From the IMG/VR virus record IMGVR_UViG_3300027797_000011: a stretch of 64,000 nucleotides of DNA; one strand, 5' to 3'. The DNA comes from a virus (lineage: Duplodnaviria > Heunggongvirae > Uroviricota > Caudoviricetes). Of the stretch, positions 1-64,000 are shown in pieces. Below the pieces are notes generated by a model. That model was not told the DNA's origin, searched no databases, and worked only from the letters and a program-made list of their open reading frames with translations. How positions within the stretch are numbered: position 1 is the first letter of the stretch; each line of letters opens with the position of its first letter. The translations under genes and the position numbers were made by a program.

Positions 1-3000
1 GTGACAATATTTTTAATTGTTGATTCTAAGCTAGTTGATTCATTAACTTTAGGTGCCATCAATGCATTGAACAATCTTTCAGCTACAGGAGCAGGTTGTT
101 GTTGAGTTTGTTGTTGTATTCCCATACCTTTCCTTGTTATATCCATTAAATGGTTGATCCAATCCTCGCCTAATTTTTTAACATCGAACGCATTTGACCA
201 TACAGCCAATGCTTTCTCTGGCGGATCACTTTTTAAACTGTTGCGTAACATTGTTCCGCTAATTCCAGTTCCTCGAGGTGTAACACCGAGGCTTACCTTA
301 ACATGCTCGTACCCTTGAAACTTATTAACAGCCTTCATTAATGCTTGGGGCATATTAAGATCTTTCCGATCTTCGCCTACCATGATAACAATATTATCAT
401 AACGTGGAGGCTTATTTGGCAATGGATTAATTAATTCATGTTTGATCTTTTGTATTAATTGTCCACCTTGTTGTACTGTGCTAATATTTTTAGCATACTC
501 GGGATATAATTTGTGCCATGTTTGTACCTTGACTGCTGGCGGAATAGGATCATCTTTGCCTTCAGCATTGCCAATAAACAAATAAGGATCACCGCCTAGT
601 TCGCTGGCCTTATTAATTGTATAGTTAAACAGTTCTTCGTGTCCTTTATGCCCAATAAAGGATCCTATTGCTACTACAGCAGTCTTAGATTCGCCTCTCG
701 GACGTTCTGTTCTTGCTGATGTTTTGGCGGCCTGCTTACCGGCAATGACTGCACGTTGTTCTGTACTGGTAATTTTTACAGGACCTAATCTTGTGTTTAG
801 TACAATACCTTCGTAGTCTTTGCCTAACATATCTTTACCGACAATGTTAGGATCTTCTGCAATGGCTTTTTCTAATGCAAGTTTAACTGGTTGTAATTGT
901 GCTTCAACATTTTTTCTAAGTTCTAAGCTAGTACGATCTCTTTTACCTGCGGTATCTGATACTATGCTTTTTAGTTCTTCAATATTTTCTAACGGTGGAA
1001 CAATTGCGGTAACATCTAATGCTTTGTTTTGTGTTAGACTGTTGTCGATAAACATAACACTACTTTGTTGTCCGAGGCCTGTTAATTCTTTTATAACTTC
1101 CTGAGAATTTTCAACAGGCTCACCTGTACTAGCAGTTACTACGTTTAATGGAACTAGTGCAAGTTGTACACCTTGTGGAAGTTTGTCATAATGAATACCA
1201 ACAAACTTTAATTTACCTTCTTCAGTTTCTGTAGCAAATGGTAAAAATAATACTTCACAACTTACTTGTTTGTCTATTAAAAAGTCTGGCCCTAACTTGC
1301 TGTCAACTAATTTAACAGCGTTCATCATTTCTACAAACAAGTCATCAAACAGTTTAGCACGACCTAGTATCTCTGGATCTTGTGTACCTTTTTCTTGATG
1401 GTATTTTACAAATCCCGGTGCATATCTTGGCTCAGTCCGGCTGGTACCCATAAAAGGTTTACCATCTGCGTTCTTACCAAATCGCCCACCAAAGCCGTCT
1501 ACCTTAACATTTAACGGCATATTTTCTAATTTGAAATTACCGTTACCGTCGTGTATCTCATCTAGTAAATCTAAAAAGTCAGCGGCCTTAAGATCTTTAA
1601 GATGCGGCATGCCTTTACGCAGTTGTGCTTTTACTTCGGCTTCGTTTAAACTTTCGTGTTTAGCCTTACCAGCTTTCATATTAGCCATCCAATGTGCTAA
1701 CTGTCCTTTACGTCCGCCTTGTTTGGCAACATTGCGTAATGTACTTATGCTTGCTTTGGTTGGAACTCCGTGACGTTTGCTGTCGCCCTTGTCTTGCGGA
1801 TTCTTTCCATCGGCAAAGTTCTCCGCCACACCTTGCTTACTTTCATTCATACCTTCTGCACCATATTGAGCAATTTTACCTGCTTTGTGCATGTTCTTTA
1901 CTTGTTTGAATACTTTATCTAAATCATCAGTAACACGAACTATCCACCCTTGATCGGCGATGTATTTGAATGGGTCACCAATGGGCACCTGCTTGATAGG
2001 CTTACTAGGATTTTCACTAAACCATTCACCTGTAGGTAATTGTCTGAAATCGCTAGCATCAAACACAGTTAAGTAAGTTTTACGACTACGCATTGCTGGC
2101 AAATCTTTGCGGTCAAAATAAACAATGGGTTGGCCGTTTTGTGTAAACTCTACATAGCGTGTTTCGTGTGCGTTGCCAGTTGCGTATAATGCTGTTCTCC
2201 TTGGATCACCAGCAAACAATCCTTTAGTAGTATTAGTTTTAAGATTTTTATTCTTCCAATAACTATCGTCACCTGTGTCTACACCACTTTGGCTCCAATC
2301 ATCCGTATGCTTGTATGCTTTAAGACTAGACCCAAAATCCGTGATAGGGTTACTATCAATTCGTGTAACCGTTGCTCCTTCCGCCACACCTTGCCCCACA
2401 TTATCTCTATAAGGCCTTACCCAAGTAAATCTTGTGTCAGCAGGTATCCATTTGATACCCAGCCCATTGTTGCCTTTGGCAGGATCCATATCTACCAGCA
2501 ACCAGTTTTTTTCATCGCTAAATGGTACCGTATGTGCTTTCTTCAAGATGCGAATAATTTTGCCCGAGTCTGCTATCTTGCCCATCATGGCATCTTCATT
2601 CTTAATGCTTTCACCCCCGCCATCACCACCCCCGCCATCACCTGAACTGTCTCCGCTGTAGTCAGCGTAATATCCATATCCACCGTACAGGCCAGGACCA
2701 TAGGCAGCATGACGAGCTTTACGTTTTTTATTACGGCGTTCTTCTAAAGTTTGTGTATCAGCAAAGTTTTCATTTGCGGGTTGACTTGCGGCTTTTGCTC
2801 TCTTCAATGCGGCACGTGGTTGTTTTTCTTCCGGATGTTCTTTCTTGTAGGCTTGCACTTCATTGAACTCATCCATGTAGGCCTTGCCCATTTCTATGGC
2901 AGTATTTCTCAACTTACCTAGCTTGCCCACCTTAACAAAGTTATCAATTGCGGCAAACTTAATTTCTTGATCACGCTCTGGATCATTCTTAGTGATCATT

Positions 3001-4049
3001 TGAGCATTACCTGGCTCAAAACAAAGATCTAAGAAAGCCATAAACACACTTTCTTTAGAAGCAGGATCTGGAATATATTTGTTAATTAACTCGAGTGTTC
3101 CTAAGAAACTCTTTTGTAATTCTTTATCATTGCCTTCGGGATTTGCGCCAAAGAAATAGTAGAATTGTTTATCTAAATTCTGTATGTAGGTTCTCTGAGC
3201 AGATGGTATTAATCTCTTGTAAGGAACTTCGTCCTTGTGAGTTTGCTTTTCACCAGTCTCTGGATCGGTATTAATATAAGGTTCGTACTTTTGACTTAGC
3301 CCGCCCCCCTGACCACTAGCAACTGCAAACGATAAATCGTTGTCACGTACATTTGGTTTAATATTTGTTTTTGTTTTCTTTACATCTACTTGATGTTTAA
3401 CACTACTATGTGCAGAAGTTAATGCACGATATATGTATTTGTGAAAAACACCTTTGATGCCTGCTTGAATGTCGTTCCATTCTGAACTATGACTAAAGCG
3501 ATACCACTCATCGGGCATGTCTGTTTCTGTATCATATCGACCAAATTCAAAATCTATTTGAATTTTAATAGGAGGATCTTGGAATTGAAATAGTGCATTA
3601 AGTTGTTCACTACCTTGACTAAATCCTAATAGTGTTGTATCGCCTATTTGTTTATGATCGTATGCAGTTAAAAAATCTCTAATCTCTGGTTCAAGTTCTT
3701 TATTACATTGTGTATCAATGTCGCCAACTTTAGGTTTATGTTTAGTAAACTCTTTGTCACTAATACCATCTGTATTAAAGAAATGTAAACTACTGCCACC
3801 TAAGAATTGTTTTGATTGTAGTAAATTAGGATTCCACAATGGCTTTTTGTATTTGCTATAAAAAGCACCATTGATGTCGTTTAATAATTTATCTAGTAAC
3901 CCCACCATAAAACTACGGTTTTGTACTTTGAGATCGATCTCGTCAGCTTGATAAGGTGCAGTGGGATCGTTAGGATTGGGTAATTCTAAGTTGCCACCTT
4001 CAAAAAGAGGAACAGTCTTTTTAGGTTTGAATAACTCGTTTAAGATCAT
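1..4049 (-). CDS. Very large multidomain protein (over 1340 aa), 3' end truncated by the window edge. Contains a ligase/capping-type motif I (NVKVDGFGGRFG), a Gly/Asp low-complexity linker and an HxGH-like segment.
   Basis: ATG at 4047-4049 (minus) overlaps the stop of the upstream gene in an ATGA arrangement. A continuous minus-strand frame was translated by eye down to position 1. No complete minus ORF appears in the track for 1-4045, and the plus-strand ORFs there are short and mirror-like. Motif KVDG(F)GGRFG sits near 1480-1500; GYGYYADYSGDSSGDGGGGDGGGES near 2600-2700. Confidence 0.6.
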   Translation of the reverse strand, partial: MILNELFKPKKTVPLFEGGNLELPNPNDPTAPYQADEIDLKVQNRSFMVGLLDKLLNDINGAFYSKYKKPLWNPNLLQSKQFLGGSSLHFFNTDGISDKEFTKHKPKVGDIDTQCNKELEPEIRDFLTAYDHKQIGDTTLLGFSQGSEQLNALFQFQDPPIKIQIDFEFGRYDTETDMPDEWYRFSHSSEWNDIQAGIKGVFHKYIYRALTSAHSSVKHQVDVKKTKTNIKPNVRDNDLSFAVASGQGGGLSQKYEPYINTDPETGEKQTHKDEVPYKRLIPSAQRTYIQNLDKQFYYFFGANPEGNDKELQKSFLGTLELINKYIPDPASKESVFMAFLDLCFEPGNAQMITKNDPERDQEIKFAAIDNFVKVGKLGKLRNTAIEMGKAYMDEFNEVQAYKKEHPEEKQPRAALKRAKAASQPANENFADTQTLEERRNKKRKARHAAYGPGLYGGYGYYADYSGDSSGDGGGGDGGGESIKNEDAMMGKIADSGKIIRILKKAHTVPFSDEKNWLLVDMDPAKGNNGLGIKWIPADTRFTWVRPYRDNVGQGVAEGATVTRIDSNPITDFGSSLKAYKHTDDWSQSGVDTGDDSYWKNKNLKTNTTKGLFAGDPRRTALYATGNAHETRYVEFTQNGQPIVYFDRKDLPAMRSRKTYLTVFDASDFRQLPTGEWFSENPSKPIKQVPIGDPFKYIADQGWIVRVTDDLDKVFKQVKNMHKAGKIAQYGAEGMNESKQGVAENFADGKNPQDKGDSKRHGVPTKASISTLRNVAKQGGRKGQLAHWMANMKAGKAKHESLNEAEVKAQLRKGMPHLKDLKAADFLDLLDEIHDGNGNFKLENMPLNVKVDGFGGRFGKNADGKPFMGTSRTEPRYAPGFVKYHQEKGTQDPEILGRAKLFDDLFVEMMNAVKLVDSKLGPDFLIDKQVSCEVLFLPFATETEEGKLKFVGIHYDKLPQGVQLALVPLNVVTASTGEPVENSQEVIKELTGLGQQSSVMFIDNSLTQNKALDVTAIVPPLENIEELKSIVSDTAGKRDRTSLELRKNVEAQLQPVKLALEKAIAEDPNIVGKDMLGKDYEGIVLNTRLGPVKITSTEQRAVIAGKQAAKTSARTERPRGESKTAVVAIGSFIGHKGHEELFNYTINKASELGGDPYLFIGNAEGKDDPIPPAVKVQTWHKLYPEYAKNISTVQQGGQLIQKIKHELINPLPNKPPRYDNIVIMVGEDRKDLNMPQALMKAVNKFQGYEHVKVSLGVTPRGTGISGTMLRNSLKSDPPEKALAVWSNAFDVKKLGEDWINHLMDITRKGMGIQQQTQQQPAPVAERLFNALMAPKVNESTSLESTIKNIV

Positions 4050-4450
4050 TTTTTATGATCTCCGACCTGATAGTAATCTTCTTGCACATCATCTATAAAC
4101 TTATCACAAAGTCTTTTGCATAGTTCGTCTTTAAAATCTTCGTCAAATAGCTTTGCTGGATTATCTGTTAGTTTATGATGTTTGTAAAATAACCTACAGC
4201 CTTTATTAACCATAGGCATCCATGATTTAGTGAATCTGTTTCTGTTAAAATCTGGTGAAGTTATCTGTGTTTTTAATTCTTTTACAAATGGTAGAACATG
4301 TGCTTTGTGTAGTGCATCATTATCAATAATATACCAAAATAGCTCATCGGCCATCTTGGCTTTTTCTTCTTCTGTTTTACTTTTGCCGTAATCGGGGAAT
4401 TTCCTATCTTTTTTGTCGACAGGGACGTTAAAAAATTCGTATAGTTTCAT
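4046..4450 (-). CDS. hypothetical protein (134 aa)
   Basis: ORF track. 4-nt ATGA coupling to the downstream giant ORF. Confidence 0.6.
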   Translation of the reverse strand: MKLYEFFNVPVDKKDRKFPDYGKSKTEEEKAKMADELFWYIIDNDALHKAHVLPFVKELKTQITSPDFNRNRFTKSWMPMVNKGCRLFYKHHKLTDNPAKLFDEDFKDELCKRLCDKFIDDVQEDYYQVGDHKK

Positions 4451-4541
4451 AATGTTTATTGAGCCCTATAAGACACTAAATCATGGATATTCATCAAATA
4501 CTCCGTATGGAATATTTATGCAGTTTTAACCAATCAGAGAT

Positions 4542-4967
4542 TTAGTGATTATAGTTGACAAACAGCAAACTACCTGGTGGCGAAGACGCTTCTCGGTGTA
4601 TTTTTGCTCGGACCCATATGAAATTGCCGTTAAAATTAACGTAATTTGTAGTGGTAGTTACAACAGCATTGGCCCCTCGAGCATACATTATAGGTGTACT
4701 ATCTACATCAAACCAATCTCCGGTCCCCGGAACTACAGTTAAGCTGGCCTGTATAGTACAGGTGCCTGCAAAATTAGGAGCAACAGTATAAGAAACAGTA
4801 TGTAGTCCATCGGATGATCCGTAGTATCCATCACCTTTTAGTTTATCACTATAGAATAGTGTAGCACCTGTAGGTGAAACTGCGGTACTAGGAATAGAGA
4901 CGCTATTGCTAATAACGCCTGTTCCTGAGTTGATTTGAAATACAAACTGTTGACTTAAATTGGACAT
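4542..4967 (-). CDS. hypothetical Ser/Thr/Gly-rich protein (141 aa), possibly structural
   Basis: ORF track. Composition resembles the fibre-like proteins elsewhere in the window. Confidence 0.5.
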   Translation of the reverse strand: MSNLSQQFVFQINSGTGVISNSVSIPSTAVSPTGATLFYSDKLKGDGYYGSSDGLHTVSYTVAPNFAGTCTIQASLTVVPGTGDWFDVDSTPIMYARGANAVVTTTTNYVNFNGNFIWVRAKIHREASSPPGSLLFVNYNH

Positions 4968-4982
4968 TGAGTATTTATCTTG

Positions 4983-7247
4983 TTAAACAGTTTCTGCTTC
5001 GGTGGTGTTTTTAACTGATAGCACTTCTACGTAATTAATACACAGAGTATCTTTATCAACAGTTAATTCAACAACTCCGCCATCAACTAGTTTTCCAAAT
5101 AGGATTTCTTTACTCAATGGTTTCTTGATAAACTCATCAATAGTACGTTGTAGTGGACGAGCACCCATTTTACTGTCAAATCCTTTCTTGATTAACAGCT
5201 CAACAGCGTCTGCGTTAAGTTTAACATGAACGTTTCTATCTTTGAGTAGCACATTGAGCTCATCAATAAACTTCTTAACAATTTTAATCATTGTTGTTTG
5301 GTCTAACTTACCAAAGCGGATAATACCGTCCAATCGATTGCGGAATTCAGGAGCAAAGAATTTGTTAATAGCATCCTTAGGATCGCTGTCTCGTTCTAAA
5401 CTACCAAAACCTACGCTATTCTTTTCAGAATCTGCCGCACCTAAATTACTGGTCATAATAAGAATAGCATTGCGTCCGTCTGCTTTCTTACCATTACTAC
5501 CGGTAATAAATCCGTTGTCCATTAATTGAAGCATAATGGTTAACACATCGGGGTGCGCCTTTTCAACTTCGTCTAACAACAGAACACAATTAGGATGTTC
5601 TTGTAGTTTAGTAATCAATTGACCTGCATTGTCATCAAATCCAATATAGCCCGGAGGAGCACCAATAAACTTAGCAATAGAGTGTTTCTCTTGGAATTCG
5701 CTCATATCAAAGCGTACTAGTTCTACACTCATGCCTAAAGCAAGTTGTTTAGCAACTTCTGTTTTACCAACACCGGTTGGTCCTGCAAACAAGAAACTAC
5801 CTACTGGTTTATTAAGAGCTTTTAACCCTGCCTGTGCAATATAGATTTTATCAAGCAATGTTTCGATCGCTTTTTCCTGTCCATATACTTTACTACGCAG
5901 ATTTTTATCTAGGTCTTTAAGATTACGACTTTCTTTTGATGCAATTTGATCTAACGGCAACCCTGTAATCTTACTTACTTCAAATACAATTTCATCATGG
6001 TCTACTACACCATTATCTTCGTCTTTAACCTTGAAGCGGGCACAGGCACAATCAATTAGGTCGATTGCTTTATCTGGTAATTTCTTGTCGCTCATGTACT
6101 TAACGCTATACTTAACCGCATCCACTATTGCCTGCTTGTTAATCTTAACGCCATGGTATTTTTCGTAATATTTTTTAAGCCCCATAAGGATCTTAATAGC
6201 AGTTGCTTCGTCGGGCTCGCCCACCGTGACACGTTGGAACCGACGCATTAGGGCACGATCCTTTTCAAAGTGCTTACGGAATTCTTCCCACGTGGTACTA
6301 GCAATAACTTTAATACTTCCTTTACCCAATACAGGTTTAAGCATATTACTCATATCGTTACTGCCACCACCGACTGCCCCAGCACCGCTCATCATATGAG
6401 CTTCGTCAATAAACAAGATACACTTCTTTTTCTTTTCTAGCGCACTAATAACCATCTTTAGGCGTTCTTCAAAGTCTCCACGATACTTGCTTCCGGCAAG
6501 CATGGCACTAATATCCAAACTATAAACTGTATGATCTTTAATAAACTTAGGAACGTTGCCTTCTTCAATCCTACGTGCTAGACCTTCTGCAATAGCAGTC
6601 TTACCTACACCAGGATCTCCGATCATCATAACATTAGCCTTGGTTCTACGTGCAAGAACAAGAGTAATTTCTTCAATTTCTTTTTCACGGCCAATTACCG
6701 GATCTATTTGTTTAGCCTTAACTTTAGCAGTTAGACTTGTGCAATATTGCACAATGATTTTTTCTAAATGTCTGTTACTAACTTCTTCGGAATCTATATC
6801 ATCTGTATTAGATCCTTCCTTGTTTAGAAAATCAATAAACTTGTCTTTATCAATTTTAGCTTTACGCATAAAATACAATGCATGGCTTTTCTTTTCACTG
6901 AATATGCTAAGGAAACAATCAATAGGTTCAATCTTAGATCGTCCGCTAAACAATACTTGTGTAAATGCTCTATTCAACATTCTTTCCATAGAATGTGTTT
7001 TCTTTGGTTTATCATCAAATTCTGCATTAATAATTTCTTTTAGTTCTTTATTTAGAAAGATTTCGATATCTTTCTGTAGTAAACTAACTTCGGATCCGTA
7101 ACTTGTTAAAAGTTCTTTAAACTTTTCATCTTCTAATAGACTATGCAAAAAATGTTCTAGTGTAAGAAACTCGTGTTTATACTTTGTAGCTAATTCTACA
7201 GCTCGTTCAAAGATTACAGTTAAACTTTTATCTGGTTCTAACATCAA
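4983..7247 (-). CDS. clpA: ClpA-like AAA+ unfoldase with two AAA+ modules
   Basis: 754 aa. Clp N-domain at the N-terminus. Walker A motifs GDPGVGKT and GPTGVGKT. Length and architecture match ClpA rather than ClpB. Confidence 0.85.
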   Translation of the reverse strand: MMLEPDKSLTVIFERAVELATKYKHEFLTLEHFLHSLLEDEKFKELLTSYGSEVSLLQKDIEIFLNKELKEIINAEFDDKPKKTHSMERMLNRAFTQVLFSGRSKIEPIDCFLSIFSEKKSHALYFMRKAKIDKDKFIDFLNKEGSNTDDIDSEEVSNRHLEKIIVQYCTSLTAKVKAKQIDPVIGREKEIEEITLVLARRTKANVMMIGDPGVGKTAIAEGLARRIEEGNVPKFIKDHTVYSLDISAMLAGSKYRGDFEERLKMVISALEKKKKCILFIDEAHMMSGAGAVGGGSNDMSNMLKPVLGKGSIKVIASTTWEEFRKHFEKDRALMRRFQRVTVGEPDEATAIKILMGLKKYYEKYHGVKINKQAIVDAVKYSVKYMSDKKLPDKAIDLIDCACARFKVKDEDNGVVDHDEIVFEVSKITGLPLDQIASKESRNLKDLDKNLRSKVYGQEKAIETLLDKIYIAQAGLKALNKPVGSFLFAGPTGVGKTEVAKQLALGMSVELVRFDMSEFQEKHSIAKFIGAPPGYIGFDDNAGQLITKLQEHPNCVLLLDEVEKAHPDVLTIMLQLMDNGFITGSNGKKADGRNAILIMTSNLGAADSEKNSVGFGSLERDSDPKDAINKFFAPEFRNRLDGIIRFGKLDQTTMIKIVKKFIDELNVLLKDRNVHVKLNADAVELLIKKGFDSKMGARPLQRTIDEFIKKPLSKEILFGKLVDGGVVELTVDKDTLCINYVEVLSVKNTTEAETV

Positions 7248-7750
7248 TATTTCCTTTTAGTTTTAGTTGATTTTTTTACTGCCATTGCCCATTTTAGGGG
7301 ACTAATACGATCTTGATATACAATACCTTCAAGGTGATCAAATTCGTGTAGGAAACATCTAGCGGTGTACCCTTCTATTTCGGTTGTTAATGTTTCACCC
7401 GAACTATTTTGCCATTGCGCCTTAATAACTTTGGGGCGTTTTATATTAGCAAATATTCCTGGGAAACTCAAACAACCTTCACTATCATCAACCATTGAAT
7501 CACCGCCGGATTCGATGATTACCGGATTAAAAATTCCTACAGCATTATCTGGATGTTCTTTAGAACCCATAACAAACACTCTAGTTTTAATACCGACTTG
7601 ATTCGCGGCAAGACCAATAGCATCATTAGCTATCATAGTCTCGATCATTTCTTTTTCTAACTCTTTTGGATCTACAATAGGATTACTGAAATCAAAATCA
7701 GGCATCCTTTCTCGCAGAATTTCATTGGGGAATTTAACTACTTTATACAT
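7244..7750 (-). CDS. def: peptide deformylase
   Basis: Motifs GLAANQVG, EGCLSFPG and HEFDHLEG, the three canonical PDF motifs. 168 aa. Confidence 0.9.
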   Translation of the reverse strand: MYKVVKFPNEILRERMPDFDFSNPIVDPKELEKEMIETMIANDAIGLAANQVGIKTRVFVMGSKEHPDNAVGIFNPVIIESGGDSMVDDSEGCLSFPGIFANIKRPKVIKAQWQNSSGETLTTEIEGYTARCFLHEFDHLEGIVYQDRISPLKWAMAVKKSTKTKRKY

Positions 7751-7758
7751 ATTATTGT

Positions 7759-8625
7759 TTATGATTGATGAAACTTACTTAGTAACTCTACTTGACCGGG
7801 AGTTAATTGTGTGGGTATTTCAATATTAATAGGCATCAACATTCTGCCTCTGAATCTGTTGTCGTTAATATTAGGCATACCATATCCGGCCGCACTTAGT
7901 ATCTGTCCGTGCTGTGTTCCCGGATTAATTGTTACTTCCAATGTTCGACCGTCGATTGTATCAATTGATAATTTGCATCCCAGTATTGCCTCGACACACA
8001 TAACATTTATTTGTTTAACAAGATCGTCGCCTTGTCTTACAAATCCTCTATGTGCGGCAACTGACACAGTTAAATGAATGTCTCCTCTTGGAACATGAGG
8101 GTGTGAATCGTCACCTAGTCCTTGTACCTTTAACATGGTACCGTCTTGAATACCTGCTGGTATTTTAATATTGATAGTTTGGTTTCTTCCACTAGGTAGT
8201 GTTACTTCCGCTAACCAATCTCTACCATAGAACGCTTCTTCTAATGTAATATTTGTCTGTACATTAATTGATAAGTTTCTAGGCTGTTGCGGTCGTTGTC
8301 TAAAAAATGAAAATGGATCAACGTCTGGAGGCCGGTTAAAAAAATGTGCAAACATTTCTTCTGGATTTACATGCATACCGTTATATGCCTGGTGCGCTCT
8401 TTGATTTTCAAACCAGGGATCTGATCCTCGCGGATTTCGATCATATTCTGAACGTCTAGTAGGGTCGCTTAAGATACTGTATGCAATTTGCACATTTTTA
8501 AATATTTCGCCATCACCACCTTTATCGGGATGATGTTGCCCAGCCAACTTTCGATAGGCTTTTTTTATATCTTCGTATGAAGCGTCTTTTTGGACGCCTA
8601 GTGTTGAGTAATGGTCTGTTAGCAT
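7759..8625 (-). CDS. DnaJ/CbpA-type J-domain co-chaperone (no zinc-finger repeats)
   Basis: N-terminal J domain YSTLGV...[14 protein letters not shown] containing the HPD tripeptide. DnaJ C-terminal beta-domains follow. 288 aa. Confidence 0.85.
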
Positions 8626-8633
8626 AATAATTG

Positions 8634-8667
8634 AAAAAAGGTATAGTACAATTAATTATACTATACC
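8634..8667 (-). terminator. rho-independent terminator after the small secreted-protein gene
   Basis: Perfect 9-bp stem GGTATAGTA/TACTATACC with a 10-nt loop. In the minus sense it is followed by UUUUUU. Confidence 0.6.
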
Positions 8668-8687
8668 TTCCCCTGGGAGTCAAGTTT

Positions 8688-8891
8688 TTATTTCTTTTCT
8701 GGTACTTTTGTACCTTCTAATTTTTTATGAACTTTAATCTTCTTGCAGTCCTGTTTTACGGAACCGTCTTTATTTTTGACAGGCTTGCCGGCCTTATCTA
8801 ATTTGTCATGACATACTTCTTTGGTTTCACCACCTGCATACACATTGGTTGTCAAAAATCCAACAAGTAATAATGCTAATAATTTTTTCAT
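8688..8891 (-). CDS. small Lys-rich secreted protein (67 aa) with signal peptide
   Basis: N-terminus MKKLLALLLVGFLTTNVYA; two Cys; very basic. Confidence 0.55.
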   Translation of the reverse strand: MKKLLALLLVGFLTTNVYAGGETKEVCHDKLDKAGKPVKNKDGSVKQDCKKIKVHKKLEGTKVPEKK

Positions 8892-8900
8892 TTGTTTTCC

Positions 8901-9443
8901 TTATAGTACTGGATCTACTTGTGGAGCTGGAGCAGGTTTGCCTCCAAATCCGCTTGTTACTGAGGGGGTCGATGTTGTAGGCGCTGGTGCTCCAAATCCT
9001 GAACCACTATTAAAGCCTGTTGGCGCTGTAGATGAGCTTCCAAAGCTGCCTCCGCTAACGCTACTTGCCGGAGGTGTTGTGCCGCCGCCAAATCCGGCGC
9101 CTGCAATTGGTGCTGGCGGAGTATATGTTGTGCCGCCTGTTGGTAAGGTAAGTCCGCCATTGTTTGCTCCACTTAATTTTTCTTGAGTTCGACCGTATGC
9201 ACTGATACCAATAACGGCACCCATAGCAATATGGAATAATCCTGCTCCCTGTAATGTTATTGGTTGCCATTGTACATTTACTGCGCCATGACTTATGGAT
9301 TGTAACAGGCTCCATAATATAGGAAATACTACAAAATCCGTAGTACAAACCAACATATACATCCAGCCCATCATTGGACGCCATTTTGAATTCATCCAAT
9401 CTTCTTTTTTCTGTTCGCTCTCGCTTTTAACTTCTTCTGCCAT
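8901..9443 (-). CDS. multi-pass membrane protein with a Gly/Pro/Ser/Thr-rich FG-repeat-like C-terminal tail. Holin candidate.
   Basis: About 3 hydrophobic helices in residues 25-85. C-terminal 90 aa are low complexity with GFGG, SFGS, GFNS and GFGA repeats. Sits at the edge of the lysis region. Confidence 0.55.
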   Translation of the reverse strand: MAEEVKSESEQKKEDWMNSKWRPMMGWMYMLVCTTDFVVFPILWSLLQSISHGAVNVQWQPITLQGAGLFHIAMGAVIGISAYGRTQEKLSGANNGGLTLPTGGTTYTPPAPIAGAGFGGGTTPPASSVSGGSFGSSSTAPTGFNSGSGFGAPAPTTSTPSVTSGFGGKPAPAPQVDPVL

Positions 9444-9470
9444 ATTTCGCTCCTAGTGTGCAATTATTTA

Positions 9471-10253
9471 TTATCGTCCAACATATATCTTGGGTTCAGC
9501 TTCAGCTCGGCGTTTTTCTTCGCTTTTAGGGAATAATCCGTCACCGTATTGTGGGTATTTTTGTTGTCTATCGTATGCTACCCACATGAACACTCCGCCC
9601 ATAACAAATATTATTATTATAATCGCTACACCGATGATCAACTCTTCTCTCAGCTGTTTCATACGGGCCGCACGTCTACGATCCTGTACCTCTTGAATTT
9701 TCATTTGTTTGATGATGAGAACTTTTTGTTCTTTACCCATTTCACGCATCATTTCTTCTACTTCTGTATAAAGCGCACCCAATTCTTTAGGGCTTTGATA
9801 CACCATTATCTCACGTAATTCAGTACCCATTTGTTCTAATTGCTTACGCATTAGAACACGTTGTAGCGCACGTTTACCTAGACTATCATCTCCTGTATAT
9901 AATTGTGTTTTACTACGGCGTTCTTCTTCAGCAAAAATTGCCATGCATTTGTTTAAGTTATCGTAATATGCGCCAAGATGATTACCAATCTCTGTGTAAA
10001 CACCGGTATGCTCGCCCGAGTTAGCCTTTTTGTTTAACTCGACAACTTCGTTTTTTGTACGAATGTATTGATTACGTTGCTCTACTGTGGCTGGTTTTTC
10101 AGGAGGGTGAAGTTTTTGGAACTGTGCATCGATGTCTTTTAATACATCTTTGACATCACCGGCTGCACCCTTGATATCTTTATAGAGTTTACACCCAGCC
10201 TTAACTGCGGAGACTGCTCCGTTAGCTAACGCAAAGAGTGTTAAGGGATCCAT
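9471..10253 (-). CDS. coiled-coil protein with C-terminal TM anchor (260 aa)
   Basis: Starts MDPLTLFALANGAVSAV. Long charged helical region. C-terminal IIGVAIIIIIFVMGGVFMWVAY. Paralogous to 10536..11150. Confidence 0.6.
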   Translation of the reverse strand: MDPLTLFALANGAVSAVKAGCKLYKDIKGAAGDVKDVLKDIDAQFQKLHPPEKPATVEQRNQYIRTKNEVVELNKKANSGEHTGVYTEIGNHLGAYYDNLNKCMAIFAEEERRSKTQLYTGDDSLGKRALQRVLMRKQLEQMGTELREIMVYQSPKELGALYTEVEEMMREMGKEQKVLIIKQMKIQEVQDRRRAARMKQLREELIIGVAIIIIIFVMGGVFMWVAYDRQQKYPQYGDGLFPKSEEKRRAEAEPKIYVGR

Positions 10254-10535
10254 CTGTTTGTCCTCTTACGCCATTCTAAACATATCACTGTGCGATTATA
10301 AACGTCCCCGGTCCATGTCCATCGCACACACTCCCACTCGGGCCATTTTTTAACATCTGGTTCTTTGGCTAGTGCAAATATTAAGATCCATTCAAACATA
10401 GTGTGTTAATATCTGTCCTTGTCATTGTACCAATCTTTAAACATGACTCCAAACACCATTAATAAAGGTATCATAGATAAAAAGAATATTAGGTCATTTG
10501 TGGTGATGATTATGTTGAAGTACATGACTTATCCT

Positions 10536-11150
10536 TTAATTTTTAGCGTAGTCTTCTCGTTCTTTCTTTTCACGAGCTTCGCGTTCTTTTTGTTGCTGCC
10601 GGATAAGTGCGTTGCGAGTTGCTACCTTTTGTTCATATATTCTTTTTTCTTCCATGGCTCCGTATACGCCAACACCACCCATAGCAACTGCAAATAAAAT
10701 AACTGCACCTGCAATAAAATACATACCAAAAATAAACATGTCTGCCATTTTCTTCTTATGCGCTAGTTGGCGTTCCGCTTCTTCACGCTCCGCTTCTGCA
10801 CGTTCTTTAAATAGTCTGGTACGCTCGGCAATCATCTGTTCCCAAATCTGTGGCTTGCCTAACTGCCAGAGAATCATATCTTTAAGATCACGCTCTGCTT
10901 GTCTTAGAGCATCACTGTGCATGGCAATCTGCAGAGCTTCATGCCCTAGCTCGGCATCAGTTTTACCAAGACGTTGCGCCTTGGCTTTTACCTTTGATCG
11001 CTCACGATGAATAGCATCTGAACTTTCAAAAAACTTACTAAATTGTCCTGCAAGACTATTGATGTCTTTGCCCAGTGCAACGGCTTGTTTAATATAACTT
11101 ACAGCAGATTGTGCGGCCGTAAATGCAAGTCCTATTGTAATTGGGTCCAC
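10536..11150 (-). CDS. coiled-coil protein with C-terminal TM anchor (204 aa)
   Basis: Starts MDPITIGLAFTAAQSAVSYI. C-terminal FIFGMYFIAGAVILFAVAMGGVGVYGA. Same architecture as 9471..10253. Confidence 0.6.
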   Translation of the reverse strand: MDPITIGLAFTAAQSAVSYIKQAVALGKDINSLAGQFSKFFESSDAIHRERSKVKAKAQRLGKTDAELGHEALQIAMHSDALRQAERDLKDMILWQLGKPQIWEQMIAERTRLFKERAEAEREEAERQLAHKKKMADMFIFGMYFIAGAVILFAVAMGGVGVYGAMEEKRIYEQKVATRNALIRQQQKEREAREKKEREDYAKN

Positions 11151-11163
11151 ACCGCTAGCTCCT

Positions 11164-11727
11164 TTAGAACCAGAGGTACAGACCGTTAAGACTCAATAAC
11201 AATCCAAATCCTGCTACTACAAAACTTCCCCAGAACATGGCCATGCTAACTGCTAAAATACTTGCTGATAGAACAACGATTGCTAGTTGATAAGCAGTCG
11301 ATGCATAACCAATCCATGGGCTAGACTTCTTGGCTTCTTCACGAACTGCTTCTAGTTCTTTTGCTTTAACAGCAAGTTCTTTCTTGTCTACATCCATGCG
11401 TTCTTTCTCAGCTTGGAATTCTGCTCTTAGTTTTGGATCAGTTGAGGTCTTTGCCGCAATTTCGTAGGTAACACCTCGACCTGCTTTGGCTTGATACTGT
11501 GCCCATGTGTTGTTAGCACCTAGTGTATTGTTTAATACTGTGCTACCTAACTTGCCGCCGTACCAGGCATTCACTGCCAACAACAAAGCAAAGATGGAGA
11601 TAACCATACCTGCTTTGTCTTTGATTTTGGCTTCACGCTCTGAACGTGAACCTACTGGATGCTTGACTGCATCTGCATCTTTAGGTTGTTTTGTAACTAA
11701 GTTTAATATTGAATCAATCATTGACAT
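11164..11727 (-). CDS. membrane protein with central coiled coil and C-terminal double TM (187 aa)
   Basis: Hydrophobic segments at residues 40-58 and 140-187; EKERMDVDKKELAVKAKELEAVREEAKK. Confidence 0.55.
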   Translation of the reverse strand: MSMIDSILNLVTKQPKDADAVKHPVGSRSEREAKIKDKAGMVISIFALLLAVNAWYGGKLGSTVLNNTLGANNTWAQYQAKAGRGVTYEIAAKTSTDPKLRAEFQAEKERMDVDKKELAVKAKELEAVREEAKKSSPWIGYASTAYQLAIVVLSASILAVSMAMFWGSFVVAGFGLLLSLNGLYLWF

Positions 11728-11883
11728 TGTTTACTCCTTACTTCCAGAAAAATAAAATAACTTTTAACTTGTCAATGTACTTTTGTAAGTACTTGGTTTG
11801 TATGTTCCTTGCAAAGTCGGGTTGAGGAAAATTCCATCCAACAAATGCTCCAACAAAAATCCAAAATAATGTTTCTAACATGT

Positions 11884-12507
11884 TTATACTCCTAATACAT
11901 GTAATACATGATTATAATGTTTAATACGATCTTCAAGGCCAATGGTACCGCCGTTGATACGCTTGGTCAATGTTACGATATCACCTTTGTCTGCCCATTG
12001 GTTAAGATTGTTTGCTTCCCAGAACCAGCAGGCGCTTTGTACAGCACCTTCGAATGTTGCTAAGAATTCTGAAACTTCTTCTGGAGTAATTTCAATGCTA
12101 TCTGCAAATGCTTGATAGTTGTTTTTTCCAGTTAGTTGTATTAATCCTCTTCCGCAGTAACGATAACCGTCACCGGACTCCTCTGGACCATTTCCCATTC
12201 TGTTGGCATAGACTCTGTTAGCAATCTTTTCTGGCTTTTGTGCGTATGCGGCAGCTAGCTCGTCTGTTGGGAAATATTTAGGAAAAACTTTACGTAGGCT
12301 TGCGGCCCTGTAATTTAAGTTTTCTTTAATTGCTCTGTATTCGCCACTCTCGTGAGCAGTTTGCGCCATAAAAGCCGCAACTCTCTCTGGCGTGTTAATA
12401 TCGTAATCGGGTAATGCTTGTGCTAAAGCCCCATGCCAGTGATCGATGTAAGGATTTCCCTTGATGATTTCTGCTAATTGAGCTTTAGATAGAATAAAGT
12501 CAGACAT
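11884..12507 (-). CDS. endolysin, glycoside hydrolase family 19 (chitinase-like lysozyme)
   Basis: CGRGLIQLTGKNNY motif plus HESG and conserved GH19 core. 207 aa. Confidence 0.8.
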   Translation of the reverse strand: MSDFILSKAQLAEIIKGNPYIDHWHGALAQALPDYDINTPERVAAFMAQTAHESGEYRAIKENLNYRAASLRKVFPKYFPTDELAAAYAQKPEKIANRVYANRMGNGPEESGDGYRYCGRGLIQLTGKNNYQAFADSIEITPEEVSEFLATFEGAVQSACWFWEANNLNQWADKGDIVTLTKRINGGTIGLEDRIKHYNHVLHVLGV

Positions 12508-12626
12508 TAAAAACCTCCTGTTTCTGTTAGTATTTAATGGATGACTTTTTAAGATTAAGTTGGTAGTTTACTTCTTAGGGTGTTTGCCGCCGCATAGCGG
12601 ACATTCTTCAATATGCATAATTTTTC

Positions 12627-12881
12627 TTAGACAGCACCGGCAATAGATATTAATCCATTTATAGCGGTATTTAATTTTGATAAGTTTTCTAATTCAGACA
12701 TACTTTGTTTAATATTAATCTTTCGTTGGATGTCTCTTAGTAACTCTGCATATTCTTGAGGACTTACATTTCCTTCTTTACACATTTCGGTTAATTCATT
12801 TATAGATTGTGCAGCCTGCATAAACTCAGGATCGTGGCTTTGTATACCTGATAACAGACTTTGATGATACTCTATACTCAT
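12627..12881 (-). CDS. hypothetical protein (84 aa)
   Basis: ORF track. Confidence 0.5.
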   Translation of the reverse strand: MSIEYHQSLLSGIQSHDPEFMQAAQSINELTEMCKEGNVSPQEYAELLRDIQRKINIKQSMSELENLSKLNTAINGLISIAGAV

Positions 12882-13291
12882 TTGGGTTTAGCTCCTATTG
12901 TTCTTTGCATTGTTTCTGCAGATGTTTCTATAGATTCAAACTTAATTTTACAAAATACAGCACTTACTTTATCATTTTTTTGATATTGATCTTTTAGCCC
13001 TTGTGCAATACCGTCAAGATTAACTGACGCTGTAATAACTTTACTATTATTAGGTAAATGTTCTACAAAGTTTTTAAATGCTAATGTCTTTTTAGAAATA
13101 ATTCCCGCCTGCTGTTTTGATTCGTCATGGTTGCTACAATTCTGTTTGGCATAGTAAGCACTAGTTCTAATGTCTGATATTTGATAATATTCGTTACTAT
13201 CGTATTTCATTAGGTATGCTTCTTTTAAATCTGCAAAAGATGCACATCCAGTTAGTGTTACTATCAATGACAATAATATTAATTTTTTCAT
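12878..13291 (-). CDS. lipoprotein (137 aa)
   Basis: Signal peptide with lipobox LTGC (MKKLILLSLIVTLTGCAS). Confidence 0.6.
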   Translation of the reverse strand: MKKLILLSLIVTLTGCASFADLKEAYLMKYDSNEYYQISDIRTSAYYAKQNCSNHDESKQQAGIISKKTLAFKNFVEHLPNNSKVITASVNLDGIAQGLKDQYQKNDKVSAVFCKIKFESIETSAETMQRTIGAKPK

Positions 13292-13572
13292 TTTACACTT
13301 TCAAATATTTCTTTTTGTGATTTGTACCATTCAATCCATCCTTCGGATTTAATTGCACATTGATGATACTGTCCATAATTATCAACCACTACACTAATTA
13401 CTTCGCTTAATTTAACTGTTTCGGGTACTTCTTTTAATTCTGGGCAGGATACCAATAGTTCTTCAGGTACGCTAGGAAAGTTTCTTTTTACAGGCGCTGT
13501 TGAAGAACATCCTGTAATTAAAAATGCAAGTATGATAAAAATTACAAGGACAAATAATTTAATTAATTTCAT
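13288..13572 (-). CDS. small lipoprotein, o-spanin (Rz1-like) candidate
   Basis: Lipobox ITGCSS; Pro-rich mature region with Cys. 4-nt overlap with the upstream TM/coiled-coil gene. Confidence 0.55.
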   Translation of the reverse strand: MKLIKLFVLVIFIILAFLITGCSSTAPVKRNFPSVPEELLVSCPELKEVPETVKLSEVISVVVDNYGQYHQCAIKSEGWIEWYKSQKEIFESVK

Positions 13573-14069
13573 TTGTTGACCTCTACTGAGGTTACTGGAC
13601 TTACTATAACTGTGCCTTTTCTTAATCTTGCCGCATCATTAAGTATTATAATTGCTTCGGGGGCAACCTTGCATTCTGCATCAATTATTTTCTCAACTTC
13701 TTTTATTCTATCTTGATATACTATTTGATATTCTTTAACTGTTTTAATTTTGTTAACTATTTTAGTTTTAATTACTGTATTAGTTTGTTGACTCTTTGCT
13801 TCAGCTTCTGCGATCTTTTGTTCCATTTCTGCAACTCGAGCTCTCCATTCTGCTTCGGTGCTGTATCCACCTTTAAAATATACCCCGCCGACAAGTAATA
13901 CTATGCTTAATATTTGTAGTAATAAATGTATTGGTGCAAGTTGTGGGAACCAACGCAATAAGCGATTCAAAAGAAAAAAGGATAGTAGAAATCCCACTAC
14001 CCCAGCAATCAGCATACCATGTATTACCCAGAGTAGCAAGCTATCTGGAATAAAATGCAACATCCACAT
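13569..14069 (-). CDS. N-terminal TM plus periplasmic coiled-coil protein, i-spanin (Rz-like) candidate
   Basis: Hydrophobic N-terminus of about 65 aa, then AEWRARVAEMEQKIAEAEAKSQQ coiled coil. Immediately upstream of and overlapping the lipoprotein gene. Confidence 0.5.
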   Translation of the reverse strand: MWMLHFIPDSLLLWVIHGMLIAGVVGFLLSFFLLNRLLRWFPQLAPIHLLLQILSIVLLVGGVYFKGGYSTEAEWRARVAEMEQKIAEAEAKSQQTNTVIKTKIVNKIKTVKEYQIVYQDRIKEVEKIIDAECKVAPEAIIILNDAARLRKGTVIVSPVTSVEVNK

Positions 14070-14070
14070 T

Positions 14071-14874
14071 TTACCAACCTTCCTTTTGCACTATGATTGC
14101 ATTATCTCCGTTCTTAATTAGAAACTTATTATCTAGTTTATGGATTTCGTAATTTCCTAAATATTTTTCAAGATAGACAGTTTGATTTCTACTGTTATCA
14201 TCTAATTGTATACCGCCCTGTATACTTTCTTTAATTGTATTATATTCACCTAGTGCTAGTAGTTTAAGATTTAAAGTTTCTGCATACGGTTTGTGAATTG
14301 CTAAGTTATTTGCTTCATCTATATCTGCGCTATCAATAGCACCTTGATTAAAAAACTCGGTAACTTTTTCCTGTTTTAAAGTTAACATTTTATTAGAGTA
14401 GTCAACTTCAGTTAATGGTAGTTGTTCTGAAAGAGCATGTTCGGTGGCATCGTATAAATTCATATCTTTGAAATATCTAAAATTCCACTCTTTACAATCA
14501 CACAATAATCCTACTCCGTTAAGTATTTCCATAATCTGTCTAGGTACATCTTGAGTTCTTTCAAGTTCAACAAACACGCTATACTGTCCGTCGCGTTCTT
14601 CGCCTGTACTCATATCAGCATCTAATGCAAACTGATAACCTTTTTCAATAAATTCCATTAGGTCGGTTGCAGGTAATTTTTCTTTAACTTTAAAAGACAT
14701 GACAACTACATCTTTGTCTTTGCCCATTTTACTTTTAAATTGATCAAGACTAAACGTAGGAGAAACCATATCAACGAGATCTCCAGACCTTAGACCTTCA
14801 AACAATTTAGGCTTGCTGTGCTGGTTCTTGTGTTGCGGTATCATCTGCTGGGATCTCCTGTTGAGGTTCTGCAT
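14071..14874 (-). CDS. hypothetical protein (267 aa)
   Basis: ORF track. Confidence 0.55.
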   Translation of the reverse strand: MQNLNRRSQQMIPQHKNQHSKPKLFEGLRSGDLVDMVSPTFSLDQFKSKMGKDKDVVVMSFKVKEKLPATDLMEFIEKGYQFALDADMSTGEERDGQYSVFVELERTQDVPRQIMEILNGVGLLCDCKEWNFRYFKDMNLYDATEHALSEQLPLTEVDYSNKMLTLKQEKVTEFFNQGAIDSADIDEANNLAIHKPYAETLNLKLLALGEYNTIKESIQGGIQLDDNSRNQTVYLEKYLGNYEIHKLDNKFLIKNGDNAIIVQKEGW

Positions 14875-15352
14875 CGGTCATTTGATCGTCTATGCCTTTG
14901 TATCTCATTAAGTCTGAATTGGCTGCGTTCTCTTTGTCAAGATAACCTTGGAAGATATCTTGCATTAATTTTGTTGGCATAGTAACTGTAACGATCCAAA
15001 CTGGATGTGCATCTATCTTGCCTTTCTTTGTGCCAGGACGGAAGTCGCTGGGGTCGTGTATCTTACGCGGAATTAGCACATGATCTTTTGCATAGCCTAC
15101 TTTACAACCATAATCAGTTAACCTGGCGCCGCCCATAGGATCTGGCATATTTTCATAGGGCCACATGAATTTACAAGCAACTGTATATCTGCTCATTTCT
15201 GGGCCGGTCACTAATTCGCCTTCTTCCCAATTAGGAAAAACATAGATATCCAATTCATCGAGAACTCTTTCAAAGTCTTTTAATACTTTAAAGGCGCTGT
15301 CGTTAACAGTTAGTGTTTCTAGATTTTTAATAACGTCGATTATATCGTGCAT
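14807..15352 (-). CDS. hypothetical protein (181 aa; true start may be internal)
   Basis: ORF track; overlaps the downstream ORF by 68 nt. Confidence 0.5.
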   Translation of the reverse strand: MHDIIDVIKNLETLTVNDSAFKVLKDFERVLDELDIYVFPNWEEGELVTGPEMSRYTVACKFMWPYENMPDPMGGARLTDYGCKVGYAKDHVLIPRKIHDPSDFRPGTKKGKIDAHPVWIVTVTMPTKLMQDIFQGYLDKENAANSDLMRYKGIDDQMTDAEPQQEIPADDTATQEPAQQA

Positions 15353-15475
15353 GAATAGTCTCTTAATGCATTATTTATGTTTTGATTCGCTGATACAAAA
15401 ACTCCCTATTTGAAAGCCTTTTTTCAAATTGGATGTAAATATTGTTGCAGGTCGTTCTTAAAAAAGGGGCATAAT

Positions 15476-16210
15476 TTGTCTAGAGTACGTAGAAAAGAAC
15501 GTGATCAACGTATTGATCAACGTGGCGAAAACTTAATTGAAATTAAACAATTTCAAAGAAAGAAGCCGCAAGTCCAAATAGTTCCAAGGAATCTTGCACA
15601 AGAAACCTATCTCGAACTGTTGAAAAATCCCAGAAAATACATAGTTTTTGCAATCGGGCCAGCTGGCACGGGTAAAACTATGCTGGGTGTACAGATGGCC
15701 ATTAAACTTTACCAGGAGGGAGTGATTAGCAAAATTATTATCACAAGGCCGGCTGTAAGTGTAGATGAAGAGCACGGGTTTTTACCCGGTACATTAAATC
15801 AAAAAATGGAGCCGTGGACAAGACCTATTATGGATGTATTTGAAGAATACTATCATCCAAAAGAAATTGCCGCAATGCTAGAAGATAATGTGATAGAAAT
15901 ATCGCCTCTTGCTTATATGCGTGGCCGCACTTTTAAAAATGCATTTGTTGTTGCAGACGAAATGCAAAACGCCACACCCTCACAGATGAAGATGTTATTA
16001 ACCAGACTAGGCAACAATAGTCGTATGGTAGTTACTGGAGACTTGAATCAAGCAGACCGACCTAGGGAAAACGGATTGCTAGAATTTTGCAATTTATACG
16101 GACAAGGAGGTGAGTATCGTATGATTGCCATGGCAAGGTTTGAAACAAGAGACGTTGAGCGTCACCCAGTTGTTAAGGAAGTTTTATCGATCTACAAGGA
16201 GTCCGAATAA
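15476..16210 (+). CDS. phoH: PhoH-like ATPase
   Basis: Walker A AIGPAGTGKT and the PhoH core. Probable TTG start at 15476 preceded by AAGGGG at 6-nt spacing; the track ORF extends further 5' to 15410. Confidence 0.85.
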   Translation: MSRVRRKERDQRIDQRGENLIEIKQFQRKKPQVQIVPRNLAQETYLELLKNPRKYIVFAIGPAGTGKTMLGVQMAIKLYQEGVISKIIITRPAVSVDEEHGFLPGTLNQKMEPWTRPIMDVFEEYYHPKEIAAMLEDNVIEISPLAYMRGRTFKNAFVVADEMQNATPSQMKMLLTRLGNNSRMVVTGDLNQADRPRENGLLEFCNLYGQGGEYRMIAMARFETRDVERHPVVKEVLSIYKESE

Positions 16211-16237
16211 CAACATAATACCTAACTAAACTCGAGA

Positions 16238-16290
16238 GAAACCGCGTAACAATCCGACCTGCATCAGAAATTGTTACGCGGTTTTGTTAT
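16238..16290. terminator. bidirectional rho-independent terminator between the convergent phoH and clamp-loader genes
   Basis: 13-bp inverted repeat ACCGCGTAACAAT...ATTGTTACGCGGT, with an A-run upstream and a T-run downstream. Confidence 0.65.
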
Positions 16291-17216
16291 TGTCCTCGAA
16301 CTAATCTTCCCAGTTTTACCAGTGTAGCAGATAAGTTAATTTCTGGATCTGCAATTAATCCGTGATCAACTAATCCTTGTTTGATGATTAATAGAGCACT
16401 ATCTTTTGTTTCTTCATCTGCGCCAAACAAATCTATATTATCGTACATCCAGCGGAACACGCCGCCGAGCTCTTCAGGTCTTGCACTCGAACATATCAAT
16501 TTACGAGCTTCTTGTAGCTTTTGTTTCTTAAACAATTCAACCATAGCAATTTTATAGTCTGCTTGTCCTGCATCACTGCTATTGGCCCCAATCAAAGATC
16601 CGTCTTGTACATTTTGTTGTACAAAATTAATACATTTACGTAGATCGGGATATGTTGTTTTAACATAAGTGTCGAGCGTGTCTAAATCAAACTCTACATT
16701 TTCTTCTACTAAAATTGTAGCAACACGAGCAGTAAACTCTGTTTGGTCAATGCTGGTAAAATGCATACTTTGGCATCGACTATGAATTGCTGGAATAATC
16801 TTATTAGGATGATTGCAGGTTAGTATGAATCTACTAGTACCTGAAAACTCTTCCATAACGCCACGCAGGGCCGCCTGTGCTTCTGGTGTTAGATAATCTG
16901 CCTCATCTAACAGTACAACCTTAAATGGACCAAACGGAATCATACTGACAAAGTTAGTAATACGTTCTTGTACTTCTTTAATACCACGTTCTCGACTTGC
17001 GTTCATTTCAAGAACATCATATTCTTCAATGCCAATTTCACCAATCAACATTTTAGCAAGGGTAGTTTTACCAATACCCGGACTGCCGCTTAACAACAGA
17101 TGCGGAATACTTTTGTCTTTAATCCACGTGGTAATTTGTTTTCTTTGATTTTCATCTCGAAATACATATTCGTTTGTTGTTTTCGGCCGATATTTTTCTA
17201 CCCATAATTCTATCAT
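16287..17216 (-). CDS. clamp-loader ATPase subunit (T4 gp44 / RFC small-subunit family)
   Basis: Walker A SGSPGIGKTT, Walker B LLDEADYL, and the SRC motif IHSRCQ. 309 aa. Confidence 0.85.
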   Translation of the reverse strand: MIELWVEKYRPKTTNEYVFRDENQRKQITTWIKDKSIPHLLLSGSPGIGKTTLAKMLIGEIGIEEYDVLEMNASRERGIKEVQERITNFVSMIPFGPFKVVLLDEADYLTPEAQAALRGVMEEFSGTSRFILTCNHPNKIIPAIHSRCQSMHFTSIDQTEFTARVATILVEENVEFDLDTLDTYVKTTYPDLRKCINFVQQNVQDGSLIGANSSDAGQADYKIAMVELFKKQKLQEARKLICSSARPEELGGVFRWMYDNIDLFGADEETKDSALLIIKQGLVDHGLIADPEINLSATLVKLGRLVRGQ

Positions 17217-17464
17217 TAAAATACCTCAATGCTTGTTACGTTAAAATGTTCTTTAATATGATCGGTAATTTTTTCTTTTGCACAATTAACTATGCCTAAA
17301 TCAAAAGTAGTATACGCACAATGTTGTGAATTTGCTATTTCTATTTGTTTTAGACATTCTACTATAACATCTTTTGCAAATGTTTCAAGTTTTTCGGCAC
17401 TAATCCATTTTCCACTGATGTCTGTTCCTACCGTATCTACTAGTGCTTTTACATTTTCATTCAT
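17216..17464 (-). CDS. hypothetical protein (82 aa), possibly clamp-loader associated
   Basis: ORF track; translationally coupled to the clamp-loader gene. Confidence 0.5.
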   Translation of the reverse strand: MNENVKALVDTVGTDISGKWISAEKLETFAKDVIVECLKQIEIANSQHCAYTTFDLGIVNCAKEKITDHIKEHFNVTSIEVF

Positions 17465-17823
17465 GCTTTCAACGCTTCCATTGTAATAATTTTATCAATT
17501 TCTCTGCCAAAGTCTTGGTCGGGTGTAATAATATACAGTCCTTCCATGTGACGATCTTTGCGTTGGTCGTATCGACGAGTTTGTACAACTCGTCCACCTG
17601 CGGCTTGATGTATTTCAAAGCGAACACTAGTTTCCCTAGACAGTTGAACGCTGTCTTCGTCTATACGAATTTCGTTAGGGGAAGAATCAGATCCATCATC
17701 AAATAACCATTCTTTAAATCTTTGTTTTAATGTTCTTTTCCTCATAAGTTTTTTTTCCAATCGTGCTACGTTCCTTGAACTTGACATTTTAGCGGTTGCG
17801 TGTACTTGTCCGTATTGACTCAT
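17461..17823 (-). CDS. hypothetical basic protein (120 aa)
   Basis: ORF track. Confidence 0.5.
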   Translation of the reverse strand: MSQYGQVHATAKMSSSRNVARLEKKLMRKRTLKQRFKEWLFDDGSDSSPNEIRIDEDSVQLSRETSVRFEIHQAAGGRVVQTRRYDQRKDRHMEGLYIITPDQDFGREIDKIITMEALKA

Positions 17824-18284
17824 TTCTTTTTTCCTTCTGCTTCTGCTACACGTTTACGCAAACTTGAACTACTAAAAGAATGATCTCGTCCATTATAAAC
17901 AATTTCAATTCCTCGACTAATACAGATTTGTTTACCTGTAAACTCTTTGTCTGCGTATTCTACACCTAATATTCTAACATCTACAGGTAGAATAAGCAAT
18001 AGGTCTTCTAGGTCTTTTTCAGTTTGATAAACAACAACTTCGTCCACATTACGATTTGTGCTTAGTTGAATTTGTCTTTCTACAATACTTTGGATTGGAG
18101 GATTTTTATTACCTGGGCGGTCAATAGTTGGGTCAGTTTGCAATGCGGCAATTAAGTAATCGCAGTGGTTCTTTGCTTCACTAAGCATAGCAACATGCCC
18201 AGCATGGAATAAATCAAATGTTGAAAATGTAATGCCTACTTTTTTACCTGACTCTTTTAATTCTTTTATTTTATTAAAAATCAT
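17820..18284 (-). CDS. cytidylyltransferase-family nucleotidyltransferase (TagD / RfaE domain II-like)
   Basis: HxGH signature TFDLFHAGH near the N-terminus. 154 aa. Confidence 0.75.
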   Translation of the reverse strand: MIFNKIKELKESGKKVGITFSTFDLFHAGHVAMLSEAKNHCDYLIAALQTDPTIDRPGNKNPPIQSIVERQIQLSTNRNVDEVVVYQTEKDLEDLLLILPVDVRILGVEYADKEFTGKQICISRGIEIVYNGRDHSFSSSSLRKRVAEAEGKKK

Positions 18285-18553
18285 ACGTAATCCTTGTACA
18301 TTTGTTTGGAACCAGCTTTGCCTAGTTCATGTACAAATATTTCATGTGTGCGTTGCATCATGGCACATGCCATCATTAGTAACTCTTCTCTGGTGTCACA
18401 CATCATAATTTGTTGTTCTACAGGAGCCATTAGTTCTTCCATACGCCTTGCCACTGCGTTTTTATCAATCATACCAATTCCTCGAGAATGCCCAATGCTT
18501 CGGCAAAAATTAATAAAAAGCCTGCAAAGAATATGTTGCCAATCATTAAACAA
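18281..18553 (-). CDS. hypothetical protein (90 aa)
   Basis: ORF track. Confidence 0.5.
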   Translation of the reverse strand: MFNDWQHILCRLFINFCRSIGHSRGIGMIDKNAVARRMEELMAPVEQQIMMCDTREELLMMACAMMQRTHEIFVHELGKAGSKQMYKDYV

Positions 18554-18640
18554 CCCCCTGCGCTAATCCGGATAACGCTTTTTATTAGGCTAATGTATAG
18601 GTGTTTTGTTGGGTCTGGTAATTTTGTTAAGTCTTTCATG

Positions 18641-18883
18641 TTAGTCCTTTTTGGATAGATATTTTATAACTTTCTTTTTATCGTGTTCTCGGAGCCATTC
18701 TTCTTCTGGAGCATACTTTGAACAACGATTTAATGCATCTTCTAAAATCCATTTTAGTCTATATAGGTCTTGTTTATATCCCCAACCTACAAAACCGTCG
18801 TTATAAGGACTGCACGATTCGTATGCGGCTGAATTGATCTGGCCGGCGATCGAGTTTATGTCAATTTTATATTTGTGTCCCAT
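18641..18883 (-). CDS. hypothetical protein (80 aa)
   Basis: ORF track. Confidence 0.5.
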   Translation of the reverse strand: MGHKYKIDINSIAGQINSAAYESCSPYNDGFVGWGYKQDLYRLKWILEDALNRCSKYAPEEEWLREHDKKKVIKYLSKKD

Positions 18884-18886
18884 ATA

Positions 18887-19351
18887 CTACACATAAATGA
18901 TTTCGTCAAATCCTTCTTCTTTAGTAGGTTCTTCGAAATTGTTAATCATAGACTGCACAACATCATCTGGTATAACTTTTCCAGGTCTGCTGTTCAATCG
19001 GCGCTGTAATTCTTCTTGTTCTGGAGTACGAAATACTACAGCAATCATTTTATAGTCGGGCAACATATTGAATTTGCGTTTACGACTTTGAATGGTAGTA
19101 CTAGTTTGATCCCAAATAATATCTTTGCCGGCGCTTCTAGCATCAATAACATCATTAATCATTTTAGTTAACGCGGCCTGCATTGAGTCGTTAAACACTT
19201 CTGAATAGGTTTTATTTTGGTTAGATGCTTCTTGGTCAACAAACTTATCAGTACTTACAAAGACTGTTGTATCCCAATCAGTTTTTCTATGTCCAACCCA
19301 CGTAGTTTTTCCGCTACCAGGGATGCCAACTAATATATAAGCAGTTGGCAT
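18887..19351 (-). CDS. P-loop kinase (AAA_33 / zeta-toxin-like nucleotide kinase fold)
   Basis: Walker A LVGIPGSGKTT at the N-terminus. 154 aa. Confidence 0.7.
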   Translation of the reverse strand: MPTAYILVGIPGSGKTTWVGHRKTDWDTTVFVSTDKFVDQEASNQNKTYSEVFNDSMQAALTKMINDVIDARSAGKDIIWDQTSTTIQSRKRKFNMLPDYKMIAVVFRTPEQEELQRRLNSRPGKVIPDDVVQSMINNFEEPTKEEGFDEIIYV

Positions 19352-19797
19352 TATAGATCTCCGTCTTTGCGATTTTCTGAATAAAAGGCATCAAACTCTC
19401 CACCCGGATATCGAGCTTTAAGTTTGTTAACATTTTCTGCAATAACATCATTGGGATCTAGATTTAAAGCACGGCATGCATTGATCCAATACCACATTAC
19501 ATCACCTAACTCTCTTTTCATATGAAAGAGATTTTCTTCAGTAAATGGTTTTCCTTGAAACAGTATCTTTTTAGGAATTTCAATAAATTCCCCTGCTTCG
19601 GCCGCAAGCCCGAGACATGCAGTAATTAACAACGGAACATTAGTATCGGGACCGTGTTCTCCTTCGCCAATATAATTCCCATCCACTTCATCCATACGGT
19701 TCATGAATGTGGTAAGGTCGTTGCTTTCTTTGCTGGTAACGGCTTCTACAAAATCTTTGTATTTGTTTAAATCAATTTGGTTGTGCATCGGATACAT
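19351..19797 (-). CDS. mazG: MazG-like nucleoside triphosphate pyrophosphohydrolase
   Basis: EAGE-type motif LAAEAGEF and ELGDVMWYW, characteristic of MazG. Confidence 0.8.
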   Translation of the reverse strand: MYPMHNQIDLNKYKDFVEAVTSKESNDLTTFMNRMDEVDGNYIGEGEHGPDTNVPLLITACLGLAAEAGEFIEIPKKILFQGKPFTEENLFHMKRELGDVMWYWINACRALNLDPNDVIAENVNKLKARYPGGEFDAFYSENRKDGDL

Positions 19798-20149
19798 TCA
19801 AGTTAAGGGCGCCAATTTTAACACGCATTGCATCGTCAGGCGCTTCATCGCTTACACACAGTATAGCATTATTATCGGCTAATCGTATATCTATAATTTC
19901 GCCGTTTTCGGCCTCGTACTTGTGTCCTCTACTCCAACGACCGTGTTCCATAAGAATCCATTGGCCCACTTCAACATCTGTTTGATCTGGTCCAATAGCA
20001 AACACTTTCCCCCAGCGAGGATGAATACCTGAACTTTTACCATCATCGCTCTGTAACAAAATACCGCTTTTTGTTTTATCCATGCCGAAATTCATATCAG
20101 AAATAAGTACCTTATTTCCTAACGGCCTGATAGTTCCTTTTACAGTCAT
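19772..20149 (-). CDS. GroES / T4 gp31-like co-chaperonin
   Basis: RPLGNKVLI start resembles GroES RPLHDRVIV. About 125 aa beta-barrel-type composition. Confidence 0.6.
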   Translation of the reverse strand: MTVKGTIRPLGNKVLISDMNFGMDKTKSGILLQSDDGKSSGIHPRWGKVFAIGPDQTDVEVGQWILMEHGRWSRGHKYEAENGEIIDIRLADNNAILCVSDEAPDDAMRVKIGALNLNVSDAQPN

Positions 20150-20442
20150 TTTGTTTCCTTAATTTTACTTTTAGGTTGTGCAGGTTCTATAGTTGGACGT
20201 TTAGGGGTATTAATTTTTACTTGACTTAATGACAGTTCTTCGTCGGATACTGTCCTAGGATCATTGTCATAATATTCTGCCAAAACAGATTCTCTAGTTT
20301 TAATAATTTTACCATCTGGGCCTAGTTCATCGCCTCGAGCATTAACACGTACATTACCTACTGCGGGCATGGTCTCGTGTTTGGCCATTAATGCTTCCAT
20401 GTCAATTTCTTTACCCTGCATTGTTTTATAAATTCGTTTCAT
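20146..20442 (-). CDS. hypothetical protein (98 aa)
   Basis: ORF track. Confidence 0.5.
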   Translation of the reverse strand: MKRIYKTMQGKEIDMEALMAKHETMPAVGNVRVNARGDELGPDGKIIKTRESVLAEYYDNDPRTVSDEELSLSQVKINTPKRPTIEPAQPKSKIKETK

Positions 20443-20451
20443 AATTTCTCC

Positions 20452-20973
20452 TTATTTTAGGAATTCTTTAATATCTAGCTCGTATTTGATACTGTTTATT
20501 TTATGAACACCTATTAGGTATAGCACGTAACTGGCTACACTACTGCCTCGCCCTACGCCCCATACTATTTTGTTTTCACGCATTGTGTCAACTAAGTATT
20601 TAAGGTACTTTAACAACGTGATCATATTATGTTGGGCAAATAGGTCTAGTTCTTCTTTTACCCTAATCTGTGCAACAATATCCGGAGCCTGCTCTAAAAC
20701 CCAATTTTTAATATCAAATATTTTATAGTTTTCGGGCATATACCAGATATCCTGTCTAAGACTATCAGCAAACTCCATGGTATAATTAGGCTCAGTATAT
20801 TGATGGATTTTTGGAATATGATCTGCATTAGTACTCACAGACGAATTGAACTGCACTACATCGGATGTATTTTGTAAAAAGATATTTTCAAAATCTTGTA
20901 GTCGTCCGGAATACAAAGACTCAAATGCTTCTTTGCTGTCTAAAATTACATTACCGTATTTGTCAATATCCAT
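20452..20973 (-). CDS. DnaE (Pol III alpha) palm-entry fragment homolog, 173 aa stand-alone
   Basis: C-terminal EELDLFAQHNMITLLKYLKYLVDTMRENKIVWGVGRGSSVASYVLYLIGVHKINSIKYELDIKEFL follows the DnaE consensus ...ELxVIxxMGFxxYFLIVxDFIxxxxxNxIxVGPGRGSAAGSLVAYxLGITxxDPLxYxLLFERFL. The ORF stops just before the catalytic PDxD region. Confidence 0.55.
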   Translation of the reverse strand: MDIDKYGNVILDSKEAFESLYSGRLQDFENIFLQNTSDVVQFNSSVSTNADHIPKIHQYTEPNYTMEFADSLRQDIWYMPENYKIFDIKNWVLEQAPDIVAQIRVKEELDLFAQHNMITLLKYLKYLVDTMRENKIVWGVGRGSSVASYVLYLIGVHKINSIKYELDIKEFLK

Positions 20974-21004
20974 ACTGACAGTATAACAGGTTATTTGAGC
21001 AAGG

Positions 21005-21247
21005 TCAATTAACTTTGATTAGATCGCCGAGATCTTTATTTTGATTGTTTCTGGTTTTTGTAAGAAGAGCATGACTTCTTTTTAGTTGTTCTTGTCTAAG
21101 TGAATCTAAGATAACAACAATTTGATCACACATAATACCTTGACCAAATCGAGCCGCCGTATGATACTTTTGAGAAAGATCGATTATTTTATTTTCTAAT
21201 TCGGAATCTTTTAAAGTTGACGGATCAGCTAATAACGGATGATACAT
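21005..21247 (-). CDS. hypothetical protein (80 aa)
   Basis: ORF track. Confidence 0.5.
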   Translation of the reverse strand: MYHPLLADPSTLKDSELENKIIDLSQKYHTAARFGQGIMCDQIVVILDSLRQEQLKRSHALLTKTRNNQNKDLGDLIKVN

Positions 21248-21248
21248 A

Positions 21249-22115
21249 TTACCATGCGCCTAATGAAATTCGACTCCACATGTTTGTGCCTGTGCATATA
21301 TAGAAATATCTAGAGTCGGCGGTAATAGTACCAATACTGCCAGTAGCGGTTGCACTGGCCGGAATGTCACCGGCAACCCTAAGATTGCCTGAGAAAATCC
21401 AATTGCCAGTTGTTTTTACTGAAGAAGTAGCATCATCTAATATAATGGTTGCTATCGTTGCAGTTACTCCTGAGGGACTTTTGTTGAATTTGATATAAGA
21501 AAAATCAGGGCTACCGAGGCCGGCGCCTGTATCACTTGCTGTATCTAATATTAATGCAGTTCCGTTATTAACACCGTTTGCTCTTATATAGATTCCTGTT
21601 TGATTAGTTACAGTTGTTCCTATGTATACTAACGATGTTCCTGTTTGTCGATTTGTTACGCCAACCGAAAGAGAATTCCTAAAAGTTTTATGACCTGGGA
21701 TAAGAGCCGTAAGGGTGAAGTTAGGCTGTCCGTATGTTCCACTAAATGTTATGTCCGATGTAGTTGTTATCGCTGTAGGAGCAATAGTTCCAGTAGTCAA
21801 AACAGCAGTCCCACTAGAAACCATTCTTCCGGAAACATATACATTGCCACCAACAAACAAGTCTTGTCCGATACCAACACCACCCCAAGTTACCAACGCA
21901 CCGGTTAGTGTTGAATATGCTTGAGTCTGATTTTCAAAAATGCTAGGTTCACGCAGGTCTGCCTTTTGTGCTTGCAGTATACTAATTTCACTTGCTGCCT
22001 GAGTTAGTCCCTGCTTAATTGAGCTAAAATTAGTTCTAAATCCTTGACTATCGTTGTCTCTTCCTGGGATTGGATAAGTGGTGTCAATTTTACTAGGGTC
22101 GATTTGGCTGGTCAT
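21249..22115 (-). CDS. tail-fibre-like / receptor-binding protein, Ser/Thr/Gly-rich (288 aa)
   Basis: Composition; C-terminal YFYICTGTNMWSRISLGAW resembles the C-terminus of 33852..34799. Confidence 0.55.
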   Translation of the reverse strand: MTSQIDPSKIDTTYPIPGRDNDSQGFRTNFSSIKQGLTQAASEISILQAQKADLREPSIFENQTQAYSTLTGALVTWGGVGIGQDLFVGGNVYVSGRMVSSGTAVLTTGTIAPTAITTTSDITFSGTYGQPNFTLTALIPGHKTFRNSLSVGVTNRQTGTSLVYIGTTVTNQTGIYIRANGVNNGTALILDTASDTGAGLGSPDFSYIKFNKSPSGVTATIATIILDDATSSVKTTGNWIFSGNLRVAGDIPASATATGSIGTITADSRYFYICTGTNMWSRISLGAW

Positions 22116-22120
22116 TGTTA

Positions 22121-25100
22121 TTATACCTCTCTATTGGGGAATAGCAAATATTTAGCAACAGAATTGTCCAGGGTGTTTAATACAATTAACCTATCAATAT
22201 CGAAGTTAATTGTTTTAAAATCGATGCCATATGCTTCAATTCTTCTAATTATTGTCTGGCTATTTCCGGGCAAACAATAACACAACGGCATGCATAATAT
22301 TCTTCCTAACGGGATGCCCGAAGAATCTTGTACAGTTCTCATGAATTTTGGCAATAGATATTCGTCTACATCTGCAATTGATTCTAAAGCACCCCGCATG
22401 TTATCTATACTATTTGGATATAAAGTAGTATTGTCATATTCTACCGATTCGCTAACAGTTTGTCCAGAATCGCTAATCATGTTATCGGTTAATTTAACGT
22501 ACACAACTTCGTATATTTTATTTCCGGTATTATCTAGAGCAAACGCCGATGTTAATTTACCAAAATAAAGTTTTCTTCTAGAAAAATAATTTTGCATAGC
22601 CGCTACATAATCACCTAGATTAAGTTGCTCTATTCCGTATTCAAACACAAACTCTATTTTAGATTGTGCGCCAAATTCTGGATCGTACGGTCTATATAAT
22701 AAATTAGGATCGAATATATATTGGTCAGTGATAAATGTATTAAATTGGTCTCGAACTGCACTAGACAACAATGGTTGAAATAATATTTGTGTATATCGAG
22801 ATCCAGTGTATGCCAAAACATTAATCTTAAATGTTTTAACCAGTTGGCTCGATGAATTACTGTCAGTTGCTCTAACTGTAATCGTATATGTTCCTGCCGA
22901 AGTTCCGTAAACTACTTTACCCTGAATAGCACCATCTGTAGTAAATGTTAATCCCGGAGGTAATGTTCCTGATTGTAATGCGTATGTGATTTTTAAGTAG
23001 GTATCTTCATGGACTGATTTTATGCTTAATTCTGATTGTTCGCCTGGATATACTGCACCGACAATGTCATTAGTGACCCATGTCATTTTGCTCAGTACAG
23101 CTCCTAAAATTGTTAGACTAAATGTTCTATCTCTAAATTGTGTTTGGTTCTTAAGAATATTATATTTAGAAACTCTAACTTTAAATGTGTATGTTGTACT
23201 ATACGTAGGAGAATATTGTATGCGACCGCTTATGCCGCCGGTTGTTGGATTTAATTCTAATCCGGGCGGTAATATACTGGAGTTATTTTGATTAACAATA
23301 TTCCAATCATAGGTAATTGTTCCTGCACCAGGATCGCAGTCGTATGTTTCTAATTGTATAACTTGATATGTTCCTGATCGTACTGATCCCAAATTAGCCG
23401 GAGTCATCCATTGCGGCGGCACGGGATAAGTTCCGTTAGGTATTAGTGTTGTTGGATCATTAACATCTATGGCATATTGTGCTTTAACCTTAGCAGATCC
23501 GTTGGCCGCAGTTAAGGAGAATTGATATACTTTATTAACATAACGTCCACTTACACCAAATGCCTGTTGACTTTCGTGTTCGTAAGGATTAATATCATAC
23601 CCTTCGGCATCATAGGTTCCGTTGGAACCGGCCCTATAAAATAAAGTAAGAGAATCTTGAACTTGTCCGTATAAGTGTCCTGTTTGACTAAGAGTTAGTC
23701 CAGGCGGTAATTGTCCTTCACCGTCTTCAATATAAAACACAATTGGTTTATTTGGAGCCAATACATCGTATGTTGCTGTAAATTGGAAATTAACAAACTG
23801 TCCATTGATTAGAAAGCGTTCCCCACTCGGCCCAATTGTAGGTTTTGGTCCCGGTGTTGTTATAACTGGCGCTGTTGGGCCATTAACGTCGATATAGAAT
23901 TTTCGGTCAGCTACACCATGGGTATTTTGTGCTCGAATAACAAATGTTGAATTTGTAGTTTGATATACAGATGTTGGAATTCCGGCAATGTTTCCCGACG
24001 ACGTAGTCAATGACATACCACTAGGTAATGATCCAGAAATTAGTCGGTAAGCTATATTATCTCCTGATGCATTAATAGTTCTGCTAGAATAAACTAATTC
24101 AGTGGCAGTATAGATAAACCCAGGAGGTGTGGTCCATACAGGAGTTGGAAGTGGTTGTTGTGGAGCAACAATCGGTGCAGTAAATTGTTCACTACCTTTA
24201 ATAAAGTTAATTTGATAAATTGTTCTTGAAATTAGGTCACCTGCAAGCACAACTACTTTTACAATATTGCTTCCTGTTTGAACAGTGATAGGAAATGACC
24301 AATTTTCCGGAACTATACCTAATGTATCGATGCTAACTTGAGCCTGAATATTATCAACAAACGATTTAATAGCAACAGTACTTACTGAGCTCGGAATGTT
24401 TACAACATATTGTGTTATATCTTTGTTAAATGACGGTTCTAAAAATCCTGAATTTACATGGATGTTTTTTAGATACGAATTTGCGCTACCTGTCTTTGAA
24501 AGATTTATATAATAACTTTGTTTAGTAATTAAATCTTCTGCGGTTATTGTAATAGTAGCAGTTGAATTGCCCACTACTACAGGAATATCTTGTGAAAATT
24601 CGCCCGATGTAACGCTCACACCATTAACTTTGATAGTTGCCCGTGTAGACGATTTGAACGGTTTAATCTTTATAGAAGAAACATCGTATGTAAAATTAGA
24701 ATTGTAAACAGTTACCGTTGAATTAAATGCAGGGTAATAAGATCCGGTGCTTAGTTCTATACTAGTTAGATTGGTAGAAGTGCTGAACCCTTCGGCCGCC
24801 CGCCCAATAAACACATTATAGGTAGTAACACTATCTCCCGAGTTTGCTCTAACAACAATTGGTATACGAGTAAGACCTACAGGTATTGTAATAGGATCAG
24901 AGAAAGTACCGGACGCTACTCCAACATTGTTAACTGACACGGTTGAAGTTGGATCTGTTACAAAAGGTTTAAATTGGAATGGAGTTGTGAAATTATATGG
25001 AAGGCCAATAAAATAATCATTAATATTAAAACTAAATGCAGGGTCTAATGTACCTACATTTAATATTAAATTAGTAAGAGTTGAAATATTGCTACCAACC

Positions 25101-27952
25101 CTGGTAATATATAATGTTGTTGTATTAACATAGGACGGGTCAGCCGCAGTACAGACAATACTGATAGTGTTATTACCAACCCATTCAATTTTATTTGTGA
25201 GAGAGTTAACGTAGTTATAACCTATAAGTGGCACAGTAGTAGTTGCACCTGAAAGTACTGTTGATCCGTTAATTTTTAATGTAGCTCCTACGTCATTTGC
25301 CACAACAAATATATCTGTTGATGTGGTAAAGTGCGAGGCATAGCTGGTATACGTGTTTATATCTTGAACAAATCCTTCTTGGAGAGTAGGACTCTGATAC
25401 AATATACCCGAGGTTATATCAACAACAGATAATGAATTATCGTAGTTAGCAGAACGATTAACAGTTAATCTATATGTAGAAGTAGTTATACTATCTTGAG
25501 CAAGTACTACAGTTCGTATAGTGTTAGTTCCTATAGATAAAGGAATTGAACCAGTTGATTGGCCGGACAGTACAGATATATTATTAACAGTGACAGTGGC
25601 GTTACTTTCTTCTACTGTGGGAGTAATTTTTAACGATGATATTGTATAACCAACATTTGCAGAATAACTTGTGACCAATGACTGGAACTGCGGAGTTAAT
25701 ATTGCATTTGTTACAAAATTAGAAAGACGAGAGTTAGAACTGCCCAACCTTCTAACAACCACATTGTAAATATTTTGTGTAACATTATCTGGTGCGGTAA
25801 CCGCAATAACTATATTGTTATTACCAACTAGTAGATTAATAGGTTCTGACGTGCGCCCCGGAGGTACATTTCGATCATTAACTACCACATACGAATATTC
25901 CTGAGAAGCTGTAGGAGTTACGTTTATAGTTGATATGAAGTTAGTTACAGTAGCAATATAGTTTGTTATAGTTGAACTAAACGCCGGAGCAAGTGTACCT
26001 GATGAAAGTAACAGAAAACTTAATGTTGCTGTACTGCTAAATCCTCTATTAATAGTTATTCTATAAAAGTGCGTGGTTGATTGGTCTGAAGAAATAATTC
26101 TAACATCAATTGCATTAACACCTAATTTTAAATTAATAGGTTGTGATAATATTCCTGACTGTGCCAATATTCCGTTGATGTATATAGTTCCAGCGGTATC
26201 AATCGAAGTTGCATTAGCTCTAACAGTGGTTATGGTATTGGCAAGATATGCTGTATAGAAAAATGTGTTACTATTGAAACTTGCAGTAAACGATCCTACA
26301 CTAATCGAAAGAGCTGATAATAATGAAATATTACTTAATCTAGAAACGTTAATAGTATAAGTTCGAGTAGTTAAATCCTGTGCAGTAACAACAATAGTTT
26401 CAACATTTCTTCCATAAACTAGATCTTCAAGATAGACAAGACCAGAAGTTGCAGTATTTCCGTTAATGGCAATTGAAGCAAATTGGTTTGATATTATTGG
26501 AGTTATTCCTAATTTGCTAACTGCTGTATCAACAGTTAATGAATAGGTAGTTACTGTGCTTCTAAATGCAGGAAATAATGTGCCTGCATTAAATGATAAA
26601 CTTTGTAAAGCATTGTCGGGACTTTTTACTCGGTTGATACTTATAGTATATGTACTAGTTGTTCTGTATTGAGAAGTTACCCTAATGGTACTAGTAGTGT
26701 ATCCAACGGGTAATTGTACAACTGGTGTTGCAGATCCGGATGTTACTGTTGTTGATGTATTAAACAGGATAGTAGAATATATACTTGCCGAAACAGGAGT
26801 AAATGTTAAACTAGTAGTAAGATTACCTACCGTTAATAGATAATTTGTTATAGTTGAATTAAAAGTAGGGGAAAAAGTCCCAGCACTTGCAGTTAGCGAT
26901 GATAGAGATGAGTTATTGCTATCCGCAGTTAACGCCCCATAAAAATAAGGACCAACCAAATATGGAAAGGTTGGAGTACCGTTAGAATCTTGTGTGGCAA
27001 AATATGCATAGGTGCCTAAAGGATAGTCCGGAGTTACACAATATCTTCCATTGTATAGATCTAGGGTAACGGTGTTGCTTGTTAAATAATCCCAATCTTC
27101 GACTAATGTTCCTAAATCAAACGATGCATTAATAACTTCACCTGTACCAATTGACACGGGAGTGTTAGTATATATATTGGCACCAATAATTTTTGTAACC
27201 TTAGTGGCAGTTGTGATAGAATTGCCGGTTATGGACATTCCCGGCACTATACCTGATACACTATAAACTAAGAATGATGTAGCCGAAGTTACTGTTCCGT
27301 TAACAACTAGTGTTCTTGCGGCAGGCCGATTAACTTTAGATGTAGTCCTGTAACCCGAAACCATTAGTGTTGCTGTACTAGAAGCACTTACTGGATTAGA
27401 ATATCCGTATGGACCGTAGATAGGGTATCCGTCTAACGCCCAACCTAATATTTTGCTATGACCATCTGATTCGACATATCCGGAAGTTCTATTAGAAATA
27501 GCACCCCAAGAATCGTCATTGATAAATCTTGTATCGACATAATGGTATATGCCTGAGATATTTGGGCTTCCACTGCTAGAGTCTTCGCCAAATATTTCTG
27601 CGTCAACAAAGTTTACGGTCCAGGTTGTGCCATTGCTTCCCCCAGTGCTAATTCCTGCGTTTGGGCTAAAAAATACAACACCTATAGTACTAACACCTAA
27701 TATACCATATGGTACCTTAGAGTTTGTTCCGGACGTTGGCAGATTTTTACCACCTCTATACGGCCAAGCATAGTTAAATCCTTGGGTTTGTATAGTATTG
27801 GCGTTTAGTGTATTAGGAAAGGTGCCGTAAGTAGCAAGCCCTGGTAAACTTTGTGTAACAATATTCCAGGATGTTGACCCTGTTGTATATGTAACAGTTA
27901 ATTGACCAGGTACGCCGTTACCTGAAAATGAATGAGAGGGATTAAACGACAT
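22121..27952 (-). CDS. giant adhesin / tail fibre (1943 aa) with N-terminal He_PIG-type Ig domains and at least 9 cadherin-like beta-sandwich repeats
   Basis: Repeated LSxLxxSxGTLxPxFxxxxTxYxxxV units of about 90 aa (LSSLTASAGTFSPTFNSTITNYLLTV, LQSLSFNAGTLFPAFRSTVTTYSLTV, and others). He_PIG-like YRLISGSLPSGMSLTTSSGNIAGIP. Confidence 0.8.
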   Translation of the reverse strand: MSFNPSHSFSGNGVPGQLTVTYTTGSTSWNIVTQSLPGLATYGTFPNTLNANTIQTQGFNYAWPYRGGKNLPTSGTNSKVPYGILGVSTIGVVFFSPNAGISTGGSNGTTWTVNFVDAEIFGEDSSSGSPNISGIYHYVDTRFINDDSWGAISNRTSGYVESDGHSKILGWALDGYPIYGPYGYSNPVSASSTATLMVSGYRTTSKVNRPAARTLVVNGTVTSATSFLVYSVSGIVPGMSITGNSITTATKVTKIIGANIYTNTPVSIGTGEVINASFDLGTLVEDWDYLTSNTVTLDLYNGRYCVTPDYPLGTYAYFATQDSNGTPTFPYLVGPYFYGALTADSNNSSLSSLTASAGTFSPTFNSTITNYLLTVGNLTTSLTFTPVSASIYSTILFNTSTTVTSGSATPVVQLPVGYTTSTIRVTSQYRTTSTYTISINRVKSPDNALQSLSFNAGTLFPAFRSTVTTYSLTVDTAVSKLGITPIISNQFASIAINGNTATSGLVYLEDLVYGRNVETIVVTAQDLTTRTYTINVSRLSNISLLSALSISVGSFTASFNSNTFFYTAYLANTITTVRANATSIDTAGTIYINGILAQSGILSQPINLKLGVNAIDVRIISSDQSTTHFYRITINRGFSSTATLSFLLLSSGTLAPAFSSTITNYIATVTNFISTINVTPTASQEYSYVVVNDRNVPPGRTSEPINLLVGNNNIVIAVTAPDNVTQNIYNVVVRRLGSSNSRLSNFVTNAILTPQFQSLVTSYSANVGYTISSLKITPTVEESNATVTVNNISVLSGQSTGSIPLSIGTNTIRTVVLAQDSITTSTYRLTVNRSANYDNSLSVVDITSGILYQSPTLQEGFVQDINTYTSYASHFTTSTDIFVVANDVGATLKINGSTVLSGATTTVPLIGYNYVNSLTNKIEWVGNNTISIVCTAADPSYVNTTTLYITRVGSNISTLTNLILNVGTLDPAFSFNINDYFIGLPYNFTTPFQFKPFVTDPTSTVSVNNVGVASGTFSDPITIPVGLTRIPIVVRANSGDSVTTYNVFIGRAAEGFSTSTNLTSIELSTGSYYPAFNSTVTVYNSNFTYDVSSIKIKPFKSSTRATIKVNGVSVTSGEFSQDIPVVVGNSTATITITAEDLITKQSYYINLSKTGSANSYLKNIHVNSGFLEPSFNKDITQYVVNIPSSVSTVAIKSFVDNIQAQVSIDTLGIVPENWSFPITVQTGSNIVKVVVLAGDLISRTIYQINFIKGSEQFTAPIVAPQQPLPTPVWTTPPGFIYTATELVYSSRTINASGDNIAYRLISGSLPSGMSLTTSSGNIAGIPTSVYQTTNSTFVIRAQNTHGVADRKFYIDVNGPTAPVITTPGPKPTIGPSGERFLINGQFVNFQFTATYDVLAPNKPIVFYIEDGEGQLPPGLTLSQTGHLYGQVQDSLTLFYRAGSNGTYDAEGYDINPYEHESQQAFGVSGRYVNKVYQFSLTAANGSAKVKAQYAIDVNDPTTLIPNGTYPVPPQWMTPANLGSVRSGTYQVIQLETYDCDPGAGTITYDWNIVNQNNSSILPPGLELNPTTGGISGRIQYSPTYSTTYTFKVRVSKYNILKNQTQFRDRTFSLTILGAVLSKMTWVTNDIVGAVYPGEQSELSIKSVHEDTYLKITYALQSGTLPPGLTFTTDGAIQGKVVYGTSAGTYTITVRATDSNSSSQLVKTFKINVLAYTGSRYTQILFQPLLSSAVRDQFNTFITDQYIFDPNLLYRPYDPEFGAQSKIEFVFEYGIEQLNLGDYVAAMQNYFSRRKLYFGKLTSAFALDNTGNKIYEVVYVKLTDNMISDSGQTVSESVEYDNTTLYPNSIDNMRGALESIADVDEYLLPKFMRTVQDSSGIPLGRILCMPLCYCLPGNSQTIIRRIEAYGIDFKTINFDIDRLIVLNTLDNSVAKYLLFPNREV

Positions 27953-28027
27953 ATTTCACCCACCAAAAATATCTACATTTTGAAATCATAAAGGTATTTA
28001 CCTAAAATAGTAAACCTTTAAATAGGA

Positions 28028-28852
28028 TCAAATAGCAAACAATTCTTTTACTTCTTCTCGAACATCATCGTACGGTACAATGTTAATTGCTTGATTTTGG
28101 AAGCTATCTAAAATAGTTTTAGTAGCAGTTAATATATCAAGTCCTTTACTTTGCAGATAGTAAAGTTTATCGAGATTTAAGTGATCTGTTGTGGAACCTA
28201 AGGAAGATACAACCTCGTTGCAATCGGTGTAAATGTCAGGCCTACTGCGGCATCTACCGTTTTCTCCTATTATAAAGTTTCCGCTTTCAATGTGTGCTTC
28301 ACTACCCTCTGACCCTTTATCGAGAACAGTCATCCCTTGAAATACTGTTTGACTGTCCTTTCCGGCAACTCCAAGAATAATCTGATTACTACTAGAATCA
28401 ATATGTTGATGAATAATCTTTGTAATAATTTCAGTGTCGCCGCCCACGGTATTCATCATAAGACCATACGAATTAAATTCAGCACCTTCTTCTAAATATA
28501 CTTGGATAATGTGTTTGTTGAATTTTCCGTTTTTAACAAACATTCCAAAATTGATTCCAGCGCCTTCCGCTACATGAATATCGTACAAAAATACCTGTTG
28601 TAGTTTATGATCTGCTTCGTTAATTACAATTAAATCCAACTTACCCTCGGGCTTAACTTGAATCTTAATATGTTTTGCTAACAATTCCTTTTCTGTAGGA
28701 TTTTGCCGCAGTACCATAGTATTGCTGTGACCTTCTGCAAGCTCAACGGTGCTAGCCTCAACAACTTTAAACTCTTTACCAAAATATTTTTCTGGGGAAT
28801 ATTGCCAATCTGGGTCGCCTTTTTCAGCTTTGAGAAAACTGTGAATAGCCAT
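28028..28852 (-). CDS. sufD: SufD/SufB-family Fe-S cluster assembly protein (shortened, 274 aa)
   Basis: C-terminal CRSRPDIYTDCNEVVSSLGSTTDHLNLDKLYYLQSKGLD aligns to the SufBD signature SRPELEIYADDVKCSHGATVGxLDxxQLFYLxSRGI. Confidence 0.65.
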   Translation of the reverse strand: MAIHSFLKAEKGDPDWQYSPEKYFGKEFKVVEASTVELAEGHSNTMVLRQNPTEKELLAKHIKIQVKPEGKLDLIVINEADHKLQQVFLYDIHVAEGAGINFGMFVKNGKFNKHIIQVYLEEGAEFNSYGLMMNTVGGDTEIITKIIHQHIDSSSNQIILGVAGKDSQTVFQGMTVLDKGSEGSEAHIESGNFIIGENGRCRSRPDIYTDCNEVVSSLGSTTDHLNLDKLYYLQSKGLDILTATKTILDSFQNQAINIVPYDDVREEVKELFAI

Positions 28853-29591
28853 CTTCTATTATCCTTTTATATAATTCTGGACCACCATGTTCTTTAATTT
28901 CCCCGTCTACAATAACATGCACATGGGTAGGAACAATCATGTCTAAAAATTGTTGATTATTTGTAATTACGGCCATTGATTTTTTACCATCTACATAGCT
29001 GTTTAAAACGGCGCCTAATATCTGTAGGTCTTCTTCCTCTAAATTAGAATCTATTTCATCTATAATGACAAAATCTGGATCTAACATCAACATCTGAAGA
29101 ATTTCGTTTTTCTTAAATTCTGATAGATTCATAAAATCGTAATCCATCATCGCATCCCCATGCCCTGATGGTAATTCGAGCATAGTACACAATACCTTAT
29201 AATCTTTTTCTAATTCGTTTTCGGAACGAGTATCTTTCTTGGCTTTCATCATAGCTTTAATTAGGTCTATGTTTCTAAGCCCGTAGATTTCTGGAGGATT
29301 TTGAAAAGTTGTGTGTATACCTAACTTTGCCCTATCCTCACAATCTAATCTAGTTATGTTTTTATGTTTAAAAGTAATCGATCCCTCAGTTTGAATTATT
29401 GAAGGATGCCCGGCAATTAAATGAGCAAGACTGCTTTTGCCAGAATGTTTAGGGCCCAAGATTGCATGAATCTCGCCCTGTTTGATGTTTATTGATATAT
29501 TTTTTAGTAGGTCTTTAGTATCAACTACCGCAGACACGTTTTTTATTGTTAGCATTGTTTTTATTATAAAGGTTTCAAACTCTCTTGTCAA
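28824..29591 (-). CDS. sufC: SufC-like ABC ATPase
   Basis: Walker A ILGPKHSGKSSL. The region NLSEFKKNEILQMLMLDPDFVIIDEIDSNLEEEDLQ matches SufC [36 protein letters not shown]. 255 aa. Confidence 0.75.
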   Translation of the reverse strand: MTREFETFIIKTMLTIKNVSAVVDTKDLLKNISINIKQGEIHAILGPKHSGKSSLAHLIAGHPSIIQTEGSITFKHKNITRLDCEDRAKLGIHTTFQNPPEIYGLRNIDLIKAMMKAKKDTRSENELEKDYKVLCTMLELPSGHGDAMMDYDFMNLSEFKKNEILQMLMLDPDFVIIDEIDSNLEEEDLQILGAVLNSYVDGKKSMAVITNNQQFLDMIVPTHVHVIVDGEIKEHGGPELYKRIIEDGYSQFSQS

Positions 29592-29647
29592 AAATTATGA
29601 TCATACTATGATCGATCGCCGGTCCTCCTTTATGTGCTAATCAATTT

Positions 29648-29676
29648 CTTGATGAAGTATTTATTCGCGGGTAAAT
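29648..29676 (+). promoter_or_regulatory. candidate sigma70-like promoter for the plus-strand gene 29709..29981
   Basis: TTGATG, 17 nt, TAAATA, about 30 nt upstream of the AGGAA RBS. Confidence 0.3.
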
Positions 29677-29708
29677 AAACACATACATTTTTATAAGGAA
29701 ATCTTAAA

Positions 29709-29981
29709 ATGGAATATATCATTGGTGTTATTTTTATTGCCTTAGTAGCGTTCTTTTTTCTTAACAGAAAACAGATCGAGGTAATCGAGGAAGTTAAAGC
29801 TGTAGAAAAAGCTGTAGTTGAAGAAGTTAAGGCGGTTGAAGCAGTAGTTGAAGAAGTAGTAAAGAAAGTACGTAAACCACGTGCTACTCCTGCTACCTCG
29901 GCTGCTAAGAAGCCGGCCACTAAGAAGCCAGCCGCTAAAAAAGCTGTAGTTAAGAAACCTACTACTTTAAAGAAGGCGTAA
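29709..29981 (+). CDS. small membrane-anchored protein with VEEVKAVE repeats and a histone H1-like Lys/Ala/Pro basic tail
   Basis: RBS AGGAA 9 nt upstream. N-terminal TM IIGVIFIALVAFFFL. C-terminal AAKKPATKKPAAKKAVVKKPTTLKKA. Terminator follows. The overlapping minus ORF 29630..30016 looks like a mirror artefact. Confidence 0.6.
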   Translation: MEYIIGVIFIALVAFFFLNRKQIEVIEEVKAVEKAVVEEVKAVEAVVEEVVKKVRKPRATPATSAAKKPATKKPAAKKAVVKKPTTLKKA

Positions 29982-31043
29982 TTCTTTAGCCTTATCGTGC
30001 AAGGCAAACGAGGCAATATTTTTGCCTTTTGATTCGCACATAATATCGTGCGTATTGAGAAAGCTCAAAGCCCATTCGTTAACTGCTGTATTCCAGTAGA
30101 AATCAGAATGTGCTCTGAGCTTTTGTTTTTTGTATCCGGCAGTTAGTAACGTGTGATGATGGGGCATTATGTTAGTGTCATGATCCACGAGATAATCTTC
30201 CCGAGATACTGAATAATGACAAGTAGGGCGCATACTACGCCAACTGTCCAGGACACGAATAACACGACTATCTTGGTTACTGATATATTCCCCCTCACGT
30301 ATCCAGTGATGGTGAATGTCAAGCACAATAGGAACGATATCGCTAATAGTAAGGCAGTCATCTAAGCCCCAGGAGTTTTCTTCGTTTTCAATTGTGATAC
30401 AATTTCTTGCTTCGGGGGTAAGTCTTTTGTAGGCAGATCGAATACCTTCGGGACCTTGTTTACCCGAGATGTGGACGTTGATTTTAAAGTCCTGAAATGA
30501 TTTACCGTAACCCATGTACCTGGCCATATCTGCATGATATTCAAACTCCTCTATTGATCTTTCAACAATACCTGGGTTATCGCTTGCCAGCACAGTAAAC
30601 TGGCCAGGATGCATAGACAACCGAACACCGTTCTTGCGAGCCGCATCTCCCACGGTTCTAAATTCTCTTTCGAGATATGTTCTAACGTTGCTAGTCCGCC
30701 AAAACCCAGCCCAATCACGCTGAGTATATACAGGCAGTATATCGCTTGAGAGTCGTACCATTCTAAGATTTTCATCTAGTGCTCCTACACGTTCGACGAG
30801 CAACCGAGTAGACTCAATGTTACCTACCATTAAGTCCCAAAGTCTTTGCTCTGCGACTTCTTTGCTCTGTCTATTTAACCATGCAACAGTAGTGGAGCCA
30901 GTATTATATTTCTTAGCATCGTCCTTAGCGTCGATACCATTAACTTGTCCTGCGTGATCAATCCACTTGCAGGCAAAACCAATTCGTTTAGTCACTAGAT
31001 TTGTCTTTCTTTGAAAGCATAAAAGAACCGTCGCCGTTGTCAT
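29967..31043 (-). CDS. uvdE: UV-damage endonuclease (UvdE/UVDE family); true start probably internal
   Basis: TIM-barrel UVDE pattern including RLSMHPGQFTVL and NCITIENEE. 358 aa. Local GC higher than surroundings. Confidence 0.7.
   Translation of the reverse strand: MTTATVLLCFQRKTNLVTKRIGFACKWIDHAGQVNGIDAKDDAKKYNTGSTTVAWLNRQSKEVAEQRLWDLMVGNIESTRLLVERVGALDENLRMVRLSSDILPVYTQRDWAGFWRTSNVRTYLEREFRTVGDAARKNGVRLSMHPGQFTVLASDNPGIVERSIEEFEYHADMARYMGYGKSFQDFKINVHISGKQGPEGIRSAYKRLTPEARNCITIENEENSWGLDDCLTISDIVPIVLDIHHHWIREGEYISNQDSRVIRVLDSWRSMRPTCHYSVSREDYLVDHDTNIMPHHHTLLTAGYKKQKLRAHSDFYWNTAVNEWALSFLNTHDIMCESKGKNIASFALHDKAKELRLL
30003..30031 (+). terminator. rho-independent terminator for 29709..29981
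   Basis: Hairpin GGCAAA-cgaggcaatatt-TTTGCC followed by TTTTG. Confidence 0.55.
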
Positions 31044-31470
31044 CCCAGCTCAGGGTGTCACCTTCTTTCCATCCCATTTGGGCTAGCATCTCGGGAGTAA
31101 ACGGAAGGATTAATTCTCCAGTCTCTGGATCTTCTTCTACAGTAAGTAGATATTTTATTGGAGGCAGTTTAACAGAAATAACATTCATAGTACGCATAGC
31201 CCGCCATGCCTGCACATCGGTTGCCCATACTGTGATCAGACCATCATTGGGTGGAACGTCTATAATATCTTCACTTATCACACGGCTTGCCGCAGGCAGT
31301 AAATCTTCTCGTAATGTGCATGGTAATGTTCGAACTTCACCATTTACTTTTTTAAAGTCTACAATACATTCGTGTTCTGCAAGCATAGATTTAATCATTT
31401 GATAACGAGCATCAACGGGCAAGTCGCTATCGGCAAAATCTAACAAAGGAGGTGTATAATTATGTTCCAT
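30988..31470 (-). CDS. hypothetical protein (160 aa)
   Basis: ORF track. Confidence 0.5.
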   Translation of the reverse strand: MEHNYTPPLLDFADSDLPVDARYQMIKSMLAEHECIVDFKKVNGEVRTLPCTLREDLLPAASRVISEDIIDVPPNDGLITVWATDVQAWRAMRTMNVISVKLPPIKYLLTVEEDPETGELILPFTPEMLAQMGWKEGDTLSWDDNGDGSFMLSKKDKSSD

Positions 31471-31479
31471 AGTATTATT

Positions 31480-32412
31480 TTACACTATTTTTCGGAAATA
31501 GTCAATCGTTTTTTGTAATCCAGTTTCTAAATCAATTTTTGGTTCCCATTGTAAAACTTTTTTTGTTTTGTTTATATTTGGCTGTCGTTGTTTTGGATCA
31601 TCTTGCGGCAACGGCATTTGCAGTATTTGGCTCTCTGTTCCTGTAAGTTTAATAACCATCTCGGCCAAATCAAACATTGTAAACTCTCCAGGATTTCCTA
31701 AATTCAACGGACCAATCATTTCGTCATCCGTATTCATCATAGCCATCATTCCGTCAATAAGATCGTCTACATAACAGAAACTACGGGTTTGTTGACCACT
31801 TCCGTATACTGTTATGTTTTTTCCTCGCAATGCTTGTACAATAAAGTTACTTACTACACGACCATCATCAGTAGCCATACGGGGCCCGTATGTATTAAAG
31901 ATACGAACAATCTTTGCATTTACGTTATGTACTCTATAATAGTCGTAAAATAATGTTTCGGCGGCACGTTTGCCTTCATCGTAGCAACTACGTATACCAA
32001 TTGGATTTACATTCCCCCAGTACTCTTCGGGCTGTGGATGTACTTTGGGATCACCGTAAACTTCGCTGGTGCTAGCCTGTAAGATTCTAGCACCTGTTCT
32101 TTTAGCAAGGCCTAATAAATTATAGGCGCCTAAAACATTTGTTTTCATCGTATGAATAGGGTCCCACTGATATGCCTGAGGACTAGCAGGACATGCTAGG
32201 TTATAGATCTCGTCTACTTCTACATATAACGGAAAACAAATATCTTGACGAATTACTTCAAAGTTTTTATATTCGAGTAAATGTTCGATGTTTTTCTTTG
32301 CACCTGTAAAATAATTATCTACGCAAAGAACATGATGTCCTTCGGTTACCAATCTATCACATAAGTGACTACCGAGAAACCCGGCACCGCCGGTTACTAA
32401 AACTTTTTTCAT
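31480..32412 (-). CDS. UDP-glucuronate decarboxylase / UDP-xylose synthase-like NAD-dependent epimerase-dehydratase
   Basis: [21 protein letters not shown] Rossmann start, and YNLACPASP. Start taken at the internal Met (32410-32412), where an upstream 44-aa ORF ends in an ATGA overlap. Confidence 0.8.
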
Positions 32413-32543
32413 TCTTTTCCTTTTGGTGGGACAATGCCGTACTGAGAATATAACCAATTTAAAAAATGTTCAATTTCTACGTTTGGATACGGGTACGCTT
32501 TGTATGCTGTGATTACTCTTTCTAACCAATCTTTATCTATCAT
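32409..32543 (-). CDS. small ORF (44 aa) translationally coupled to the UXS gene
   Basis: By-eye translation [44 protein letters not shown]; stop overlaps the UXS ATG. Confidence 0.35.
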
Positions 32544-32677
32544 TTTAATTCCAATGCCTGATTACACTTGCTATAATAAAGCAGTTTGTTATTATATAGC
32601 ATAACACAATAGCAGTACGAATAAAAGCGATTCTGTCCGCTTCTACATCCGTACTGCCTGATTTTTCACCCAATGCT

Positions 32678-32899
32678 TTAGCCCAAAGCCGCCAAAGTTG
32701 TTTCATTAGCGTTCCATAGCTCAAGAGCCTTTGCAGGATAGATCTGCACAGATCCCTTTTCGGTAGAGCTCTCAACAGCATAACCTTCTGGAGTTAATTC
32801 CGTTGAGTATGTACCGACAACAGTTCCGTGCCATTGCGACCCGGATATTTTTTTAACTAAATCGCCTAATTTGAATTTCATGTACATATCTCTATTCAT
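32678..32899 (-). CDS. hypothetical protein (73 aa)
   Basis: ORF track. Confidence 0.5.
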
Positions 32900-33348
32900 T
32901 AAGCTTCGTAAGTTGCCGAATTGGCGCCGTGTTCAGCACACTCAACTCGTACACAATGACAACGACCACCACTCTTTTCACGTATCAATTGGTCAGCAAA
33001 GTTAAAAGCATGTTCAGCAAACTTCTCTACACCAACTCCGTCAAAGATACGGATCTCTGCTAGGTCTAATGCTTCTAGTTCTCGAAACTTGGCCAGATGG
33101 GGATCTGTCTTGTCTAAGGCCATCTTGTGATCAAAGTTATCTTCTAGCCATGCTTTCAGCGGTTTGAGTCCGCCAAAATCCACCGCCCAGTTTTTATTGT
33201 CTAATGAGTCACACCCAAATGTGAATGTGAACGCTAGACTGTAACCGTGTAGCAGGTGACAATGACTGTGATCTGCATTAGGTTGACGAAATACCGCCGA
33301 CAGACCAATGTTGTGTCCGTAATGTTTTGTTGAGAAATATTTTGCCAT
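32899..33348 (-). CDS. queD: 6-pyruvoyl-tetrahydropterin synthase / QueD-like
   Basis: CHLLHGY (Cys-x3-His-x-His zinc motif) and the PTPS fold signature. 149 aa. Confidence 0.75.
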
Positions 33349-33462
33349 CTCTAGTCTCCTTTATTAAGGTAGCAAGTTTGACGACATGCAGAGTTTATAA
33401 AGCGGGATGAATGACGTGAAAAGTCCGCTGATGACTTATTATATAGACTACTATTTAACTTG

Positions 33463-33792
33463 TCAATCCCTATTGGGTAAAGTTCTTAGTATTTCTTTTC
33501 TTATATGCTTTATATCTTCAATGATATCTTGTAAGATTTCTCTATCGTTAATTTTGATAGTAATCAGTTCTTTAGTGATTCGCATAGTCCAATACCACCA
33601 TACTATAGTTAACAGCAAGCCACCTGCTCCTACTAACCATTCTAGTTTATATTGATATATTGTTGCCCAATCAAAAATGATGCCTAATACTGATACCAGT
33701 ACTATTGCGCTAAGAGCCATCCATAATTTACGTTGCTTTTCGAATTGCCTTAAAGTTTGAATTTGAGTTTGAATTTGAGTTTGATTTTCCAT
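33463..33792 (-). CDS. membrane protein (109 aa)
   Basis: Two hydrophobic helices; QIQTQIQT repeat at the N-terminus. Confidence 0.5.
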   Translation of the reverse strand: MENQTQIQTQIQTLRQFEKQRKLWMALSAIVLVSVLGIIFDWATIYQYKLEWLVGAGGLLLTIVWWYWTMRITKELITIKINDREILQDIIEDIKHIRKEILRTLPNRD

Positions 33793-33851
33793 AATGTTTC
33801 CCCCTGAGTAAATATATTTACTCTGAACACTTACGAATTTTTGTTAGTAGT

Positions 33852-34799
33852 TTATCCTACGATCTGACCAAAGGGTGCCCAAGTACCTGGCGAGCCGCCC
33901 ATGGTGCAAACCCAACCAATGTAGTTACTAATCATAGGACCGCTGTTCCAAACAATATCACCTACTTGATATGATCCAACAGTTGGTGCTCGATCTCCTA
34001 CAGCAAATAGTTTATTTTGGAATTTAATATTTCCTGATACTTCAAATTCTTCACTTGGGTTTTTAACATTAACACCTACTTTGCCATAAAGATTAATCAA
34101 TGTATTTGAATTTGATTCACGACCAAGAACAATATTTCCGTTAGTACCTACAGTTAATCGAGTTTGATTGCCAACAACAATATCAACACCTTTGTTATTG
34201 AATGTTCCAATTTTAGCTCGTCCGTCTTCATTGCCTTCTAAAATAATTTGAACATTATTAGGTTCGTCGAATACTGAAAACACAGCATCGCCGTCTTCTC
34301 TTCCGATACTAAATCTTTGTCTTGTGGAAAATACAAAATCTCCGAAGTTAACATTACCTGCTACATTTAGTTTATCGAGTGTTCCTATATTTCTTAGATT
34401 ACTCTTGGTAATAGATGCACCTAATTCGGTAGCAGTTATAACAGGTTGCCCACCAATTAGATATGCTTTTTCATTGGGTAAGTCGACATGCTCTGAAAGG
34501 AAGAAACAATCAGGGTTTGTTCTATAAACAAGTTGCTTGTTTTGTATTTTATCTTGCCATAACAACCCTGTACCGGCAAGTTGTGTACCTTCAGGTGCCG
34601 CAAAAACAAGAAACTTCTTTTCATATCTAGAATCTGATATGATTTCAGTTGTGCGTACAAGTCCTACGTCAAGCACTCCGTGTATTTTAACGTTTCCACG
34701 AAGAATAACGTGATCATCATTTAAAACGAGTACTTGTTGAGTGGTGTTATCTAAAATTCCTGTTATTTCTGACATTGTCGTATTCCGTAAGTAATGCAC
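33852..34799 (-). CDS. tail-fibre-like protein (315 aa)
   Basis: Gly/Asn/Val-rich beta composition. C-terminal NYIGWVCTMGGSPGTWAPFGQIVG is similar to the end of 21249..22115. Confidence 0.55.
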   Translation of the reverse strand: MHYLRNTTMSEITGILDNTTQQVLVLNDDHVILRGNVKIHGVLDVGLVRTTEIISDSRYEKKFLVFAAPEGTQLAGTGLLWQDKIQNKQLVYRTNPDCFFLSEHVDLPNEKAYLIGGQPVITATELGASITKSNLRNIGTLDKLNVAGNVNFGDFVFSTRQRFSIGREDGDAVFSVFDEPNNVQIILEGNEDGRAKIGTFNNKGVDIVVGNQTRLTVGTNGNIVLGRESNSNTLINLYGKVGVNVKNPSEEFEVSGNIKFQNKLFAVGDRAPTVGSYQVGDIVWNSGPMISNYIGWVCTMGGSPGTWAPFGQIVG

Positions 34800-35610
34800 C
34801 GTCTCGTATCCGAGTATGGGTGTTCCTACTATTTAGCAGGATTACGGCAAGCCTACGTCCTCGGTCCTTTATAATCATAACCAAGCAACCACCAGATTTT
34901 TGTATCCAGCCTGTCTTACTAAGGCCTATACTAGTGTCTTTAACAACCAGGGAATTTGTTGTACGGAAATCAACAAAATACGATTTCTTTCGGCCGGGAA
35001 CTTGTATTCTTTTGCTGGTTTTTGTTGAAAAATTCCTAATAATGTCAAATGCGTAAGCATAGTCTATTAACTTAGCCAGATCAATAACTGTGCTAACATT
35101 CTCTTCAAACAGTCCTGTAGGATCGACAAATCTTGTATTGTGCATACCCAATGAGTCAGCAGTAGCATTCATCGCGGCCAAGGCCGATTCTTCTCCCCCA
35201 GGATAATTTTGAGCCAGGACTTTTGCGGCAACATTGTCACTGCTCATCAAGGACAACAATAATAAATCAGATCTAGTTATTTTTGTGCCATTGGGAAGTC
35301 TAGAATGAATTCCCTTAGTTTTGTTGATGGTTAAAACTTCATCTAGCTTTTGATGGGCATTTAAAACCACTACCACAGTCATTAGTTTAGTAATAGAAGC
35401 AATGCTTCTTATTTCTTGACTGTTTTTTTCTTTAAAAACTTCCCCAGTATCGAGATCTTTAACAATATAATTTGTTGCTAAGATTCCGTTCTGGGGACGT
35501 ATTGTTGATTTTTTGTTTTGTTTTGCAAACGCAGATGTGGATAACACCGCTACAATAAGTAGAGCATTAATTGCGTTTTTTAACAATTTGATCAATAAGT
35601 CCATATTCAA
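34747..35610 (-). CDS. D-alanyl-D-alanine carboxypeptidase (PBP5/6-type serine peptidase), secreted
   Basis: Signal peptide; SxxK (SIASITK), SxN (SSDN) and KTG (LSKTGW) motifs. Confidence 0.8.
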
Positions 35611-36157
35611 GGGCCTCCGAGGCGCTCATGAATTTATCCCTTTCCATGTCCATAATTAACTGATCATATGTCTTGCCCTTGCTGTTATGATCCACATAGA
35701 TCTGAGTGAGGGTCTTTTTCATCTTTACAATTTCAGCAACTTGAATTTCCATGTCAGTAGCCTGTCCACCGGCACCGCCACTAGGTTGGTGAATCATATG
35801 ACGAGCGTTTGGTAGCATATAGCGTTTACCAGGAGCACCAGAAGTGGCAAGTAAACTTCCCATGCTACAGGCTTGTCCCATAACATAGGTACATACATTG
35901 GGTTTAACAAACTGCATTACATCGTAGATTGCCATGCCAGATGTTACTACACCACCCGGGCTATTGATATAAAAGTGAATATCTTTGTCGCAATCGGCAC
36001 TCTCTAAATGCAAAAATTGTGCAACAATAGTAGCCGCACTCTCATCGCCTACTGGGCCATTTAAGAAGATAATACGCTCATTAAGTAACCGACTGTAAAT
36101 ATCAAAGGCACGTTCGCCTGTACTGGTCTTTTCAATGACCATTGGGATTAAATTCAT
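35567..36157 (-). CDS. clpP: ATP-dependent Clp protease proteolytic subunit ClpP
   Basis: Catalytic Ser in [10 protein letters not shown] and His in HQPSGG. 196 aa. Confidence 0.9.
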
Positions 36158-36561
36158 ACTATTTCCTTTTTTAAATATCTTATTAATTCTTTATCTGTTG
36201 GAGTTACTGAATAGTTCTGCTTAAAGAAAATCTCATAACTATCACTACCATACTTACCAATTCCGTATAGATCGGTAGCATTATTTCCATCCCATGTTAG
36301 GTAGTCGCAACTCATACCTACCAATCGCTTATATCTAATATTGTTCATACCCAGGGGTTTGATAATGCTTTTAACAAATTCTTCATCTGCCGCAATCAAT
36401 GCGTGTGGTGTGGGAAACCAGTAGAGGAATTCCGGTAAGGTCAGTTTCACAGGTTTGCGACCAGTTTGGTTCAACATGATAACACCCACCATATGTTCCC
36501 AACTATTGGCTATCTGTTGCTGTACCATTAGGTCATCACGTAATGGCTCAAAGAATTTCAT
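36154..36561 (-). CDS. hypothetical protein (135 aa)
   Basis: ORF track. Confidence 0.5.
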
Positions 36562-37030
36562 TTATTAATTTTCCATGTAGCCGTGCTTCCTCACATGGCT
36601 CGCAGATAGTTTTGATCCACCCACCACCTGTACTCTTACCGGGGTTACCACATGATTCACAAGTAACACCACTCATAGCTTCGGCCATTGCAACTAGTCC
36701 GCTGATATAGTCATCTCCACCTGTATAGTAGAAACGTAGTGTACCGAATTTTTCTTTAACTTGGTCTAGCGTTACCTGCGGAATAGCATCCGGAACTGGC
36801 CGCATGTCTTCTAGCGAAGCTGTACTATTAAAAGTAATTGCCCAGCCACGCTGTTTTTCCTTCCAGTCAATGTGATGTTGGATATTTCCCATAAGCTGAT
36901 CTAAGATATTGAACCAGCCATCGCCACATTCAAAACCCCAACACATACAAGTTTCCATCATGTCCTTGTTGCGGTTAACCATCATCTTTGGATACTTCTC
37001 GCACAACAAAGAATCTAGTTCTTGTTTCAT
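36548..37030 (-). CDS. Cys-rich putative zinc-binding protein (160 aa)
   Basis: CMCWGFECGDGW and CESCGNPGKSTGGGWIKTICEPCEE clusters. Confidence 0.5.
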   Translation of the reverse strand: MKQELDSLLCEKYPKMMVNRNKDMMETCMCWGFECGDGWFNILDQLMGNIQHHIDWKEKQRGWAITFNSTASLEDMRPVPDAIPQVTLDQVKEKFGTLRFYYTGGDDYISGLVAMAEAMSGVTCESCGNPGKSTGGGWIKTICEPCEEARLHGKLINEIL

Positions 37031-37530
37031 TTATATTCCTTATCAAGTCTTGTATTTGTAAGACCTGCAACTATTTGGAAAGTGTCCCACGCTTTCTTAG
37101 CGGCTGGATTTGTAATCAGCTCACTACTTGGCAGAACTGTTTCTAGCCAAATCTCAGGACGGCGTTGCGGACGAGCTCCAAACTGGCGAGGCTGATGCAT
37201 CTTTCCAGAATCATATAGTTTAATACTGACTTCGCGGAACTTACTCTCATCTTCAACAGGATGATCAATCCATTCCGGATTACTAAACGGGCTTCCAAAT
37301 GTCTGCCCACCACCGTAACCTTCCCAAATACCAGTCCACTGGTCATCGTTGTGCGGATCAAAATCTGTACGAGTAATTAGTATTAGGACATCATCGATAT
37401 CAACCTTGCCGTCAACAATGTCTTTAATACACCGACTGTAACTAAGACCGATTTTCATTTTGTTCTTTCTTTTCCATATCGTATTGTTTAACCATTCTAT
37501 ACAACGGCTCCATCCGTTCTTGGAATACAT
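37027..37530 (-). CDS. hypothetical protein (167 aa)
   Basis: ORF track. Confidence 0.5.
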   Translation of the reverse strand: MYSKNGWSRCIEWLNNTIWKRKNKMKIGLSYSRCIKDIVDGKVDIDDVLILITRTDFDPHNDDQWTGIWEGYGGGQTFGSPFSNPEWIDHPVEDESKFREVSIKLYDSGKMHQPRQFGARPQRRPEIWLETVLPSSELITNPAAKKAWDTFQIVAGLTNTRLDKEYK

Positions 37531-37708
37531 GCGGTGCTAGTTCACTAGCCGCTTTCATATCCCAAGCACTGGGATAATGTCTCAACAAACTAAGAGCATC
37601 TTTCCTAACTTGTTTAGGCACCCTAGGATATACCGTCGAGGACTGCAAGTCTGTTAGGAATCGTATAGTTTGCACTACTGCACGATATCGTTCATCAGGC
37701 AATGTCAT
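37442..37708 (-). CDS. hypothetical protein (88 aa)
   Basis: ORF track. Confidence 0.45.
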   Translation of the reverse strand: MTLPDERYRAVVQTIRFLTDLQSSTVYPRVPKQVRKDALSLLRHYPSAWDMKAASELAPHVFQERMEPLYRMVKQYDMEKKEQNENRS

Positions 37709-37962
37709 TTTATTTTTCCTTTGGACTCGTTATCTAATGCCAGAACAAATCTAAGAGTTTTTTGATCTCCTTCGATATGTAATTCAAAATCACCTATCTC
37801 GCTAAAGTGTTCTGCCATTTCTGCCATCTGTTTAATATGAGCTCGAGTAAGATTAACCACCATGGGTTCTACTGGTTTATTACCATACTCATCTTGAATA
37901 AATTCATTTTTCATTTTTCTTTTCTTCCTTACGTTCAATAGGTGGAGGAAAGTAGGGTTCAA
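37705..37962 (-). CDS. hypothetical protein (85 aa)
   Basis: ORF track. Confidence 0.5.
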   Translation of the reverse strand: MNPTFLHLLNVRKKRKMKNEFIQDEYGNKPVEPMVVNLTRAHIKQMAEMAEHFSEIGDFELHIEGDQKTLRFVLALDNESKGKIK

Positions 37963-38036
37963 TCACATAATGATTGGCACCCCACCACCCAAAGGCAGTA
38001 AAGAAACCGTAGACTACGACTTCTAGTAAGCCCATC

Positions 38037-38837
38037 TTATTTTCCGTTGGTTTGTACTGTTGGAGTTACAACACCATTGATGACCAAGGTCTGACCTTTG
38101 AAGTTGGCAATTGCAACTGGCAGTTGACGCATGGCTTCGGCTTCGGCTTCGGCTTTGAGCAAAGGAATTGCCATTGGGTTGGCTTGCATACTTTCGTTAC
38201 GCTTTTTAGCGGTGGCTACTTTGACTTCTTCAGTCTTATATTCGTTCTTGGCTTTGACTAATTCGTTAGCACTGGCTACAACAGAGTCTGCTGGAATAAT
38301 GTTACGAATCAATACTTGACCAATAACGATAGTACCGTCCAACTTTTCTTCAGCCAAGGTGCGTACAATCTGTTCTTTGATTTCAGTTTCCATCGCCTGA
38401 CGAGCATCGCCCATTTCCAATGCTTCATACTTACGTGCGGCCTTATAGATAGCGTTACGTGCGGCATTGAAGATGTAATTGTACATCAAATAGACATCGC
38501 CATCGTGAACAGCGTGAAAGCTACGGTTCTTGGCATTGTAAATCTCAGCCACCTGTGCTTGATTGATGTTGTAGGTAACCAATGTGTCAAAGTCTTTCAT
38601 TGTGCTGTTGTCTTTGGCCAATGGAGTCATGTCTTCAACTTTGACACTAATCTCTTTGATTGGGAATGTAATAACGTTCCCAATGATAGTCTGATTAAAC
38701 GAGCCAGGTAGCAGTTCACCGGTGCTAACCTGTTTGTCAAAGCCCACACGGAGACCAACTTCTCCAGTTTCAATACGAGTACACCCTGTTGCCAGCACAG
38801 CCGCGGCAAGAACGGATAAAGTCAAAATACGTTTCAT
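38037..38837 (-). CDS. SPFH/band-7 (stomatin/prohibitin/HflC-like) lipoprotein
   Basis: Lipobox LATGC. SPFH-like core with an EAEAEAMR Ala/Glu-rich segment. 266 aa. Confidence 0.7.
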   Translation of the reverse strand: MKRILTLSVLAAAVLATGCTRIETGEVGLRVGFDKQVSTGELLPGSFNQTIIGNVITFPIKEISVKVEDMTPLAKDNSTMKDFDTLVTYNINQAQVAEIYNAKNRSFHAVHDGDVYLMYNYIFNAARNAIYKAARKYEALEMGDARQAMETEIKEQIVRTLAEEKLDGTIVIGQVLIRNIIPADSVVASANELVKAKNEYKTEEVKVATAKKRNESMQANPMAIPLLKAEAEAEAMRQLPVAIANFKGQTLVINGVVTPTVQTNGK

Positions 38838-38848
38838 GGTTTTCCTTA

Positions 38849-39022
38849 AAATAAAATTACGATCACGGTCATTACTAGAATAGCTAATAATGAAACAATT
38901 ATACTATATGCGATAGATTTTGTCAACGTCCAACGTTCCCTACCGTTGAGATTTCTCCAGGCAGTAATGCCAAAGTGAATAAGAATTGCAAGTATAGCAA
39001 AAGCTAACCAAAGTCTAATCAT
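38849..39022 (-). CDS. small double-TM membrane protein (58 aa)
   Basis: Internal ATG with AAAGGAG RBS. MIRLWLAFAILAILIHFGITAW...LLAILVMTVIVILF. Confidence 0.45.
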
Positions 39023-39485
39023 AGGAGTTCTCCTTTGTAAGTTCACACAACAATAAAAAATGATCATACGCTTTGCGTACAGATTCGTGAGCCAAGAGCT
39101 TGTCTGCTTCCACTTGCATGGCTTTGGCACCTGCTTCCGCGGCTTCTCTATAGCTACACCATTCAAGGGCATACTGATCCTTGCCAAATGCTTTGGCCAA
39201 AGCCTTCCATGCTTTCAACTGAGCAGGAGTCAATGGCTCATCACGTTTGGGAACACGCAAAGCACTGGCATCCATAATGCTTTTGCTGATAGCATCTTCG
39301 GCAATTCGAGCCGCGGCAATCATAGGAGCATACGCCGGAGTAATCTTGAACCTACGACTGCTACCTCCCGGATACACGCTTACTAAATGATCACCTTTTG
39401 GAAAACTGTCCAAGTACTTGCTGTCATATTCAGACACGGGTTTATAACTACGTCCAACCTTTTCGTAATAAATCTTTTTTGTCAT
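39015..39485 (-). CDS. hypothetical protein (156 aa)
   Basis: ORF track. Confidence 0.55.
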   Translation of the reverse strand: MTKKIYYEKVGRSYKPVSEYDSKYLDSFPKGDHLVSVYPGGSSRRFKITPAYAPMIAAARIAEDAISKSIMDASALRVPKRDEPLTPAQLKAWKALAKAFGKDQYALEWCSYREAAEAGAKAMQVEADKLLAHESVRKAYDHFLLLCELTKENSYD

Positions 39486-40663
39486 TTGTACACTTTCAAC
39501 AATACAATATCTTCACTCATACGTCCGTTAAGTAATGTTTCTGTAGTCTTAACATTTTTAACAAACCAAGCCTCAACACGCTTCTGTGTATTTTGTTCTT
39601 TAAACTCTTTAAGTTGTTCTACTGGCTTACGCAAAGTCTTTTGAAAGCTCTTGTCAGTAAACTCCGTAATGCTAGTACCTTTGACACCCAGGCCTGCACT
39701 TGTTTTAGGAACATAGACACCAATTTTACGAGTCTTAGTATTGTAAACAATTGCTAGTTGAGCGCCAATTAGACCTGCCAGTGGCACTGAAGTAATACCA
39801 AGTTTAGGATCACTTAGCATAAACTTCATTTTCTTAACCAATTCTTCTGCCGGCTTAACTTTTGTAGCACGTGGCTTCTTAAGAACTTTTTGCTCTGCGG
39901 CAATCTGCTCACACGCGGCACCAATACTTTCGTAGAAGTCTATTAGTTTTTTAACATTCTTGCGACTAACATGTTTGTATGCTTCTCTCAACTGTTCATC
40001 TGCATTACCGCTGGCAAGTTCATGAAGCTCATCCAATCCACGTTGGAAGTATTGTTTGATTATTCGAGCATGAGCGGCCTTGGCACCCTTACCTTTAAGT
40101 AAGTTTACAACTTTGAATGCTTTTGGATCAAATGCTTCTGGATCAGTGATCCAACTGTCAATAGCGTAGTCAAGTTCTTCGCCCATGTCTCCTGCGGTTT
40201 CACGCAACCGGTCTTGAATACTCGGCGGTGCAATTACAGGCTTTGTATCTACAACAGCTTCGCTGTCGTCTTTATCGTTCTTGCCTTCAACAATGATATT
40301 GGTAATTTCATTTCGTAACCATTCTGCAACATTACGATCTTGATTAAACCCAGAACGTTTTTCAGGCATGCCTTTAATCAAGCAGGCGGCAATAGCACCT
40401 ACAGTAGGACTACAACGATTGTCTTTTGTTTTCTTGAAACTTTGGATTGTGACCTTGTCGTATCCGTTACGACCCATCCAGTCAATAACCTTTGGCTTTA
40501 GTTCTTTGCCGGAACTTTCCAAACGGTACCAATCCATTGCCTGGCGGAACCTCCGTGTAAATTGCTCTGCTGTGAGCCCTTCAATATCGTCCCACTTTGG
40601 ACTGTGGTCGCGTTTTGCGTTTTGACGAAGTGCAATTGATGCTGTTTTGAGTTTAGTAACCAT
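39482..40663 (-). CDS. hypothetical protein (393 aa)
   Basis: ORF track. Confidence 0.55.
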   Translation of the reverse strand: MVTKLKTASIALRQNAKRDHSPKWDDIEGLTAEQFTRRFRQAMDWYRLESSGKELKPKVIDWMGRNGYDKVTIQSFKKTKDNRCSPTVGAIAACLIKGMPEKRSGFNQDRNVAEWLRNEITNIIVEGKNDKDDSEAVVDTKPVIAPPSIQDRLRETAGDMGEELDYAIDSWITDPEAFDPKAFKVVNLLKGKGAKAAHARIIKQYFQRGLDELHELASGNADEQLREAYKHVSRKNVKKLIDFYESIGAACEQIAAEQKVLKKPRATKVKPAEELVKKMKFMLSDPKLGITSVPLAGLIGAQLAIVYNTKTRKIGVYVPKTSAGLGVKGTSITEFTDKSFQKTLRKPVEQLKEFKEQNTQKRVEAWFVKNVKTTETLLNGRMSEDIVLLKVYK

Positions 40664-40679
40664 TTTGGTGCCTTTAGTG

Positions 40680-40753
40680 TGGAGCGGGATAGCGGAATCG
40701 AACCGCTGACTTGAACTTGGAAGGATCTCGTTTTACCATTAAACTAATCCCGC
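40680..40753 (-). tRNA. tRNA-like gene, Gly(UCC)-type loop CUUCCAA but with a non-pairing anticodon stem. Possible pseudo-tRNA.
   Basis: Acceptor GCGGGAU/AUCCCGC, T-arm AGCGG-UUCGAUU-CCGCU, encoded CCA. The anticodon stem AGAUC/GUUCA does not pair. Related to tRNA-Gly at 63468..63543. Confidence 0.45.
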
Positions 40754-40800
40754 TTTTTGTTTAAACTATACTTATAGTATAGCACCATTTTGGCTCTGTG

Positions 40801-41073
40801 TCAAGACTTGGTTTTACCAATTTCTTCTACTTTTGGTTCTTCTCTAGTCATTTGGGGATCGTGTTCTTGTATAAATCGTCCGGTCGGATTCATATTCCAG
40901 CTGTCCAATGTAAAAATACGTACAGGTTTCCAATATTTGTTAATGATATTGTTAGCAACAACAAGCCCAATAACTATAACTATAAACCCCATCATTGTTA
41001 AAATACTTCCTGCTAAAAATACTGCCGCTCGATCCATATCCATATTAATCCTCATCATCCCATTCGACTGCAA
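40801..41073 (-). CDS. membrane protein (90 aa)
   Basis: ORF track; central TM helix. Confidence 0.5.
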   Translation of the reverse strand: MQSNGMMRINMDMDRAAVFLAGSILTMMGFIVIVIGLVVANNIINKYWKPVRIFTLDSWNMNPTGRFIQEHDPQMTREEPKVEEIGKTKS

Positions 41074-41608
41074 CCCAGCCTAGTTTTTTTAAATCTTCTC
41101 GAATTTCTTCGGTAACTACACTTTCTGGCACATAGTCACGTCCGTCCGGATCGGGTGTGGGGGTAAAACCATCTAGTCCAAATCCAGCTTCTTTATTGCC
41201 AATACCACTACAGTACCAATCAATATAGTCACCCTGTTCACGCATGTCGGCAACTATTCCTCCACTATGACGCCAACTGGCACTCCAGCGTTGGTCCTTT
41301 AGTATAGGTATAATATCCAATTTGATAAACTGCATATTGCACATGGCCGCGTACAAGTTTTGAGCATAATTGTCATTTGCCTTGACCTTGTCACAAATCC
41401 ATTTGGTACTACGGAGATCATACTCCATATTATCTTTTTGCCATTTTGGATCTACAAGATTTTCTTCATCTTGCTGTTTGGCCGACTTCCAAAAGTTTTC
41501 ATAATACTCCGGAACTTCCTTGCCATCTTCTTTAGCCCGTTCTCTTGCACATTCCAATTGAAAGGTATTGCGTTCAGGACTGCTGTTTATTTTGGAATCG
41601 GTACTCAC
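41045..41608 (-). CDS. hypothetical acidic protein (187 aa)
   Basis: ORF track. Confidence 0.55.
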   Translation of the reverse strand: MSTDSKINSSPERNTFQLECARERAKEDGKEVPEYYENFWKSAKQQDEENLVDPKWQKDNMEYDLRSTKWICDKVKANDNYAQNLYAAMCNMQFIKLDIIPILKDQRWSASWRHSGGIVADMREQGDYIDWYCSGIGNKEAGFGLDGFTPTPDPDGRDYVPESVVTEEIREDLKKLGWVAVEWDDED

Positions 41609-41765
41609 GTTTTAACCACCATTTATACGTTTGAAAATATTTATCGGGACCATATTGCGGCCTAGGCATGTTCCAAGCATCTAATTCTTCTAGATGCTCA
41701 AACCATTTTGCTCTAAGCCACTGTTGAAACGGACTTTCTTTGTGTACGGAAGATTTCAACATCAT
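41574..41765 (-). CDS. hypothetical protein (63 aa)
   Basis: ORF track. Confidence 0.4.
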   Translation of the reverse strand: MMLKSSVHKESPFQQWLRAKWFEHLEELDAWNMPRPQYGPDKYFQTYKWWLKREYRFQNKQQS

Positions 41766-42066
41766 TAGATGCTTTCTTTAAGGTTTCTGCATAATTAAAA
41801 GCCTGCTGTTTAGACATTATGAGCGAAGCTTCATATTCAACATAGCCTTTGGTAAGTAATGTCCAAATAACTTGCCATCGGTTAAGTTCCCACCATTTTG
41901 TTTTTTGTGTGGTATATGTGGTAACAGTGACTCCGCACTCGTCTGATTCAATCCAGACGTTATGGGTATGATTGGTGTCACCACAGTCACAAGGTACTGT
42001 ATAAGACTTAGCATCGCCGAAATCTTTATGTAATAGAATACCTTCAGCAGGAGTTTGTGCTTTCAT
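41713..42066 (-). CDS. hypothetical protein (117 aa)
   Basis: ORF track. Confidence 0.5.
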   Translation of the reverse strand: MKAQTPAEGILLHKDFGDAKSYTVPCDCGDTNHTHNVWIESDECGVTVTTYTTQKTKWWELNRWQVIWTLLTKGYVEYEASLIMSKQQAFNYAETLKKASNDVEIFRTQRKSVSTVA

Positions 42067-42347
42067 TGTAATGTTCTTTGATTATCGTCAGACAAACTTT
42101 TAAGTACTTTTTCTGCGTACTCAGGATCTTCCTCAAGCAATTCATCAATGTCAACCGGGCGAGATTTTCCTTCAAATTCGCCAGATTCAACTAACCGCGT
42201 GATTTCTGCTTGAAGTTCGTTAAGTTCTTCTTGTGTACCCTCGAAGCTATCAAAGCATCCGGGCGCAAATGTAATTGTACGTTTTTGTTCAGTCATTTTT
42301 ATTTGGAGTGTTAGGTCTATTGATGCAATATTCACAAGTTGGATCAT
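42063..42347 (-). CDS. hypothetical acidic protein (94 aa)
   Basis: ORF track. Confidence 0.5.
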   Translation of the reverse strand: MIQLVNIASIDLTLQIKMTEQKRTITFAPGCFDSFEGTQEELNELQAEITRLVESGEFEGKSRPVDIDELLEEDPEYAEKVLKSLSDDNQRTLQ

Positions 42348-42443
42348 CGCACTTGTCTTCTACCCAGATGTTACAAGGCTGACAATAGTAACAGTCATGC
42401 TCTTCCGAATAGTTTTTTGGTGCTTGACAGCAAAGTGTACTAG

Positions 42444-43283
42444 TTAAGTCCATAGGCTTTCACGAATTTTAATAAGGCGAATCATCATAGCTTCATCTTC
42501 TGCTTCATAAGCCTTTTCAATCTTGGTAAGAAGTTTATGAGCTTTATCGCTAGATTTCTTATCTTCTGCGTCTTTGCTATTTAGGCTTGAGAAAAAGCTA
42601 CCTGGGTACTTGACACGCATAGCATCGCAGTGAGCTGACCAACCACTTGCTTCATACGGATCTGGACGATTGCGATAGGTAACGGTCCACCAAGTGTAAA
42701 GCTCGATAATTTCCTTAGCAGATTTGGCCTGATATGTAGGTTCACCGAATCCTTTGCTTCCTGGTTCAGCACCCATGTTTTCGTCAACAGTAAGTCCACT
42801 TGCCCAAGTTAAGTAAGCCATACCGGCTTCTGGACTGCGCCATGTACGTAGTCGTAACCAACCCTTACGGTACCAAGGCACTTCAAATTCAGTCTTAGCC
42901 TCATCACTCCATATGCAGTGATGCCATGCTTGTTCTATTTCCACAAAGTCCACAAGCTCATTGAACATACAAGGAAGAAAACGATTGCCAACATCGCACC
43001 AAGAACCCGGTTGTATGTCGCGAGCATGGGCTGTAAGAGCATGGCTGTGAGAAACCCAGCGATTGTTAATATAATAGCGTATGTCATTTAGCCGGTCCGG
43101 TATGTAGTAAACAAACTTTTGAATATAGTCCAGGCCGTCTTCCGCCAACCAATAACGAAAGTTATGTTTCATTTTTGCAGTATTAGTCCAGTCGTCCCAT
43201 TCTTCAGAAGTACCTGCCTTAAGTTTGGCGGTGCCTCGAAGCCAATCGGCGAATTTTGAACAAGTCCAGTAGTGTGCTCGCAT
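42444..43283 (-). CDS. hypothetical Trp-rich protein (279 aa)
   Basis: ORF track. Confidence 0.55.
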   Translation of the reverse strand: MRAHYWTCSKFADWLRGTAKLKAGTSEEWDDWTNTAKMKHNFRYWLAEDGLDYIQKFVYYIPDRLNDIRYYINNRWVSHSHALTAHARDIQPGSWCDVGNRFLPCMFNELVDFVEIEQAWHHCIWSDEAKTEFEVPWYRKGWLRLRTWRSPEAGMAYLTWASGLTVDENMGAEPGSKGFGEPTYQAKSAKEIIELYTWWTVTYRNRPDPYEASGWSAHCDAMRVKYPGSFFSSLNSKDAEDKKSSDKAHKLLTKIEKAYEAEDEAMMIRLIKIRESLWT

Positions 43284-43315
43284 GATGTTTCTTTCTTAAT
43301 ATAGTAATTATACAG

Positions 43316-43624
43316 TCAAATCTTAACTTTGTCAAATCTTAAATAAAATTCTGACAACTTTTTCTTTTCCAATTCTGCAACAATTACATATTGATGTCCA
43401 TAATTGTATGGATCGGCCCGCCTGTGCCAAATTGGAGTTTCAATAGCATGTTCCATAACAAACTTGCCTGCTTCGCTTTCTTGCCATTCCCAGAGTGGTT
43501 GTGCGGCATATAAGTCCGGATCTTCAACATCACCCATACTGAATTTATGTACAACTACTTTGTGTATTTCTTCTACACAACGATAGCCGTCTTTGTCATA
43601 TTCACGACATCTCACTTTGTCCAT
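43316..43624 (-). CDS. hypothetical protein (102 aa)
   Basis: ORF track. Confidence 0.5.
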   Translation of the reverse strand: MDKVRCREYDKDGYRCVEEIHKVVVHKFSMGDVEDPDLYAAQPLWEWQESEAGKFVMEHAIETPIWHRRADPYNYGHQYVIVAELEKKKLSEFYLRFDKVKI

Positions 43625-44019
43625 ATCAAGTGATACAACGTTAAAAACTTCTCACCATCTTTTTTGTCGTCGAATGCCCAGGTATCCCATGCTGTTCGTC
43701 GAACTCCGTTCCATTTGGACAACTCATTTACTACCCAATCAACCCTAGTGTCTAATGCGTGACTACTAGAACTTTTATTAATTATTTCGGGAGGCCACAC
43801 TTCTTCTAGATACAATGTCCATGCTTTATGTTTTTTATTTAAAACAGGTCTAATAGTTGGATCTTCAATCATATTTACCCAACCCTTTATTACATGATCT
43901 AACTTATCAAGAGCCTGTTCAAGTGTTACCGACATCTGCTTTCTTTCGTTTGGTAAACGTTCTTTTCTTTGCAGGTCGTTTACCGGCAGGTCGTACATTG
44001 AAAGGTTGATTTTTTGCAT
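43612..44019 (-). CDS. hypothetical protein (135 aa)
   Basis: ORF track. Confidence 0.5.
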   Translation of the reverse strand: MQKINLSMYDLPVNDLQRKERLPNERKQMSVTLEQALDKLDHVIKGWVNMIEDPTIRPVLNKKHKAWTLYLEEVWPPEIINKSSSSHALDTRVDWVVNELSKWNGVRRTAWDTWAFDDKKDGEKFLTLYHLIWTK

Positions 44020-44407
44020 GTTCTGCTCGCTCTATTGCGGCATGAATTTGTTCCGAAGTAGGTTCGTCTTCTGTTGGAAAATCAATTGGATTATCTGTGC
44101 TACTTACATGAGCATTTACAGGAATTTTAATTCCAACTTTCTTTAGATAACGGCCTGCTAGTTTCATATCCATATTACGATAGCACATGATTGGTCCTTT
44201 AGCATCTGGGCTAATTTGATCAAACTCACGTACTTCATATATATCGTCGATGCCTGTTTTAATTTCAAGCACATACAACTCGTGACCTTCTTTATGATTT
44301 TCGTTTAAGTGGTCAAGTGTAATAATTTCTACAACTCTACCTTGTACTAGGCTTTGTTCGCCCATATGGATCCAAACTTGATCCTTAATATTATATTCTG
44401 TTTTCAT
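43919..44407 (-). CDS. hypothetical protein with basic C-terminal tail (about 162 aa from the internal Met)
   Basis: ORF track 43919..44527, trimmed to the internal Met MKTEYNIKDQVW to avoid overlap. Confidence 0.45.
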   Translation of the reverse strand: MKTEYNIKDQVWIHMGEQSLVQGRVVEIITLDHLNENHKEGHELYVLEIKTGIDDIYEVREFDQISPDAKGPIMCYRNMDMKLAGRYLKKVGIKIPVNAHVSSTDNPIDFPTEDEPTSEQIHAAIERAEHAKNQPFNVRPAGKRPAKKRTFTKRKKADVGNT

Positions 44408-44769
44408 GTTATTGTTAGGTATGCAATACCTATGTAAGTTATTTGGTGGGCCATTTGATCCAGTCCTAGATGATTCCAGAATACAGGATTTTGAATATCG
44501 CGGTTTCCGTAGTTCATTTTGGCCCAATCAATATGGTAATGAATTAAAGAATCTAATAATCCTAGTATTGCCGCAAAGGCAATGTAGGGGAATCCAGTTA
44601 CACATACAATGGCAAACATTGTGCCAATACCTTGTTTTGCGCTATGGTTAATACCGTGATAATTACCATATATTGCTTTACTATGCACTTCCTTTATTGA
44701 TTGATTAACAAAGTCAATATACCAATGTTTTATTTGTAGGAGGATTAAAAGTAAAAATACTGATTCCAT
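44404..44769 (-). CDS. polytopic membrane protein (121 aa)
   Basis: Three or four hydrophobic helices. Confidence 0.5.
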   Translation of the reverse strand: MESVFLLLILLQIKHWYIDFVNQSIKEVHSKAIYGNYHGINHSAKQGIGTMFAIVCVTGFPYIAFAAILGLLDSLIHYHIDWAKMNYGNRDIQNPVFWNHLGLDQMAHQITYIGIAYLTIT

Positions 44770-45039
44770 TTTATTTAGTTCCGTTAACTAACTGTGCTTA
44801 ACAATAATCTATTGTAATTTTTAACAAAAAAGATAATGGCAAACTGTTTCATTGCCATCATCTTATTCGGCAGGTACTTTTTCTTTCGATTTAGAATCCA
44901 GCAAATCTTTTACAAACTTAACGGCCTTACGGTCAGTATCATATACATATTCCTGATCGTCATTATCATCACTTCGTAAAGTGACGATAACACCATTTTG
45001 TACCTTACGGATTTCTATCGATTCAAACATACTAGTCCC

Positions 45040-45852
45040 TTATTGTTGTGGAACGCTCAAATTGTAATTAAAGTGGAAAATACCAATGTGAGCAGTTTCA
45101 CGGCTTAAATCCTGGTCACACCAAATCTGGTAGCCAGCCTTTTGAACCTGTTGACAGAAGAATATATCTTCTCCAATCTCTAGATTCAATTCAGGAATAT
45201 ATTCTTGTAAGTAGAATGGTCCCTGAATTTTTTCATACACTGAACGATGTACAAGTACACATCCATGTGGTAACACATCAATCAATTCCATCGAAGGGCT
45301 TTGATCTGTTGTGTGGAATTCGGTATATTGTCCTGCCGCACCCATCATACCTGTAAAGTTAGGATTGGGGAATCGTCGTCGGCGATAGTTGACACCTACA
45401 ATTGGCACCTTACGATTTAACAATCGAATAGGAGCATCGATCGGGAATTTCATATCACTGTCTACCCACCAGATGTAATCAAAATCACTCTTCATAAAGA
45501 TATCTGCAAGATTTCTTCGAGCAATAGTGATTACTGATCCAATGTTAAATGCACAGTTGATTTTAATACCATTGGCAACCATATTAGCTGCCGCCATGGC
45601 TAGGTGTTGTGCAAATTCTGCATTAACCATTTCCATTGCTGGAACAGCAATCATAATACTGGGTTGTTTACCTGGATTAGGAACAAACGGATTATTTTGA
45701 TTGTTAGGGGTTGGTGCAGGAGGTTGACCCTTAGGGAACGGGTTAAAGTTTGACAGGGGTGTCTGTGGGGCTCCCATTGGGGCGCCTTGCGGTACGGGCC
45801 TGCGGTCCGGAATAGTTTGCTTAGTTGGGATGTTAAGTTTACCTTTGTTCAT
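45040..45852 (-). CDS. glycosyltransferase (GT-A fold, GT2-like) with Pro-rich N-terminal extension
   Basis: DxD-type motif WVDSDMKF. 270 aa. Confidence 0.6.
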   Translation of the reverse strand: MNKGKLNIPTKQTIPDRRPVPQGAPMGAPQTPLSNFNPFPKGQPPAPTPNNQNNPFVPNPGKQPSIMIAVPAMEMVNAEFAQHLAMAAANMVANGIKINCAFNIGSVITIARRNLADIFMKSDFDYIWWVDSDMKFPIDAPIRLLNRKVPIVGVNYRRRRFPNPNFTGMMGAAGQYTEFHTTDQSPSMELIDVLPHGCVLVHRSVYEKIQGPFYLQEYIPELNLEIGEDIFFCQQVQKAGYQIWCDQDLSRETAHIGIFHFNYNLSVPQQ

Positions 45853-45902
45853 TATGATCCTTGTTGGTTTTTTATAGTTATCTTTATTAAGTACCAGGAT
45901 AA

Positions 45903-46556
45903 TTAAATATTGATATCGCGTTCAGCTGATTCTTTAACAATGTAAGTATCAACCCAACAGACATCAAAATTGTCGTGGTCGCCCCATCCCTTGGGCATAG
46001 TTTCTTGGAAGTGAGTTGCTTTTTCAATTGCCTCATCCATTGAAGATGCTTTAACTTCAAGGAGGTGACGGACATCGAGGTTTACCATGTAAGTGTTCAT
46101 ATCGTTTTCTTTAAATGTAATTGTGGCACCGCCTAGTGTGCCGGGCATAGGCATAGTGAATGATTCACTTTTACTTTTGATAATCGGTAGATTGTCGTAG
46201 TAAGTTTCTCCAATATCTTTAAGATATTCTAACATTAGTTCTTCTGTGTCTACATGTGTATAACCTACATCATCCCATGCCGCATTTGGATCAACTCCCA
46301 TGGTGGCAGCTTCTGTGTAGTATGCTTGTTTAAAATCTGGATTCAGCCAACGAAATGCCTGCTCCTGTCCGGGAACTTCTACATGAACTTCATATACAGT
46401 ATAGTTTTCTGTATCGTATATAGCATGAGCATACGACTGCCCATCAGTATCTCGAAATTCAATAAAGTTAGCATTGTCGCCATAGCATTTCCACATATAT
46501 GGATCGCCGCCGCTCACTCTTGCACCTGCGGCTGTAATAACATCATTTAGTTTCAT
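45903..46556 (-). CDS. hypothetical protein (217 aa)
   Basis: ORF track. Confidence 0.55.
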   Translation of the reverse strand: MKLNDVITAAGARVSGGDPYMWKCYGDNANFIEFRDTDGQSYAHAIYDTENYTVYEVHVEVPGQEQAFRWLNPDFKQAYYTEAATMGVDPNAAWDDVGYTHVDTEELMLEYLKDIGETYYDNLPIIKSKSESFTMPMPGTLGGATITFKENDMNTYMVNLDVRHLLEVKASSMDEAIEKATHFQETMPKGWGDHDNFDVCWVDTYIVKESAERDINI

Positions 46557-46956
46557 TTTTTGTACTCTCTGCTAATTGTTTGTATCCAGCCCAACTAGGA
46601 TGGATCTTGTCTGGTTGTAATCGTGTTATTGGCAATACAGTATCGCCAAAGTTTTTAGCAATGATCTGAACTACATCTTGTACGTTTGGTTTAATTGCTG
46701 GCATGATCCAAAAAACATGTTTAGCATCAACTCGTTGACGCATTGTTAGCAGTTCTTTGAATGTATTCACACCACTGTGGTCATTTGAGCCCAAACTAAT
46801 AATAACAGTCTTTGCTGGCTTCAACCTTAAATCTTTTGAATAATTGTTATTCCATTGCTGAGAATTAATCCCACCTTTGGCTACTATAGTACATTCCGGT
46901 TTAAACTGGTGTGTACCTACAGCAATACTATCTCCTAAAATTAAGCAATCAAGCAC
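46543..46956 (-). CDS. SGNH/GDSL-family hydrolase
   Basis: ILGDSIAVG (GDS block) and DKIHPS (DxxH block). 137 aa. Confidence 0.65.
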   Translation of the reverse strand: MLDCLILGDSIAVGTHQFKPECTIVAKGGINSQQWNNNYSKDLRLKPAKTVIISLGSNDHSGVNTFKELLTMRQRVDAKHVFWIMPAIKPNVQDVVQIIAKNFGDTVLPITRLQPDKIHPSWAGYKQLAESTKNETK

Positions 46957-47031
46957 GATTAGTCCATTTGTTATTCATAGCACTAGTATATGAGAAATAC
47001 CGGTCAATGTCAACAGATATAATAGCCAAAT

Positions 47032-47057
47032 AAAAAAGGCCCGTAGGCCTTTTTTTT
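47032..47057. terminator. bidirectional rho-independent terminator
   Basis: A6-GGCCCGTAGGCC-T8. Confidence 0.75.
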
Positions 47058-47069
47058 CTGTGTGTATGA

Positions 47070-47144
47070 TTAACGGTTAGCAATATACATTGTGATTTCA
47101 AAACCGAAACGCATGTCGCTTGCTTGTGGTGTTGTCCATTTCAT
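47070..47144 (-). CDS. pqqA: PqqA-type peptide (PQQ precursor), 24 aa: MKWTTPQASDMRFGFEITMYIANR
   Basis: Strong RBS AAAGGAG 8 nt upstream. Matches PqqA consensus W-x-x-P-x-x-x-D-x-R-x-G-F-E-(V/I)-T-M-Y-x-x-x-R, with the conserved Glu-x3-Tyr cross-linking pair. Flanked by two terminators. Confidence 0.7.
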   Translation of the reverse strand: MKWTTPQASDMRFGFEITMYIANR

Positions 47145-47166
47145 AATAATTCTCCTTTTAAGTTAG

Positions 47167-47183
47167 CATACTACAGTAGTATG
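47167..47183. promoter_or_regulatory. perfect 17-bp palindrome (operator-like) in the pqqA leader
   Basis: CATACTAC-A-GTAGTATG, about 25 nt upstream of the pqqA ATG. Confidence 0.35.
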
Positions 47184-47262
47184 TATCCTTATGATACAGT
47201 AAAAATAGTCTAAATCATATAGTGAAAATCATTGTTTTGACTTAGTGTTACTACTTACAGTC

Positions 47263-47290
47263 AAAAAAAAAAGATCCGAAGATCTTTTTT
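47263..47290. terminator. bidirectional rho-independent terminator after the OMP gene
   Basis: A10-GATCCGAAGATC-T6. Confidence 0.75.
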
Positions 47291-47338
47291 CTGCCGGTTA
47301 CGAGTTCCGGCACCGCTCAATCTTTGCGGACGATTTAA

Positions 47339-47896
47339 TTAGAACTTAAAGCCAACGCTGACGTTAGTAGCATTGTACTGGCTGTCACCGCGAACTTGAT
47401 CGTAGCCTAGACCAACAAAGTAGTTCTTGGTCAGTGCATACTCAGCACCTAAACGATATGCGCGAGTAGTGTCAGCATTAACGCTGTCAGTTGCGGCACG
47501 ATAACGGTACCCTGCCTTAACACTCAAGTCTTGAGTCACGGCATACTTGACGCCCGGCTCTACTGAGTAGTAGGTATAGTTAGTTGCAGTTTTGAACTTC
47601 TCACCAACAGCACCGCGGCCATAAACGCTTAGGCCTTTTACCGCAGTTGGAACTGTGCCGGTTAAGCCACCTTCAAATCGGGTGTCGCTAAGGTTGCTAC
47701 TAGTATCAGTCTTTTGACGCAGGCTAAAATCAGCTTTGAATGTCTGATTTAGGTCTGTGCCCATTGTTACTTTAGTAGCACGAGCGTCTGCGGTACTGTC
47801 TACACCATCACGGCTACTGTATTCAACAGCGCCAAACCCACCTGCAAAGGCAGTACCTGCGGCCAACAATGCGGCCATTACGATAAACTTCTTCAT
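47339..47896 (-). CDS. outer-membrane 8-strand beta-barrel protein (OmpX/Ail/Lom or OmpW-like)
   Basis: Signal peptide MKKFIVMAALLAAGTAFA. Alternating amphipathic beta strands. C-terminal aromatic VSVGFKF. GC higher than neighbours. Confidence 0.7.
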   Translation of the reverse strand: MKKFIVMAALLAAGTAFAGGFGAVEYSSRDGVDSTADARATKVTMGTDLNQTFKADFSLRQKTDTSSNLSDTRFEGGLTGTVPTAVKGLSVYGRGAVGEKFKTATNYTYYSVEPGVKYAVTQDLSVKAGYRYRAATDSVNADTTRAYRLGAEYALTKNYFVGLGYDQVRGDSQYNATNVSVGFKF

Positions 47897-47988
47897 TAAT
47901 ATTTCCTTTTAAAAGATGATTTATAAAATCATTCTCTATTATATATCCGCGTTAACTACAATGTCAACAGATATTGGTTTATTATTGC

Positions 47989-49005
47989 TTAATTTGCAGC
48001 CAATTTTTCTTTTTCTACTAAATTATCTCGGAATATCTCCCAAGCTCTCTGCCATGACCATTTCTGGCTACCTGCTAATACTGTGTCTCTATTAAGTCCC
48101 ATACAACGATATACAGCAGTGGCTAAATCTTCTTCCATAAATCCAGTTACTCCCTGTTCGATAACATCCAAGGGTCCTTGTACGGGATATGCGGCAACAG
48201 GAGTTCCGCAAGCCATTGCTTCAATCATAACAATACCAAATGTTTCCCAACGGCTGGGAAATACAAATACATCTGCCATGGCAAAGTATTTGGCTAGTTC
48301 TTGACCACGCTTGGCACCCACAAACTTTACATCGGGATACTGCGTTCTGTACTCTTCCAACATAGGACCATCACCTACCATGAACTTAACACCCGCATAG
48401 GGCATTTCAAAGAACGCTTCTAGATTCTTTTCTTTGCTCACACGGCTAACACATACTAGTATAGGGCCATTTACTACTGTGCCTGTACGCTGACTTGGAT
48501 TGAATATATCACGATCGACTCCGCGAGTCCATGAAATTAATTCTCCGTCAAACCCGTGTTCTTTAAGTTCTGCTACCATAGAATCTGTAGTGGTTAATAC
48601 TTTACCACTGTGTTTGTGGAACCAACGTACTAAAGGCCAAGTAAGGGCCTCAGGTACGCCAAACAGCTTTCTAATTCCTTCTGGAAACTTAGTATGATAA
48701 GCAGTGTTGTAGCGATAACCGTGTTTGTCAAGATATTGTCTAGCACACAAACCCATAGGACCCTCTGTGGCGATGTGGATATGATCCGGATTGATCTCCT
48801 CAAATATCTGGCCCATTTTCCAGGGAAAGGCAATCTTGACTTCGTTGTAGCCAGGGCAATCAACATAGCGGAACCTCCTGGGATCAAGATATACAACACG
48901 ATAGTTGTCCCGAACCGCACACGCCTCAATATTTTTGTAGGTTGTAACCACACCATTGATCTGCTCCGGTAAATTATCTGTAACAATTAGGATTGTTTTT
49001 TGCAT
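47989..49005 (-). CDS. glycosyltransferase family 4 (GT-B, RfaG-like)
   Basis: C-terminal EAMACGTPVAAYPVQG (E-x7-E-type GT4 motif) and overall GT-B pattern. 338 aa. Confidence 0.75.
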   Translation of the reverse strand: MQKTILIVTDNLPEQINGVVTTYKNIEACAVRDNYRVVYLDPRRFRYVDCPGYNEVKIAFPWKMGQIFEEINPDHIHIATEGPMGLCARQYLDKHGYRYNTAYHTKFPEGIRKLFGVPEALTWPLVRWFHKHSGKVLTTTDSMVAELKEHGFDGELISWTRGVDRDIFNPSQRTGTVVNGPILVCVSRVSKEKNLEAFFEMPYAGVKFMVGDGPMLEEYRTQYPDVKFVGAKRGQELAKYFAMADVFVFPSRWETFGIVMIEAMACGTPVAAYPVQGPLDVIEQGVTGFMEEDLATAVYRCMGLNRDTVLAGSQKWSWQRAWEIFRDNLVEKEKLAAN

Positions 49006-49026
49006 TCGCCTACTACCTTAAAACTT

Positions 49027-49911
49027 TCAAACTTTAGTTGATATGACATTGTCTTCAGAGTCAATTCGCACGATTTCTGGTCCGGAAACAACAGACTTAT
49101 CCTTCCGGGAATGTCGTTTGGATTGTTTGAATGTATCGCTAACAATAACATTATCCACATCGTCCTTCTCCTTGGTCCATATAATTATCTCCCAACGGCC
49201 ATCGTGATGCTCCACAAGTGCTGTACAACTTTCGACCCAGTCGCCGTCATTCATGTACATCACACCGTTGATTTCTTTTATCTCAGCGTGATGTATGTGT
49301 CCACATATGACTCCATCAAAGCCGCGCTTCTTACAGTAGTTGGCCAAGTTCTCTTCAAACTTGAACACGAAGTCTACTGCTTTTTTAACCTTGTACTTAA
49401 GATACTTGCTAAGGCTAAAGTACCCAAAACCCATGCGGCGACGAATCCAATTAAACTTATTGTTGACTGTAAGAACAATGTCATATGCTTTATCTCCTAA
49501 GAAAGCTATCCAGGGTGCCAGACGAGTTATGCCGTCAAATAAGTCACCGTGTGTGACCAGATAGTGCTTACCATCTGCGCCTATGTGTTCTGTTTGATTT
49601 TTTATCTCAATCAGACCAAAACTAAAACCATATGGTATCATAGGTCTTAAAAATTCATCATGATTGCCTGCTATGAATACAACTCTAGTGCCACGCTTGG
49701 CGTGTCCCAGTACTCTGCGTACTACATTGGTATGGCTTTGTTTCCATCGCCATTTGTTTTGTTGTATCTTCCACGCATCGATGATATCACCAACGAGGTA
49801 GAGAGTATCGCATGAATTATGCTTGAGAAAATTATTGAGTTGTTCCGCCTTGCAGTCTTTTGTACCCAAGTGGACATCACTCACAAAAATACTACGGTAA
49901 GTTTTTTGCAT
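49027..49911 (-). CDS. calcineurin-like metallophosphoesterase, LpxH-like (UDP-2,3-diacylglucosamine pyrophosphatase family)
   Basis: Motifs SDVHLG, GDIIDAW, GNHDEF, HGD and GHIHH, in LpxH order. 294 aa. Confidence 0.6.
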   Translation of the reverse strand: MQKTYRSIFVSDVHLGTKDCKAEQLNNFLKHNSCDTLYLVGDIIDAWKIQQNKWRWKQSHTNVVRRVLGHAKRGTRVVFIAGNHDEFLRPMIPYGFSFGLIEIKNQTEHIGADGKHYLVTHGDLFDGITRLAPWIAFLGDKAYDIVLTVNNKFNWIRRRMGFGYFSLSKYLKYKVKKAVDFVFKFEENLANYCKKRGFDGVICGHIHHAEIKEINGVMYMNDGDWVESCTALVEHHDGRWEIIIWTKEKDDVDNVIVSDTFKQSKRHSRKDKSVVSGPEIVRIDSEDNVISTKV

Positions 49912-49988
49912 TAACTATTTAACGCAAAATCGATTACACTAGTGTTACAGTCTGTATTATATTTGAACTAAAGTCTATTTGACTAAAA

Positions 49989-50717
49989 TTAGTTCAATAG
50001 TGTGTCTAGATAGACATCAGCGTTGGTTCTAGCGCCGTCTGCTCCACTGTTTCTGCGCCACCGCACACTGGTACCTGACGCAAACAACCATCCGCTACTT
50101 GTGGGATCTCGTACTATGGTCACTCTATGTGCTGTGATCTTTGATACCACATATCTAGCTGACGCATTGTCTGTTGCATAAAAGATCATGAAGCCTGCGG
50201 GCAAGTTGCTATGGTAGTATATGCCTGCGGGATGCAGTCGAGCCGCTGCCACACCATTGGCGTTTTTAACTAGGAATTTACGGCTGCTCATCTGTCTCAC
50301 AATGTCAGCTGTGTTATTAGTCAGCCCCAGTATGTTGGCTGTGATTCTAATGTGTTCCACACCACCAGTTACCACTGCGTTAAAACGGTAGCCCAACCCA
50401 CCCTCGTCATCGCCAACGTCTTGTCCGCTGGTGCTGGTAACTGTGGGCAATACGACGGATCTGTAGCCCGATCCTGGATTGGTTATTACAAAGGTAACAT
50501 TGCCACTTGTGACTGTGGCTGTAGCAGTTGCAGTCACACCACCTGGTTCTGTGGGTGCAGGTATGGTCACAGTGAGTGTGCCAGTCACGTTGGGGCTGCC
50601 TTTGACCTGAGTTGTTATACTGGCAATTCTGCCGCCCCCTAGTCCGTCGTCAGTGGTGGTACTCGCTAGCCCAAAGTTGGTGTTGCCAAATAGTCGTTTT
50701 TTTAGTGGTCTTCCCAT
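49989..50717 (-). CDS. hypothetical Gly/Thr/Val-rich protein (242 aa), GC-rich, possibly structural
   Basis: ORF track; composition; elevated GC. Confidence 0.5.
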   Translation of the reverse strand: MGRPLKKRLFGNTNFGLASTTTDDGLGGGRIASITTQVKGSPNVTGTLTVTIPAPTEPGGVTATATATVTSGNVTFVITNPGSGYRSVVLPTVTSTSGQDVGDDEGGLGYRFNAVVTGGVEHIRITANILGLTNNTADIVRQMSSRKFLVKNANGVAAARLHPAGIYYHSNLPAGFMIFYATDNASARYVVSKITAHRVTIVRDPTSSGWLFASGTSVRWRRNSGADGARTNADVYLDTLLN

Positions 50718-50749
50718 GATATTTTATCCTTGTTATCTGCTATTTAGTC

Positions 50750-50773
50750 AAAAAAAAGCCCACCGAAGTGGGC
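50750..50773 (-). terminator. rho-independent terminator of the tmRNA coding piece
   Basis: Minus sense: GCCCACUUCGGUGGGC followed by U8. Confidence 0.7.
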
Positions 50774-50779
50774 TTGGTG

Positions 50780-51110
50780 GTTTCTGTTACGAGGTATTTC
50801 CTACCCTAGGCGGCTGTTAGGCGGCCAATGCGAACTGTTCGTCGTTTGCGTTTACGTGTTGTGCTTCTACGACCGAGTTACCCCAATCCTACGGGTTCTG
50901 CTTTCCCGAGCTGTCCACTCATTTACTTGTTGCCCTGTCGAAACTATGCATCCCCATCAAAAGCATACTATTTTAGTCTGAGCGCATCACATGCGACTTT
51001 TTAACTCAACGACCTAGTATGCTTATGGTGGAGATGGGGGGATTCGCACCCCCGTCCAGAACACTTTTCTCTTTGCTTCATACAGCAATAACCTACAGTA
51101 TATATTTATT
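50780..51110 (-). ncRNA. ssrA: circularly permuted two-piece tmRNA (ssrA). Acceptor piece at about 51026-51110 ending CCA; intervening hairpin 50956-51025; coding piece 50955 down to about 50780. Tag ANDEQFALAA.
   Basis: Minus sense. The 3' end GGACGGGGGUGCGAAUCCCCCCAUCUCCACCA has a T-arm and acceptor. The 5' start GGGGAUGCAUAGUUUCGACAGGG lies 70 nt downstream of the CCA in transcription order. Acceptor GGGGAUG/CAUCUCC has a G3-U70 pair. Tag frame GCA AAC GAC GAA CAG UUC GCA UUG GCC GCC UAA. The spacer forms an AAGCAUACUA/UAGUAUGCUU stem. Confidence 0.8.
51075..51092. repeat. 18-bp direct repeat copy 1 (GCTTCATACAGCAATAAC)
   Basis: Identical copy at 51567..51584; extended imperfect similarity of about 34 bp. 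Confidence 0.8.
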
Positions 51111-51446
51111 CAGAGGAGTTGTCAATAACCTGTTACGCCAAAACTCTCGGGCCGCATCGCTTTGTTCATCGCTTGGAACTAGTACTCCGTCAATCTCACT
51201 TTGCACAATGTCGTACATCACCGTGGCAACACCCGTTCGTTTGTAACCGGAATATACTTCAATGTGATGCGGATACCATTTGTTATCTCTATCATACTTG
51301 AAAACTGCTGTGGAGATTTTTTTAGACCGAACTTTGTTTTTAATTACGGATACAGTGAATATAAGACTGCATTTATTTTTGGTGTAATCGTAAACAACTT
51401 GTTCTTGAGTTTTAATCAAAGAACAGACCAACTGATAGTCTGACAT
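51093..51446 (-). CDS. small GNAT-family acetyltransferase (117 aa)
   Basis: HIEVYSGYKRTGVATVMYD matches the GNAT acetyl-CoA-binding motif A (R/Q-x-x-G-x-G/A). Confidence 0.55.
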   Translation of the reverse strand: MSDYQLVCSLIKTQEQVVYDYTKNKCSLIFTVSVIKNKVRSKKISTAVFKYDRDNKWYPHHIEVYSGYKRTGVATVMYDIVQSEIDGVLVPSDEQSDAAREFWRNRLLTTPLNKYIL

Positions 51447-51452
51447 CAGTGG

Positions 51453-51554
51453 TCAAAAGATCGAAGTTTTTTCTTCGTCTTTGGATTTATCTCTAGTTAG
51501 ATAACCTATACCAAATACTACCCAAAATGCTAAAAATAAACATAAACCTAACAT
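51453..51554 (-). CDS. small TM peptide (33 aa) immediately upstream of the GNAT gene
   Basis: By-eye translation MLGLCLFLAFWVVFGIGYLTRDKSKDEEKTSIF. Lies between direct-repeat copy 2 and the GNAT start. Confidence 0.35.
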   Translation of the reverse strand: MLGLCLFLAFWVVFGIGYLTRDKSKDEEKTSIF

Positions 51555-51566
51555 AACTTTCCTTCT

Positions 51567-51584
51567 GCTTCATACAGCAATAAC
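51567..51584. repeat. 18-bp direct repeat copy 2 (GCTTCATACAGCAATAAC)
   Basis: See copy 1. Confidence 0.8.
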
Positions 51585-51711
51585 TTATACTATACAACAA
51601 TTAAGGAATGTTGTCAACCTTGTCGGACTCCGCAGGGCGTGTGGTTCCTCCGACTAGATTGATAGGCCTCTCACCTACTGCTATCTGCTATGCAGAAATG
51701 CCCCTGTCAGA

Positions 51712-52440
51712 TTAATGATTAATCCACTCGCTATTTTTATATGGTTTCCCAACTTCTGCTTGCGGTAGATAACTGACTATTTTTTTCTTAAAATGTTTTA
51801 TTATAGGATGACCGTGATCGTGTCCAAATGCTTTTAGATACATGATATAACAATTTTTTGTATATCTACCTTTGTGATTTTGATTTATGTAGTTTATAAT
51901 CTTTGTTTTTTTGCCGTTAAACATTTCATGTAATTCACAGGCAGTATTAAATGCATACGCATCAATCTCGTCTCTACATCCTAGGTAACCCTGCTCTTCT
52001 CTTTGCTTAGTTCTACTGGCCGTACTAGGAAACTCTGGTGTTGTTTTCCAGTTCCTACGGCGGTGTTGTCTCATGTGTATAATTTCATGTAGCACAGTAT
52101 CGGCAAATGTTGAACATATTCTAGAGAACATTCTAGGACTTAATTTTACAGGTTTTGTTTTATTATGATAATTGAAATTAATTTCAATGCATTTTTTATA
52201 TTCTGCATCAAAGTCACTATAGTATGCACCACCGATCCAAACTTTTCCCGGATCTACTTTAGTTGAATAAAGTTTTCTAAACCTAATAGGAATATATTGG
52301 TTAATTTGATTTTTAAACTTACGCTGGATTTGCTCGGGCGTAAGTTGTTGATTGACTATTTTGTCATGAGTTTGATATAAAATATCAAAAAGAGTTTTTC
52401 TATCCAATTGGAACCAGTCAAAAGCGGCGTCTTTTTTCAT
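51712..52440 (-). CDS. putative zinc metallopeptidase (HExxH), SprT-like
   Basis: VLHEIIHMRQH motif. 242 aa. Confidence 0.5.
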   Translation of the reverse strand: MKKDAAFDWFQLDRKTLFDILYQTHDKIVNQQLTPEQIQRKFKNQINQYIPIRFRKLYSTKVDPGKVWIGGAYYSDFDAEYKKCIEINFNYHNKTKPVKLSPRMFSRICSTFADTVLHEIIHMRQHRRRNWKTTPEFPSTASRTKQREEQGYLGCRDEIDAYAFNTACELHEMFNGKKTKIINYINQNHKGRYTKNCYIMYLKAFGHDHGHPIIKHFKKKIVSYLPQAEVGKPYKNSEWINH

Positions 52441-52500
52441 GATCTTACCCTATATATCAGTAATTATCCTAAAAAAACTTTCCATTATATTTGTATATAA

Positions 52501-52575
52501 TATGGCGGGCCCTGCAGGAATCGAACCCACATCGCCAAGTTCGAAGCATGGCATTCTATCCGTTGAACTAAGGAC
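52501..52575 (-). tRNA. tRNA-Arg (anticodon UCG), short (72 nt plus CCA)
   Basis: Acceptor GGGUCCU/AGGGCCC, T-loop UUCGAUU, anticodon loop CUUCGAA, CCA encoded. One anticodon-stem mismatch. Confidence 0.6.
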
Positions 52576-52582
52576 CCTTAAA

Positions 52583-52690
52583 AATGGTGTGGCTGGTAGG
52601 ACTTGAACCTACAAGGTGAAGCTAGGCTTCAAACCTATCCCTGAAACCTTTGGCGGGTTTTTCGGAGCTATGCCAATTTCGCTTACAGCC
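52583..52690 (-). tRNA. atypical 108-nt tRNA-like gene with perfect acceptor and T-arm but about 33 extra nucleotides in the anticodon/variable region
   Basis: Acceptor GUGGCUG/CAGCCAC, discriminator A, CCA. T-arm GUAGG-UUCAAGU-CCUAC. D-arm AGC-GAAAUUGGCAUA-GCU. Internal hairpins AAACC-CGCCAAA-GGUUU and GAAGC-CUA-GCUUC. No shorter cloverleaf can be closed. Confidence 0.45.
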
Positions 52691-52781
52691 ACAGTTAACT
52701 TTAACATGTTATTGTATTTAAGTCAAGTAATTGTGAGTAAATTAACTACCGTTATAAATAGCGTTATGAGAGAGTAATAAC

Positions 52782-53411
52782 ATGGTCATGTGCAATCTTC
52801 AACCTGAGTTTGATTCAAACTGGATTGATTTAATCAAATTAGATCCGGTACATCCAACGGACGAAAAAAAGAATTTAATGAGAAGATTGGGAAATGATAG
52901 ACTCATTTATACTCTTATCATGGACGGCAAACCTTGTGCCATGCTTCAGGTGGCGCTCAAAAATAAATGCCCCACTACTGCAAATGAACTTTGGAATAAA
53001 CGGGAAGATGTAGATTTTAACTATGCTGTGTTTTATTCCGTATTCCGGTTACCCGGTGCAGACAATGCCAAGGGGTCTGTAAAAGAATTAATATTTGAGG
53101 CCGCCGCAGACCTACAAAAAAGATATGTAGGAATTTCAAAGTTTATTACATTAAGCCCAATACCTAGTCTTCGTAAAAACTTTAAAAAGAATCCCGGTAT
53201 TGAAGAAGTACAAGAATACATATTCAATAAAAAAGACCCAGTAGCACGATTCCATATGATGAATGGAGCCTTACCCTGGGCTGTTAGACCAAAAGCTGAT
53301 TCTAGCAAATTACGTAAAGATGAAAGTTGGGGTTGGATGGTCAGTTATGATTATACACCACTACTAGACCATCCAACCATTAAACTACATCCTATAGTAG
53401 AAATAGCCTAA
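52782..53411 (+). CDS. malonyl-CoA decarboxylase-like catalytic domain (GNAT-fold), stand-alone 209 aa
   Basis: ITLSPIPSL (MCD TLSPIPGF motif with catalytic Ser) and ARFHMMNGALPW (MCD FHLGNGA motif with catalytic His). Confidence 0.55.
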   Translation: MVMCNLQPEFDSNWIDLIKLDPVHPTDEKKNLMRRLGNDRLIYTLIMDGKPCAMLQVALKNKCPTTANELWNKREDVDFNYAVFYSVFRLPGADNAKGSVKELIFEAAADLQKRYVGISKFITLSPIPSLRKNFKKNPGIEEVQEYIFNKKDPVARFHMMNGALPWAVRPKADSSKLRKDESWGWMVSYDYTPLLDHPTIKLHPIVEIA

Positions 53412-54017
53412 TTACATTGTAGGACCGTTTCCGTTCCTAAAGTCAATACTACCGCCTTCTTCCTTAATACGCCCTTTAACATCTTCAAACAAGATAGGCG
53501 CAAAGTCCGGAGTTTGTTCTACGCAAACGCAATGATACCGTACATCGTTCTCATCGCTGTATAAAACCTCTCCAGTTCTAGCATCAACACCACGAGCCTT
53601 CTTCACACGATTTGCATGAGTATGTCCGTGAATGTTAGTGCCAAATCGCCCCATTGAATCTGAGTGTAACGGAATATGGCTTAAGATCATTCCGTCCATA
53701 ACATGATATGCACGTAATTCTCTAAAGTATATCCTGTACTCGTCATCGCGGAAGATGTCGTGGTTGCCGCGAATCAAAACCTTGTCGCCGTTTAAACGGG
53801 CTAAGGTACTTAAAGCCTTACGGTTAATAACTACGTCACCTAAATGGTAGACCTTGTCAGTGGGTTTTACCCTTTCGTTCCACGCCTTGACCATTGCTTC
53901 GTCCATTTCCTCAGCAGAGTCCCATGGACGTAATTTTGTAACACCATCGTTACGAGTGAAGCGGCAGACGCCGGTATGTCCGAAATGCGTGTCGCTAACT
54001 AAAAATACACTAGGCAT
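53412..54017 (-). CDS. calcineurin-like metallophosphoesterase / Ser-Thr phosphatase-like
   Basis: DTHFGH, GDVV, GNHD and GHTH motifs. 201 aa. Confidence 0.7.
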   Translation of the reverse strand: MPSVFLVSDTHFGHTGVCRFTRNDGVTKLRPWDSAEEMDEAMVKAWNERVKPTDKVYHLGDVVINRKALSTLARLNGDKVLIRGNHDIFRDDEYRIYFRELRAYHVMDGMILSHIPLHSDSMGRFGTNIHGHTHANRVKKARGVDARTGEVLYSDENDVRYHCVCVEQTPDFAPILFEDVKGRIKEEGGSIDFRNGNGPTM

Positions 54018-54255
54018 CTTGCCCTCCTTTCTTTAATATGTCTCTTTTACAATTTTAAATTCTGTTGTCGGATACTTTGCTTTAAACTCTTCAGTCTTGA
54101 CGTAATCGTTATAGTGCTTTGCATCAAAAAACATACGATGGAAAACTGTTTTGTGATCCAAGGTAGTTACTGTGAGATAAACTGATTTTGCTTTGCCAGC
54201 CATTATATGCCTTTCACTGTTTAATGTAATATTATAACATCAGACACAGAGTCTG

Positions 54256-54840
54256 TCAAGGTATTAATTTTCTACGTTCTCGTCTCTCAGCCGCTAATGT
54301 AAAAACTTTCTCATTGTCATTGGTCCAGTCTATTGCTTTCTTAGGAATGATCAAACCTGACTCGAGTGTCACCCCATTAATAGAGTGCGGCTCATTTTCA
54401 TCATAGGTCCATCCTAGGTGTTTCATCATGCGATGCTTGACTAACAGGTTGGGACTACGAAAAACTTCAGTATCATCAAACCCCATCATGACACCAAGCT
54501 CGCAAACTGCACCGCTACGACATACACCTGCTACACAATGCACAATGACGTTCATCCTATTCTCTAATGCATGTTGCAATAATCGAACAAGCTCGGCGGC
54601 CTGCTCGTGACTGCAACGCATAGATTCTTCAAGTGCAAAATCCTTTTCTTCAATGTCTAAAAATTCAAACTGATGAACTTCTTTGAACGTATATTTTGGT
54701 ACAGGAAAATCACCAGGCGGATCCACAATCTGAATCAGCATGGCATTAACTCCGGGGTCAAAATGAAACCCTTTTTTGATGTCGCTTAGTGCAACGTTTT
54801 GAATCCATGGCATAATTGCCTCCTTAACATTCAATGTCAA
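54256..54840 (-). CDS. dual-specificity / tyrosine protein phosphatase (CX5R)
   Basis: Active-site signature VHCVAGVCRSGAV. 194 aa. Confidence 0.75.
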   Translation of the reverse strand: MTLNVKEAIMPWIQNVALSDIKKGFHFDPGVNAMLIQIVDPPGDFPVPKYTFKEVHQFEFLDIEEKDFALEESMRCSHEQAAELVRLLQHALENRMNVIVHCVAGVCRSGAVCELGVMMGFDDTEVFRSPNLLVKHRMMKHLGWTYDENEPHSINGVTLESGLIIPKKAIDWTNDNEKVFTLAAERRERRKLIP

Positions 54841-55030
54841 TGTGTCGACCTTTGTCTAAATCTAAACGAATATTTCTTGCTACTCGTTCTGCTATGATTT
54901 GATCAAGCCTACGCTCTTCAATCTTTTTGCTGTAATCATCGGTTCTTTGTTTCCCCAAACGAGCCTGATCCAACCGATATTGTTCTAGATTATACTTAGT
55001 AACACTTTGTTCTGCTCTTGATATTGCCAT
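54824..55030 (-). CDS. hypothetical protein (68 aa)
   Basis: ORF track. Confidence 0.45.
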   Translation of the reverse strand: MAISRAEQSVTKYNLEQYRLDQARLGKQRTDDYSKKIEERRLDQIIAERVARNIRLDLDKGRHIDIEC

Positions 55031-55257
55031 TACACTCGTTCCTTTTTAACACGACCAATACGTGATGCCTTATTCCAATCGTAGGCAACACCGTCTGGGC
55101 ATAGTCCGTTCTTCACAGCGTCCACACCAAACATCCCAACGATTTCAAAATCTGTTCCAACGATTCTTACAAATTCGTTCATGCACTTAGCAACGTTCAT
55201 TGCTTCGGCAAGTGTAAGAACTTTGAGTGTTTCTTCTTTTCCTATTATTTTATACAT
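55030..55257 (-). CDS. hypothetical protein (75 aa)
   Basis: ORF track. Confidence 0.5.
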   Translation of the reverse strand: MYKIIGKEETLKVLTLAEAMNVAKCMNEFVRIVGTDFEIVGMFGVDAVKNGLCPDGVAYDWNKASRIGRVKKERV

Positions 55258-55345
55258 ACCACTATTATAACGCTGGTTTTACCATAAGTCAACCTAAAAG
55301 AAAACCAAACTGTATGGTCTACGCCACAGTGAGTTTGGCCATATA

Positions 55346-55420
55346 TGGTCCCACCACCAGGAATCGAACCTGGATTTGAGTCTTAGGAGGACCCCGTTCT
55401 ATCCATTGAACTACAGCGGG
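55346..55420 (-). tRNA. tRNA-Arg (anticodon CCU)
   Basis: T-arm CCAGG-UUCGAUU-CCUGG; anticodon loop CUCCUAA; D-arm GUUC/GAAC; CCA encoded. The acceptor has three G-U pairs. Overlaps the 3' end of CDS 55383..55802. Confidence 0.55.
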
Positions 55421-55802
55421 CTATGATATCTGTAGAAGAATATTCTTCAATCCTGTCAAAATATACTACTTTGTTACAATATTCGTGTGCTGTAGATTTT
55501 TTATCCTGTTTCCAGTCGCTGCCTTTGACATATACGTCTGGCTGGTAACGTTTCATCAAACCAATCAAATCTTCAGTGCTATCAAATAATTCAACAATGT
55601 CTACTGCTTTAAGAGCAGATAGCATGATCCTGCGATCGTTTTGATTATTGATAGGTCGACTATTGCCCTTAAGTTCTCGAACACGACGATCTGTGTCAAT
55701 GGCAACAATAAGATAGTCACCATAACTATGTGCGGTGTTTAACAACGCAATATGCCCCGGGTGAAGTACATCAAATGTACCATTCACCATCACCGTGGTC
55801 AT
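55383..55802 (-). CDS. cytidylyltransferase-family nucleotidyltransferase (RfaE domain II / TagD-like)
   Basis: NGTFDVLHPGH HxGH signature. 139 aa. Confidence 0.75.
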   Translation of the reverse strand: MTTVMVNGTFDVLHPGHIALLNTAHSYGDYLIVAIDTDRRVRELKGNSRPINNQNDRRIMLSALKAVDIVELFDSTEDLIGLMKRYQPDVYVKGSDWKQDKKSTAHEYCNKVVYFDRIEEYSSTDIIARCSSMDRTGSS

Positions 55803-56155
55803 TTTTGACTATCGCCTTTACCCACACGATAGTTGTCTTCAACCGAATCCGGAGTACTAACTTCAATTATTGTACCTTCTTCTTGGCAAATTAATTGATG
55901 AGGCTTGCATGGTTCATTATGCCATGTATCTCCCGGTTTGAGATATGTTGTGTATTCTTCAGCGGTAGTAGTATCGATCCACTTGACAAAAAATAAGCCA
56001 TCTAATACATACCACGTTTCTTCTTTATCTTTGTGAAAGTGCAGACTAAACTTTGCACCAGTATTAAATCGCATCAATTTTCCGCAGTACTTGTCATTGG
56101 TGGCCCAAATTAATTCAGAACCCCAACCCTTTTTAACAAAACCTTCTAATCTCAT
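55799..56155 (-). CDS. cupin-fold protein (sugar isomerase/epimerase-like)
   Basis: Cupin motifs G(x)5HxH-like FSLHFHKDKEETWYVLDG and PGDTWHNEPCKPH. 118 aa. Confidence 0.55.
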   Translation of the reverse strand: MRLEGFVKKGWGSELIWATNDKYCGKLMRFNTGAKFSLHFHKDKEETWYVLDGLFFVKWIDTTTAEEYTTYLKPGDTWHNEPCKPHQLICQEEGTIIEVSTPDSVEDNYRVGKGDSQK

Positions 56156-56349
56156 TCTGGTAACTCTCTAAAACGTTGGAGGAAGCTTTCTACATAGCAA
56201 CTGTATTCTCTTGGCTCAGTATTGCTTTTTTCTCTGTAATGGACCCATGTGTGTCCATCGGGAAGATCGATAGTTCGAATTACAAAAAAGATCTTACTAT
56301 CGTTTCCAGACCATCTGCTTCCGTCTTTGGGTAATGTTACTTGAACCAT
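56152..56349 (-). CDS. hypothetical protein (65 aa)
   Basis: ORF track. Confidence 0.45.
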   Translation of the reverse strand: MVQVTLPKDGSRWSGNDSKIFFVIRTIDLPDGHTWVHYREKSNTEPREYSCYVESFLQRFRELPE

Positions 56350-56756
56350 CCTATTTTTTCTCCAGCTTGTTTACGGCGCTCATATTCTTCCGGACTGCTA
56401 GGATACCGTAACGCCCATACAGCACATAATAACATACCTAGGCCAACTCCTGCAACCAGTTTCCAGTTCCCTGTAGTAAACCAAAGAATAATTAAACTGA
56501 TGTCCATAGTGATTACCATGGCCCATTTGCCATACGTAGGGAACACACGTTTTTCAGACCAATTACGAAGAAATGGTCCAAACAATTTGTGATTCATAAT
56601 CCAGTTATGCCAGCGGTCACTGCTTTTAGCAAAACAAAACGCGGCACCCACAGTAGGTGTACTCCAGGGTATACCAGGTGTTACTACTCCAATGTAGGCA
56701 ATACCTAGGCAAATCATGCCCAGTGTAAACCAAAAAGCCTTTTTAATTTTTTCCAT
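56337..56756 (-). CDS. YbaN/DUF454-like inner-membrane protein
   Basis: Trimmed to the internal Met MEKIKKAFWF to avoid the tRNA overlap. Four hydrophobic helices. Confidence 0.5.
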   Translation of the reverse strand: MEKIKKAFWFTLGMICLGIAYIGVVTPGIPWSTPTVGAAFCFAKSSDRWHNWIMNHKLFGPFLRNWSEKRVFPTYGKWAMVITMDISLIILWFTTGNWKLVAGVGLGMLLCAVWALRYPSSPEEYERRKQAGEKIGWFK

Positions 56757-56770
56757 ATAACCTTTAAAGT

Positions 56771-56844
56771 TGGAGCGGGATACGAGAATCGAACTCGTCA
56801 CTAAACCTTGGCAAGGTTTCGAGATACCACTTCACCAATCCCGC
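56771..56844 (-). tRNA. tRNA-Gly (anticodon GCC)
   Basis: Acceptor GCGGGAU/AUCCCGC; anticodon arm AAACC-UUGCCAA-GGUUU; T-loop UUCGAUU; CCA encoded. Confidence 0.8.
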
Positions 56845-56845
56845 A

Positions 56846-57295
56846 TTACACTTTATTTACTTCTATACCACTCTTGGTTAAAAATTCTACACCGTCTGTA
56901 TTTCTGTATGCTTCCCCGTACCATACACGTTTTATTCCGCTTTGATAAATTAATTTGGCACAATCCAAACAAGGACTATGAGTAATAAACATATCACTGC
57001 CAAGGCCAGATTCGTTTGACTTAGCCAATTTAGCAATCGCATTAGTTTCTGCATGTAATACCTCTGGTCTAGTTTTAAGTTCTTTTATTTCTCGCTGGGG
57101 CACTCCATCGACTAAACCAACAACAACTTCATCTTCACAATTGTTATCCCAACCAGCCGGCATACCGTTATAGCCAATACTAATAATTCTATCATCCTTG
57201 ACCACAATAGCCCCAACATGTAATCTACGAGCATGACTAAGTTCTGCAAACGTTTTTGCAGTCTGCATATAAGCATTGACTAATTTCTGCTTCAT
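56846..57295 (-). CDS. dCMP deaminase
   Basis: Zinc motifs HAETNAI and PCLDCAKLI. 149 aa. Confidence 0.85.
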   Translation of the reverse strand: MKQKLVNAYMQTAKTFAELSHARRLHVGAIVVKDDRIISIGYNGMPAGWDNNCEDEVVVGLVDGVPQREIKELKTRPEVLHAETNAIAKLAKSNESGLGSDMFITHSPCLDCAKLIYQSGIKRVWYGEAYRNTDGVEFLTKSGIEVNKV

Positions 57296-58086
57296 TTTAG
57301 TCCTAATTCTTTTCGAATCTTAGTAGCACTAATATCAGTTATTGTTTCGTCAAATGACTCTTCGCCGGCAGTATACCCTACACCACGGCCCCAACCAATG
57401 TGTACAATGTTAGGAACAACTTGTATTTCATACTGTCCTTGGTATAAGGGATCTAGGTCACGTTTGATAAAACTTTTAACTCTAGCTACTTCAAAAGGAT
57501 TACTGCCTTGCCATCCTTGCACATCACGTACTTGAATAATAACTTGACCAGTCTTAGCAAGCAATCGTTCAAACAAGGCACGATGTCCATCATGCCACGG
57601 TTGCCAACGACCTAGCATCTGTACTGTTTCTTTCTTCCAATCGAATACGGGTCGCTTACGATTATCTATAATATGTGCGGCAATAAACTCACCCCACTTT
57701 TCTGCTTTTTGTTCTGTAATACGGAAGTCATAAACTTCAGGTTCTACAAACATGGCATTTGTATCTGCATAGCGACCTTCACGGATAGTGTCAACCCATA
57801 CAGTCCAATCTGCTTTAAAATTATTACGCATCTCAACTAAGGGTGCAACAAAGTCACAGATAACATAGTCAATGTCTGTTATAGCATCTGCTAGATCACG
57901 CATACGTTTACTTTGACGAATACGTCCAGCTTCACTAAAATCCCAGTCATCGTACTTTTTGCGTACATCGTCAGCGTTAAGCCAACCTACACGTTTCTTT
58001 TCTGCTTGTAGATGTTCTACAATATGTTGTGCTAGATAAGTTTTGCCTGCGCCCGGCAGGCCCATAATTAAAATTCGTTTAGTCAT
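57292..58086 (-). CDS. bifunctional P-loop kinase plus NadM-type NMN adenylyltransferase (probable nicotinamide-riboside kinase / NMNAT NAD salvage fusion)
   Basis: N-terminal Walker A IMGLPGAGKT. C-terminal GRWQPWHDGH matches the NadM NMNAT signature GRFQPFHxGH. 264 aa. Confidence 0.65.
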   Translation of the reverse strand: MTKRILIMGLPGAGKTYLAQHIVEHLQAEKKRVGWLNADDVRKKYDDWDFSEAGRIRQSKRMRDLADAITDIDYVICDFVAPLVEMRNNFKADWTVWVDTIREGRYADTNAMFVEPEVYDFRITEQKAEKWGEFIAAHIIDNRKRPVFDWKKETVQMLGRWQPWHDGHRALFERLLAKTGQVIIQVRDVQGWQGSNPFEVARVKSFIKRDLDPLYQGQYEIQVVPNIVHIGWGRGVGYTAGEESFDETITDISATKIRKELGLK

Positions 58087-58573
58087 TTGTTGGATTTCCG
58101 TTTTCGTCTATTTCTAACCAAGTATGGTCGCCCATGTATTTTACATGCGCCATATACTTATAATCGACAGGAGGACTAGATGACCAATCTAGAGGTCCGT
58201 TCTGTGTAAGCAAAGTATGTTGCTTTCTTTCATCCCAAACTATCCAATATGCGTTACCCATTACCGGTTGAAAAGCATATACCGCTCCGTGTACAGCATC
58301 GGTAATTTCTAATCTACGTTTGATTTGGAGTGCCTGTTTTTCTAGAACAGCAACTAATTCCATAATGCGATCGTATTCTTGCTGGGCATACATCCTAGCA
58401 TGATTAATCATTAGGTCTTTTTGTTTTTCAACAGGGACCATTTCAAACTTTGGTCCGCCCGCTTCGGTGGCATAGGGAGTAACATTCCTATTGAAAAAAG
58501 GAATTATAGATCCCGTGCTGGTCGAATCATAGCTGTTTCGACCCTTGGCCAAGTTAGGTTTTTGTATTTCCAT
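58079..58573 (-). CDS. hypothetical protein (164 aa)
   Basis: ORF track. Confidence 0.55.
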   Translation of the reverse strand: MEIQKPNLAKGRNSYDSTSTGSIIPFFNRNVTPYATEAGGPKFEMVPVEKQKDLMINHARMYAQQEYDRIMELVAVLEKQALQIKRRLEITDAVHGAVYAFQPVMGNAYWIVWDERKQHTLLTQNGPLDWSSSPPVDYKYMAHVKYMGDHTWLEIDENGNPTND

Positions 58574-58712
58574 AATTCACTTTATAGGTGCTCTCTGCGG
58601 CGCTTGAATCCACGGTAGCCCTGCTCTTCATGGCCGGTCCTTGTACATGGTCGACATTGACAAGTATTTCGGTGTTCCATTGTAGCTACTACAGAAAGCA
58701 TTTATAAAATAA

Positions 58713-58832
58713 CTTTATTAAAATATACTTCCAACAAGTGTCTTATGCTTGTTGTACCGTGTGCTATGCACATTTCCTTTGCGAGGCTCCCCCGGGTTTG
58801 GGCAACGTAGACGAAAGTATATTTTAATAAAG
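58713..58832. other. large hairpin (18-bp perfect stem enclosing 84 nt with nested helices) inside a 450-bp non-coding spacer
   Basis: CTTTATTAAAATATACTT at 58713-58730 pairs with AAGTATATTTTAATAAAG at 58815-58832. Inner CAACAAG/CTTGTTG and GTGTGC/GCACAT helices. GC-rich CTCCCCCGGG segment. Confidence 0.45.
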
Positions 58833-59026
58833 TGTCTAGCTACTCACACCACATGAGCCCTAGACTGAGCGGTTACTCTGTCCATAACATTTCTTCTTTT
58901 GGAAAGGTGTTATGCCTCACCCAATGCGTTCCCGGTGACTCTATCATGAGCTCGGATGGTCAATGCACTGAACACCTAGCACTCTCTATGGTAACTGCCC
59001 TACCCCCGTTTATTACGTGTACGGGA

Positions 59027-59563
59027 TCACGGGTTATTTCTTTCCCCGCCAAACAACTCTGTAAACCCTCTTTTCTTAAGAATAGAAGTGTATACTTTAT
59101 CTGCATCATTGTTATATGGAAAACAAAAGGCATGTGGATAGTATCCAAGATTTAACTTAAACCAATACATCATTGCCTCTGTATCACTAATTATAACATC
59201 AATTTTCTTTTGTAATCCCTGTATGATGCCCAGATCAATATGATTATGACCGTGGCCACCAACAGTTACATTAGGATCGAGTGTTAGTTCTTTTAACTGC
59301 TCAACGGTCATATAGTCTTCAAAGTTCCCTGCCCTTGCTTTAGCATGTGCTTCTTCACAAGTGGGAAAATTCAAATTCTGCCTGCTATCTCTGCAATATA
59401 TATTTGAACTAACAAAAAAATACTTGTCTGTATTAATGTTTTTAATCTGCGGCCAATAATAATATTGGCTATACAATCCGTCGTCAAAGGTTAATATATA
59501 ATCTTCTAAGGGAAGATCAAATAAAGCCTCTCCGACTTCATGTATCATTAATACAGGTTTCAT
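59027..59563 (-). CDS. polysaccharide deacetylase (NodB / CE4 family)
   Basis: LTFDDG NodB motif 1; HGHNH. 178 aa. Confidence 0.7.
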   Translation of the reverse strand: MKPVLMIHEVGEALFDLPLEDYILTFDDGLYSQYYYWPQIKNINTDKYFFVSSNIYCRDSRQNLNFPTCEEAHAKARAGNFEDYMTVEQLKELTLDPNVTVGGHGHNHIDLGIIQGLQKKIDVIISDTEAMMYWFKLNLGYYPHAFCFPYNNDADKVYTSILKKRGFTELFGGERNNP

Positions 59564-59836
59564 TTAACCAGTACGGTGAATGATGTGATATCCAAATTGT
59601 GTTTGTACAGGTCCGCTAATATGCCCGATTGGCAGGCTAAAGGTTGCATCTTCAAAAGGCTTAACCATCATACCTGTACTAAACTGTCCTAGATCGCCAC
59701 CGTTCTGTCCGCTTGGGCACTTACTAAAACTACGGGCCACTGCCGCAAAATCTTCCCCAGCAGAGATTTTCTCTTTTAAATCTACTGCCTCTGCCAATGT
59801 GGGCACTAAAATATGACTTGCTCTAACTTGACTCAT
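59564..59836 (-). CDS. parvulin-type peptidyl-prolyl isomerase (PpiC-like)
   Basis: ASHILV...GGDLGQF...GYHIIHR. Start trimmed to the internal Met to clear tRNA-Pro. Confidence 0.65.
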   Translation of the reverse strand: MSQVRASHILVPTLAEAVDLKEKISAGEDFAAVARSFSKCPSGQNGGDLGQFSTGMMVKPFEDATFSLPIGHISGPVQTQFGYHIIHRTG

Positions 59837-59855
59837 TTTATTTCCTTTATTAATA

Positions 59856-59932
59856 TGGTCGGTGTGACACGATTCGAACATGCGACCACTGCGTCCCAAA
59901 CGCAGAGCTCTACCAAGCTGAGCTACACACCG
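59856..59932 (-). tRNA. tRNA-Pro (anticodon GGG)
   Basis: Acceptor CGGUGUG/CACACCG; anticodon arm CUGCG-UUUGGGA-CGCAG; T-loop UUCGAAU; CCA encoded. Confidence 0.8.
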
Positions 59933-60171
59933 TTATTCTTCTTTCTAATTTTCATTCCAACATAAGTTCCGCAAAACGCACCTGCCATTGCCGGAATCAT
60001 CAACCAATGGTTAGTTGTATAATTTATAACTGCTATGCTTCCTAATATATAACATGCTACTGACCAAAAACTTGCTCCCAGCACATTGTCATTTGCTACA
60101 CATCGCAGATAGTAAGTATACACAACGTCAAGTAAAAAAATTGCAAAAAATGTTGTAATGTAATCTATCAT
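59923..60171 (-). CDS. small polytopic membrane protein (82 aa)
   Basis: ORF track; 2-3 TM helices. Confidence 0.45.
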   Translation of the reverse strand: MIDYITTFFAIFLLDVVYTYYLRCVANDNVLGASFWSVACYILGSIAVINYTTNHWLMIPAMAGAFCGTYVGMKIRKKNNGV

Positions 60172-60175
60172 ACTA

Positions 60176-60250
60176 CTGGTACCTGGTCACGGTTTCGAAC
60201 CGCGGACCTTCGCCGTGTAAAGGCGTTGCTCTACCCCTGAGCTAACCAGG
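60176..60250 (-). tRNA. tRNA-Val (anticodon UAC)
   Basis: D-arm UAGCUCAGGGGUAGAGCA; anticodon loop UUUACAC; T-loop UUCGAAA; CCA encoded. Confidence 0.8.
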
Positions 60251-60257
60251 CAATATC

Positions 60258-60494
60258 TTATTCGTCAGTTTTTTCTGCAATATATTCTGCTAGTCTAGCT
60301 TGATATTGTTCTTCTGTCAAGCCGTGCCAACCGCAACAATTACCAGTTGGACTGCGGCCGCAACCGCATGTACCTTTTTTCATTTCTTCTACACTTGGTG
60401 ACATATTTCTCTTTCCAAAAATTGCATCATAGTTATTGCCAAACTTTTCTTGGCTAACACTATATGGACGAGGTCTACTTCCTTTAGACATCAA
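60258..60494 (-). CDS. SEC-C motif zinc-binding small protein
   Basis: CGCGRSPTGNCCGWHG resembles the SecA C-terminal CPCGSGKKYKxCHG metal-binding motif. 78 aa. Confidence 0.5.
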   Translation of the reverse strand: MMSKGSRPRPYSVSQEKFGNNYDAIFGKRNMSPSVEEMKKGTCGCGRSPTGNCCGWHGLTEEQYQARLAEYIAEKTDE

Positions 60495-60676
60495 TCACTT
60501 CCTACATCCGACTCAGTACGAGTCTTTTTCTCCCTGACGGGTTTAATCAACGATGCAAGTTCTGCTTGAACTGTACTACGTAAAAACTCTCCACGCTTAT
60601 GTGGATCAAGGATTTGTGCCGCAAATCGCTTTGCTTGTGAACTCATTTTGTAACTAGGACCTGGTTTAATATACAT
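60491..60676 (-). CDS. hypothetical protein (61 aa)
   Basis: ORF track. Confidence 0.45.
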   Translation of the reverse strand: MYIKPGPSYKMSSQAKRFAAQILDPHKRGEFLRSTVQAELASLIKPVREKKTRTESDVGSD

Positions 60677-60695
60677 TATTACCTCTTAAAAAAAT

Positions 60696-60785
60696 TGGCG
60701 GTGTGACTGAGACTCGAACTCAGAAGCCGGATTACGCCGACCGACAGATTAGCAATCTGCTCTAATACCATTATAGGACCACACC
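60696..60785 (-). tRNA. tRNA-Ser (anticodon GCU), type II
   Basis: Anticodon loop UUGCUAA; long variable arm CGGUCGGCGUAAUCCGGCU; T-arm CUGAG-UUCGAGU-CUCAG; CCA encoded. Confidence 0.8.
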
Positions 60786-60950
60786 AATAATTGATAGCAC
60801 TCGCCGTCTATGACAACGTGTCTATTTAGGAGTCCTGCGCTAACAGTTCCAAAGCATCTAACAGCAGTTATATTAGACTTCGCACCATGCCAGTGGATGT
60901 CGTGTAGTATATGCGTCCATATACGATACCTGCCGAGAGCTATCAATTAT

Positions 60951-61034
60951 TGGTGCCCCAGGTCGGACTCGAACCGACACGCCTTTCGACACTGGCTTCT
61001 AAGACCAGCGTGGCTACCATTACACCACCGGGGC
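60951..61034 (-). tRNA. tRNA-Leu (anticodon UAG), type II
   Basis: Acceptor GCCCCGG; anticodon arm CUGGU-CUUAGAA-GCCAG; long variable arm; T-arm GUCGG-UUCGAGU-CCGAC; CCA encoded. Confidence 0.8.
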
Positions 61035-61107
61035 AAAATTCAACAGGTTAATACTAGTTTAATGACCTAGCAGTCGCCATTTTTAAATCGCTGTAATTAA
61101 CCTAAAC

Positions 61108-61181
61108 TGGTTGCGGGTCCCGGAATCGAACCAGGATCTCGAGCTTATGAGACTCGTGAGTTACCGTTTCTCTAACCCGCG
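61108..61181 (-). tRNA. tRNA-Met (anticodon CAU) with C1-A72 mismatch (initiator-like feature; could also be Ile2/elongator)
   Basis: Anticodon arm CGAGU-CUCAUAA-GCUCG; T-arm CCUGG-UUCGAUU-CCGGG; acceptor CGCGGGU/ACCCGCA; CCA encoded. Confidence 0.7.
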
Positions 61182-61400
61182 ATAATTTTTACTTGCGTCT
61201 TTTTTGAGTTTTAACAAATAATCTTTTCCGATTTTTCCTTCTTCAATTTCTCGTAGGGCTGTAACAATTGGCCCACCTTTCTTACTTACCAAAGGCATGT
61301 GTCCCCGTGTTAATTCCCGGGCACGAATAGATGCAACTAATACTAGATCGTATCTATTACCAATTTGTTCAACTGCTAACTGACTTGTAATACGTGCCAT
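61161..61400 (-). CDS. rpoZ: DNA-directed RNA polymerase omega subunit (RpoZ)
   Basis: MARITSQLAVEQIGNRYDLVLVASIRARELTRG...VTALREIEEG aligns to E. coli RpoZ [33 protein letters not shown]...VIALREIEEG. 79 aa. Last about 20 nt overlap the tRNA-Met 5' end. Confidence 0.8.
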   Translation of the reverse strand: MARITSQLAVEQIGNRYDLVLVASIRARELTRGHMPLVSKKGGPIVTALREIEEGKIGKDYLLKLKKDASKNYRGLEKR

Positions 61401-61458
61401 TGTTTAATTCCTTTATGTATTGATTATACAGTAAATCTAATTTATTGTCAATACCTTT

Positions 61459-61532
61459 TGGTGCTCTAACGTAGAATCGAACTACGATTCCTGTCATACC
61501 AAGACAGTGTTCTTCCATTAAACTATAAGAGC
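61459..61532 (-). tRNA. tRNA-Thr (anticodon GGU)
   Basis: Anticodon arm CUGUC-UUGGUAU-GACAG; T-arm CGUAG-UUCGAUU-CUACG; CCA encoded. One acceptor mismatch at 6-67. Confidence 0.75.
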
Positions 61533-61735
61533 AATGATTGGTACCCCTAGGTACGAAAGCGGTAAATATTTGTATGAAGACATACGAAAGCGTTACCCCC
61601 GGAGGATTACACTTTCATCTATCATTACATGAGGGTGTCTGCATCGTTATGGTTCGAGATATCTACGATATAGAACTAACTGTGCGATATTTTACCAACG
61701 TCAACAAAGCACTTCGCTTTATCAATAATTTGTGA

Positions 61736-62668
61736 TTAGATTATTCCAACAGAGGATAATGTTGTAATTTTTCTAAGAGGCTTGCTTTGTACTTTTGGTT
61801 TGATATCTTCAACAAATGCGTCAAATTGATCAAACGGTATTTTATGTTCTTGACGTCCTTCACCGAAAAATTCCTGAACAATCATTCCTTCGGGACTTTC
61901 TAGAAAAAATATTTGTCCAAATTCATATTCATACGGAATCTTAAAATCCTTTCCGGCTAACTTTAGCACAATATTTTCTTTTATGTCTTTAATCATTTCT
62001 GTTAATGATTGTCTGGTATTGTCCCACATGCAATTTTTATAAGCAAAATTACTGTCAATTTCTTCAACAAAGTCAATAAAATCTTGATTTAACACACGTA
62101 ATAGTTTAAATTCATCTTCATACATGTGATCTGCAATCAAAATATTAACATTCTTAAGAGAAGTTCTTTGTTTAATTTCTCTCATAGTTTGTCTAATCAC
62201 TTGCAAGTATTCACCTTGAAACTCTTCATCAACTACTAGGTTGATTTTTAAGTTGGGAATATTCTTAGCAAAAAGTTCAATATTTTTAAAGTATTTGTCC
62301 GGTAACTTGTTATCTCTTAGCACTTCCATAAAGTGTAAACTGATTGTCATGTAAAACTTGTCTTTGTGCTCAAGACTATCAATAAATCTCTTATAGTGCC
62401 ATGTGCTTAGAGTACCGTTAGTATAGGTATATGTTTTTGCCTTCTCAGTCGCTTGATTTACTAGATGTTGAAATCCTTTAAGCAACAAGGGCTCACCACC
62501 ATTTAAAACAAAACAAGTTTCATCATGGTATAATTCTAAGAGTTTACCAACTTTAGATGTATAATAATTGAAAGGACGTACATCTTGATCAAAATAATTA
62601 TAACAATACTTGCAACCTATATTGCACTTTGTAAACAGTTGATATACTAAGCAGAGTTTCTTTTTCAT
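61736..62668 (-). CDS. radical SAM enzyme (unassigned subfamily)
   Basis: CxxxCxxC cluster CNIGCKYCY and glycine-rich VLNGGEPLL. Start moved to the internal Met (MKKKLCLVYQL) because the longer track ORF would run through the tRNA at 62726..62802. No C-terminal SPASM cysteines. 310 aa. Confidence 0.7.
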   Translation of the reverse strand: MKKKLCLVYQLFTKCNIGCKYCYNYFDQDVRPFNYYTSKVGKLLELYHDETCFVLNGGEPLLLKGFQHLVNQATEKAKTYTYTNGTLSTWHYKRFIDSLEHKDKFYMTISLHFMEVLRDNKLPDKYFKNIELFAKNIPNLKINLVVDEEFQGEYLQVIRQTMREIKQRTSLKNVNILIADHMYEDEFKLLRVLNQDFIDFVEEIDSNFAYKNCMWDNTRQSLTEMIKDIKENIVLKLAGKDFKIPYEYEFGQIFFLESPEGMIVQEFFGEGRQEHKIPFDQFDAFVEDIKPKVQSKPLRKITTLSSVGII

Positions 62669-62725
62669 GTTAAGCCTTATTGGTAACATTCTATTTATTT
62701 CTATTATCTTGGCCAGGACAAGTAA

Positions 62726-62802
62726 TGGTACCCCTGGGCAGATTCGAACCGCCAACCAACAGATTTTAAGTCTATCCGCACTACCAATTAGCGTACAGGG
62801 GC
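62726..62802 (-). tRNA. class-I tRNA with anticodon UAA (Leu anticodon, but only a 5-nt variable loop)
   Basis: Acceptor GCCCCUG/CAGGGGU, discriminator A, CCA. D-arm UACGCUAAUUGGUAGUGCG. Anticodon arm AUAGA-CUUAAAA-UCUGU. Variable UGGUU. T-arm GGCGG-UUCGAAU-CUGCC. Confidence 0.65.
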
Positions 62803-62872
62803 ATTGAATGGGCTTCTCACCCAATTGGCCCTAGACGGACTGTCGATAGTTCTCTTTCACACTATCCTGGTT

Positions 62873-62949
62873 TGGTACCTTCGGGCGGATTCGAACCCCC
62901 AACCACCTGCTTCTAAGGCAAGCCGCACTACCAATTAGCGTACGAAGGC
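62873..62949 (-). tRNA. class-I tRNA with anticodon UAG (Leu anticodon, short variable loop), paralog of 62726..62802
   Basis: Same D-arm UACGCUAAUUGGUAGUGCG; anticodon arm CUUGC-CUUAGAA-GCAGG; variable UGGUU; acceptor GCCUUCG/CGAAGGU; CCA encoded. Confidence 0.65.
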
Positions 62950-63108
62950 ATTATAAGGCGGGAGCCCGACTATCTTGTTGTTAGCAAGCCTCATCGGATT
63001 GTCTCGAACACAAGAGTTTATACTACCTTATAGTCGTCTGCGGTGTCACATGGCCAACCAAAGCCATGCTAGACTATCTGGGACTCATTGTGTCGTCTAT
63101 CCCTAAAC

Positions 63109-63185
63109 TGGTACCCCGTGTCTGATTCGAACAGACAGCCAACTCCTTTTGAGAGAATCCGCACTACCAATTAGCGTAACGGGGC
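63109..63185 (-). tRNA. class-I tRNA with anticodon CAA (Leu anticodon, short variable loop), third paralog
   Basis: Same D-arm; anticodon arm AUUCU-CUCAAAA-GGAGU; variable UGGCU; T-arm GUCUG-UUCGAAU-CAGAC; acceptor GCCCCGU/ACGGGGU; CCA encoded. Confidence 0.65.
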
Positions 63186-63194
63186 ATAAAAACT

Positions 63195-63269
63195 TGGTCC
63201 GGCCTAGAAGAATCGAACTCCTATTCACAGGGTAGAAGCCTATTGTATTTTCCATTATACGAAAGCCGG
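63195..63269 (-). tRNA. tRNA-Arg (anticodon UCU)
   Basis: Anticodon arm AUAGG-CUUCUAC-CCUGU; T-arm AGGAG-UUCGAUU-CUUCU; acceptor CCGGCUU/AGGCCGG; CCA encoded. Confidence 0.7.
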
Positions 63270-63278
63270 AAATAAAAC

Positions 63279-63370
63279 TGGTACCAGCGGAGGGGATCGA
63301 ACCCTCTCAAGAACGCTAATCTGGCGCTAAAAGGCTTATAAGACCTCTCTGACTTCCAAGTCTCGCTGGC
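63279..63370 (-). tRNA. type II tRNA (long variable arm) with unusual anticodon loop CUUAUAA (apparent anticodon UAU); identity uncertain (Leu/Tyr/Ser-derived?)
   Basis: Acceptor GCCAGCG/CGCUGGU, A73, CCA. T-arm GAGGG-UUCGAUC-CCCUC. Variable-arm hairpin AGCGC..GCGUU. Non-standard D-arm. Confidence 0.5.
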
Positions 63371-63377
63371 AATAATT

Positions 63378-63466
63378 TGGCGGGGGGATGGTAGAATCGA
63401 ACTCCAACCTCGTTAAAAGTCCATCTGTTTTCAAGACAGCGCAGGGCCCAGCCCCGATAACCCCCC
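63378..63466 (-). tRNA. tRNA-Ser (anticodon UGA), type II, with imperfect T-stem
   Basis: Acceptor GGGGGG/CCCCCC, discriminator G; anticodon loop CUUGAAA flanked by CUGU/ACAG; long variable region; CCA encoded. Confidence 0.5.
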
Positions 63467-63467
63467 A

Positions 63468-63543
63468 TGGAGCGGGTAGCCGGTATCGAACCGGTCTACT
63501 TCAGTTTGGAAGACTGATGTGTATCCATAAACACCTTACCCGC
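63468..63543 (-). tRNA. tRNA-Gly (anticodon UCC)
   Basis: Acceptor GCGGGUA/UACCCGC; anticodon arm UCAGU-CUUCCAA-ACUGA; T-loop UUCGAUA; CCA encoded. Confidence 0.75.
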
Positions 63544-63548
63544 ATAAT

Positions 63549-63622
63549 TGGTACTTCGTTGGAGAATTGAACTCCCATCTACGCCATGTCACGGCATTGT
63601 TCTGCCATTAAACTACCGAAGC
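63549..63622 (-). tRNA. tRNA-Val (anticodon GAC)
   Basis: Anticodon arm AUGCC-GUGACAU-GGCGU; T-loop UUCAAUU; acceptor GCUUCGG; CCA encoded. Two stem mismatches. Confidence 0.55.
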
Positions 63623-63630
63623 ATTATTTC

Positions 63631-63798
63631 TTTTCTTGTACTTTTCTAAGACTATCTTTCTTTACTAGACAATCTCGTTGTGTGCCATCTTTAAAAACTC
63701 GTAGATATTCTATGCCGTCTATTACACGGATGTCTTTGGTGTCTTTACAATAGAATTTTTCTTTGTTAAAGACATTTTCAAAAAATAATGTTTTCATG
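63631..63798 (-). CDS. small hypothetical protein (about 55 aa)
   Basis: By-eye translation MKTLFFENVFNKEKFYCKDTKDIRVIDGIEYLRVFKDGTQRDCLVKKDSLRKVQEKK between two tRNAs. Confidence 0.35.
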
Positions 63799-63813
63799 AT
63801 CTACTCCTATATA

Positions 63814-63889
63814 TGGCGTCCCTAACGAGATTCGAACTCGTGTACCCAACGTGAAAGGCTGGTGTCCTAGGCCTCTAGACGATAGGGAC
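63814..63889 (-). tRNA. tRNA-Glu (anticodon UUC)
   Basis: GUCCCUAUCGUCUAGAGGCCUAGGACACCAGCCUUUCACGUUGGG...UUCGAAU...UAGGGACGCCA. Near-identical architecture to E. coli tRNA-Glu. Confidence 0.85.
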
Positions 63890-64000
63890 ATATTGAATTT
63901 GTAAGCCTACGCCGCATTTATCGTAGATTTATTCAGGACTTACCGGCCGCCTAGCCTGACCTCGAGCACGATGGATATCACTTGGGATCCATCCAGCGTA

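Follow-up and report, generated by a model that had tools for sequence, protein, structure and literature searches.

A repeated tmRNA 5′ end encloses a peptide–GNAT gene pair in a phage genome and probably records recombination between tmRNA loci

Permuted, two-piece tmRNA genes were reportedly described by Keiler et al. in 2000 and by Sharkady & Williams in 2004. Aquatic phages are among the known carriers of two-piece tmRNAs (PMC9004378), and a 2025 tmRNA database report mentions intervening sequences that contain a tRNA gene or a repetitive element (PMC11915505). Islander islands, which reside in tRNA and tmRNA genes, have ends formed by the regenerated gene and a displaced fragment (PMC4383910). 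In T4-type phages, PeSL cassettes consist of small non-essential ORFs lying between repeated motifs that contain strong sigma-70-like promoters (Arbiol et al., 2010, PMC2839356; PMC4122927); when these repeats recombine, ORFs are shuffled, gained or lost among related phages (PMC2839356; PMC4122927). Here we describe a locus in a 64,000-nucleotide stretch of DNA from a Caudoviricetes virus (the window) at which two small genes lie between two copies of a tmRNA 5′ end.

An exact search of the window found the 18-mer GCTTCATACAGCAATAAC at 51075–51092 and 51567–51584 (plus-strand coordinates) and nowhere else, confirming both positions given in an earlier note on this DNA. No further match with two or fewer mismatches was present in the window, and because none was expected (100 shuffles), chance was ruled out as the origin of the repeat. 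The likeness between the copies spans more than the 18-mer: 51066–51125 and 51558–51617 align without gaps over 60 nt at 75% identity (spacing 492), and therefore the ~34 bp of additional similarity estimated in the note was right. As the note had also proposed, the copies delimit a small-peptide gene and a GNAT gene, orf33 and orf117, both on the minus strand (Table 1). Copy 1 begins directly after the orf117 stop codon (TAG, 51095–51093), and 12 nt separate the end of copy 2 from the orf33 ATG. In each copy, a near-consensus sigma-70 promoter precedes nt 1–18 of a phage-type permuted tmRNA acceptor piece, and the last 11 codons of orf117 are read from promoter P1. This unit is present in only two copies in the 64 kb.

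Table 1. Features of the tmRNA locus and of the enclosed gene pair (positions within the window)
Feature	Position	Strand	Description
tmRNA coding piece	50748..50955	minus	5′ GGGGATG, G3·U70 with acceptor piece
Terminator hairpin	50775..50756	minus	In tmRNA coding piece, followed by a T-run
Tag ORF	50849..50817	minus	ANDEQFALAA*, inside tmRNA coding piece
tmRNA intervening sequence	50956..51025	minus	70 nt, without ORF (sequence reading and census)
tmRNA acceptor piece	51026..51092	minus	Repeat copy 1 (51092..51075), T-arm, acceptor 3′ strand CATCTCC-A-CCA
orf117	51093..51446	minus	117 aa, minimal GNAT-fold protein
Promoter P1	51097..51125	minus	TTGACA-17-TATACT, repeat copy 1, within 3′ end of orf117; the tmRNA's own promoter
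orf33	51453..51554	minus	33-aa membrane peptide MLGLCLFLAFWVVFGIGYLTRDKSKDEEKTSIF
Orphan acceptor-piece 5′ stub	51555..51584	minus	GTTATTGCTGTATGAAGC (51584..51567), then AGAAGGAAAGTT
Promoter P2	51589..51617	minus	TTGACA-17-TATAGT, repeat copy 2; upstream of orf33–orf117
Structured RNA-like element	51618..51714	minus	Outer helix and two hairpins; between orf242 stop codon and P2

The earlier note had placed copy 1 just upstream of the tmRNA. It is instead the first 18 nt of the tmRNA itself, the match to Rfam tmRNA_permuted (RF04321; 119.1 bits, gathering 47) beginning at 51087. A second model, beta_tmRNA (RF01850), which includes the promoter, matched at 117.9 bits (gathering 84) across 51139–50753, and ARAGORN called a permuted tmRNA at 50726–51118. 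The acceptor stem forms between the two pieces, with GGGGATG (from 50955) facing CATCTCC-A-CCA (51036–51026), a G3·U70 pair and a CCA end. By its covariance matches, acceptor stem and tag, the tmRNA gene of the window is a standard permuted (two-piece) gene. In the Rfam model, the GCUGU within the 18-mer pairs with ACAGC of the coding piece.

Both promoters match the sigma-70 consensus at 11 of 12 positions with a 17-bp spacer, and at both copies 4 nt lie between the end of the –10 hexamer and the 18-mer. Sites of the form TTGACA-N16-18-TATANT number 12 in the window, versus 0.32 expected, and all except one are on the minus strand. P1 aligns with the promoter positions of beta_tmRNA, and its promoter type (…AAATAAATATATACTGTAR) also precedes the tmRNA at GNAT-free loci. 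P2 would drive orf33–orf117, and AGAAGGAAAGTT, the last part of the stub that follows P2, provides the Shine-Dalgarno sequence of orf33; AAGGAAAGTTATG, from the stub, is identical to the string that follows the CCA in loci L161–163. A search for a terminator between the GNAT gene and the tmRNA yielded only weak hairpins within the ORFs (51442–51424 and 51477–51462), which do not form in homologues and were not counted as terminators.

Upstream of P2 lies a structured element that scored 78.6 bits against our covariance model R1 and occurs once in the window. It was found at 10 distinct loci, at each of them on the tmRNA strand and 0–620 nt upstream of the tmRNA 5′ end. In its alignment 92% of cells are paired, versus 36–45% in slid controls; compensatory changes occur in 17 of the 20 pairs. 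The element has no Rfam match at E ≤ 1, and folding the orf242–P2 interval as a single sequence was uninformative (z-scores of –0.5 and –0.8); the structure was seen by comparative analysis only. We assign this unannotated structured RNA to a 'tmRNA upstream module'.

A direct repeat of 60 nt at 75% identity, with copies just 492 bp apart that are both strong promoters, might have arisen by local tandem duplication, in which an in-situ copy of the tmRNA promoter and leader gave the upstream genes a strong promoter without horizontal exchange. However, P2 and P1 are alike at only 22 of 40 positions, whereas P2 matches the tmRNA promoter of L118 at 31 of 40 positions (91% identity over 57 nt) and P1 matches those of L046 and L087 at 30 of 40; the two copies belong to different promoter lineages. 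In addition, P2 carries the structured element known ahead of tmRNA promoters elsewhere, and L133 has the stub without P2. Local tandem duplication, already disfavored on these grounds, is very unlikely.

Comparison with related loci, whose coding pieces we located by searching for acceptor-stem complementarity, points to a different origin. From 51589 to 51022 the window is 93.5% identical to L133, and this block begins 5 nt before the stub and ends in the acceptor piece. Identity to L133 is only 70% in the coding piece, for which L075 is closer (81%). The same stub junction occurs in L133 and L159 behind a different upstream flank, with the stub of L133 following a thioredoxin-like ORF in place of P2. 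The comparison with an empty site that the earlier note had called for gave a positive answer: in L118 and L158 the same structured element is followed by a P2-type promoter and directly by the tmRNA, with no cargo, and at two further loci (L075 and L157) other cargo is present. The window is a mosaic whose block edges fall in conserved tmRNA segments. We consider it likely that the two 18-mers are promoter-bearing copies of the tmRNA 5′ end, that the cassette came about by recombination between tmRNA loci, and that the pair forms a P2-driven operon. In the best reading of these data, the displaced 5′ fragment is a leftover of homologous-recombination shuffling at the tmRNA gene and not a product of integrase-mediated insertion at an att site.

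The latter explanation was that of the earlier note, which had proposed site-specific insertion of a mini-cassette at the tmRNA. Part of that proposal survives, in that a discrete two-gene cassette is indeed flanked by a displaced and a regenerated gene segment, but the repeat is no att core: it consists of a sigma-70 promoter joined to the 5′ end of the acceptor piece. If a mini-element had been integrated by an integrase, with the 18-mer as att core and a replacement 5′ part of the gene brought in by the element, its ends would bear a regenerated gene and a displaced fragment, as they do here and as tDNA islands are defined (PMC4383910); one junction stands behind two different upstream flanks (those of the window and of L133), and single-copy 'empty' loci exist. 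Nevertheless, the insert contains no recombinase: neither orf33 nor orf117 nor their neighbors have an integrase, recombinase or nuclease domain, and 0.5 kb is too short to encode one. Crossovers at tDNA islands, in the Williams classification, fall in the anticodon loop, the T-loop or the 3′ acceptor end. The identity between our copies ends elsewhere, at nt 18–28 of the acceptor piece, in its 5′ extension and ~20 nt 5′ of the T-arm. Moreover, relatives carry the pair variously within the intervening sequence, behind a decayed acceptor or downstream of tRNAs, and repeated homologous or illegitimate recombination therefore fits better than insertion at one specific site. Taken with the points in its favor, these observations leave the integrase explanation highly improbable.

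The 18-mer occurs exactly in at least 118 IMG/VR viral contigs, in ~110 of which …GTGTTCTGGAC, a T-arm and CCA come next, so that in viral contigs it is nearly always the 5′ end of a tmRNA. A scan of 185,579 bacterial and archaeal genomes returned 11 chance-level matches, none within a tmRNA, which ruled out a host origin of the 18-mer. GenBank phages contained no close relatives of the window, matches being limited to tRNA and tmRNA fragments at ~78% identity, and tblastn of orf117 against the 118 loci bearing the 18-mer found no match. That the two 18-mers are identical to each other tells us little, because only ~1 change per 18 nt is expected at the 6.5% divergence from L133 and because the donor loci were retrieved with the exact 18-mer as query, making it invariant among them by construction.

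This consideration bears on whether the stub has been kept by function, for co-regulation or interaction with the tmRNA of an mRNA that begins like the acceptor piece; possible routes are a shared initial transcribed sequence, a factor that binds the 5′ end, or GCUGU–ACAGC pairing. The window and L133 have identical stubs despite their unlike upstream flanks, the GCUGU of the 18-mer does pair with the coding piece in the Rfam model, and further lineages retain acceptor-piece relics upstream of the pair. Yet zero changes in 18 nt are not significant at 93.5% block identity, the possible pairing amounts to just 5 bp, and many homologues of the pair have no stub at all (L131, L141, L120–122, L132 and L165), which indicates that the stub is dispensable for the pair. 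We therefore think such leader mimicry unlikely.

The pair itself is a real gene pair. Peptides of the form FW.VFG..YL.RDKSKD directly precede every orf117 homologue that we examined, and in most homologues the two ORFs are translationally coupled. The dN/dS of the GNAT gene is 0.04–0.10 and the peptide always accompanies it; the pair is a conserved module under purifying selection. In 12 of ~14 distinct contexts the pair adjoins tmRNA or tRNA genes; in two contexts (L126–128 and L144) the contig has no tmRNA or tRNA gene, and thus the association is not absolute. In L134 and L140 an intact acceptor piece ends in CCA, which is followed by TAAGGAGAGTT, the ATG, the peptide and GNAT genes and then the coding piece, so that in L134 the pair lies within the 474-nt intervening sequence of a permuted tmRNA gene that is still intact. 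A gene of this type scored 120 bits against Rfam tmRNA_permuted across 2323–3031, and ARAGORN did not find the tmRNA of L134. Elsewhere the pair stands immediately 3′ of a tRNA CCA (L135 and L136/L143) or downstream of remnants: a pseudo-acceptor in L129 (alignment score 24 versus a shuffle maximum of 15; 0 of 1000), an acceptor-piece relic with the string CACCA followed by TAAGGAAAGTTATG in L161–163, and a type-2 stub in L164. ORFs lie inside tmRNA intervening sequences at L134 and 17 other loci; at L088 and L049 intervening sequences contain orf33-like peptides without the GNAT. Separately, the intervening sequence of L085/L096 contains a 124-aa ORF with a GNAT-like motif.

These contexts raise the more far-reaching idea that the pair is a cargo module specialized for tRNA-like genes, one that rides behind a CCA, whose mRNA would be cut from the precursor by tRNA processing and whose GNAT would act on trans-translation or the translation apparatus, with Ala-tmRNA, SmpB or ribosomal proteins, for example, as candidate targets. 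The excised intervening sequence of L134 would then itself be the mRNA, and the stub of the window a footprint of this life style. We regard this idea as conceivable but doubtful.

That orf117 encodes a GNAT, as the earlier note had it, is supported by fold, motif and profile evidence. The predicted structure has the core β-sheet and the β4-α3-β5-α4 unit. Motif A (Q/R-x-x-G-x-G/A) reads [K/H/Q]69-R70-x-G72-x-A74, with R70, G72 and A74 invariant in 23 sequences, and aligns with YRGLGLA of PA4534. On its own the protein scores 12.6 bits against Acetyltransf_CG (cut-off 30), below the Pfam threshold, and searches of Pfam, PHROGs, NCBIfam and PADLOC with orf117, orf33 and orf242 returned nothing above threshold. 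The family profile A1 matches proteins at E values of 1e-10 to 1e-23, and the matching regions correspond to Pfam Acetyltransf_1/7/10, whereas in a PDB sequence search it reached only PA4534, at E ~0.7. The sequence link from orf117 to GNAT families is transitive only.

The note had gone further and likened the protein to toxins of the TacT/AtaT class, with the peptide as partner; in that case it would acetylate aminoacyl-tRNA or Ala-tmRNA. The GNAT fold, the tight linkage to tmRNA and tRNA genes in most contexts and the frequent translational coupling of the two ORFs are compatible with this. Toxins of the TacT/AtaT/ItaT class, however, are full-length GNATs of ~160–175 aa with an N-terminal α1-α2 substrate arm. 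At 117 aa orf117 is shorter, and no N-terminal helices are predicted, residues 1–64 forming strands only. Nor does an RHH/DUF1778 antitoxin gene lie beside it; the partner is a hydrophobic 33-aa peptide without a Pfam, PHROG, NCBIfam or PADLOC match. In size, N-terminal structure and type of partner the pair thus departs from the class, and a toxin–antitoxin function is extremely unlikely.

We therefore return to recombination between tmRNA loci, for which we propose the following course. The peptide–GNAT pair would belong to the tmRNA/tRNA neighborhood of these phages, where it can come directly after an acceptor-piece CCA and hence inside the intervening sequence. The tmRNA loci of different phages may have recombined using ultra-conserved tmRNA segments as homology arms, the left arm being the 18-mer and the right arm the acceptor piece or T-arm, such that a block of stub, pair, P1 and acceptor was inserted between the resident P2 (with its structured element) and the resident intervening sequence and coding piece. 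A left arm of ~18–25 nt is short for homologous recombination, which counts against this scheme. The stub junction fits a deletion between a pair of AAGGAAA microhomologies, the first at nt 21–27 of the acceptor piece, the second in the ribosome-binding site downstream of the CCA. The order of events could have been either of two, both compatible with the data: an ancestor resident in the intervening sequence, or a pair that first lay upstream of the tmRNA. In the resulting arrangement the downstream copy (P1 plus 18-mer) would start the functional tmRNA, and the upstream copy (P2, 18-mer and ~10 nt) is a displaced 5′ stub that has lost its T-arm and acceptor end and become fused to the ribosome-binding site of the operon. 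Host RNA polymerase would initiate at P2 to make a bicistronic peptide–GNAT mRNA, and, because no convincing terminator follows, this transcript would probably continue through the tmRNA; P1 would add tmRNA-only transcripts, and tRNA-processing enzymes would free the tmRNA pieces. Recombination between the repeats would excise the cassette precisely and restore a normal P2–tmRNA gene.

The arrangement in the window is itself a fairly ordinary outcome of phage mosaicism. Its interest lies partly in the replacement of a plausible but wrong label, the att sites of a mini-island, by a testable one, and partly in the view it suggests of a large family of freshwater phages, in which small cargo genes would use the two-piece tmRNA gene as a platform for recombination and expression: conserved tmRNA segments would act as portable homology arms, and the cargo would borrow the promoter and processing signals of the gene. 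If genes in the intervening sequence are in fact expressed, the 'spacer' of permuted tmRNAs is not always junk. Such genes are missed by tmRNA finders that limit the length of the intervening sequence, as ARAGORN missed L134. The GNAT family, if this holds, would gain a strong genomic link to trans-translation.

How, then, does the locus compare with known systems? Like Islander islands, the insert sits in a tmRNA gene with the intact gene on one side and a fragment on the other. It differs in being only 0.5 kb long, in a phage genome and without an integrase; its displaced fragment is a 5′ end with promoter rather than a 3′ fragment, its break lies outside the canonical T-loop, anticodon-loop and 3′-end sublocations, and its block edges and promoter lineages indicate homologous recombination between phage tmRNA loci. 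As in PeSL cassettes, two 11/12 promoters flank the pair, which is present or absent among relatives (L118 and L158 cargo-free, L075 and L157 with other cargo). PeSL motifs, however, are promoter–terminator motifs with a terminator stem-loop, dispersed in many copies through hyperplastic regions, and recombination between them features mini-circle formation, whereas the window has two copies only, each made up of a tmRNA promoter and the conserved 18 nt with which the tmRNA begins. Among GNATs, the closest known to orf117 are minimal ones (Acetyltransf_CG/E. coli YjdJ, PDB 5i0c, and domains of phage and plasmid polyvalent proteins), from which it differs in scoring below Pfam thresholds on its own and in always occurring with a membrane peptide, beside tRNA-like genes. 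With TacT/AtaT/ItaT it shares the GNAT superfamily and a thematic tie to tRNA-like molecules, but its size, missing N-terminal helices and other type of partner set it apart, and there is no proximity at the family or fold level. A limited literature search, which included passages of PMC11915505, found no description of ORFs in tmRNA intervening sequences. In its acceptor and coding pieces, its 70-nt intervening sequence and its …ALAA tag, the tmRNA gene of the window resembles known two-piece tmRNAs; what distinguishes it and its relatives from them is protein-coding cargo, which lies between promoter and acceptor piece in the window and inside the intervening sequence at L134 and the 17 other loci.

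The 18-mer GCTTCATACAGCAATAAC lies at 51075-51092 and again at 51567-51584, and these were its only occurrences in the window even when up to two mismatches were allowed (the shuffled window contained none). As the earlier note had claimed, the two copies exactly bracket genes for a 33-aa membrane peptide (orf33) and a 117-aa mini-GNAT (orf117); ungapped similarity extends over 60 nt (75% identity, 51066-51125 versus 51558-51617, spacing 492 nt). All relevant features at this locus are on the minus strand, and the downstream copy is the start of a permuted two-piece tmRNA gene, which ARAGORN called at 50726-51118 (tag ANDEQFALAA) and which matched the Rfam models tmRNA_permuted (119 bits, 51087 to 50817) and beta_tmRNA (118 bits, 51139 to 50753, a model that takes in the promoter). 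The gene parts and model matches thus show that the 18-mer opens the predicted primary transcript of the tmRNA as its first 18 nt, and does not, as had been thought, merely adjoin the gene.

Exact copies of the 18-mer were found in at least 118 contigs of IMG/VR. Among the matches listed, ~110 of 118 continued into the same acceptor-piece body, T-arm and CCA, and 5′ of the 18-mer in those loci lay either a TTGACA/TATAAT promoter or, directly adjoining, the stop codon of an upstream ORF. A scan of bacteria and archaea (one genome per species; 185,579 species, 596 Gb) returned 11 matches, versus ~17 expected by chance, and none of the 11 lay in a tmRNA. Judging from its sequence contexts, the 18-mer marks out a large lineage of phage tmRNAs. 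The upstream copy is followed 3′ by AGAAGGAAAGTT-ATG, the Shine-Dalgarno sequence and start codon of orf33, with no T-arm or acceptor end in the sequence read; by these features it is an orphan tmRNA stub.

On the minus strand each copy reads TTGACA, a 17-bp spacer, TATA(C/G)T, four bases, then GTTATTGCTGTATGAAGC, and the tmRNA's own promoter (P1) and that upstream of the stub and pair (P2) each agree with the sigma-70 consensus in 11 of its 12 positions. Perfect TTGACA-N16-18-TATANT sites number 12 in the window (11 on the minus strand), versus 0.32 expected. Consensus promoters of the host type are therefore in use throughout this part of the phage genome, and they point to many putative early-type transcription units, read by host RNA polymerase, in the tRNA-rich region. 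When the 40 nt preceding the 18-mer are compared, P2 shares 22 identical positions with P1 and 31 with the functional tmRNA promoter of the related phage locus L118 (91% over 57 nt by BLAST), and P1 shares 30 with L046/L087. P1 and P2 are not recent copies of one another, and these separate lineages contradict an in-situ tandem duplication of the promoter and tmRNA start, which is very unlikely.

The window and L133, a locus from a 360-kb IMG/VR contig, are 93.5% identical from 51589 to 51022, a block reaching from 5 nt ahead of the stub into the acceptor piece. They differ in the 3′ strand of the acceptor stem, each matching its own coding piece, and their coding pieces are just 70% identical. 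The window's tmRNA body is 81% identical to that of L075, which also has the upstream orf242 (58% amino-acid identity) and structured element described below, but whose promoter and tmRNA enclose other cargo (a promoter and a 188-aa ORF). In L133 it is a thioredoxin-like ORF whose stop codon precedes the stub, the layout of promoter-less single-copy tmRNA loci, and this context likewise argues against tandem duplication. From these block identities and contexts, the moving unit is therefore the stub–peptide–GNAT–P1–acceptor piece, whose edges correspond to the best-conserved segments of the tmRNA.

The repeats are thus a functional tmRNA 5′ end and a displaced one, and we propose that they probably arose by recombination between tmRNA loci of different phages, without a site-specific recombinase. 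P2 would drive a peptide–GNAT mRNA that continues through the tmRNA, since no credible terminator was found between the pair and the tmRNA, and P1 would drive the tmRNA alone. The earlier note had read the repeats as an att-core duplication left by site-specific insertion, but no integrase is encoded in or beside the cassette and the break lies at a non-canonical site, making an integrase/att origin highly improbable. Its interpretation is partly supported: it holds for the cassette, and the empty sites that it asked for exist in L118 and L158 (structured element, P2-type promoter and tmRNA, with nothing intervening), but for the origin of the repeats it is unsupported.

The positions of the pair in relatives, compared across ~16 distinct contexts, explain the repeat. 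In L134/L140, whose GNAT is 87% identical to the window's, an intact acceptor piece ending ...GGTCCACCA leads into TAAGGAGAGTT-ATG and the peptide–GNAT pair; 20 nt further on comes GGGCCTGCCATGGTTTCGACAGGG, the coding piece, which has its tag and terminator. Rfam tmRNA_permuted matched L134 (120 bits) across the entire 2323-3031, so the pair lies inside the intervening sequence (IVS) of an intact tmRNA gene, one that ARAGORN did not call. L129/L130 carry a decayed promoter and acceptor piece, then the pair, then an intact tmRNA; the decayed piece aligns to their own acceptor piece with a local score of 24 (shuffles: mean 8.5, maximum 15; 0/1000), its T-arm destroyed and ...CCCACCA followed by TAAGGAAATTCAATG kept. 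In L161-163 (GNAT 92% identical) the upstream relic is just CACCA followed by TAAGGAAAGTTATG, and L164 has a second-acceptor-subtype stub after a small basic ORF, as in L134. The 18-mer stub lies 5′ of the pair in the window, L124, L125, L138 and L133. In L131, L141, L119, L120-122, L132 and L165 the pair precedes promoter and tmRNA, with no acceptor relic upstream; in L135 and L136/L143 it directly follows the CCA of a tRNA; and in L126-128 and L144 no tRNA-like gene was found on the contig. That the stub functions by leader mimicry is unlikely, as it is dispensable in many homologues.

The window's RBS string AAGGAAAGTTATG is identical to the post-CCA string of L161-163, and the stub's AGAAGGAAA is also nt 19-27 of genuine acceptor pieces, e.g. 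in L038. Given these shared strings, loss of the stretch between the two AAGGAAA copies in an acceptor–CCA–RBS arrangement would yield exactly the window's stub junction.

Several side observations concern these loci. Several phages have a very small and strongly basic ORF (e.g. MAYRAKKNSPKSAVRRVLRRRKG) immediately 5′ of their tmRNA acceptor pieces. ARAGORN called tRNAs bearing the amber-suppressor-type anticodon CTA (tRNA-Pyl in its labelling) at L135:2305-2379 and L143:3078-3154, one of them directly upstream of the pair. Other orphan tmRNA 5′ fragments (L119:4353-4400, L016 and L060 (first copy), L032, L061, L082, L089) break inside or just before the T-loop and continue into unrelated DNA, with a complete tmRNA 0.9-1 kb downstream in L119 and L060; these look like a different class of acceptor-piece insertion, possibly an intron, homing endonuclease or integrase-type event.

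The IVS exceeds 110 nt in 24 of 89 non-redundant tmRNA loci, and in 18 of the 24 it is filled by an ORF (32-123 aa) beginning 8-13 nt past the CCA, behind a TAAGGAR Shine-Dalgarno sequence. Several of these ORFs encode small membrane peptides, and the 124-aa ORF of L085/L096 has a GNAT-like motif (FQSKGLGKILILKG). Known contents of intervening sequences, according to a 2025 tmRNA database paper, include a tRNA gene and a repeat element; neither the searched passages of that paper nor a limited literature search yielded a report of ORFs there.

orf117 has 36 homologues (63-97% identity) and a dN/dS of 0.04-0.10 versus L133, L134 and L139, indicating strong purifying selection. A homologue of the small membrane peptide (motif FW.VFG..YL.RDKSKD) lies immediately 5′ of it in every context examined, usually with overlapping stop and start codons. 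The single orf117 sequence fell below all family thresholds (Acetyltransf_CG, E=0.15), but a 23-member family profile searched against 1.84 billion representative proteins matched 345 at E ≤ 0.001 through the C-terminal half (residues ~55-110). Acetyltransf_1/7/10 was present in 8 of the 10 matches scanned with Pfam, some being polyvalent proteins with ART-PolyVal, which upholds the GNAT assignment; a TacT-like toxin–antitoxin is extremely unlikely. P1 lies within the final 33 nt of orf117, and the disordered tail NKYIL of that protein would simply be translated promoter sequence.

Upstream of P2 lies a covarying three-helix structure that is present at 10 distinct loci, in each case 0-620 nt 5′ of a tmRNA gene and on its strand (usually just before the promoter). 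It has a GTAAA junction and YRTAG and GTGARAGGC loops, 92% of cells paired (36-45% in slid controls) and compensatory changes in 17 of 20 pairs, and had no match in Rfam; it could be a terminator or insulator, a 3′-end stabiliser, or a regulator. Next to it, orf242 (weakly SprT-like, E=0.047; homologue at L075:9020-9751) neighbours a tRNA-Arg and a malonyl-CoA-decarboxylase-like gene (52782-53411, plus strand; Pfam MCD E=2.7e-21). A very large freshwater phage is suggested by the ClpB-like, cadherin-like and UvdE genes, by ~18 tRNAs and by the 360-kb contig that carries a relative.

Features of the window and of related phage loci (L-numbers)
Feature	Position	Strand	Description
orf33	51554..51453	minus	33-aa ORF read from sequence
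orf117	51446..51093	minus	117-aa ORF read from sequence
Acceptor piece	51092..51026	minus	18-mer, AAAGAGAAAAGTGTTCTGGAC, T-arm, CATCTCC-A-CCA
tmRNA IVS		minus	70 nt, between acceptor and coding pieces
Coding piece	GGGGATG start at 50955; terminator 50775-50756	minus	G3.U70 with acceptor piece
Example TTGACA-N16-18-TATANT sites	29563-29591, 33438-33466, 38898-38926, 54231-54259, 61423-61451	minus	Motif match
Structured element	51618-51714	minus	~95 nt, upstream of P2; precedes tmRNA promoters in other phages
Structured element, other loci	L075:9749-9844, L158:3742-3837, L157:2723-2816, L098:1007-1101(-), L118:2834-2934, L114:3197-3292, L095:1736-1828(-), L039:532-624(-), L001:5470-5566		
orf242	51712-52440	minus	242-aa ORF upstream of element; HExxH motif (LHEIIHMRQH)
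ClpB-like protein	4983-7247	minus	Double AAA+, 754 aa
Cadherin-like protein	22121-27952	minus	1943 aa; nine cadherin-like repeats, YHYH and Ig-like domains
UvdE homologue	29967-31043	minus	UV-endonuclease
Small basic ORF	L134:2246-2317; L164 upstream of stub; L120-122 between GNAT and tmRNA		
IVS ORFs	L134:2387-2859; L085, L096, L013, L092, L088, L068, L098, L049, L006, L072, L028, L093, L021, L115, L058, L031, L035, L133		

The window arrangement is a new form of known phage mosaicism at a tRNA-like gene. It gains interest from a wider pattern, in which phage tmRNA genes harbour cargo genes, and from a GNAT that is consistently linked to tmRNA. Among its closest analogues are tDNA islands, which are defined by a regenerated gene plus a displaced fragment (PMC4383910); the window likewise has both, but without an integrase and with a non-canonical break. 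The other closest analogue is the PeSL cassettes of T4-type phages, where repeated promoter motifs recombine and so shuffle small ORFs (PMC2839356).

Follow-up and report, generated by a model that had tools for sequence, protein, structure and literature searches.

A phage gene for a tRNA-shaped RNA without an anticodon, identified by sequence comparison

Comparative sequence analysis indicates that a 108 nt element in the window (the whole 64,000 nt stretch of DNA analysed) is a real conserved gene and a member of a large family in environmental T4-like and jumbo phages, and that its predicted product is a tRNA-shaped RNA without an anticodon rather than a decoding tRNA. The reading preferred here, with a probability of about 0.5, is that the RNA is a trans-acting, non-decoding mimic of class II (most Leu-like) tRNA origin, made from its own promoter, that may be leucylated. 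The window phage is T4-like and encodes a gp44-type clamp loader and baseplate wedge proteins.

Architecture and transcription of the element

The gene lies on the minus strand at 52585..52692; a preliminary description had the correct length of 108 nt and placed the span 2 nt off, at 52583..52690. Its parts, and the features beside it, are as follows.

52585..52692, minus strand: whole tRNA-like RNA gene, 108 nt including the encoded CCA
52686..52692, minus strand: acceptor stem 5′ strand GUGGCUG (RNA 1-7), pairing perfectly with 52589..52595
52666..52685, minus strand: U8-A9 and D arm AGC / GAAAUUGGCAUA / GCU with G18G19 (RNA 8-27)
52639..52665, minus strand: arm X (RNA 28-54), at the place of the anticodon arm (MFE fold)
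52637..52638, minus strand: linker AU between arms X and Y (RNA 55-56)
52614..52636, minus strand: arm Y, the long variable arm (RNA 57-79; MFE fold)
52613..52613, minus strand: single U (the 'U48' position) joining arm Y to the T stem
52596..52612, minus strand: T arm GUAGG-UUCAAGU-CCUAC (RNA 81-97), helix perfect
52585..52595, minus strand: acceptor 3′ strand CAGCCAC (52589..52595), A73 (52588) and CCA (52585..52587) (RNA 98-108)
52721..52726, minus strand: predicted -35 hexamer TTGACT of a sigma-70-type promoter (promoter scan)
52698..52703, minus strand: predicted -10 hexamer TAAAGT, ending 5 nt before RNA nucleotide 1 (promoter scan)
52503..52577, minus strand: tRNA-Arg(UCG), 7 nt downstream (ARAGORN; Rfam tRNA, 55.7 bits)

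Several features proposed in the preliminary description are borne out, namely a perfect 7-bp acceptor with A-CCA (GUGGCUG at 52692..52686 pairs with CAGCCAC at 52595..52589, followed by A at 52588 and CCA at 52587..52585), a perfect T arm at 52612..52596, a GG in the D region, and 53 nt between the D and T arms, which correspond exactly to RNA positions 28-80. The D arm has a 3-bp stem and a 12-nt loop (AGC-GAAAUUGGCAUA-GCU). The two hairpins reported in the 53 nt interval, AAACC-CGCCAAA-GGUUU and GAAGC-CUA-GCUUC, are present, but each is the tip of a longer arm in the MFE fold: arm X consists of UCC/GGA, a 3x3 internal loop and AAACC/GGUUU closing the loop CGCCAAA, and arm Y of AGGU/ACCU, a UU bulge and the 5 bp GAAGC/GCUUC closing the triloop CUA. 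The order of parts, an arm followed by a long variable arm, one U and the T stem, matches a class II tRNA. The distance to tRNA-Arg(UCG), given before as 8 nt, is 7 nt.

The predicted promoter (TTGACT-17 nt-TAAAGT, 9 of 12 matches, with TG before the second hexamer) is the sole promoter-like site in 52300..52900. Of 83 distinct cases in the family, 73 have their best -10 hexamer at exactly 6 nt upstream of nucleotide 1; the hexamer is TATAAT in 51 and TATACT in 21, the -35 hexamer has at least five of six matches in 51/83, and nucleotide 1 is always a purine. With a near-consensus -10 box 6 nt before its first nucleotide, the RNA is likely to be a primary transcript without a leader. Positions +2 to +4 past the CCA are 91-96% A/T, compared with 61% for the loci overall, and the element is probably co-transcribed with tRNA-Arg(UCG).

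Conservation of the fold in phage homologues

The comparative set comprised 86 distinct homologues from phage contigs, gathered by sequence patterns (the T arm, or the type-2 D arm), so that ascertainment bias accounts in part for the invariance of each anchored segment. In IMG/VR at least 120 matches to one single 5′ pattern were found. Covariance model R2 scored the window element at 103.7 bits (E = 7e-28), with tRNA-Leu genes as the runner-up matches in the window at no more than 30.8 bits, and family members scored 64-105 bits versus at most 50 bits for genuine tRNAs. In the 86-sequence alignment 92.6% of cells were paired and both-side changes occurred in 18 of 24 pairs; these pairing values were reached by none of 500 shuffles, and slid controls were at most 48% paired. 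Folding of the single sequence gave z = -2.28 versus shuffles, 2 of 200 of which folded equally well. The fold is strongly supported by covariation across the aligned sequences, the comparative evidence being decisive and the single-sequence fold only modestly better than shuffles.

Conservation is concentrated in the tRNA-like core. The acceptor and T helices are both 100% paired in the family, the acceptor with both-side changes in 6 of its 7 pairs, and the T loop is UUCRANN with U54, U55, C56 and A58 invariant. U8, A10, G11, the GG dinucleotide, two D-loop A residues, the U at position 'U48' and the discriminator A73 are each found in 86/86 sequences, and the CCA is encoded in approximately 80/86. 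The D loop of most members reads GGAAU(A)UGG(C/U)AGAC, which matches the D loops of T5 tRNA-Leu and T5 RNA1; the window copy is a variant, GAAAUUGGCAUA. Arm X has a conserved CC...GG base and a hypervariable interior of 11-36 nt, with loops of 3-10 nt (UUCG, GNRA, CUUG, YCAUA and others), and the linker that follows is A plus any nucleotide in most members (AC 36, AU 24, AA 9). Arm Y is 22-31 nt long and ends in a triloop in 83/86 sequences (UUA 26, AUA 25, GUA 15, AUU 10, CUA 7; mostly NUA), and all four of its tip pairs covary. In a relative 97% identical to the window element (L002), every substitution falls at an unpaired position, among them one that gives the arm X loop CGCCUAA in place of the CGCCAAA of the window.

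A functionless, decaying tRNA-Leu pseudogene broken by insertion would have a Leu-like core and be missed by standard tRNA finders, as the element does and is. That reading is already refuted by the covariation, all helices being kept through compensatory changes in 86 distinct sequences; the invariant tertiary nucleotides, A73 and the precisely spaced promoter also argue against it, and it is hardly credible.

A search of GTDB representative genomes returned 12 pattern matches, and because a single one of these is a true member, on a 14-kb contig, the family is judged to be phage-specific. A blastn search of 50,697 phage records returned just T-arm-sized matches to ordinary tRNAs and no cultured carrier of the family, and the literature searched yielded no specific account of a phage tRNA-like family without an anticodon.

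Decoding capacity

The element has the features of a canonical tRNA (RF00005) in its 7-bp acceptor, discriminator, CCA, UUCRANN T loop and G18G19 elbow. The preliminary description had called for a predictor check for an overlooked conventional tRNA, and none exists here by these tools, since default ARAGORN and Rfam at its gathering threshold call no gene for the element on either strand; at that threshold Rfam also matched 0 of 13 relatives. Default ARAGORN made calls in 8 of the 86 homologues with four different anticodons, Pro(GGG), Arg(UCG), His(AUG) and Ala(GGC). Calls from its default, intron, lowered-threshold and mitochondrial modes were rejected as low-threshold and contradictory.

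A decoding tRNA of some kind, whether one with an intron, one of extreme type II or a suppressor of the Sec/allo-tRNA sort, would fit three observations. ARAGORN intron search gives a Leu(CAG) call with a 15-nt 'intron' in the window, at the 80% threshold solely and with mismatched stems; intron-mode calls on the 86 homologues are spread across many isotypes and anticodons. Rfam in sensitive mode scores the element as tRNA at 29.3 bits (gathering score 29) by taking arm Y as an anticodon arm UUUGAAG (UGA) with a 44-nt insertion, and this alternative Ser(UGA) fold was rejected as its stem is broken in L002 (U-A to C.A) and the 'anticodon' altered. The NUA triloop of arm Y might pass for an anticodon, Tyr or stop, and this too was rejected, the loop being closed to 3 nt by a covarying C-G pair, without U33/R37.

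A canonical 5-bp stem and 7-nt loop with U33, purine 37 and a conserved anticodon is absent from arm X in the 86 homologues. In the window loop CGCCAAA, position 33 is G, and the would-be anticodon is CCA, versus CCU in the near-identical L002. The tRNA with a small intervening sequence suggested in the preliminary description is not supported, as it corresponds to the 80%-threshold call with scattered anticodons and to an insert of 11-36 nt with stable tetraloops. The insert closes on itself as a hairpin in the 86 homologues, no bulge-helix-bulge motif was seen in MFE folds of the element, and an insert of 11-36 nt falls well short of the size of a group I intron. Of the proposed extreme type II or Sec-like tRNA, the class II layout stands, but there is no anticodon loop and the features of tRNA-Sec and allo-tRNA are absent: acceptor and T stems are 7/5 rather than 8/5 or 9/4, the discriminator is A73 and not G73, and the D stem has 3 bp with a 12-nt loop in place of 6 bp with a 4-nt loop. 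The Rfam tRNA-Sec model (RF01852) had no sense-strand match and matched on the opposite strand only, at 14.1 bits. Carriers of the family also encode normal tRNA-Leu, -Tyr and -Ser genes. Because a hairpin of no fixed length or sequence takes the place of the anticodon arm, the RNA is predicted to be unable to read codons, and the decoding reading is close to refuted and very improbable. The third option in the preliminary description, a tRNA-derived regulatory RNA, comes nearest, in that a non-decoding tRNA-derived RNA, which may or may not be regulatory, fits best of the three.

Likeness to tRNA-Leu, candidate roles and related RNAs

Published identity elements of E. coli tRNA-Leu are A73, A15:U48, G18G19, A20a, U8:A14, G18:U55, G19:C56 and U54:A58, and the anticodon and variable arm are dispensable for identity (PMC9976931). 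At the aligned positions the corresponding nucleotides are invariant in the 86 sequences save A15 (79/86), with the reservation that D-loop numbering is ambiguous; an invariant A follows the GG of the D loop. The best non-family matches to R2 are tRNA-Leu genes in the window (30.8, 30.0 and 26.4 bits) and in T4 (38.2 bits), and in T5 tRNA-His comes first (39.3 bits) and tRNA-Leu second (34.3 bits). As far as alignment can tell, the conserved core is like tRNA-Leu and retains the larger part of the published LeuRS identity set, of which the universal part (U8:A14, G18G19, T loop) is expected in any L-shaped mimic and only A73, A15:U48 and A20a are Leu-specific. The Ser determinants G73 and G2:C71 were never seen in the 86 sequences, the 2:71 pair being U-A, C-G or U.G, and Tyr identity (A73 with a GUA anticodon, U35) was not found, as the anticodon loop is absent in the 86 homologues.

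Family members are like class II tRNA-Leu in their long variable arm, A73, U8, A-rich D loop with G18G19-A, U48 and canonical T loop. Unlike tRNA-Leu, they lack both a NAG or NAA anticodon and a 5-bp stem with 7-nt anticodon loop, their arm X is of arbitrary length, they are predicted to be transcribed without a leader, and their acceptor stems generally differ from those of the co-resident tRNA-Leu. Co-variation between the acceptor stem and the tRNA-Leu of the same phage was rejected as a general feature; it was seen in one locus only (L101), where the acceptor 5′ strand of the element is identical to that of the tRNA-Leu(UAA).

Under the preferred reading of a Leu-like mimic acting in trans, host RNA polymerase would transcribe the gene from its own strong sigma-70 promoter starting at nucleotide 1, so that RNase P cleavage would not be needed for the 5′ end. 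To free the 3′ end, the A/U-rich trailer would be cleaved or RNase P would act on the following tRNA, after which the end would be trimmed to ACCA. The RNA would adopt the tRNA L-shape and act on proteins that read the acceptor end, the elbow and the variable arm, not the anticodon. Charging by the host leucyl-tRNA synthetase would be the likeliest specific step, because the invariants cover most of the E. coli tRNA-Leu identity set and the variable parts are the dispensable ones. Charged or uncharged, the mimic could serve as a decoy, pseudo-substrate or aminoacyl carrier. The conserved NUA triloop and the T-stem sequence are not accounted for by leucylation and point to another partner.

In a rival explanation the RNA would be an anti-defence decoy, an uncharged, nuclease-resistant class II tRNA look-alike, made early, that titrates an immune nuclease or tRNA-modifying toxin; its target, e.g. 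a PtuAB-type nuclease, would bind by way of the elbow, the long variable arm and the ACCA end, not the anticodon. The consensus sigma-70 promoter suggests early, strong expression, the anticodon loop is swapped for closed, very stable tetraloops, the family is confined to phages, and the variable-arm tip (3 bp plus triloop, often GUC-NUA-GAC) is the most conserved non-core feature. The cut site of Septu is in a variable-arm hairpin: in tRNA-Tyr, PtuAB-type nuclease (Septu, retron-Eco7) cleaves the variable arm at C48/A49, and the phage's own tRNA-Tyr is reported as a countermeasure to Septu (PMC13096335). However, the family scaffold is Leu-like, not Tyr-like, co-resident phage tRNA-Tyr variable arms look different, the resemblance of a 3-bp stem and triloop is weak evidence, and A73 in 86/86 sequences is not obviously needed for a decoy. 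The variable arm of tRNA-Leu is not a known target of any defence system, which also counts against a decoy, and this explanation is considered unlikely. A bolder version, in which the RNA is an anti-defence weapon, is speculative and more doubtful again: an uncleavable class II-shaped pseudo-substrate, expressed minutes into infection, would trap host immune enzymes that attack tRNA via the elbow, long variable arm or ACCA end, such as PtuAB-type nucleases of Septu/retron systems or tRNA 3′-end-modifying toxins.

Alternatively, the element may work in cis as a 5′ module, its main role then being that of a processing or stability element at the operon start for downstream RNAs (Hc1-like, small secreted HExxH gene, tRNAs) rather than of a free RNA. 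The RNA is always the first transcribed element past the promoter and its syntenic position is conserved, with a divergent radical-SAM gene upstream in 67/129 loci, an Hc1-like ORF downstream in 73/129, a small HExxH ORF downstream in 21/129, and tRNAs directly downstream in 15 of 87 distinct contexts. The next gene downstream in relatives is tRNA-Thr, -Arg, -Ser or -Cys, or an ORF, and a cis role keeps some weight because 57% of related loci have the start of an ORF 23-61 nt downstream. Against this, the downstream gene changes among phages whereas the RNA does not, and a simple hairpin would be enough for stabilisation, leaving the invariant A73, encoded CCA and intact elbow superfluous. Between the RNA and the Hc1-like gene there is a conserved motif, TATAAGTA, with the look of a late promoter in its own right. 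E. coli tRNAs are released by RNase E at A/U-rich cleavage sites, and the A/U-rich trailer after the CCA resembles such sites, which suggests that the RNA is cut off. Taken together, a cis-acting module is rather improbable. In Synechococcus phage S-SRM01 the Hc1-like gene is present and the space upstream of it is too small for the RNA.

The closest known RNAs are T5 RNA1/RNA2 and T4 RNA C, which form a descriptive kind and not a curated family. The element fits the description 'phage tRNA-like stable RNA', being beside a tRNA cluster and having an acceptor, a T arm, extra hairpins and no anticodon. T5 RNA1 and RNA2 are annotated as 'tRNA-like stable RNA with unknown functions' (GenBank NC_005859), and the function of T4 RNA C is likewise still unknown (PMC3014915, PMC9697503). 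The architectures of T5 RNA1 and T4 RNA C were checked by folding. T5 RNA1 is located in the phage tRNA cluster and has the same order of parts, i.e. acceptor, UG, D arm, a long anticodon-less hairpin, a second hairpin, 1-2 unpaired nt ending in U, T arm and acceptor 3′ strand, and its D loop GGAAUUGGUAGAC, of tRNA-Leu type, is identical to that of many family members. It differs in its acceptor of approximately 6 bp without encoded ACCA, its much longer first arm (approximately 57 nt), its lack of a NUA triloop, and its position inside an operon, not directly behind a promoter; its R2 score of 16.2 bits comes with a poor alignment, and the similarity is not statistically convincing. T4 RNA C (species 1 RNA, 139 nt), from the same kind of phage as the T4-like window phage, is a small stable RNA of the T4 tRNA cluster with a T arm (CCGGG-UUCGAAU-CCCGG), two internal hairpins and a closing stem resembling an acceptor. 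Unlike the family, it has neither a GG-bearing D arm nor ACCA, lies at the 3′ end of its cluster and is classed as a late RNA, and it scores 14.3 bits with R2 in a poor alignment. Either distant homology or convergence from tRNA-Leu could account for these scores.

The tRNA-like domain of tmRNA and the bacterial Y RNA-like YrlA are also non-decoding mimics of the acceptor/T-arm/elbow region. Unlike the family, tmRNA carries an ORF, pseudoknots and the alanine identity pair G3:U70; the 3:70 pair in the family is G-C or A-U, and no ORF was found in the 108 nt. The 5′ and 3′ ends of YrlA lie in the Ro-binding stem, not in an ACCA-bearing acceptor stem, and an Rfam search of the window gave no YrlA match.

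Phage tRNA-like stable RNAs were first seen as T4 RNA C/D and T5 RNA1/RNA2, whose function has been unknown for decades. The approximately 86 distinct sequences provide a comparative handle on it. The parts under selection are the acceptor end with A73, the elbow, U48, the variable-arm triloop and the leaderless promoter, and the part free to vary is everything at the place of the anticodon, which narrows the partners to proteins that read a tRNA without its anticodon; candidates are LeuRS, EF-Tu, CCA- and 3′-end-acting enzymes and variable-arm-directed nucleases. If the RNA were indeed a trap for immune enzymes, the T4/T5 tRNA-like stable RNAs would be the same kind of countermeasure. Standard tRNA annotation misses such genes or mistakes them for unusual tRNAs whose anticodons are spurious.

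A partner protein encoded next door was considered and rejected, as neighbours vary among phages and include no consistent RNA-related partner; in the window the neighbour is an MCD-like GNAT-fold gene. The window also holds a complete two-piece tmRNA, separate from the element, at 50726..51118.

Sequence and fold of the element

The tRNA-like RNA gene was read in the window at the following position.

52692..52585, minus strand, tRNA-like RNA gene of 108 nt

Its 5′ part consists of the acceptor 5′ strand GUGGCUG, UA and a D arm with loop GAAAUUGGCAUA (AGC-GAAAUUGGCAUA-GCU). This is followed by a first hairpin arm at the place of the anticodon arm (arm X; CC-GAA-AAACC-CGCCAAA-GGUUU-CAG-GG), AU, a second, long variable arm (arm Y; AGGU-UU-GAAGC-CUA-GCUUC-ACCU), a single U, the T arm GUAGG-UUCAAGU-CCUAC, the acceptor strand CAGCCAC, A and CCA. 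The preliminary description had reported a perfect 7-bp acceptor stem with A-CCA, a perfect T arm, GG within the D loop and two hairpins in a 53-nt interval between D arm and T arm, all of which are present in the minus-strand sequence; its coordinates (52583..52690) were 2 nt off, and the gap to the adjacent tRNA-Arg(UCG) gene (52503..52577) is 7 nt, not 8. In the MFE fold both hairpins extend further than described, arm X comprising UCC/GGA, a 3x3 internal loop and a 5-bp stem, and arm Y comprising AGGU/ACCU, a UU bulge and a 5-bp stem. The MFE gain over shuffled sequence is only modest (z = -2.28).

Neither default ARAGORN nor Rfam at gathering thresholds called a gene at the locus on either strand, and no missed conventional tRNA was found. 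With relaxed filters the Rfam tRNA model barely passed its cut-off (29.3 vs 29 bits), forcing arm Y into the anticodon arm behind a 44-nt insertion, and ARAGORN with intron search gave Leu(CAG) with a 15-nt 'intron' at an 80% threshold only.

A phage RNA family with a common fold and no anticodon

Homologues were sought by exact-pattern scans of IMG/VR. Acceptor plus T-arm patterns recovered ~18 distinct sequences with differing acceptor stems, and a pattern from the 5′ D-arm region alone recovered at least 120 loci, the same RNA being present in 116 of the 118 matches listed. A covariance model of the family (R2), built on the first 18 sequences, gave scores of 64-105 bits for members and no more than 50 bits for genuine tRNAs, and detected one copy in the window (103.7 bits). 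Family members occur on contigs of 4 to 355 kb; in GTDB (one genome per species) a true member was found on a single 14-kb contig only, and the family looks phage-specific. A blastn search of a 50,697-record cultured phage collection gave no match to the family, Rfam 15, from which the family is absent, detected 0/13 relatives at gathering thresholds, and full-text literature searches found no description of this RNA family. The window phage encodes T4-type clamp-loader and baseplate proteins, a ClpA-like double-AAA+ ATPase (754 aa; 4983..7247, minus strand), 19 tRNAs and a two-piece tmRNA.

In an alignment of 86 distinct family sequences the model structure was 92.6% paired, with changes on both sides in 18 of 24 pairs. 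None of 500 shuffles matched the observed pairing values, and pairing fell to 29-48% when partners were slid by 1-3 columns as a control. Between the window and its relative L002 (a 97% identical contig), every substitution within the RNA lies at an unpaired model position, and these substitutions disrupt the alternative Rfam pairing.

Structural features of the family in the alignment of 86 distinct sequences
Acceptor stem: 100% paired; covariation in 6/7 pairs
Arm X: 11-36 nt; CC..GG base the sole conserved part
Arm X loops: UUCG, GNRA (GCGA, GAGA, GUGA, GGGA, GCAA), CUUG, YCAUA and many others
Arm Y: 22-31 nt; triloop end in 83/86
Arm Y tip: covariation in 4/4 pairs
Arm Y triloops: UUA 26, AUA 25, GUA 15, AUU 10, CUA 7
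T stem: paired throughout; sequence nearly invariant
Invariant (86/86), 5′ side: G7, U8, A10, G11, A at the 14/15 position, G18G19, two A's behind GG
Invariant (86/86), 3′ side: single U ahead of the T stem ('U48'), T-loop U54/U55/C56/A58, discriminator A73
CCA: encoded in ~80/86

Neither a 7-nt loop nor a triplet is conserved among the homologues, U33 is missing, and the would-be anticodon is CCA in the window and CCU in L002; a decoding tRNA was rejected. Default ARAGORN assigned only 8/86 sequences to an isotype, namely Pro(GGG), Arg(UCG), His(AUG) or Ala(GGC), where a UUCG tetraloop, for example, was taken for the Arg anticodon; its intron mode scattered the homologues over many isotypes and anticodons. 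Sec features were looked for in the element and the family and were absent, and ordinary tRNA-Leu, -Tyr and -Ser genes are present in the same phages. The intron-bearing, Sec-like and pseudogene readings were therefore rejected on the combined evidence. Of the possibilities first raised, a tRNA with a small intervening sequence thus fails on its inconsistent intron calls, and an extreme type II or Sec-like tRNA survives in its class II layout but lacks Sec features and an anticodon. A tRNA-derived, non-decoding RNA is the possibility that fits best, and the first interpretation was thus partly right.

Likeness to tRNA-Leu, expression and genomic neighbours

The element is laid out as a class II tRNA with its anticodon arm replaced (arm, 2-nt linker, long arm, U, T stem). 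The best non-family R2 matches were tRNA-Leu genes in the window (30.8, 30.0 and 26.4 bits) and in T4 (38.2 bits), and in T5 tRNA-His (39.3 bits) ranked first and tRNA-Leu (34.3 bits) second. Most members have a D loop of tRNA-Leu type, GGAAU(A)UGG(C/U)AGAC, and the family core is nearest to tRNA-Leu. E. coli LeuRS requires A73, an A15:U48 pair, G18G19, A20a and D/T tertiary pairs (PMC9976931). With an ambiguous D-loop numbering, the family invariants largely agree with this set, the variable parts are those dispensable for LeuRS, and the Ser determinants G73 and G2:C71 are never present in the 86 sequences. We give a probability of roughly one half to the element being a trans-acting, non-decoding mimic of tRNA-Leu with its own strong promoter and an ACCA end, probably leucylated by host LeuRS. 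We infer that the promoter would yield a transcript starting at nucleotide 1, which would be matured to the ACCA 3′ end, charged with leucine by host LeuRS and act in trans. LeuRS recognition does not account for the conservation of the arm Y triloop and of the T-stem sequence, which points to a further partner.

A scan of 600 nt of the window gave a single promoter-like site, TTGACT-17-TAAAGT, with TG upstream and a -10 hexamer ending 5 nt ahead of G1. Among 83 distinct family cases the best -10 (TATAAT 51, TATACT 21) is placed exactly 6 nt ahead of nucleotide 1 in 73, the -35 matches at 5 or more of 6 positions in 51, and nucleotide 1 is always a purine. The simplest reading is that the RNA would be a leaderless primary transcript with a 5′-triphosphate and no need of RNase P. 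Positions +2 to +4 behind CCA are A/T in 91-96% (61% for the loci overall), a trailer similar to the A/U-rich RNase E sites that release E. coli tRNAs.

The variable-arm hairpin of E. coli tRNA-Tyr is GUC-AUC-GAC, and some arm Y tips, such as GUC-NUA-GAC, are similar to it. PtuAB (Septu, retron-Eco7) cuts the tRNA-Tyr variable arm at the stem/triloop junction, which phages answer with their own tRNA-Tyr (PMC13096335). An anti-defence pseudo-substrate, a tRNA look-alike trapping a tRNA-attacking host defence, would also suit the nuclease-proof tetraloops and the apparently strong, sigma-70-driven and so probably early expression; however, the scaffold is Leu-like, the variable arms of co-resident tRNA-Tyr genes differ and A73 invariance is left unexplained, making this explanation unlikely.

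An Hc1-type histone-like ORF starts 23-61 nt beyond the RNA in 73/129 loci, a ~110-aa signal-peptide/HExxH protein is downstream in 21/129, a tRNA (Thr, Ser, Arg, Cys) follows directly in 15/87 distinct downstream contexts, as it does in the window, and a divergent radical-SAM gene is upstream in 67/129. The element's position would fit a cis-acting 5′ module serving downstream genes, but the neighbours change between loci while the RNA is constant, and the encoded ACCA and release-type trailer also speak against such a module, which we consider quite improbable.

Ahead of the Hc1-type protein (62-67 aa, histone H1-like, PF07432, E = 9e-14) lies a conserved motif, TATAAGTA, similar to a T4 late promoter, and the ~110-aa alternative, with a signal peptide and GHExxHC motif, occupies the same position (examples of these ORFs: L119 oriented 11126..11320 and L149 oriented 6055..6393, both related phage loci). 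Two window genes flank the region.

51712..52440, minus strand, 242-aa ORF beyond tRNA-Arg with an HExxH-like motif (HEIIHMRQH)
52782..53411, plus strand, 209-aa protein with a malonyl-CoA decarboxylase C-terminal (GNAT-fold) domain, divergent from the RNA promoter region

The 242-aa ORF has no Pfam or PHROG match; 26 related loci carry a homologue of it 0.1-4.4 kb beyond the tRNA-like RNA, and the linkage is therefore syntenic.

Known phage stable RNAs and other RNA genes

RNAs of this kind are already known. In GenBank (NC_005859) the label 'tRNA-like stable RNA with unknown functions' is given to T5 RNA1, of 144 nt, and T5 RNA2, of 125 nt, and the roles of RNA C and RNA D, stable RNAs of the T4 tRNA cluster, are still unknown (PMC3014915, PMC9697503). 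On folding, T5 RNA1 shows its parts in the same order as the family, with an acceptor, UG, a D arm whose loop GGAAUUGGUAGAC is identical to that of many family members, a long arm devoid of an anticodon, another hairpin, 1-2 unpaired nt ending in U and a T arm; T4 RNA C folds into two hairpins and a T arm within an acceptor-like stem. R2 aligned poorly to both (only 16.2 and 14.3 bits, respectively), which would agree with distant homology or with convergence from tRNA-Leu. The family departs from these T5 and T4 RNAs in that its A73-CCA is encoded, its acceptor stem is a true 7-bp helix, and it has an NUA triloop and a leaderless promoter; it is itself new and large. Nothing is overturned, but a 45-year-old loose end becomes a testable problem and a systematic annotation gap is exposed. 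Further stable RNAs with no assigned function are annotated in T5 (NC_005859, 4285..7084): RNAIII, RNAI, RNAIV, RNA2H and RNAX. RNAI (107 nt) ends in GCCA and folds as a long closed stem, not a cloverleaf.

Other RNA genes of the window were as follows.

50726..51118, minus strand, circularly permuted (two-piece) tmRNA, betaproteobacterial type, tag ANDEQFALAA
60951..61034, normal 84-nt type II tRNA-Leu(UAG)
62726..62802, 62873..62949 and 63109..63185, minus strand, three 77-nt tRNA-Leu genes (UAA, UAG, CAA)
63283..63370, minus strand, tRNA-Sec-shaped 92-nt 'tRNA-Ile(UAU)' with 4-bp D stem, 4-nt D loop and long variable arm
63382..63466, minus strand, tRNA-Sec-shaped gene with anticodon loop CUUGAAA (UGA) and G73, missed by ARAGORN

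The three 77-nt tRNA-Leu genes, beside the type II gene, have no long variable arm, which makes them appear type I. The two adjacent Sec-shaped genes, with non-Sec anticodons, score 29.5 and 43.2 bits against Rfam tRNA-Sec (cut-off 47 bits) and may be allo-tRNA-like; the long tRNA-Ile(UAU) recurs in the related loci L101, L147 and L177. In the related locus L067 a similar tmRNA gene (tag ANDEAFLMAA) follows the tRNA-like RNA at a distance of ~1.8 kb, and the L101 contig carries, besides the tRNA-like RNA, a GOLLD RNA (RF02032, 207 bits; 3511..3974, minus strand) with a nested tRNA.

Follow-up and report, generated by a model that had tools for sequence, protein, structure and literature searches.

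We describe a gene on a T4-related jumbo phage of about 370 kb that quite likely encodes a functional, minimal single-domain malonyl-CoA decarboxylase (MCD) and is arranged as a cassette of promoter, ribosome-binding site (RBS), and gene. The gene is a real feature, and it represents a known enzyme type, one of medical interest, in a stripped-down, single-domain form. The whole stretch of phage DNA that was analyzed (64 kb) is referred to as the window. An open reading frame (ORF) that had been proposed from the sequence alone exists there exactly as described; it starts with ATG and encodes 209 amino acids (52782..53411, plus strand). Phage origin of the window is supported by the presence of a T4-type clamp loader, a holin, an endolysin, a spanin, virion proteins, 18 tRNAs, and a transfer-messenger RNA (tmRNA).

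The same sequence-only reading had assigned the protein to the MCD family, and Pfam, phmmer, and a family profile all gave strong matches that bear this out. The Pfam MCD catalytic domain (PF05292) was matched with 76.8 bits (cutoff, 23.2; E = 2.7e-21), phmmer searches of the PDB sequences returned bacterial and human MCDs (E, 1.6e-10 to 1e-5), and the family profile matched nothing in the PDB except the five MCDs of known structure (E, 4.7e-27 to 4.1e-23). Judged by these sequence comparisons, the similarity to MCDs is far beyond chance. PHROGs and NCBIfam offered no usable family for the protein, and no second MCD copy was found within the 64-kb window. The AlphaFold (AF2) model of the protein (pLDDT, 91.3; pTM, 0.86) predicts a GNAT-type fold that is closest to the solved MCDs. 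In a Foldseek search with this model, ranks 1 to 17 were MCD chains throughout, with TM scores of 0.66 to 0.72 over the query; the best were 4ks9, 4ksf, 4f0x, 2ygw, and 4ksa (E, about 1e-11), and the GNAT-like decarboxylases of CurA, GphF, and SxtA ranked below the MCD structures, as did ordinary GNATs. A fold search of BFVD returned generic GNATs only, as weak structural matches.

Full-length MCD (MatA; EC 4.1.1.9; PDB 4F0X, 2YGW, 4KSA, 4KSF, and 4KS9) is homologous to the phage protein across the whole catalytic domain and shares its GNAT-type fold, but it also has an N-terminal helical domain of roughly 180 residues and a helical insert between β5 and β6, and the phage form has neither. Absence of the N-terminal domain had been noted from the sequence, and the alignments agree: the protein has 209 residues, and homology begins at residue 16 to 19. 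About 180 extra N-terminal residues are present in cellular homologs and none in viral homologs. Absence of the β5-β6 insert had been overlooked. Matches to solved MCDs fall into two stretches, on either side of the insert, and the distance from the putative catalytic Ser to the His is 33 residues here and 32 to 39 residues (median, 33) in short forms generally, compared with a median of 51 and a maximum of 97 in full-length MCDs. The N terminus consists of a family-specific strand and helix start of 15 residues with invariant F10 and W14. In the MCD structures numbered in PMC3701320, the Ser-to-His distance is 77 to 94 residues; according to the same study, the N domain serves oligomerization, other subunits add little to the active site, and the β5-β6 insert is poorly conserved. 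Since the N domain only oligomerizes and the insert is poorly conserved, loss of both should not abolish catalysis. If active, the phage protein would represent the minimal MCD catalytic unit, and the oligomerization domain and helical insert would be dispensable.

The two motifs that had been singled out as catalytic hallmarks, ITLSPIPSL and ARFHMMNGA, are present in the translation (residues 122 to 130 and 155 to 163, respectively) and, by sequence alignment, appear to occupy positions homologous to those in MCDs. When the protein was aligned with the MCDs in the PDB, Ser125 and His158 corresponded to human Ser329 and His423, both with the same offset of 35. Further equivalents were F84 and Y191 (Phe288 and Tyr456 in MCD), R156 (Arg387 of RpMCD), and D173, an MCD-type Asp (Asp404 of RpMCD) at the position of Arg404 in CurA. 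The Ser-His dyad and the supporting Phe, Tyr, and Asp are thus common to full-length MCD and the phage protein. Each of F84, S125, H158, D173, and Y191 is kept in all 129 short homologs, and position 156 is R or K in 128 of the 129. The roles of the MCD active-site residues, including the catalytic Ser-His dyad, are taken from PMC3701320. By homology with human and bacterial MCDs, malonyl-CoA would bind along strand β4, with Arg156 contacting the 3′-phosphate. Ser125 and His158 would then polarize the thioester carbonyl, with His158 positioned by Tyr191, and the carboxylate would lie over Phe84 and depart as CO2. Reprotonation of the enolate would yield acetyl-CoA, the proton donor being Ser125 in the published model.

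The MCD gene is preceded by its own promoter-like element and RBS, which are positioned as follows.

52753..52760, plus strand: TATAAATA, promoter-like element with a T4-late-type core, 21 to 22 nt upstream of the ATG
52768..52774, plus strand: GAGAGAG, Shine-Dalgarno-like sequence (read from the sequence), 7 nt before the start codon

TATAAATA has a single occurrence on both strands of the 64-kb window, compared with 7.8 ± 3.2 expected. Sites for the ATAAATA core are depleted and occur in the sense orientation only, and the core is also found, in sense, upstream of holin-like and virion-structural genes. All clade-A relatives have kept [T/G]ATAAATA at −28 to −35, and a purine-rich tract lies at the same place as GAGAGAG in relatives. 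The upstream element of the MCD gene is kept regardless of the orientation of the gene or the identity of its neighbors. Promoter, RBS, and MCD gene form an autonomous, self-contained cassette, and this structure is a new observation.

TATAAATA was classed as late type by reference to the T4 late-promoter consensus; it lies about 20 to 30 nt before the start, and its core is common to structural and lysis genes. Since the core contained in the unique TATAAATA also precedes holin-like and virion-structural genes, expression of the MCD gene late in infection from a T4-late-type promoter is likely. In a scan for sigma-70 promoters, no convincing candidate for the MCD gene emerged on the plus strand. 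No homologs of the late sigma factor gp55 or its co-activator gp33 were recognized among the proteins scanned in the 64-kb window of this genome of about 370 kb. In the related phage Mosig, one gene carries a gp33-like annotation. The transcriptome paper on PA5oct, the nearest cultured relative, reports only sigma-70-type promoters, and we found no published TATAAATA late promoter in that phage.

An extended motif, ATAAATACGCATATAA, was exclusive to MCD genes within 521 kb of MCD-containing loci. It was rejected as an MCD-exclusive signal, since, across IMG/VR, 48 of the 120 sites sampled lie before MCD-like ORFs; the others are coincidental matches in coding sequence, chance matches in AT-rich DNA, or sites at other genes, including those for baseplate hub and ribonucleotide reductase (RNR). 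Because exclusivity is only partly true globally, ATAAATACGCATATAA is best described as a promoter-type element that is strongly associated with the cassette and not gene specific.

Genes on the plus strand are rare in the window. The sequence-only reading had counted three in 64 kb; the rarity is roughly right, but only two, phoH and the MCD gene, are credible, the others on that strand being shadow ORFs or small. The second credible plus-strand gene and the features downstream of the MCD gene are listed here.

15410-16210, plus strand: PhoH
53412..54017, minus strand: metallophosphoesterase, 201 aa (Pfam Metallophos/Metallophos_2)
54231..54259, minus strand: predicted consensus sigma-70 promoter from the promoter scan, TTGACA-17-TATAAT with an upstream TG (12/12)
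54256..54840, minus strand: dual-specificity/PTP-type phosphatase, 194 aa, with the motif HCVAGVCRSG (Pfam Tc-R-P/DSPc/PTP-SAK)

The metallophosphoesterase gene is convergent with the MCD gene, with the two stop codons abutting, and it adjoins MCD or lies within four genes of it in 20 viral loci. Across those loci, the metallophosphoesterase is mostly 72 to 92% identical, even where MCD is only 41 to 42% identical; in L105, L107, and L108, its identity is about 32%. The metallophosphoesterase is a conserved neighbor that defines the slot of the MCD cassette. Because metallophosphoesterases of this family are also widespread among MCD-less phages, we claim no functional link between the two. 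A second conserved neighbor is the dual-specificity phosphatase, found no more than four genes from MCD in 18 viral loci. Transcription from the predicted sigma-70 promoter would pass through a small ORF and the metallophosphoesterase gene and run toward the 3′ end of MCD, which implies that the convergent neighbors belong to a different temporal class (early).

In the window and 41 viral loci, no gene for a MatB-type ligase, an acyl carrier protein (ACP), FabD, an acetyl-CoA carboxylase (ACC)-related protein, or a phosphopantetheinyl transferase (PPTase) recurs near MCD; since no such partner accompanies it, pathway context in the phages is silent. No MatB homolog adjoins the MCD gene in the 41 viral loci, where the one match to note is a weak (27%) AMP-binding match in L112, about 6 kb from MCD and on the opposite strand. 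No AMP-binding family was detected among the window proteins scanned with Pfam. Bacteroidota polysaccharide-utilization loci also carry short copies (37 to 39% identity), which directly follow genes for a 480-aa AMP-binding (MatB-like) ligase and an MFS transporter (L122 and L124). In about 50 of 80 proteobacterial loci, the gene adjoining that for full-length MCD (the matA-matB arrangement) encodes a product with about 40% identity to this ligase. Some short homologs thus retain the classical pairing of MCD with a MatB-like synthetase, while the phage gene differs from the MatABC arrangement in having its own late-type promoter and neither MatB nor MatC. Since cellular short copies sit beside a MatB-like CoA ligase, malonyl-CoA is supported as the substrate. 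The Bacteroidota copies also suggest a malonate-salvage branch within polysaccharide-utilization loci.

Another reading, which we consider unlikely although it is the strongest of the alternatives, is that the protein decarboxylates a different malonyl-type thioester, such as malonyl-ACP (yielding acetyl-ACP, as with the GNAT-like loading domains of polyketide synthases or, in functional terms, MadA/MadB), methylmalonyl-CoA, or a substrate attached to a carrier protein that the phage encodes. The decarboxylase domains of CurA, GphF, and SxtA are the next-best structural matches after MCDs, and these GNAT-like loading domains of polyketide and nonribosomal peptide synthases (CurA GNAT_L, 2REE/2REF; GphF, 6MFC; SxtA, 7UCI) have the same minimal size of about 200 aa; CurA 2REF matched the phage model in Foldseek with an E value of 8e-8. 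Both domain size and the Ser-to-His spacing of short forms fit CurA GNAT_L (34 residues from Thr355 to His389, compared with 33 from Ser to His in the phage protein) and not typical MCDs. The polyketide synthase (PKS) enzymes carry out cofactor-free decarboxylation of malonyl thioesters, to which the predicted chemistry of the phage protein is likened. In addition, in the related viral locus L005 an ACP gene is found at a distance of about 1 kb, and the substrate-recognition residues of MCD lack experimental definition. However, the family profile reaches MCDs only, with no CurA match at E ≤ 1, and the protein has the MCD-type Asp173 in place of Arg404 of CurA and Arg or Lys at position 156, where the CoA 3′-phosphate would bind. 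CurA is also part of a megasynthase with an ACP, whereas the phage protein is free-standing; no ACP was found among the window genes scanned, and the cellular short homologs are paired with a CoA ligase and not with an ACP. If the phage protein is active as an MCD, it would form an evolutionary bridge between MCDs and the PKS GNAT-like decarboxylases.

It is considerably less probable that the protein is a GNAT-fold acyltransferase, with a host or phage protein, a nucleotide, or a sugar as its target, or a noncatalytic acyl-CoA-binding or regulatory protein of MCD descent. The fold is that of GNATs, host proteins or DNA are the targets of many phage GNATs, generic viral GNATs match the structure weakly, and the neighborhood is rich in sugar-nucleotide and envelope enzymes. 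Nevertheless, the residues that distinguish decarboxylases from transferases are all invariant: a His replaces the general-acid Tyr of GNATs, its Ser partner is present, and an Asp occupies the position of CurA Arg404, for which a role in acetyl S-transfer has been suggested (PMC3701320). A purely binding role is likewise opposed by the invariance of the Ser-His dyad. Finally, the idea of a decaying remnant or miscalled ORF (a nonfunctional MCD fragment from a host), suggested by a length less than half that of canonical MCD, a strand opposite to that of the neighbors, and no annotated partner genes, is effectively refuted by conservation and selection data, namely, purifying selection (dN/dS of 0.095 at a dS of 0.33), the constant length and architecture of the full-length short homologs, of which there are more than 120, a compact and confidently predicted AF2 fold, a GC content that matches that of the genome (37.6% compared with 39.0%), a conserved promoter and RBS of its own, and retention in the same slot across lineages.

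Malonyl-CoA is the committed precursor of bacterial fatty acid, phospholipid, and lipid A synthesis. With the protein read as an MCD, the phage probably destroys this fatty acid building block of its host. Expression from the TATAAATA promoter in the late phase would collapse the host malonyl-CoA pool, the supply of malonyl-ACP and with it type II fatty acid and lipid synthesis would be cut off, and carbon and CoA would return to acetyl-CoA in the late phase of infection. A drain on malonyl-CoA that throttles lipid synthesis or feeds acetyl-CoA had already been suggested from the sequence, and we infer that it is now more plausible since cellular short homologs sit beside a MatB-like malonyl-CoA synthetase. 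On the other hand, MCD together with an active host acetyl-CoA carboxylase would be an ATP-wasting futile cycle.

Cyanophage CP12 and talC are auxiliary metabolic genes that work as metabolic brakes. The concept is the same, in that an aquatic T4-like phage uses an enzyme or regulator of host origin to draw carbon and reducing power away from host biosynthesis, but the pathway node differs, being malonyl-CoA and lipid synthesis for the phage MCD. To our knowledge, this node is unreported as a phage target. The literature searched, including lists of auxiliary metabolic genes and jumbo-phage reviews, contained no mention of a phage or viral MCD and no auxiliary metabolic gene at the malonyl-CoA node; if the enzyme is active, large aquatic phages would be directly manipulating metabolism at malonyl-CoA. 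Proteobacterial MadA and MadB (YiiD) are also small malonyl-thioester decarboxylases, acting at the entry to type II fatty acid synthesis, but they use hot-dog fold catalysis on malonyl-ACP and promote initiation of fatty acid synthesis rather than draining a pool (PMC8666670). They are analogous, not homologous, to the phage MCD.

Short-form MCD is common on viral contigs, many of them from phages of 200 to 377 kb, and the identical protein sequence was found in six independent samples. Among deposited phage genomes (50,697 records), nothing was found by megablast of the locus or tblastn of the protein. The conserved upstream element, of 16 to 18 nt, led to a new, ultra-minimal relative of 145 aa, which had one match in the same 50,697 records, in the cultured Pelagibacter phage Mosig (gene Mosig_00145). 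We tentatively suggest, as a doubtful prospect, that a mobile late-promoter cassette of shrinking MCDs (about 210, 185, and 145 aa) is common to T4-related phages of aquatic habitats, ranging from pelagiphages of 140 kb to jumbo phages of 370 kb. The cassette might serve to collapse host malonyl-CoA at a defined late stage, shutting down membrane-lipid and lipopolysaccharide (LPS) synthesis in step with lysis, or to supply a virion-packaged enzyme that acts on the next host. If so, the first committed intermediate of fatty acid synthesis would be a general, previously unrecognized target of phage takeover, and no enzyme of this class smaller than the 145-aa form would be known. With the conserved upstream element, the cassette can be sought by sequence and late-gene regulation studied in uncultured jumbo phages, and Mosig provides a cultured system with a distant relative.

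The ORF at 52782-53411 on the plus strand begins with ATG and encodes 209 aa, with ITLSPIPSL at residues 122 to 130 and ARFHMMNGA at residues 155 to 163 of its translation, as the sequence-only reading had it. That reading assigned the gene to malonyl-CoA decarboxylase (MCD), and the assignment was supported by Pfam and PDB matches, the fold, and the active-site positions. The protein matched the Pfam MCD C-terminal (catalytic) domain PF05292 (E = 2.7e-21; 76.8 bits versus a cutoff of 23.2), and phmmer matched it to bacterial and human MCDs among PDB sequences. A profile of 77 family members recovered only MCDs from the PDB, namely all five distinct sequences (E = 4.7e-27 to 4.1e-23). An AlphaFold2 model built from the family alignment was confident (pLDDT 91.3, pTM 0.86), and its top Foldseek matches were all MCDs (4KS9, 4KSF, 4F0X, 2YGW, and 4KSA; E about 1e-11, TM 0.66 to 0.72 over the query). 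The PKS GNAT-like decarboxylase domains of CurA (2REF/2REE), GphF (6MFC), and SxtA (7UCI) ranked next, followed by ordinary GNAT acetyltransferases.

In MCD, the catalytic dyad is Ser329/His423, and S329A causes a 110-fold loss of kcat; Phe288 lies beneath the leaving carboxylate, Tyr456 holds the His, and the residue two before the His (Arg387 in RpMCD and CurA) contacts the CoA 3'-phosphate (PMC3701320). HMMER alignments placed the Ser and His singled out earlier at the homologous positions (S125 for Ser329 and H158 for His423), with an offset of 35 that was identical for Ser, His, and Tyr, and gave F84, Y191, D173, and R156 as equivalents of Phe288, Tyr456, an MCD-specific Asp, and Arg387. 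The Phe, Ser, His, Asp, and Tyr were each present in 129/129 short-family sequences, and position 156 was R or K in 128/129. In the model, F84 falls within the beta4-equivalent strand and S125 just past the beta5-equivalent strand, which is where the MCD active site has been placed (PMC3701320). The protein is almost certainly an MCD-family member with an intact active site. The MCD-specific Asp occupies the position of CurA Arg404, a residue suggested for S-acetyl transfer (PMC3701320). The short MCD has the Asp, and acetyltransferases do appear among its structural matches, below the decarboxylases; a transferase or binding role is improbable.

As noted earlier, this protein has no N-terminal helical domain: homology starts only at residue 16 to 19, and therefore the roughly 180-residue domain is absent. 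The beta5-beta6 helical insert is absent as well. The Ser-to-His spacing is 33 in this protein and 32 to 39 across short forms, whereas full-length forms have a median of 51 and reach 97 (94 in human MCD); the corresponding Ser/Thr-to-His spacing in CurA is 34. Since the N-domain of MCD serves oligomerization, the active site owes little to other subunits, and the insert shows poor conservation and prevents GNAT-type dimerization (PMC3701320), the missing parts are not expected to be needed for catalysis. The short form may dimerize like ordinary GNATs. Among 80 species-representative cellular genomes, the best relatives (27 to 35% identity, mostly marine Rhodobacteraceae, SAR86, and SAR116) were nearly all ORFs of 390 to 460 aa or longer, with about 120 to 200 residues upstream of the match; the exceptions were two shorter actinobacterial loci (about 250 to 300 aa). 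MCD ORFs on viral contigs were 183 to 231 aa.

The window is clearly phage DNA, because it carries a T4-type clamp loader, lysis and virion genes, tRNAs and a tmRNA (18 and 1, respectively), and many host-like auxiliary genes. The clamp loader is closest to that of the Pseudomonas jumbo phage PA5oct (54%), then to those of Atu_ph07, Phosso, and SCTP-2, and the contigs that encode proteins in the same 90% cluster as the short MCD reach 376,813 bp. The other features are as follows:

8901-9443, 11884-12507, 13569-14069, and 14807-15352, minus strand: lysis cassette (holin-like, endolysin, and Rz-like spanin genes) and a virion structural gene, amid auxiliary genes
4983-7247, 7244-7750, 28028-28852, 34747-35610, 38037-38837, 47339-47896, and 59564-59899, minus strand: a dense host-like auxiliary set (ClpB/ClpA-type ATPase, peptide deformylase, SufBD, PBP5-type D-Ala-D-Ala carboxypeptidase, SPFH/Band 7, OMP beta-barrel, and parvulin-type PPIase)
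22121-27952, minus strand: 1943-aa protein, probably a large surface, fiber, or adhesin protein, whose YHYH domain is accompanied by nine cadherin-like beta-sandwich repeats and by He_PIG Ig domains
53412-54017, minus strand: 201-aa metallophosphoesterase, convergent with the short MCD gene, the two stop codons abutting
54259-54231, minus strand: sigma-70 promoter, TTGACA-17-TATAAT with TG (perfect consensus), with a 56-aa ORF and the metallophosphoesterase gene downstream

The OMP beta-barrel implies a Gram-negative host. Minus-strand genes flank the short MCD gene on both sides. The earlier remark that plus-strand genes are rare is roughly right: two are convincing, the short MCD and PhoH (15410-16210), and the plus-strand ORFs in the first 4 kb are only low-complexity shadow ORFs. 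The MCD gene is single copy, with a GC content of 37.6% versus 39.0% for the window. An identical protein, in the same gene layout, was present in 6 independent metagenome samples. dN/dS was 0.095 (dS 0.33) against the closest relative (L087) and 0.09 to 0.22 against more distant ones; that the gene is a nonfunctional remnant is scarcely credible.

A word-indexed search returned 80 clusters, all of 140 to 223 aa and all with PF05292; the shortest appear to be fragments, the remainder are 183 to 223 aa, and several lie on 170- to 355-kb contigs. Clustered at 50%, the relatives from an exhaustive profile search numbered 2,495; just about 14 were short full-coverage forms, and most of the others were MCDs of 400 to 580 aa. 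IMG/VR held 35 loci. No short MCD was found among 50,697 deposited phage genomes, no MCD-like structure in BFVD, and no mention of a phage or viral MCD in the literature searched. The short MCD is widespread in uncultured aquatic T4-related phages. The MCD assignment itself is not new, because "malonyl-CoA decarboxylase" is the existing JGI pipeline label on many of these proteins; automated annotation had given the core assignment, and it is the physiology that we infer. The enzyme type is a known one in a new variant, and this is not a new type of system.

Short homologs also occur in cells. Three (P0067, P0072, and P0074; 37 to 39% identity) lie in Bacteroidota polysaccharide-utilization loci, with T9SS-tailed proteins nearby. 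The order is as follows:

L122 1-11700 and L124 1-11900: SusD, two SASA esterases, GH2, MFS transporter, 480-aa AMP-binding ligase, short MCD (191 to 194 aa), LacI

The ligase is MatB-like: along its entire length it shares about 40% identity with the product of the gene directly after full-length MCD in about 50/80 proteobacterial loci, an arrangement that is the classical matA-matB pair. A short form therefore works in cells as part of the canonical malonate-to-malonyl-CoA-to-acetyl-CoA module, and this pairing is the best evidence available that short forms would act on malonyl-CoA. The LacI-regulated locus suggests salvage of malonate from malonylated glycans. In a rough neighbor-joining tree without support values, the short forms made one clade, with the Bacteroidota copies nested among the viral ones. 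That the window's protein decarboxylates malonyl-CoA or a close analogue is fairly likely; another malonyl-type thioester, such as malonyl-ACP, is an unlikely substrate.

All loci of clade A, the viral group that includes the window, carry [T/G]ATAAATA 28 to 35 nt before the ATG. In the window this is TATAAATA at 52753-52760, the sole copy on either strand of the 64 kb versus 7.8 +/- 3.2 expected. The core ATAAATA is threefold depleted (9 observed versus 30.2 +/- 5.7 expected), and all 9 copies (4513, 4972, 9465, 15372, 29658, 41638, 51103, 52754, and 62692) are co-oriented with local genes. Six lie 18 to 29 nt before a start codon, and the genes that follow include the holin-like gene (8901-9443), the virion structural gene (14807-15352), and a radical-SAM gene; a seventh stands just 4 nt ahead of the start codon of an ORF (4542-4967) that weakly matches a virion structural protein. 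ATAAATA is probably this phage's late-promoter core. TATAAATA is the T4 late-promoter consensus. Given that the phage also has replication genes of T4-like type, it is most economically read as the phage's late promoter and the MCD gene as a late gene; we rate late timing as an even call. A late MCD would be transcribed against neighbors under an early-type sigma-70 promoter, and two genes that converge and abut in this way could coexist if expressed at such different times.

Two further viral groups, clades B and C, have a longer form of the element, (A/T)ATAAATACGCATAT(A/T)A. In 521 kb of MCD-containing loci, every occurrence of this extended element was upstream of MCD, and the distinct contexts numbered 13; the proteins there were 35 to 98% identical (median 49%) and the 18-nt element 78 to 100% (median 94%), with unconserved flanks. 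It was absent from the Bacteroidota copies. In a blind scan of IMG/VR with the 16-mer, 48 of 120 listed sites (43 distinct proteins) had, 20 to 45 nt further on, an ORF that fits the short-MCD profile. Since the remaining listed sites were a coincidental match inside a coding sequence, repeated across copies of one conserved gene, matches in AT-rich DNA that arose by chance, and a few other genes (baseplate hub and RNR among the matches listed), the element is a promoter-type signal with a strong but not exclusive tie to the MCD cassette.

Most of the 48 listed ORFs are only 144 to 148 aa (L140, L152, L158, L169, and other IMG/VR loci), a family found only via the shared upstream 16-mer. They keep DDPVRP, AVFY, TLSP, RFH, NGA, and NYLY, and with them the Phe, Ser, His, and Tyr; Ser and His are separated by 11 residues only, and the ORFs still score above the Pfam MCD threshold (39.6 bits). 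The only cultured-phage homolog is Mosig_00145 (L252 3920-4405, 161 aa), a "hypothetical protein" of the Pelagibacter myophage Mosig EXVC030M (Kyanoviridae), in which Phe84 is replaced by Ala. Its neighbors are thyX, a gp59-like gene, a gp33-like late-transcription accessory gene, and a tmRNA.

No recurring lipid or CoA partner was found beside the short MCD in viral loci. A metallophosphoesterase is a conserved neighbor at 20 loci, and a DSP/PTP phosphatase at 18. Compared with window 53412-54840, these are 88% and 77% identical in L098-L103 and 80% and 68% in L004, versus 41% and 42% for MCD. Because the neighbors are far better conserved than MCD, the slot has been kept while its occupant either diverged fast or was replaced. 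Clade B MCDs (183 to 186 aa; L004 and L098-L103) are co-directional with these neighbors, and clade A MCDs (209 to 212 aa) are inverted. More than 2,000 phage genomes have a member of the metallophosphoesterase family but no MCD, so no functional link is drawn. Clade C neighbors are radical SAM, ClpP, Endonuclease_NS, and nucleotidyltransferase genes.

We favor, as somewhat probable, an active minimal MCD carried as an autonomous late cassette that drains host malonyl-CoA, a crisp hypothesis that is cheap to test. Such a drain would stop type II fatty-acid and lipid synthesis and return acetyl-CoA and CoA; that lipid-synthesis shutdown is the selected effect is a tentative proposal. The main problem for a malonyl-CoA drain is a futile cycle with host acetyl-CoA carboxylase (ACC), on which a gene in L098-L103 may bear, as a lead only. 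That gene (224 aa, about 8600-9300, plus strand), directly after the short MCD, matches PF09825 BPL_N (E = 1.4e-12), a GATase-like biotin-protein ligase N-terminal family; ACC, which makes malonyl-CoA, is a biotin enzyme. The window has no BPL_N homolog.

The tmRNA (50753-51139, minus strand) scores as the two-piece (permuted) betaproteobacterial type and has the tag ANDEQFALAA (RF01850 beta_tmRNA, 117.9 bits versus a gathering score of 84; RF04321 tmRNA_permuted, 119.1 bits), a hint that the host is a betaproteobacterium. A tRNA-like element (52588-52692, minus strand) lies between tRNA-Arg(TCG) and the MCD promoter, with a 7-bp acceptor stem, a good T-arm, an encoded CCA, and about 44 nt in place of the D-arm. 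It scored 29.3 bits, right at the Rfam tRNA threshold, with no ARAGORN call and an anticodon loop of UUUGAAG, and could be an intron-containing or degenerate tRNA.
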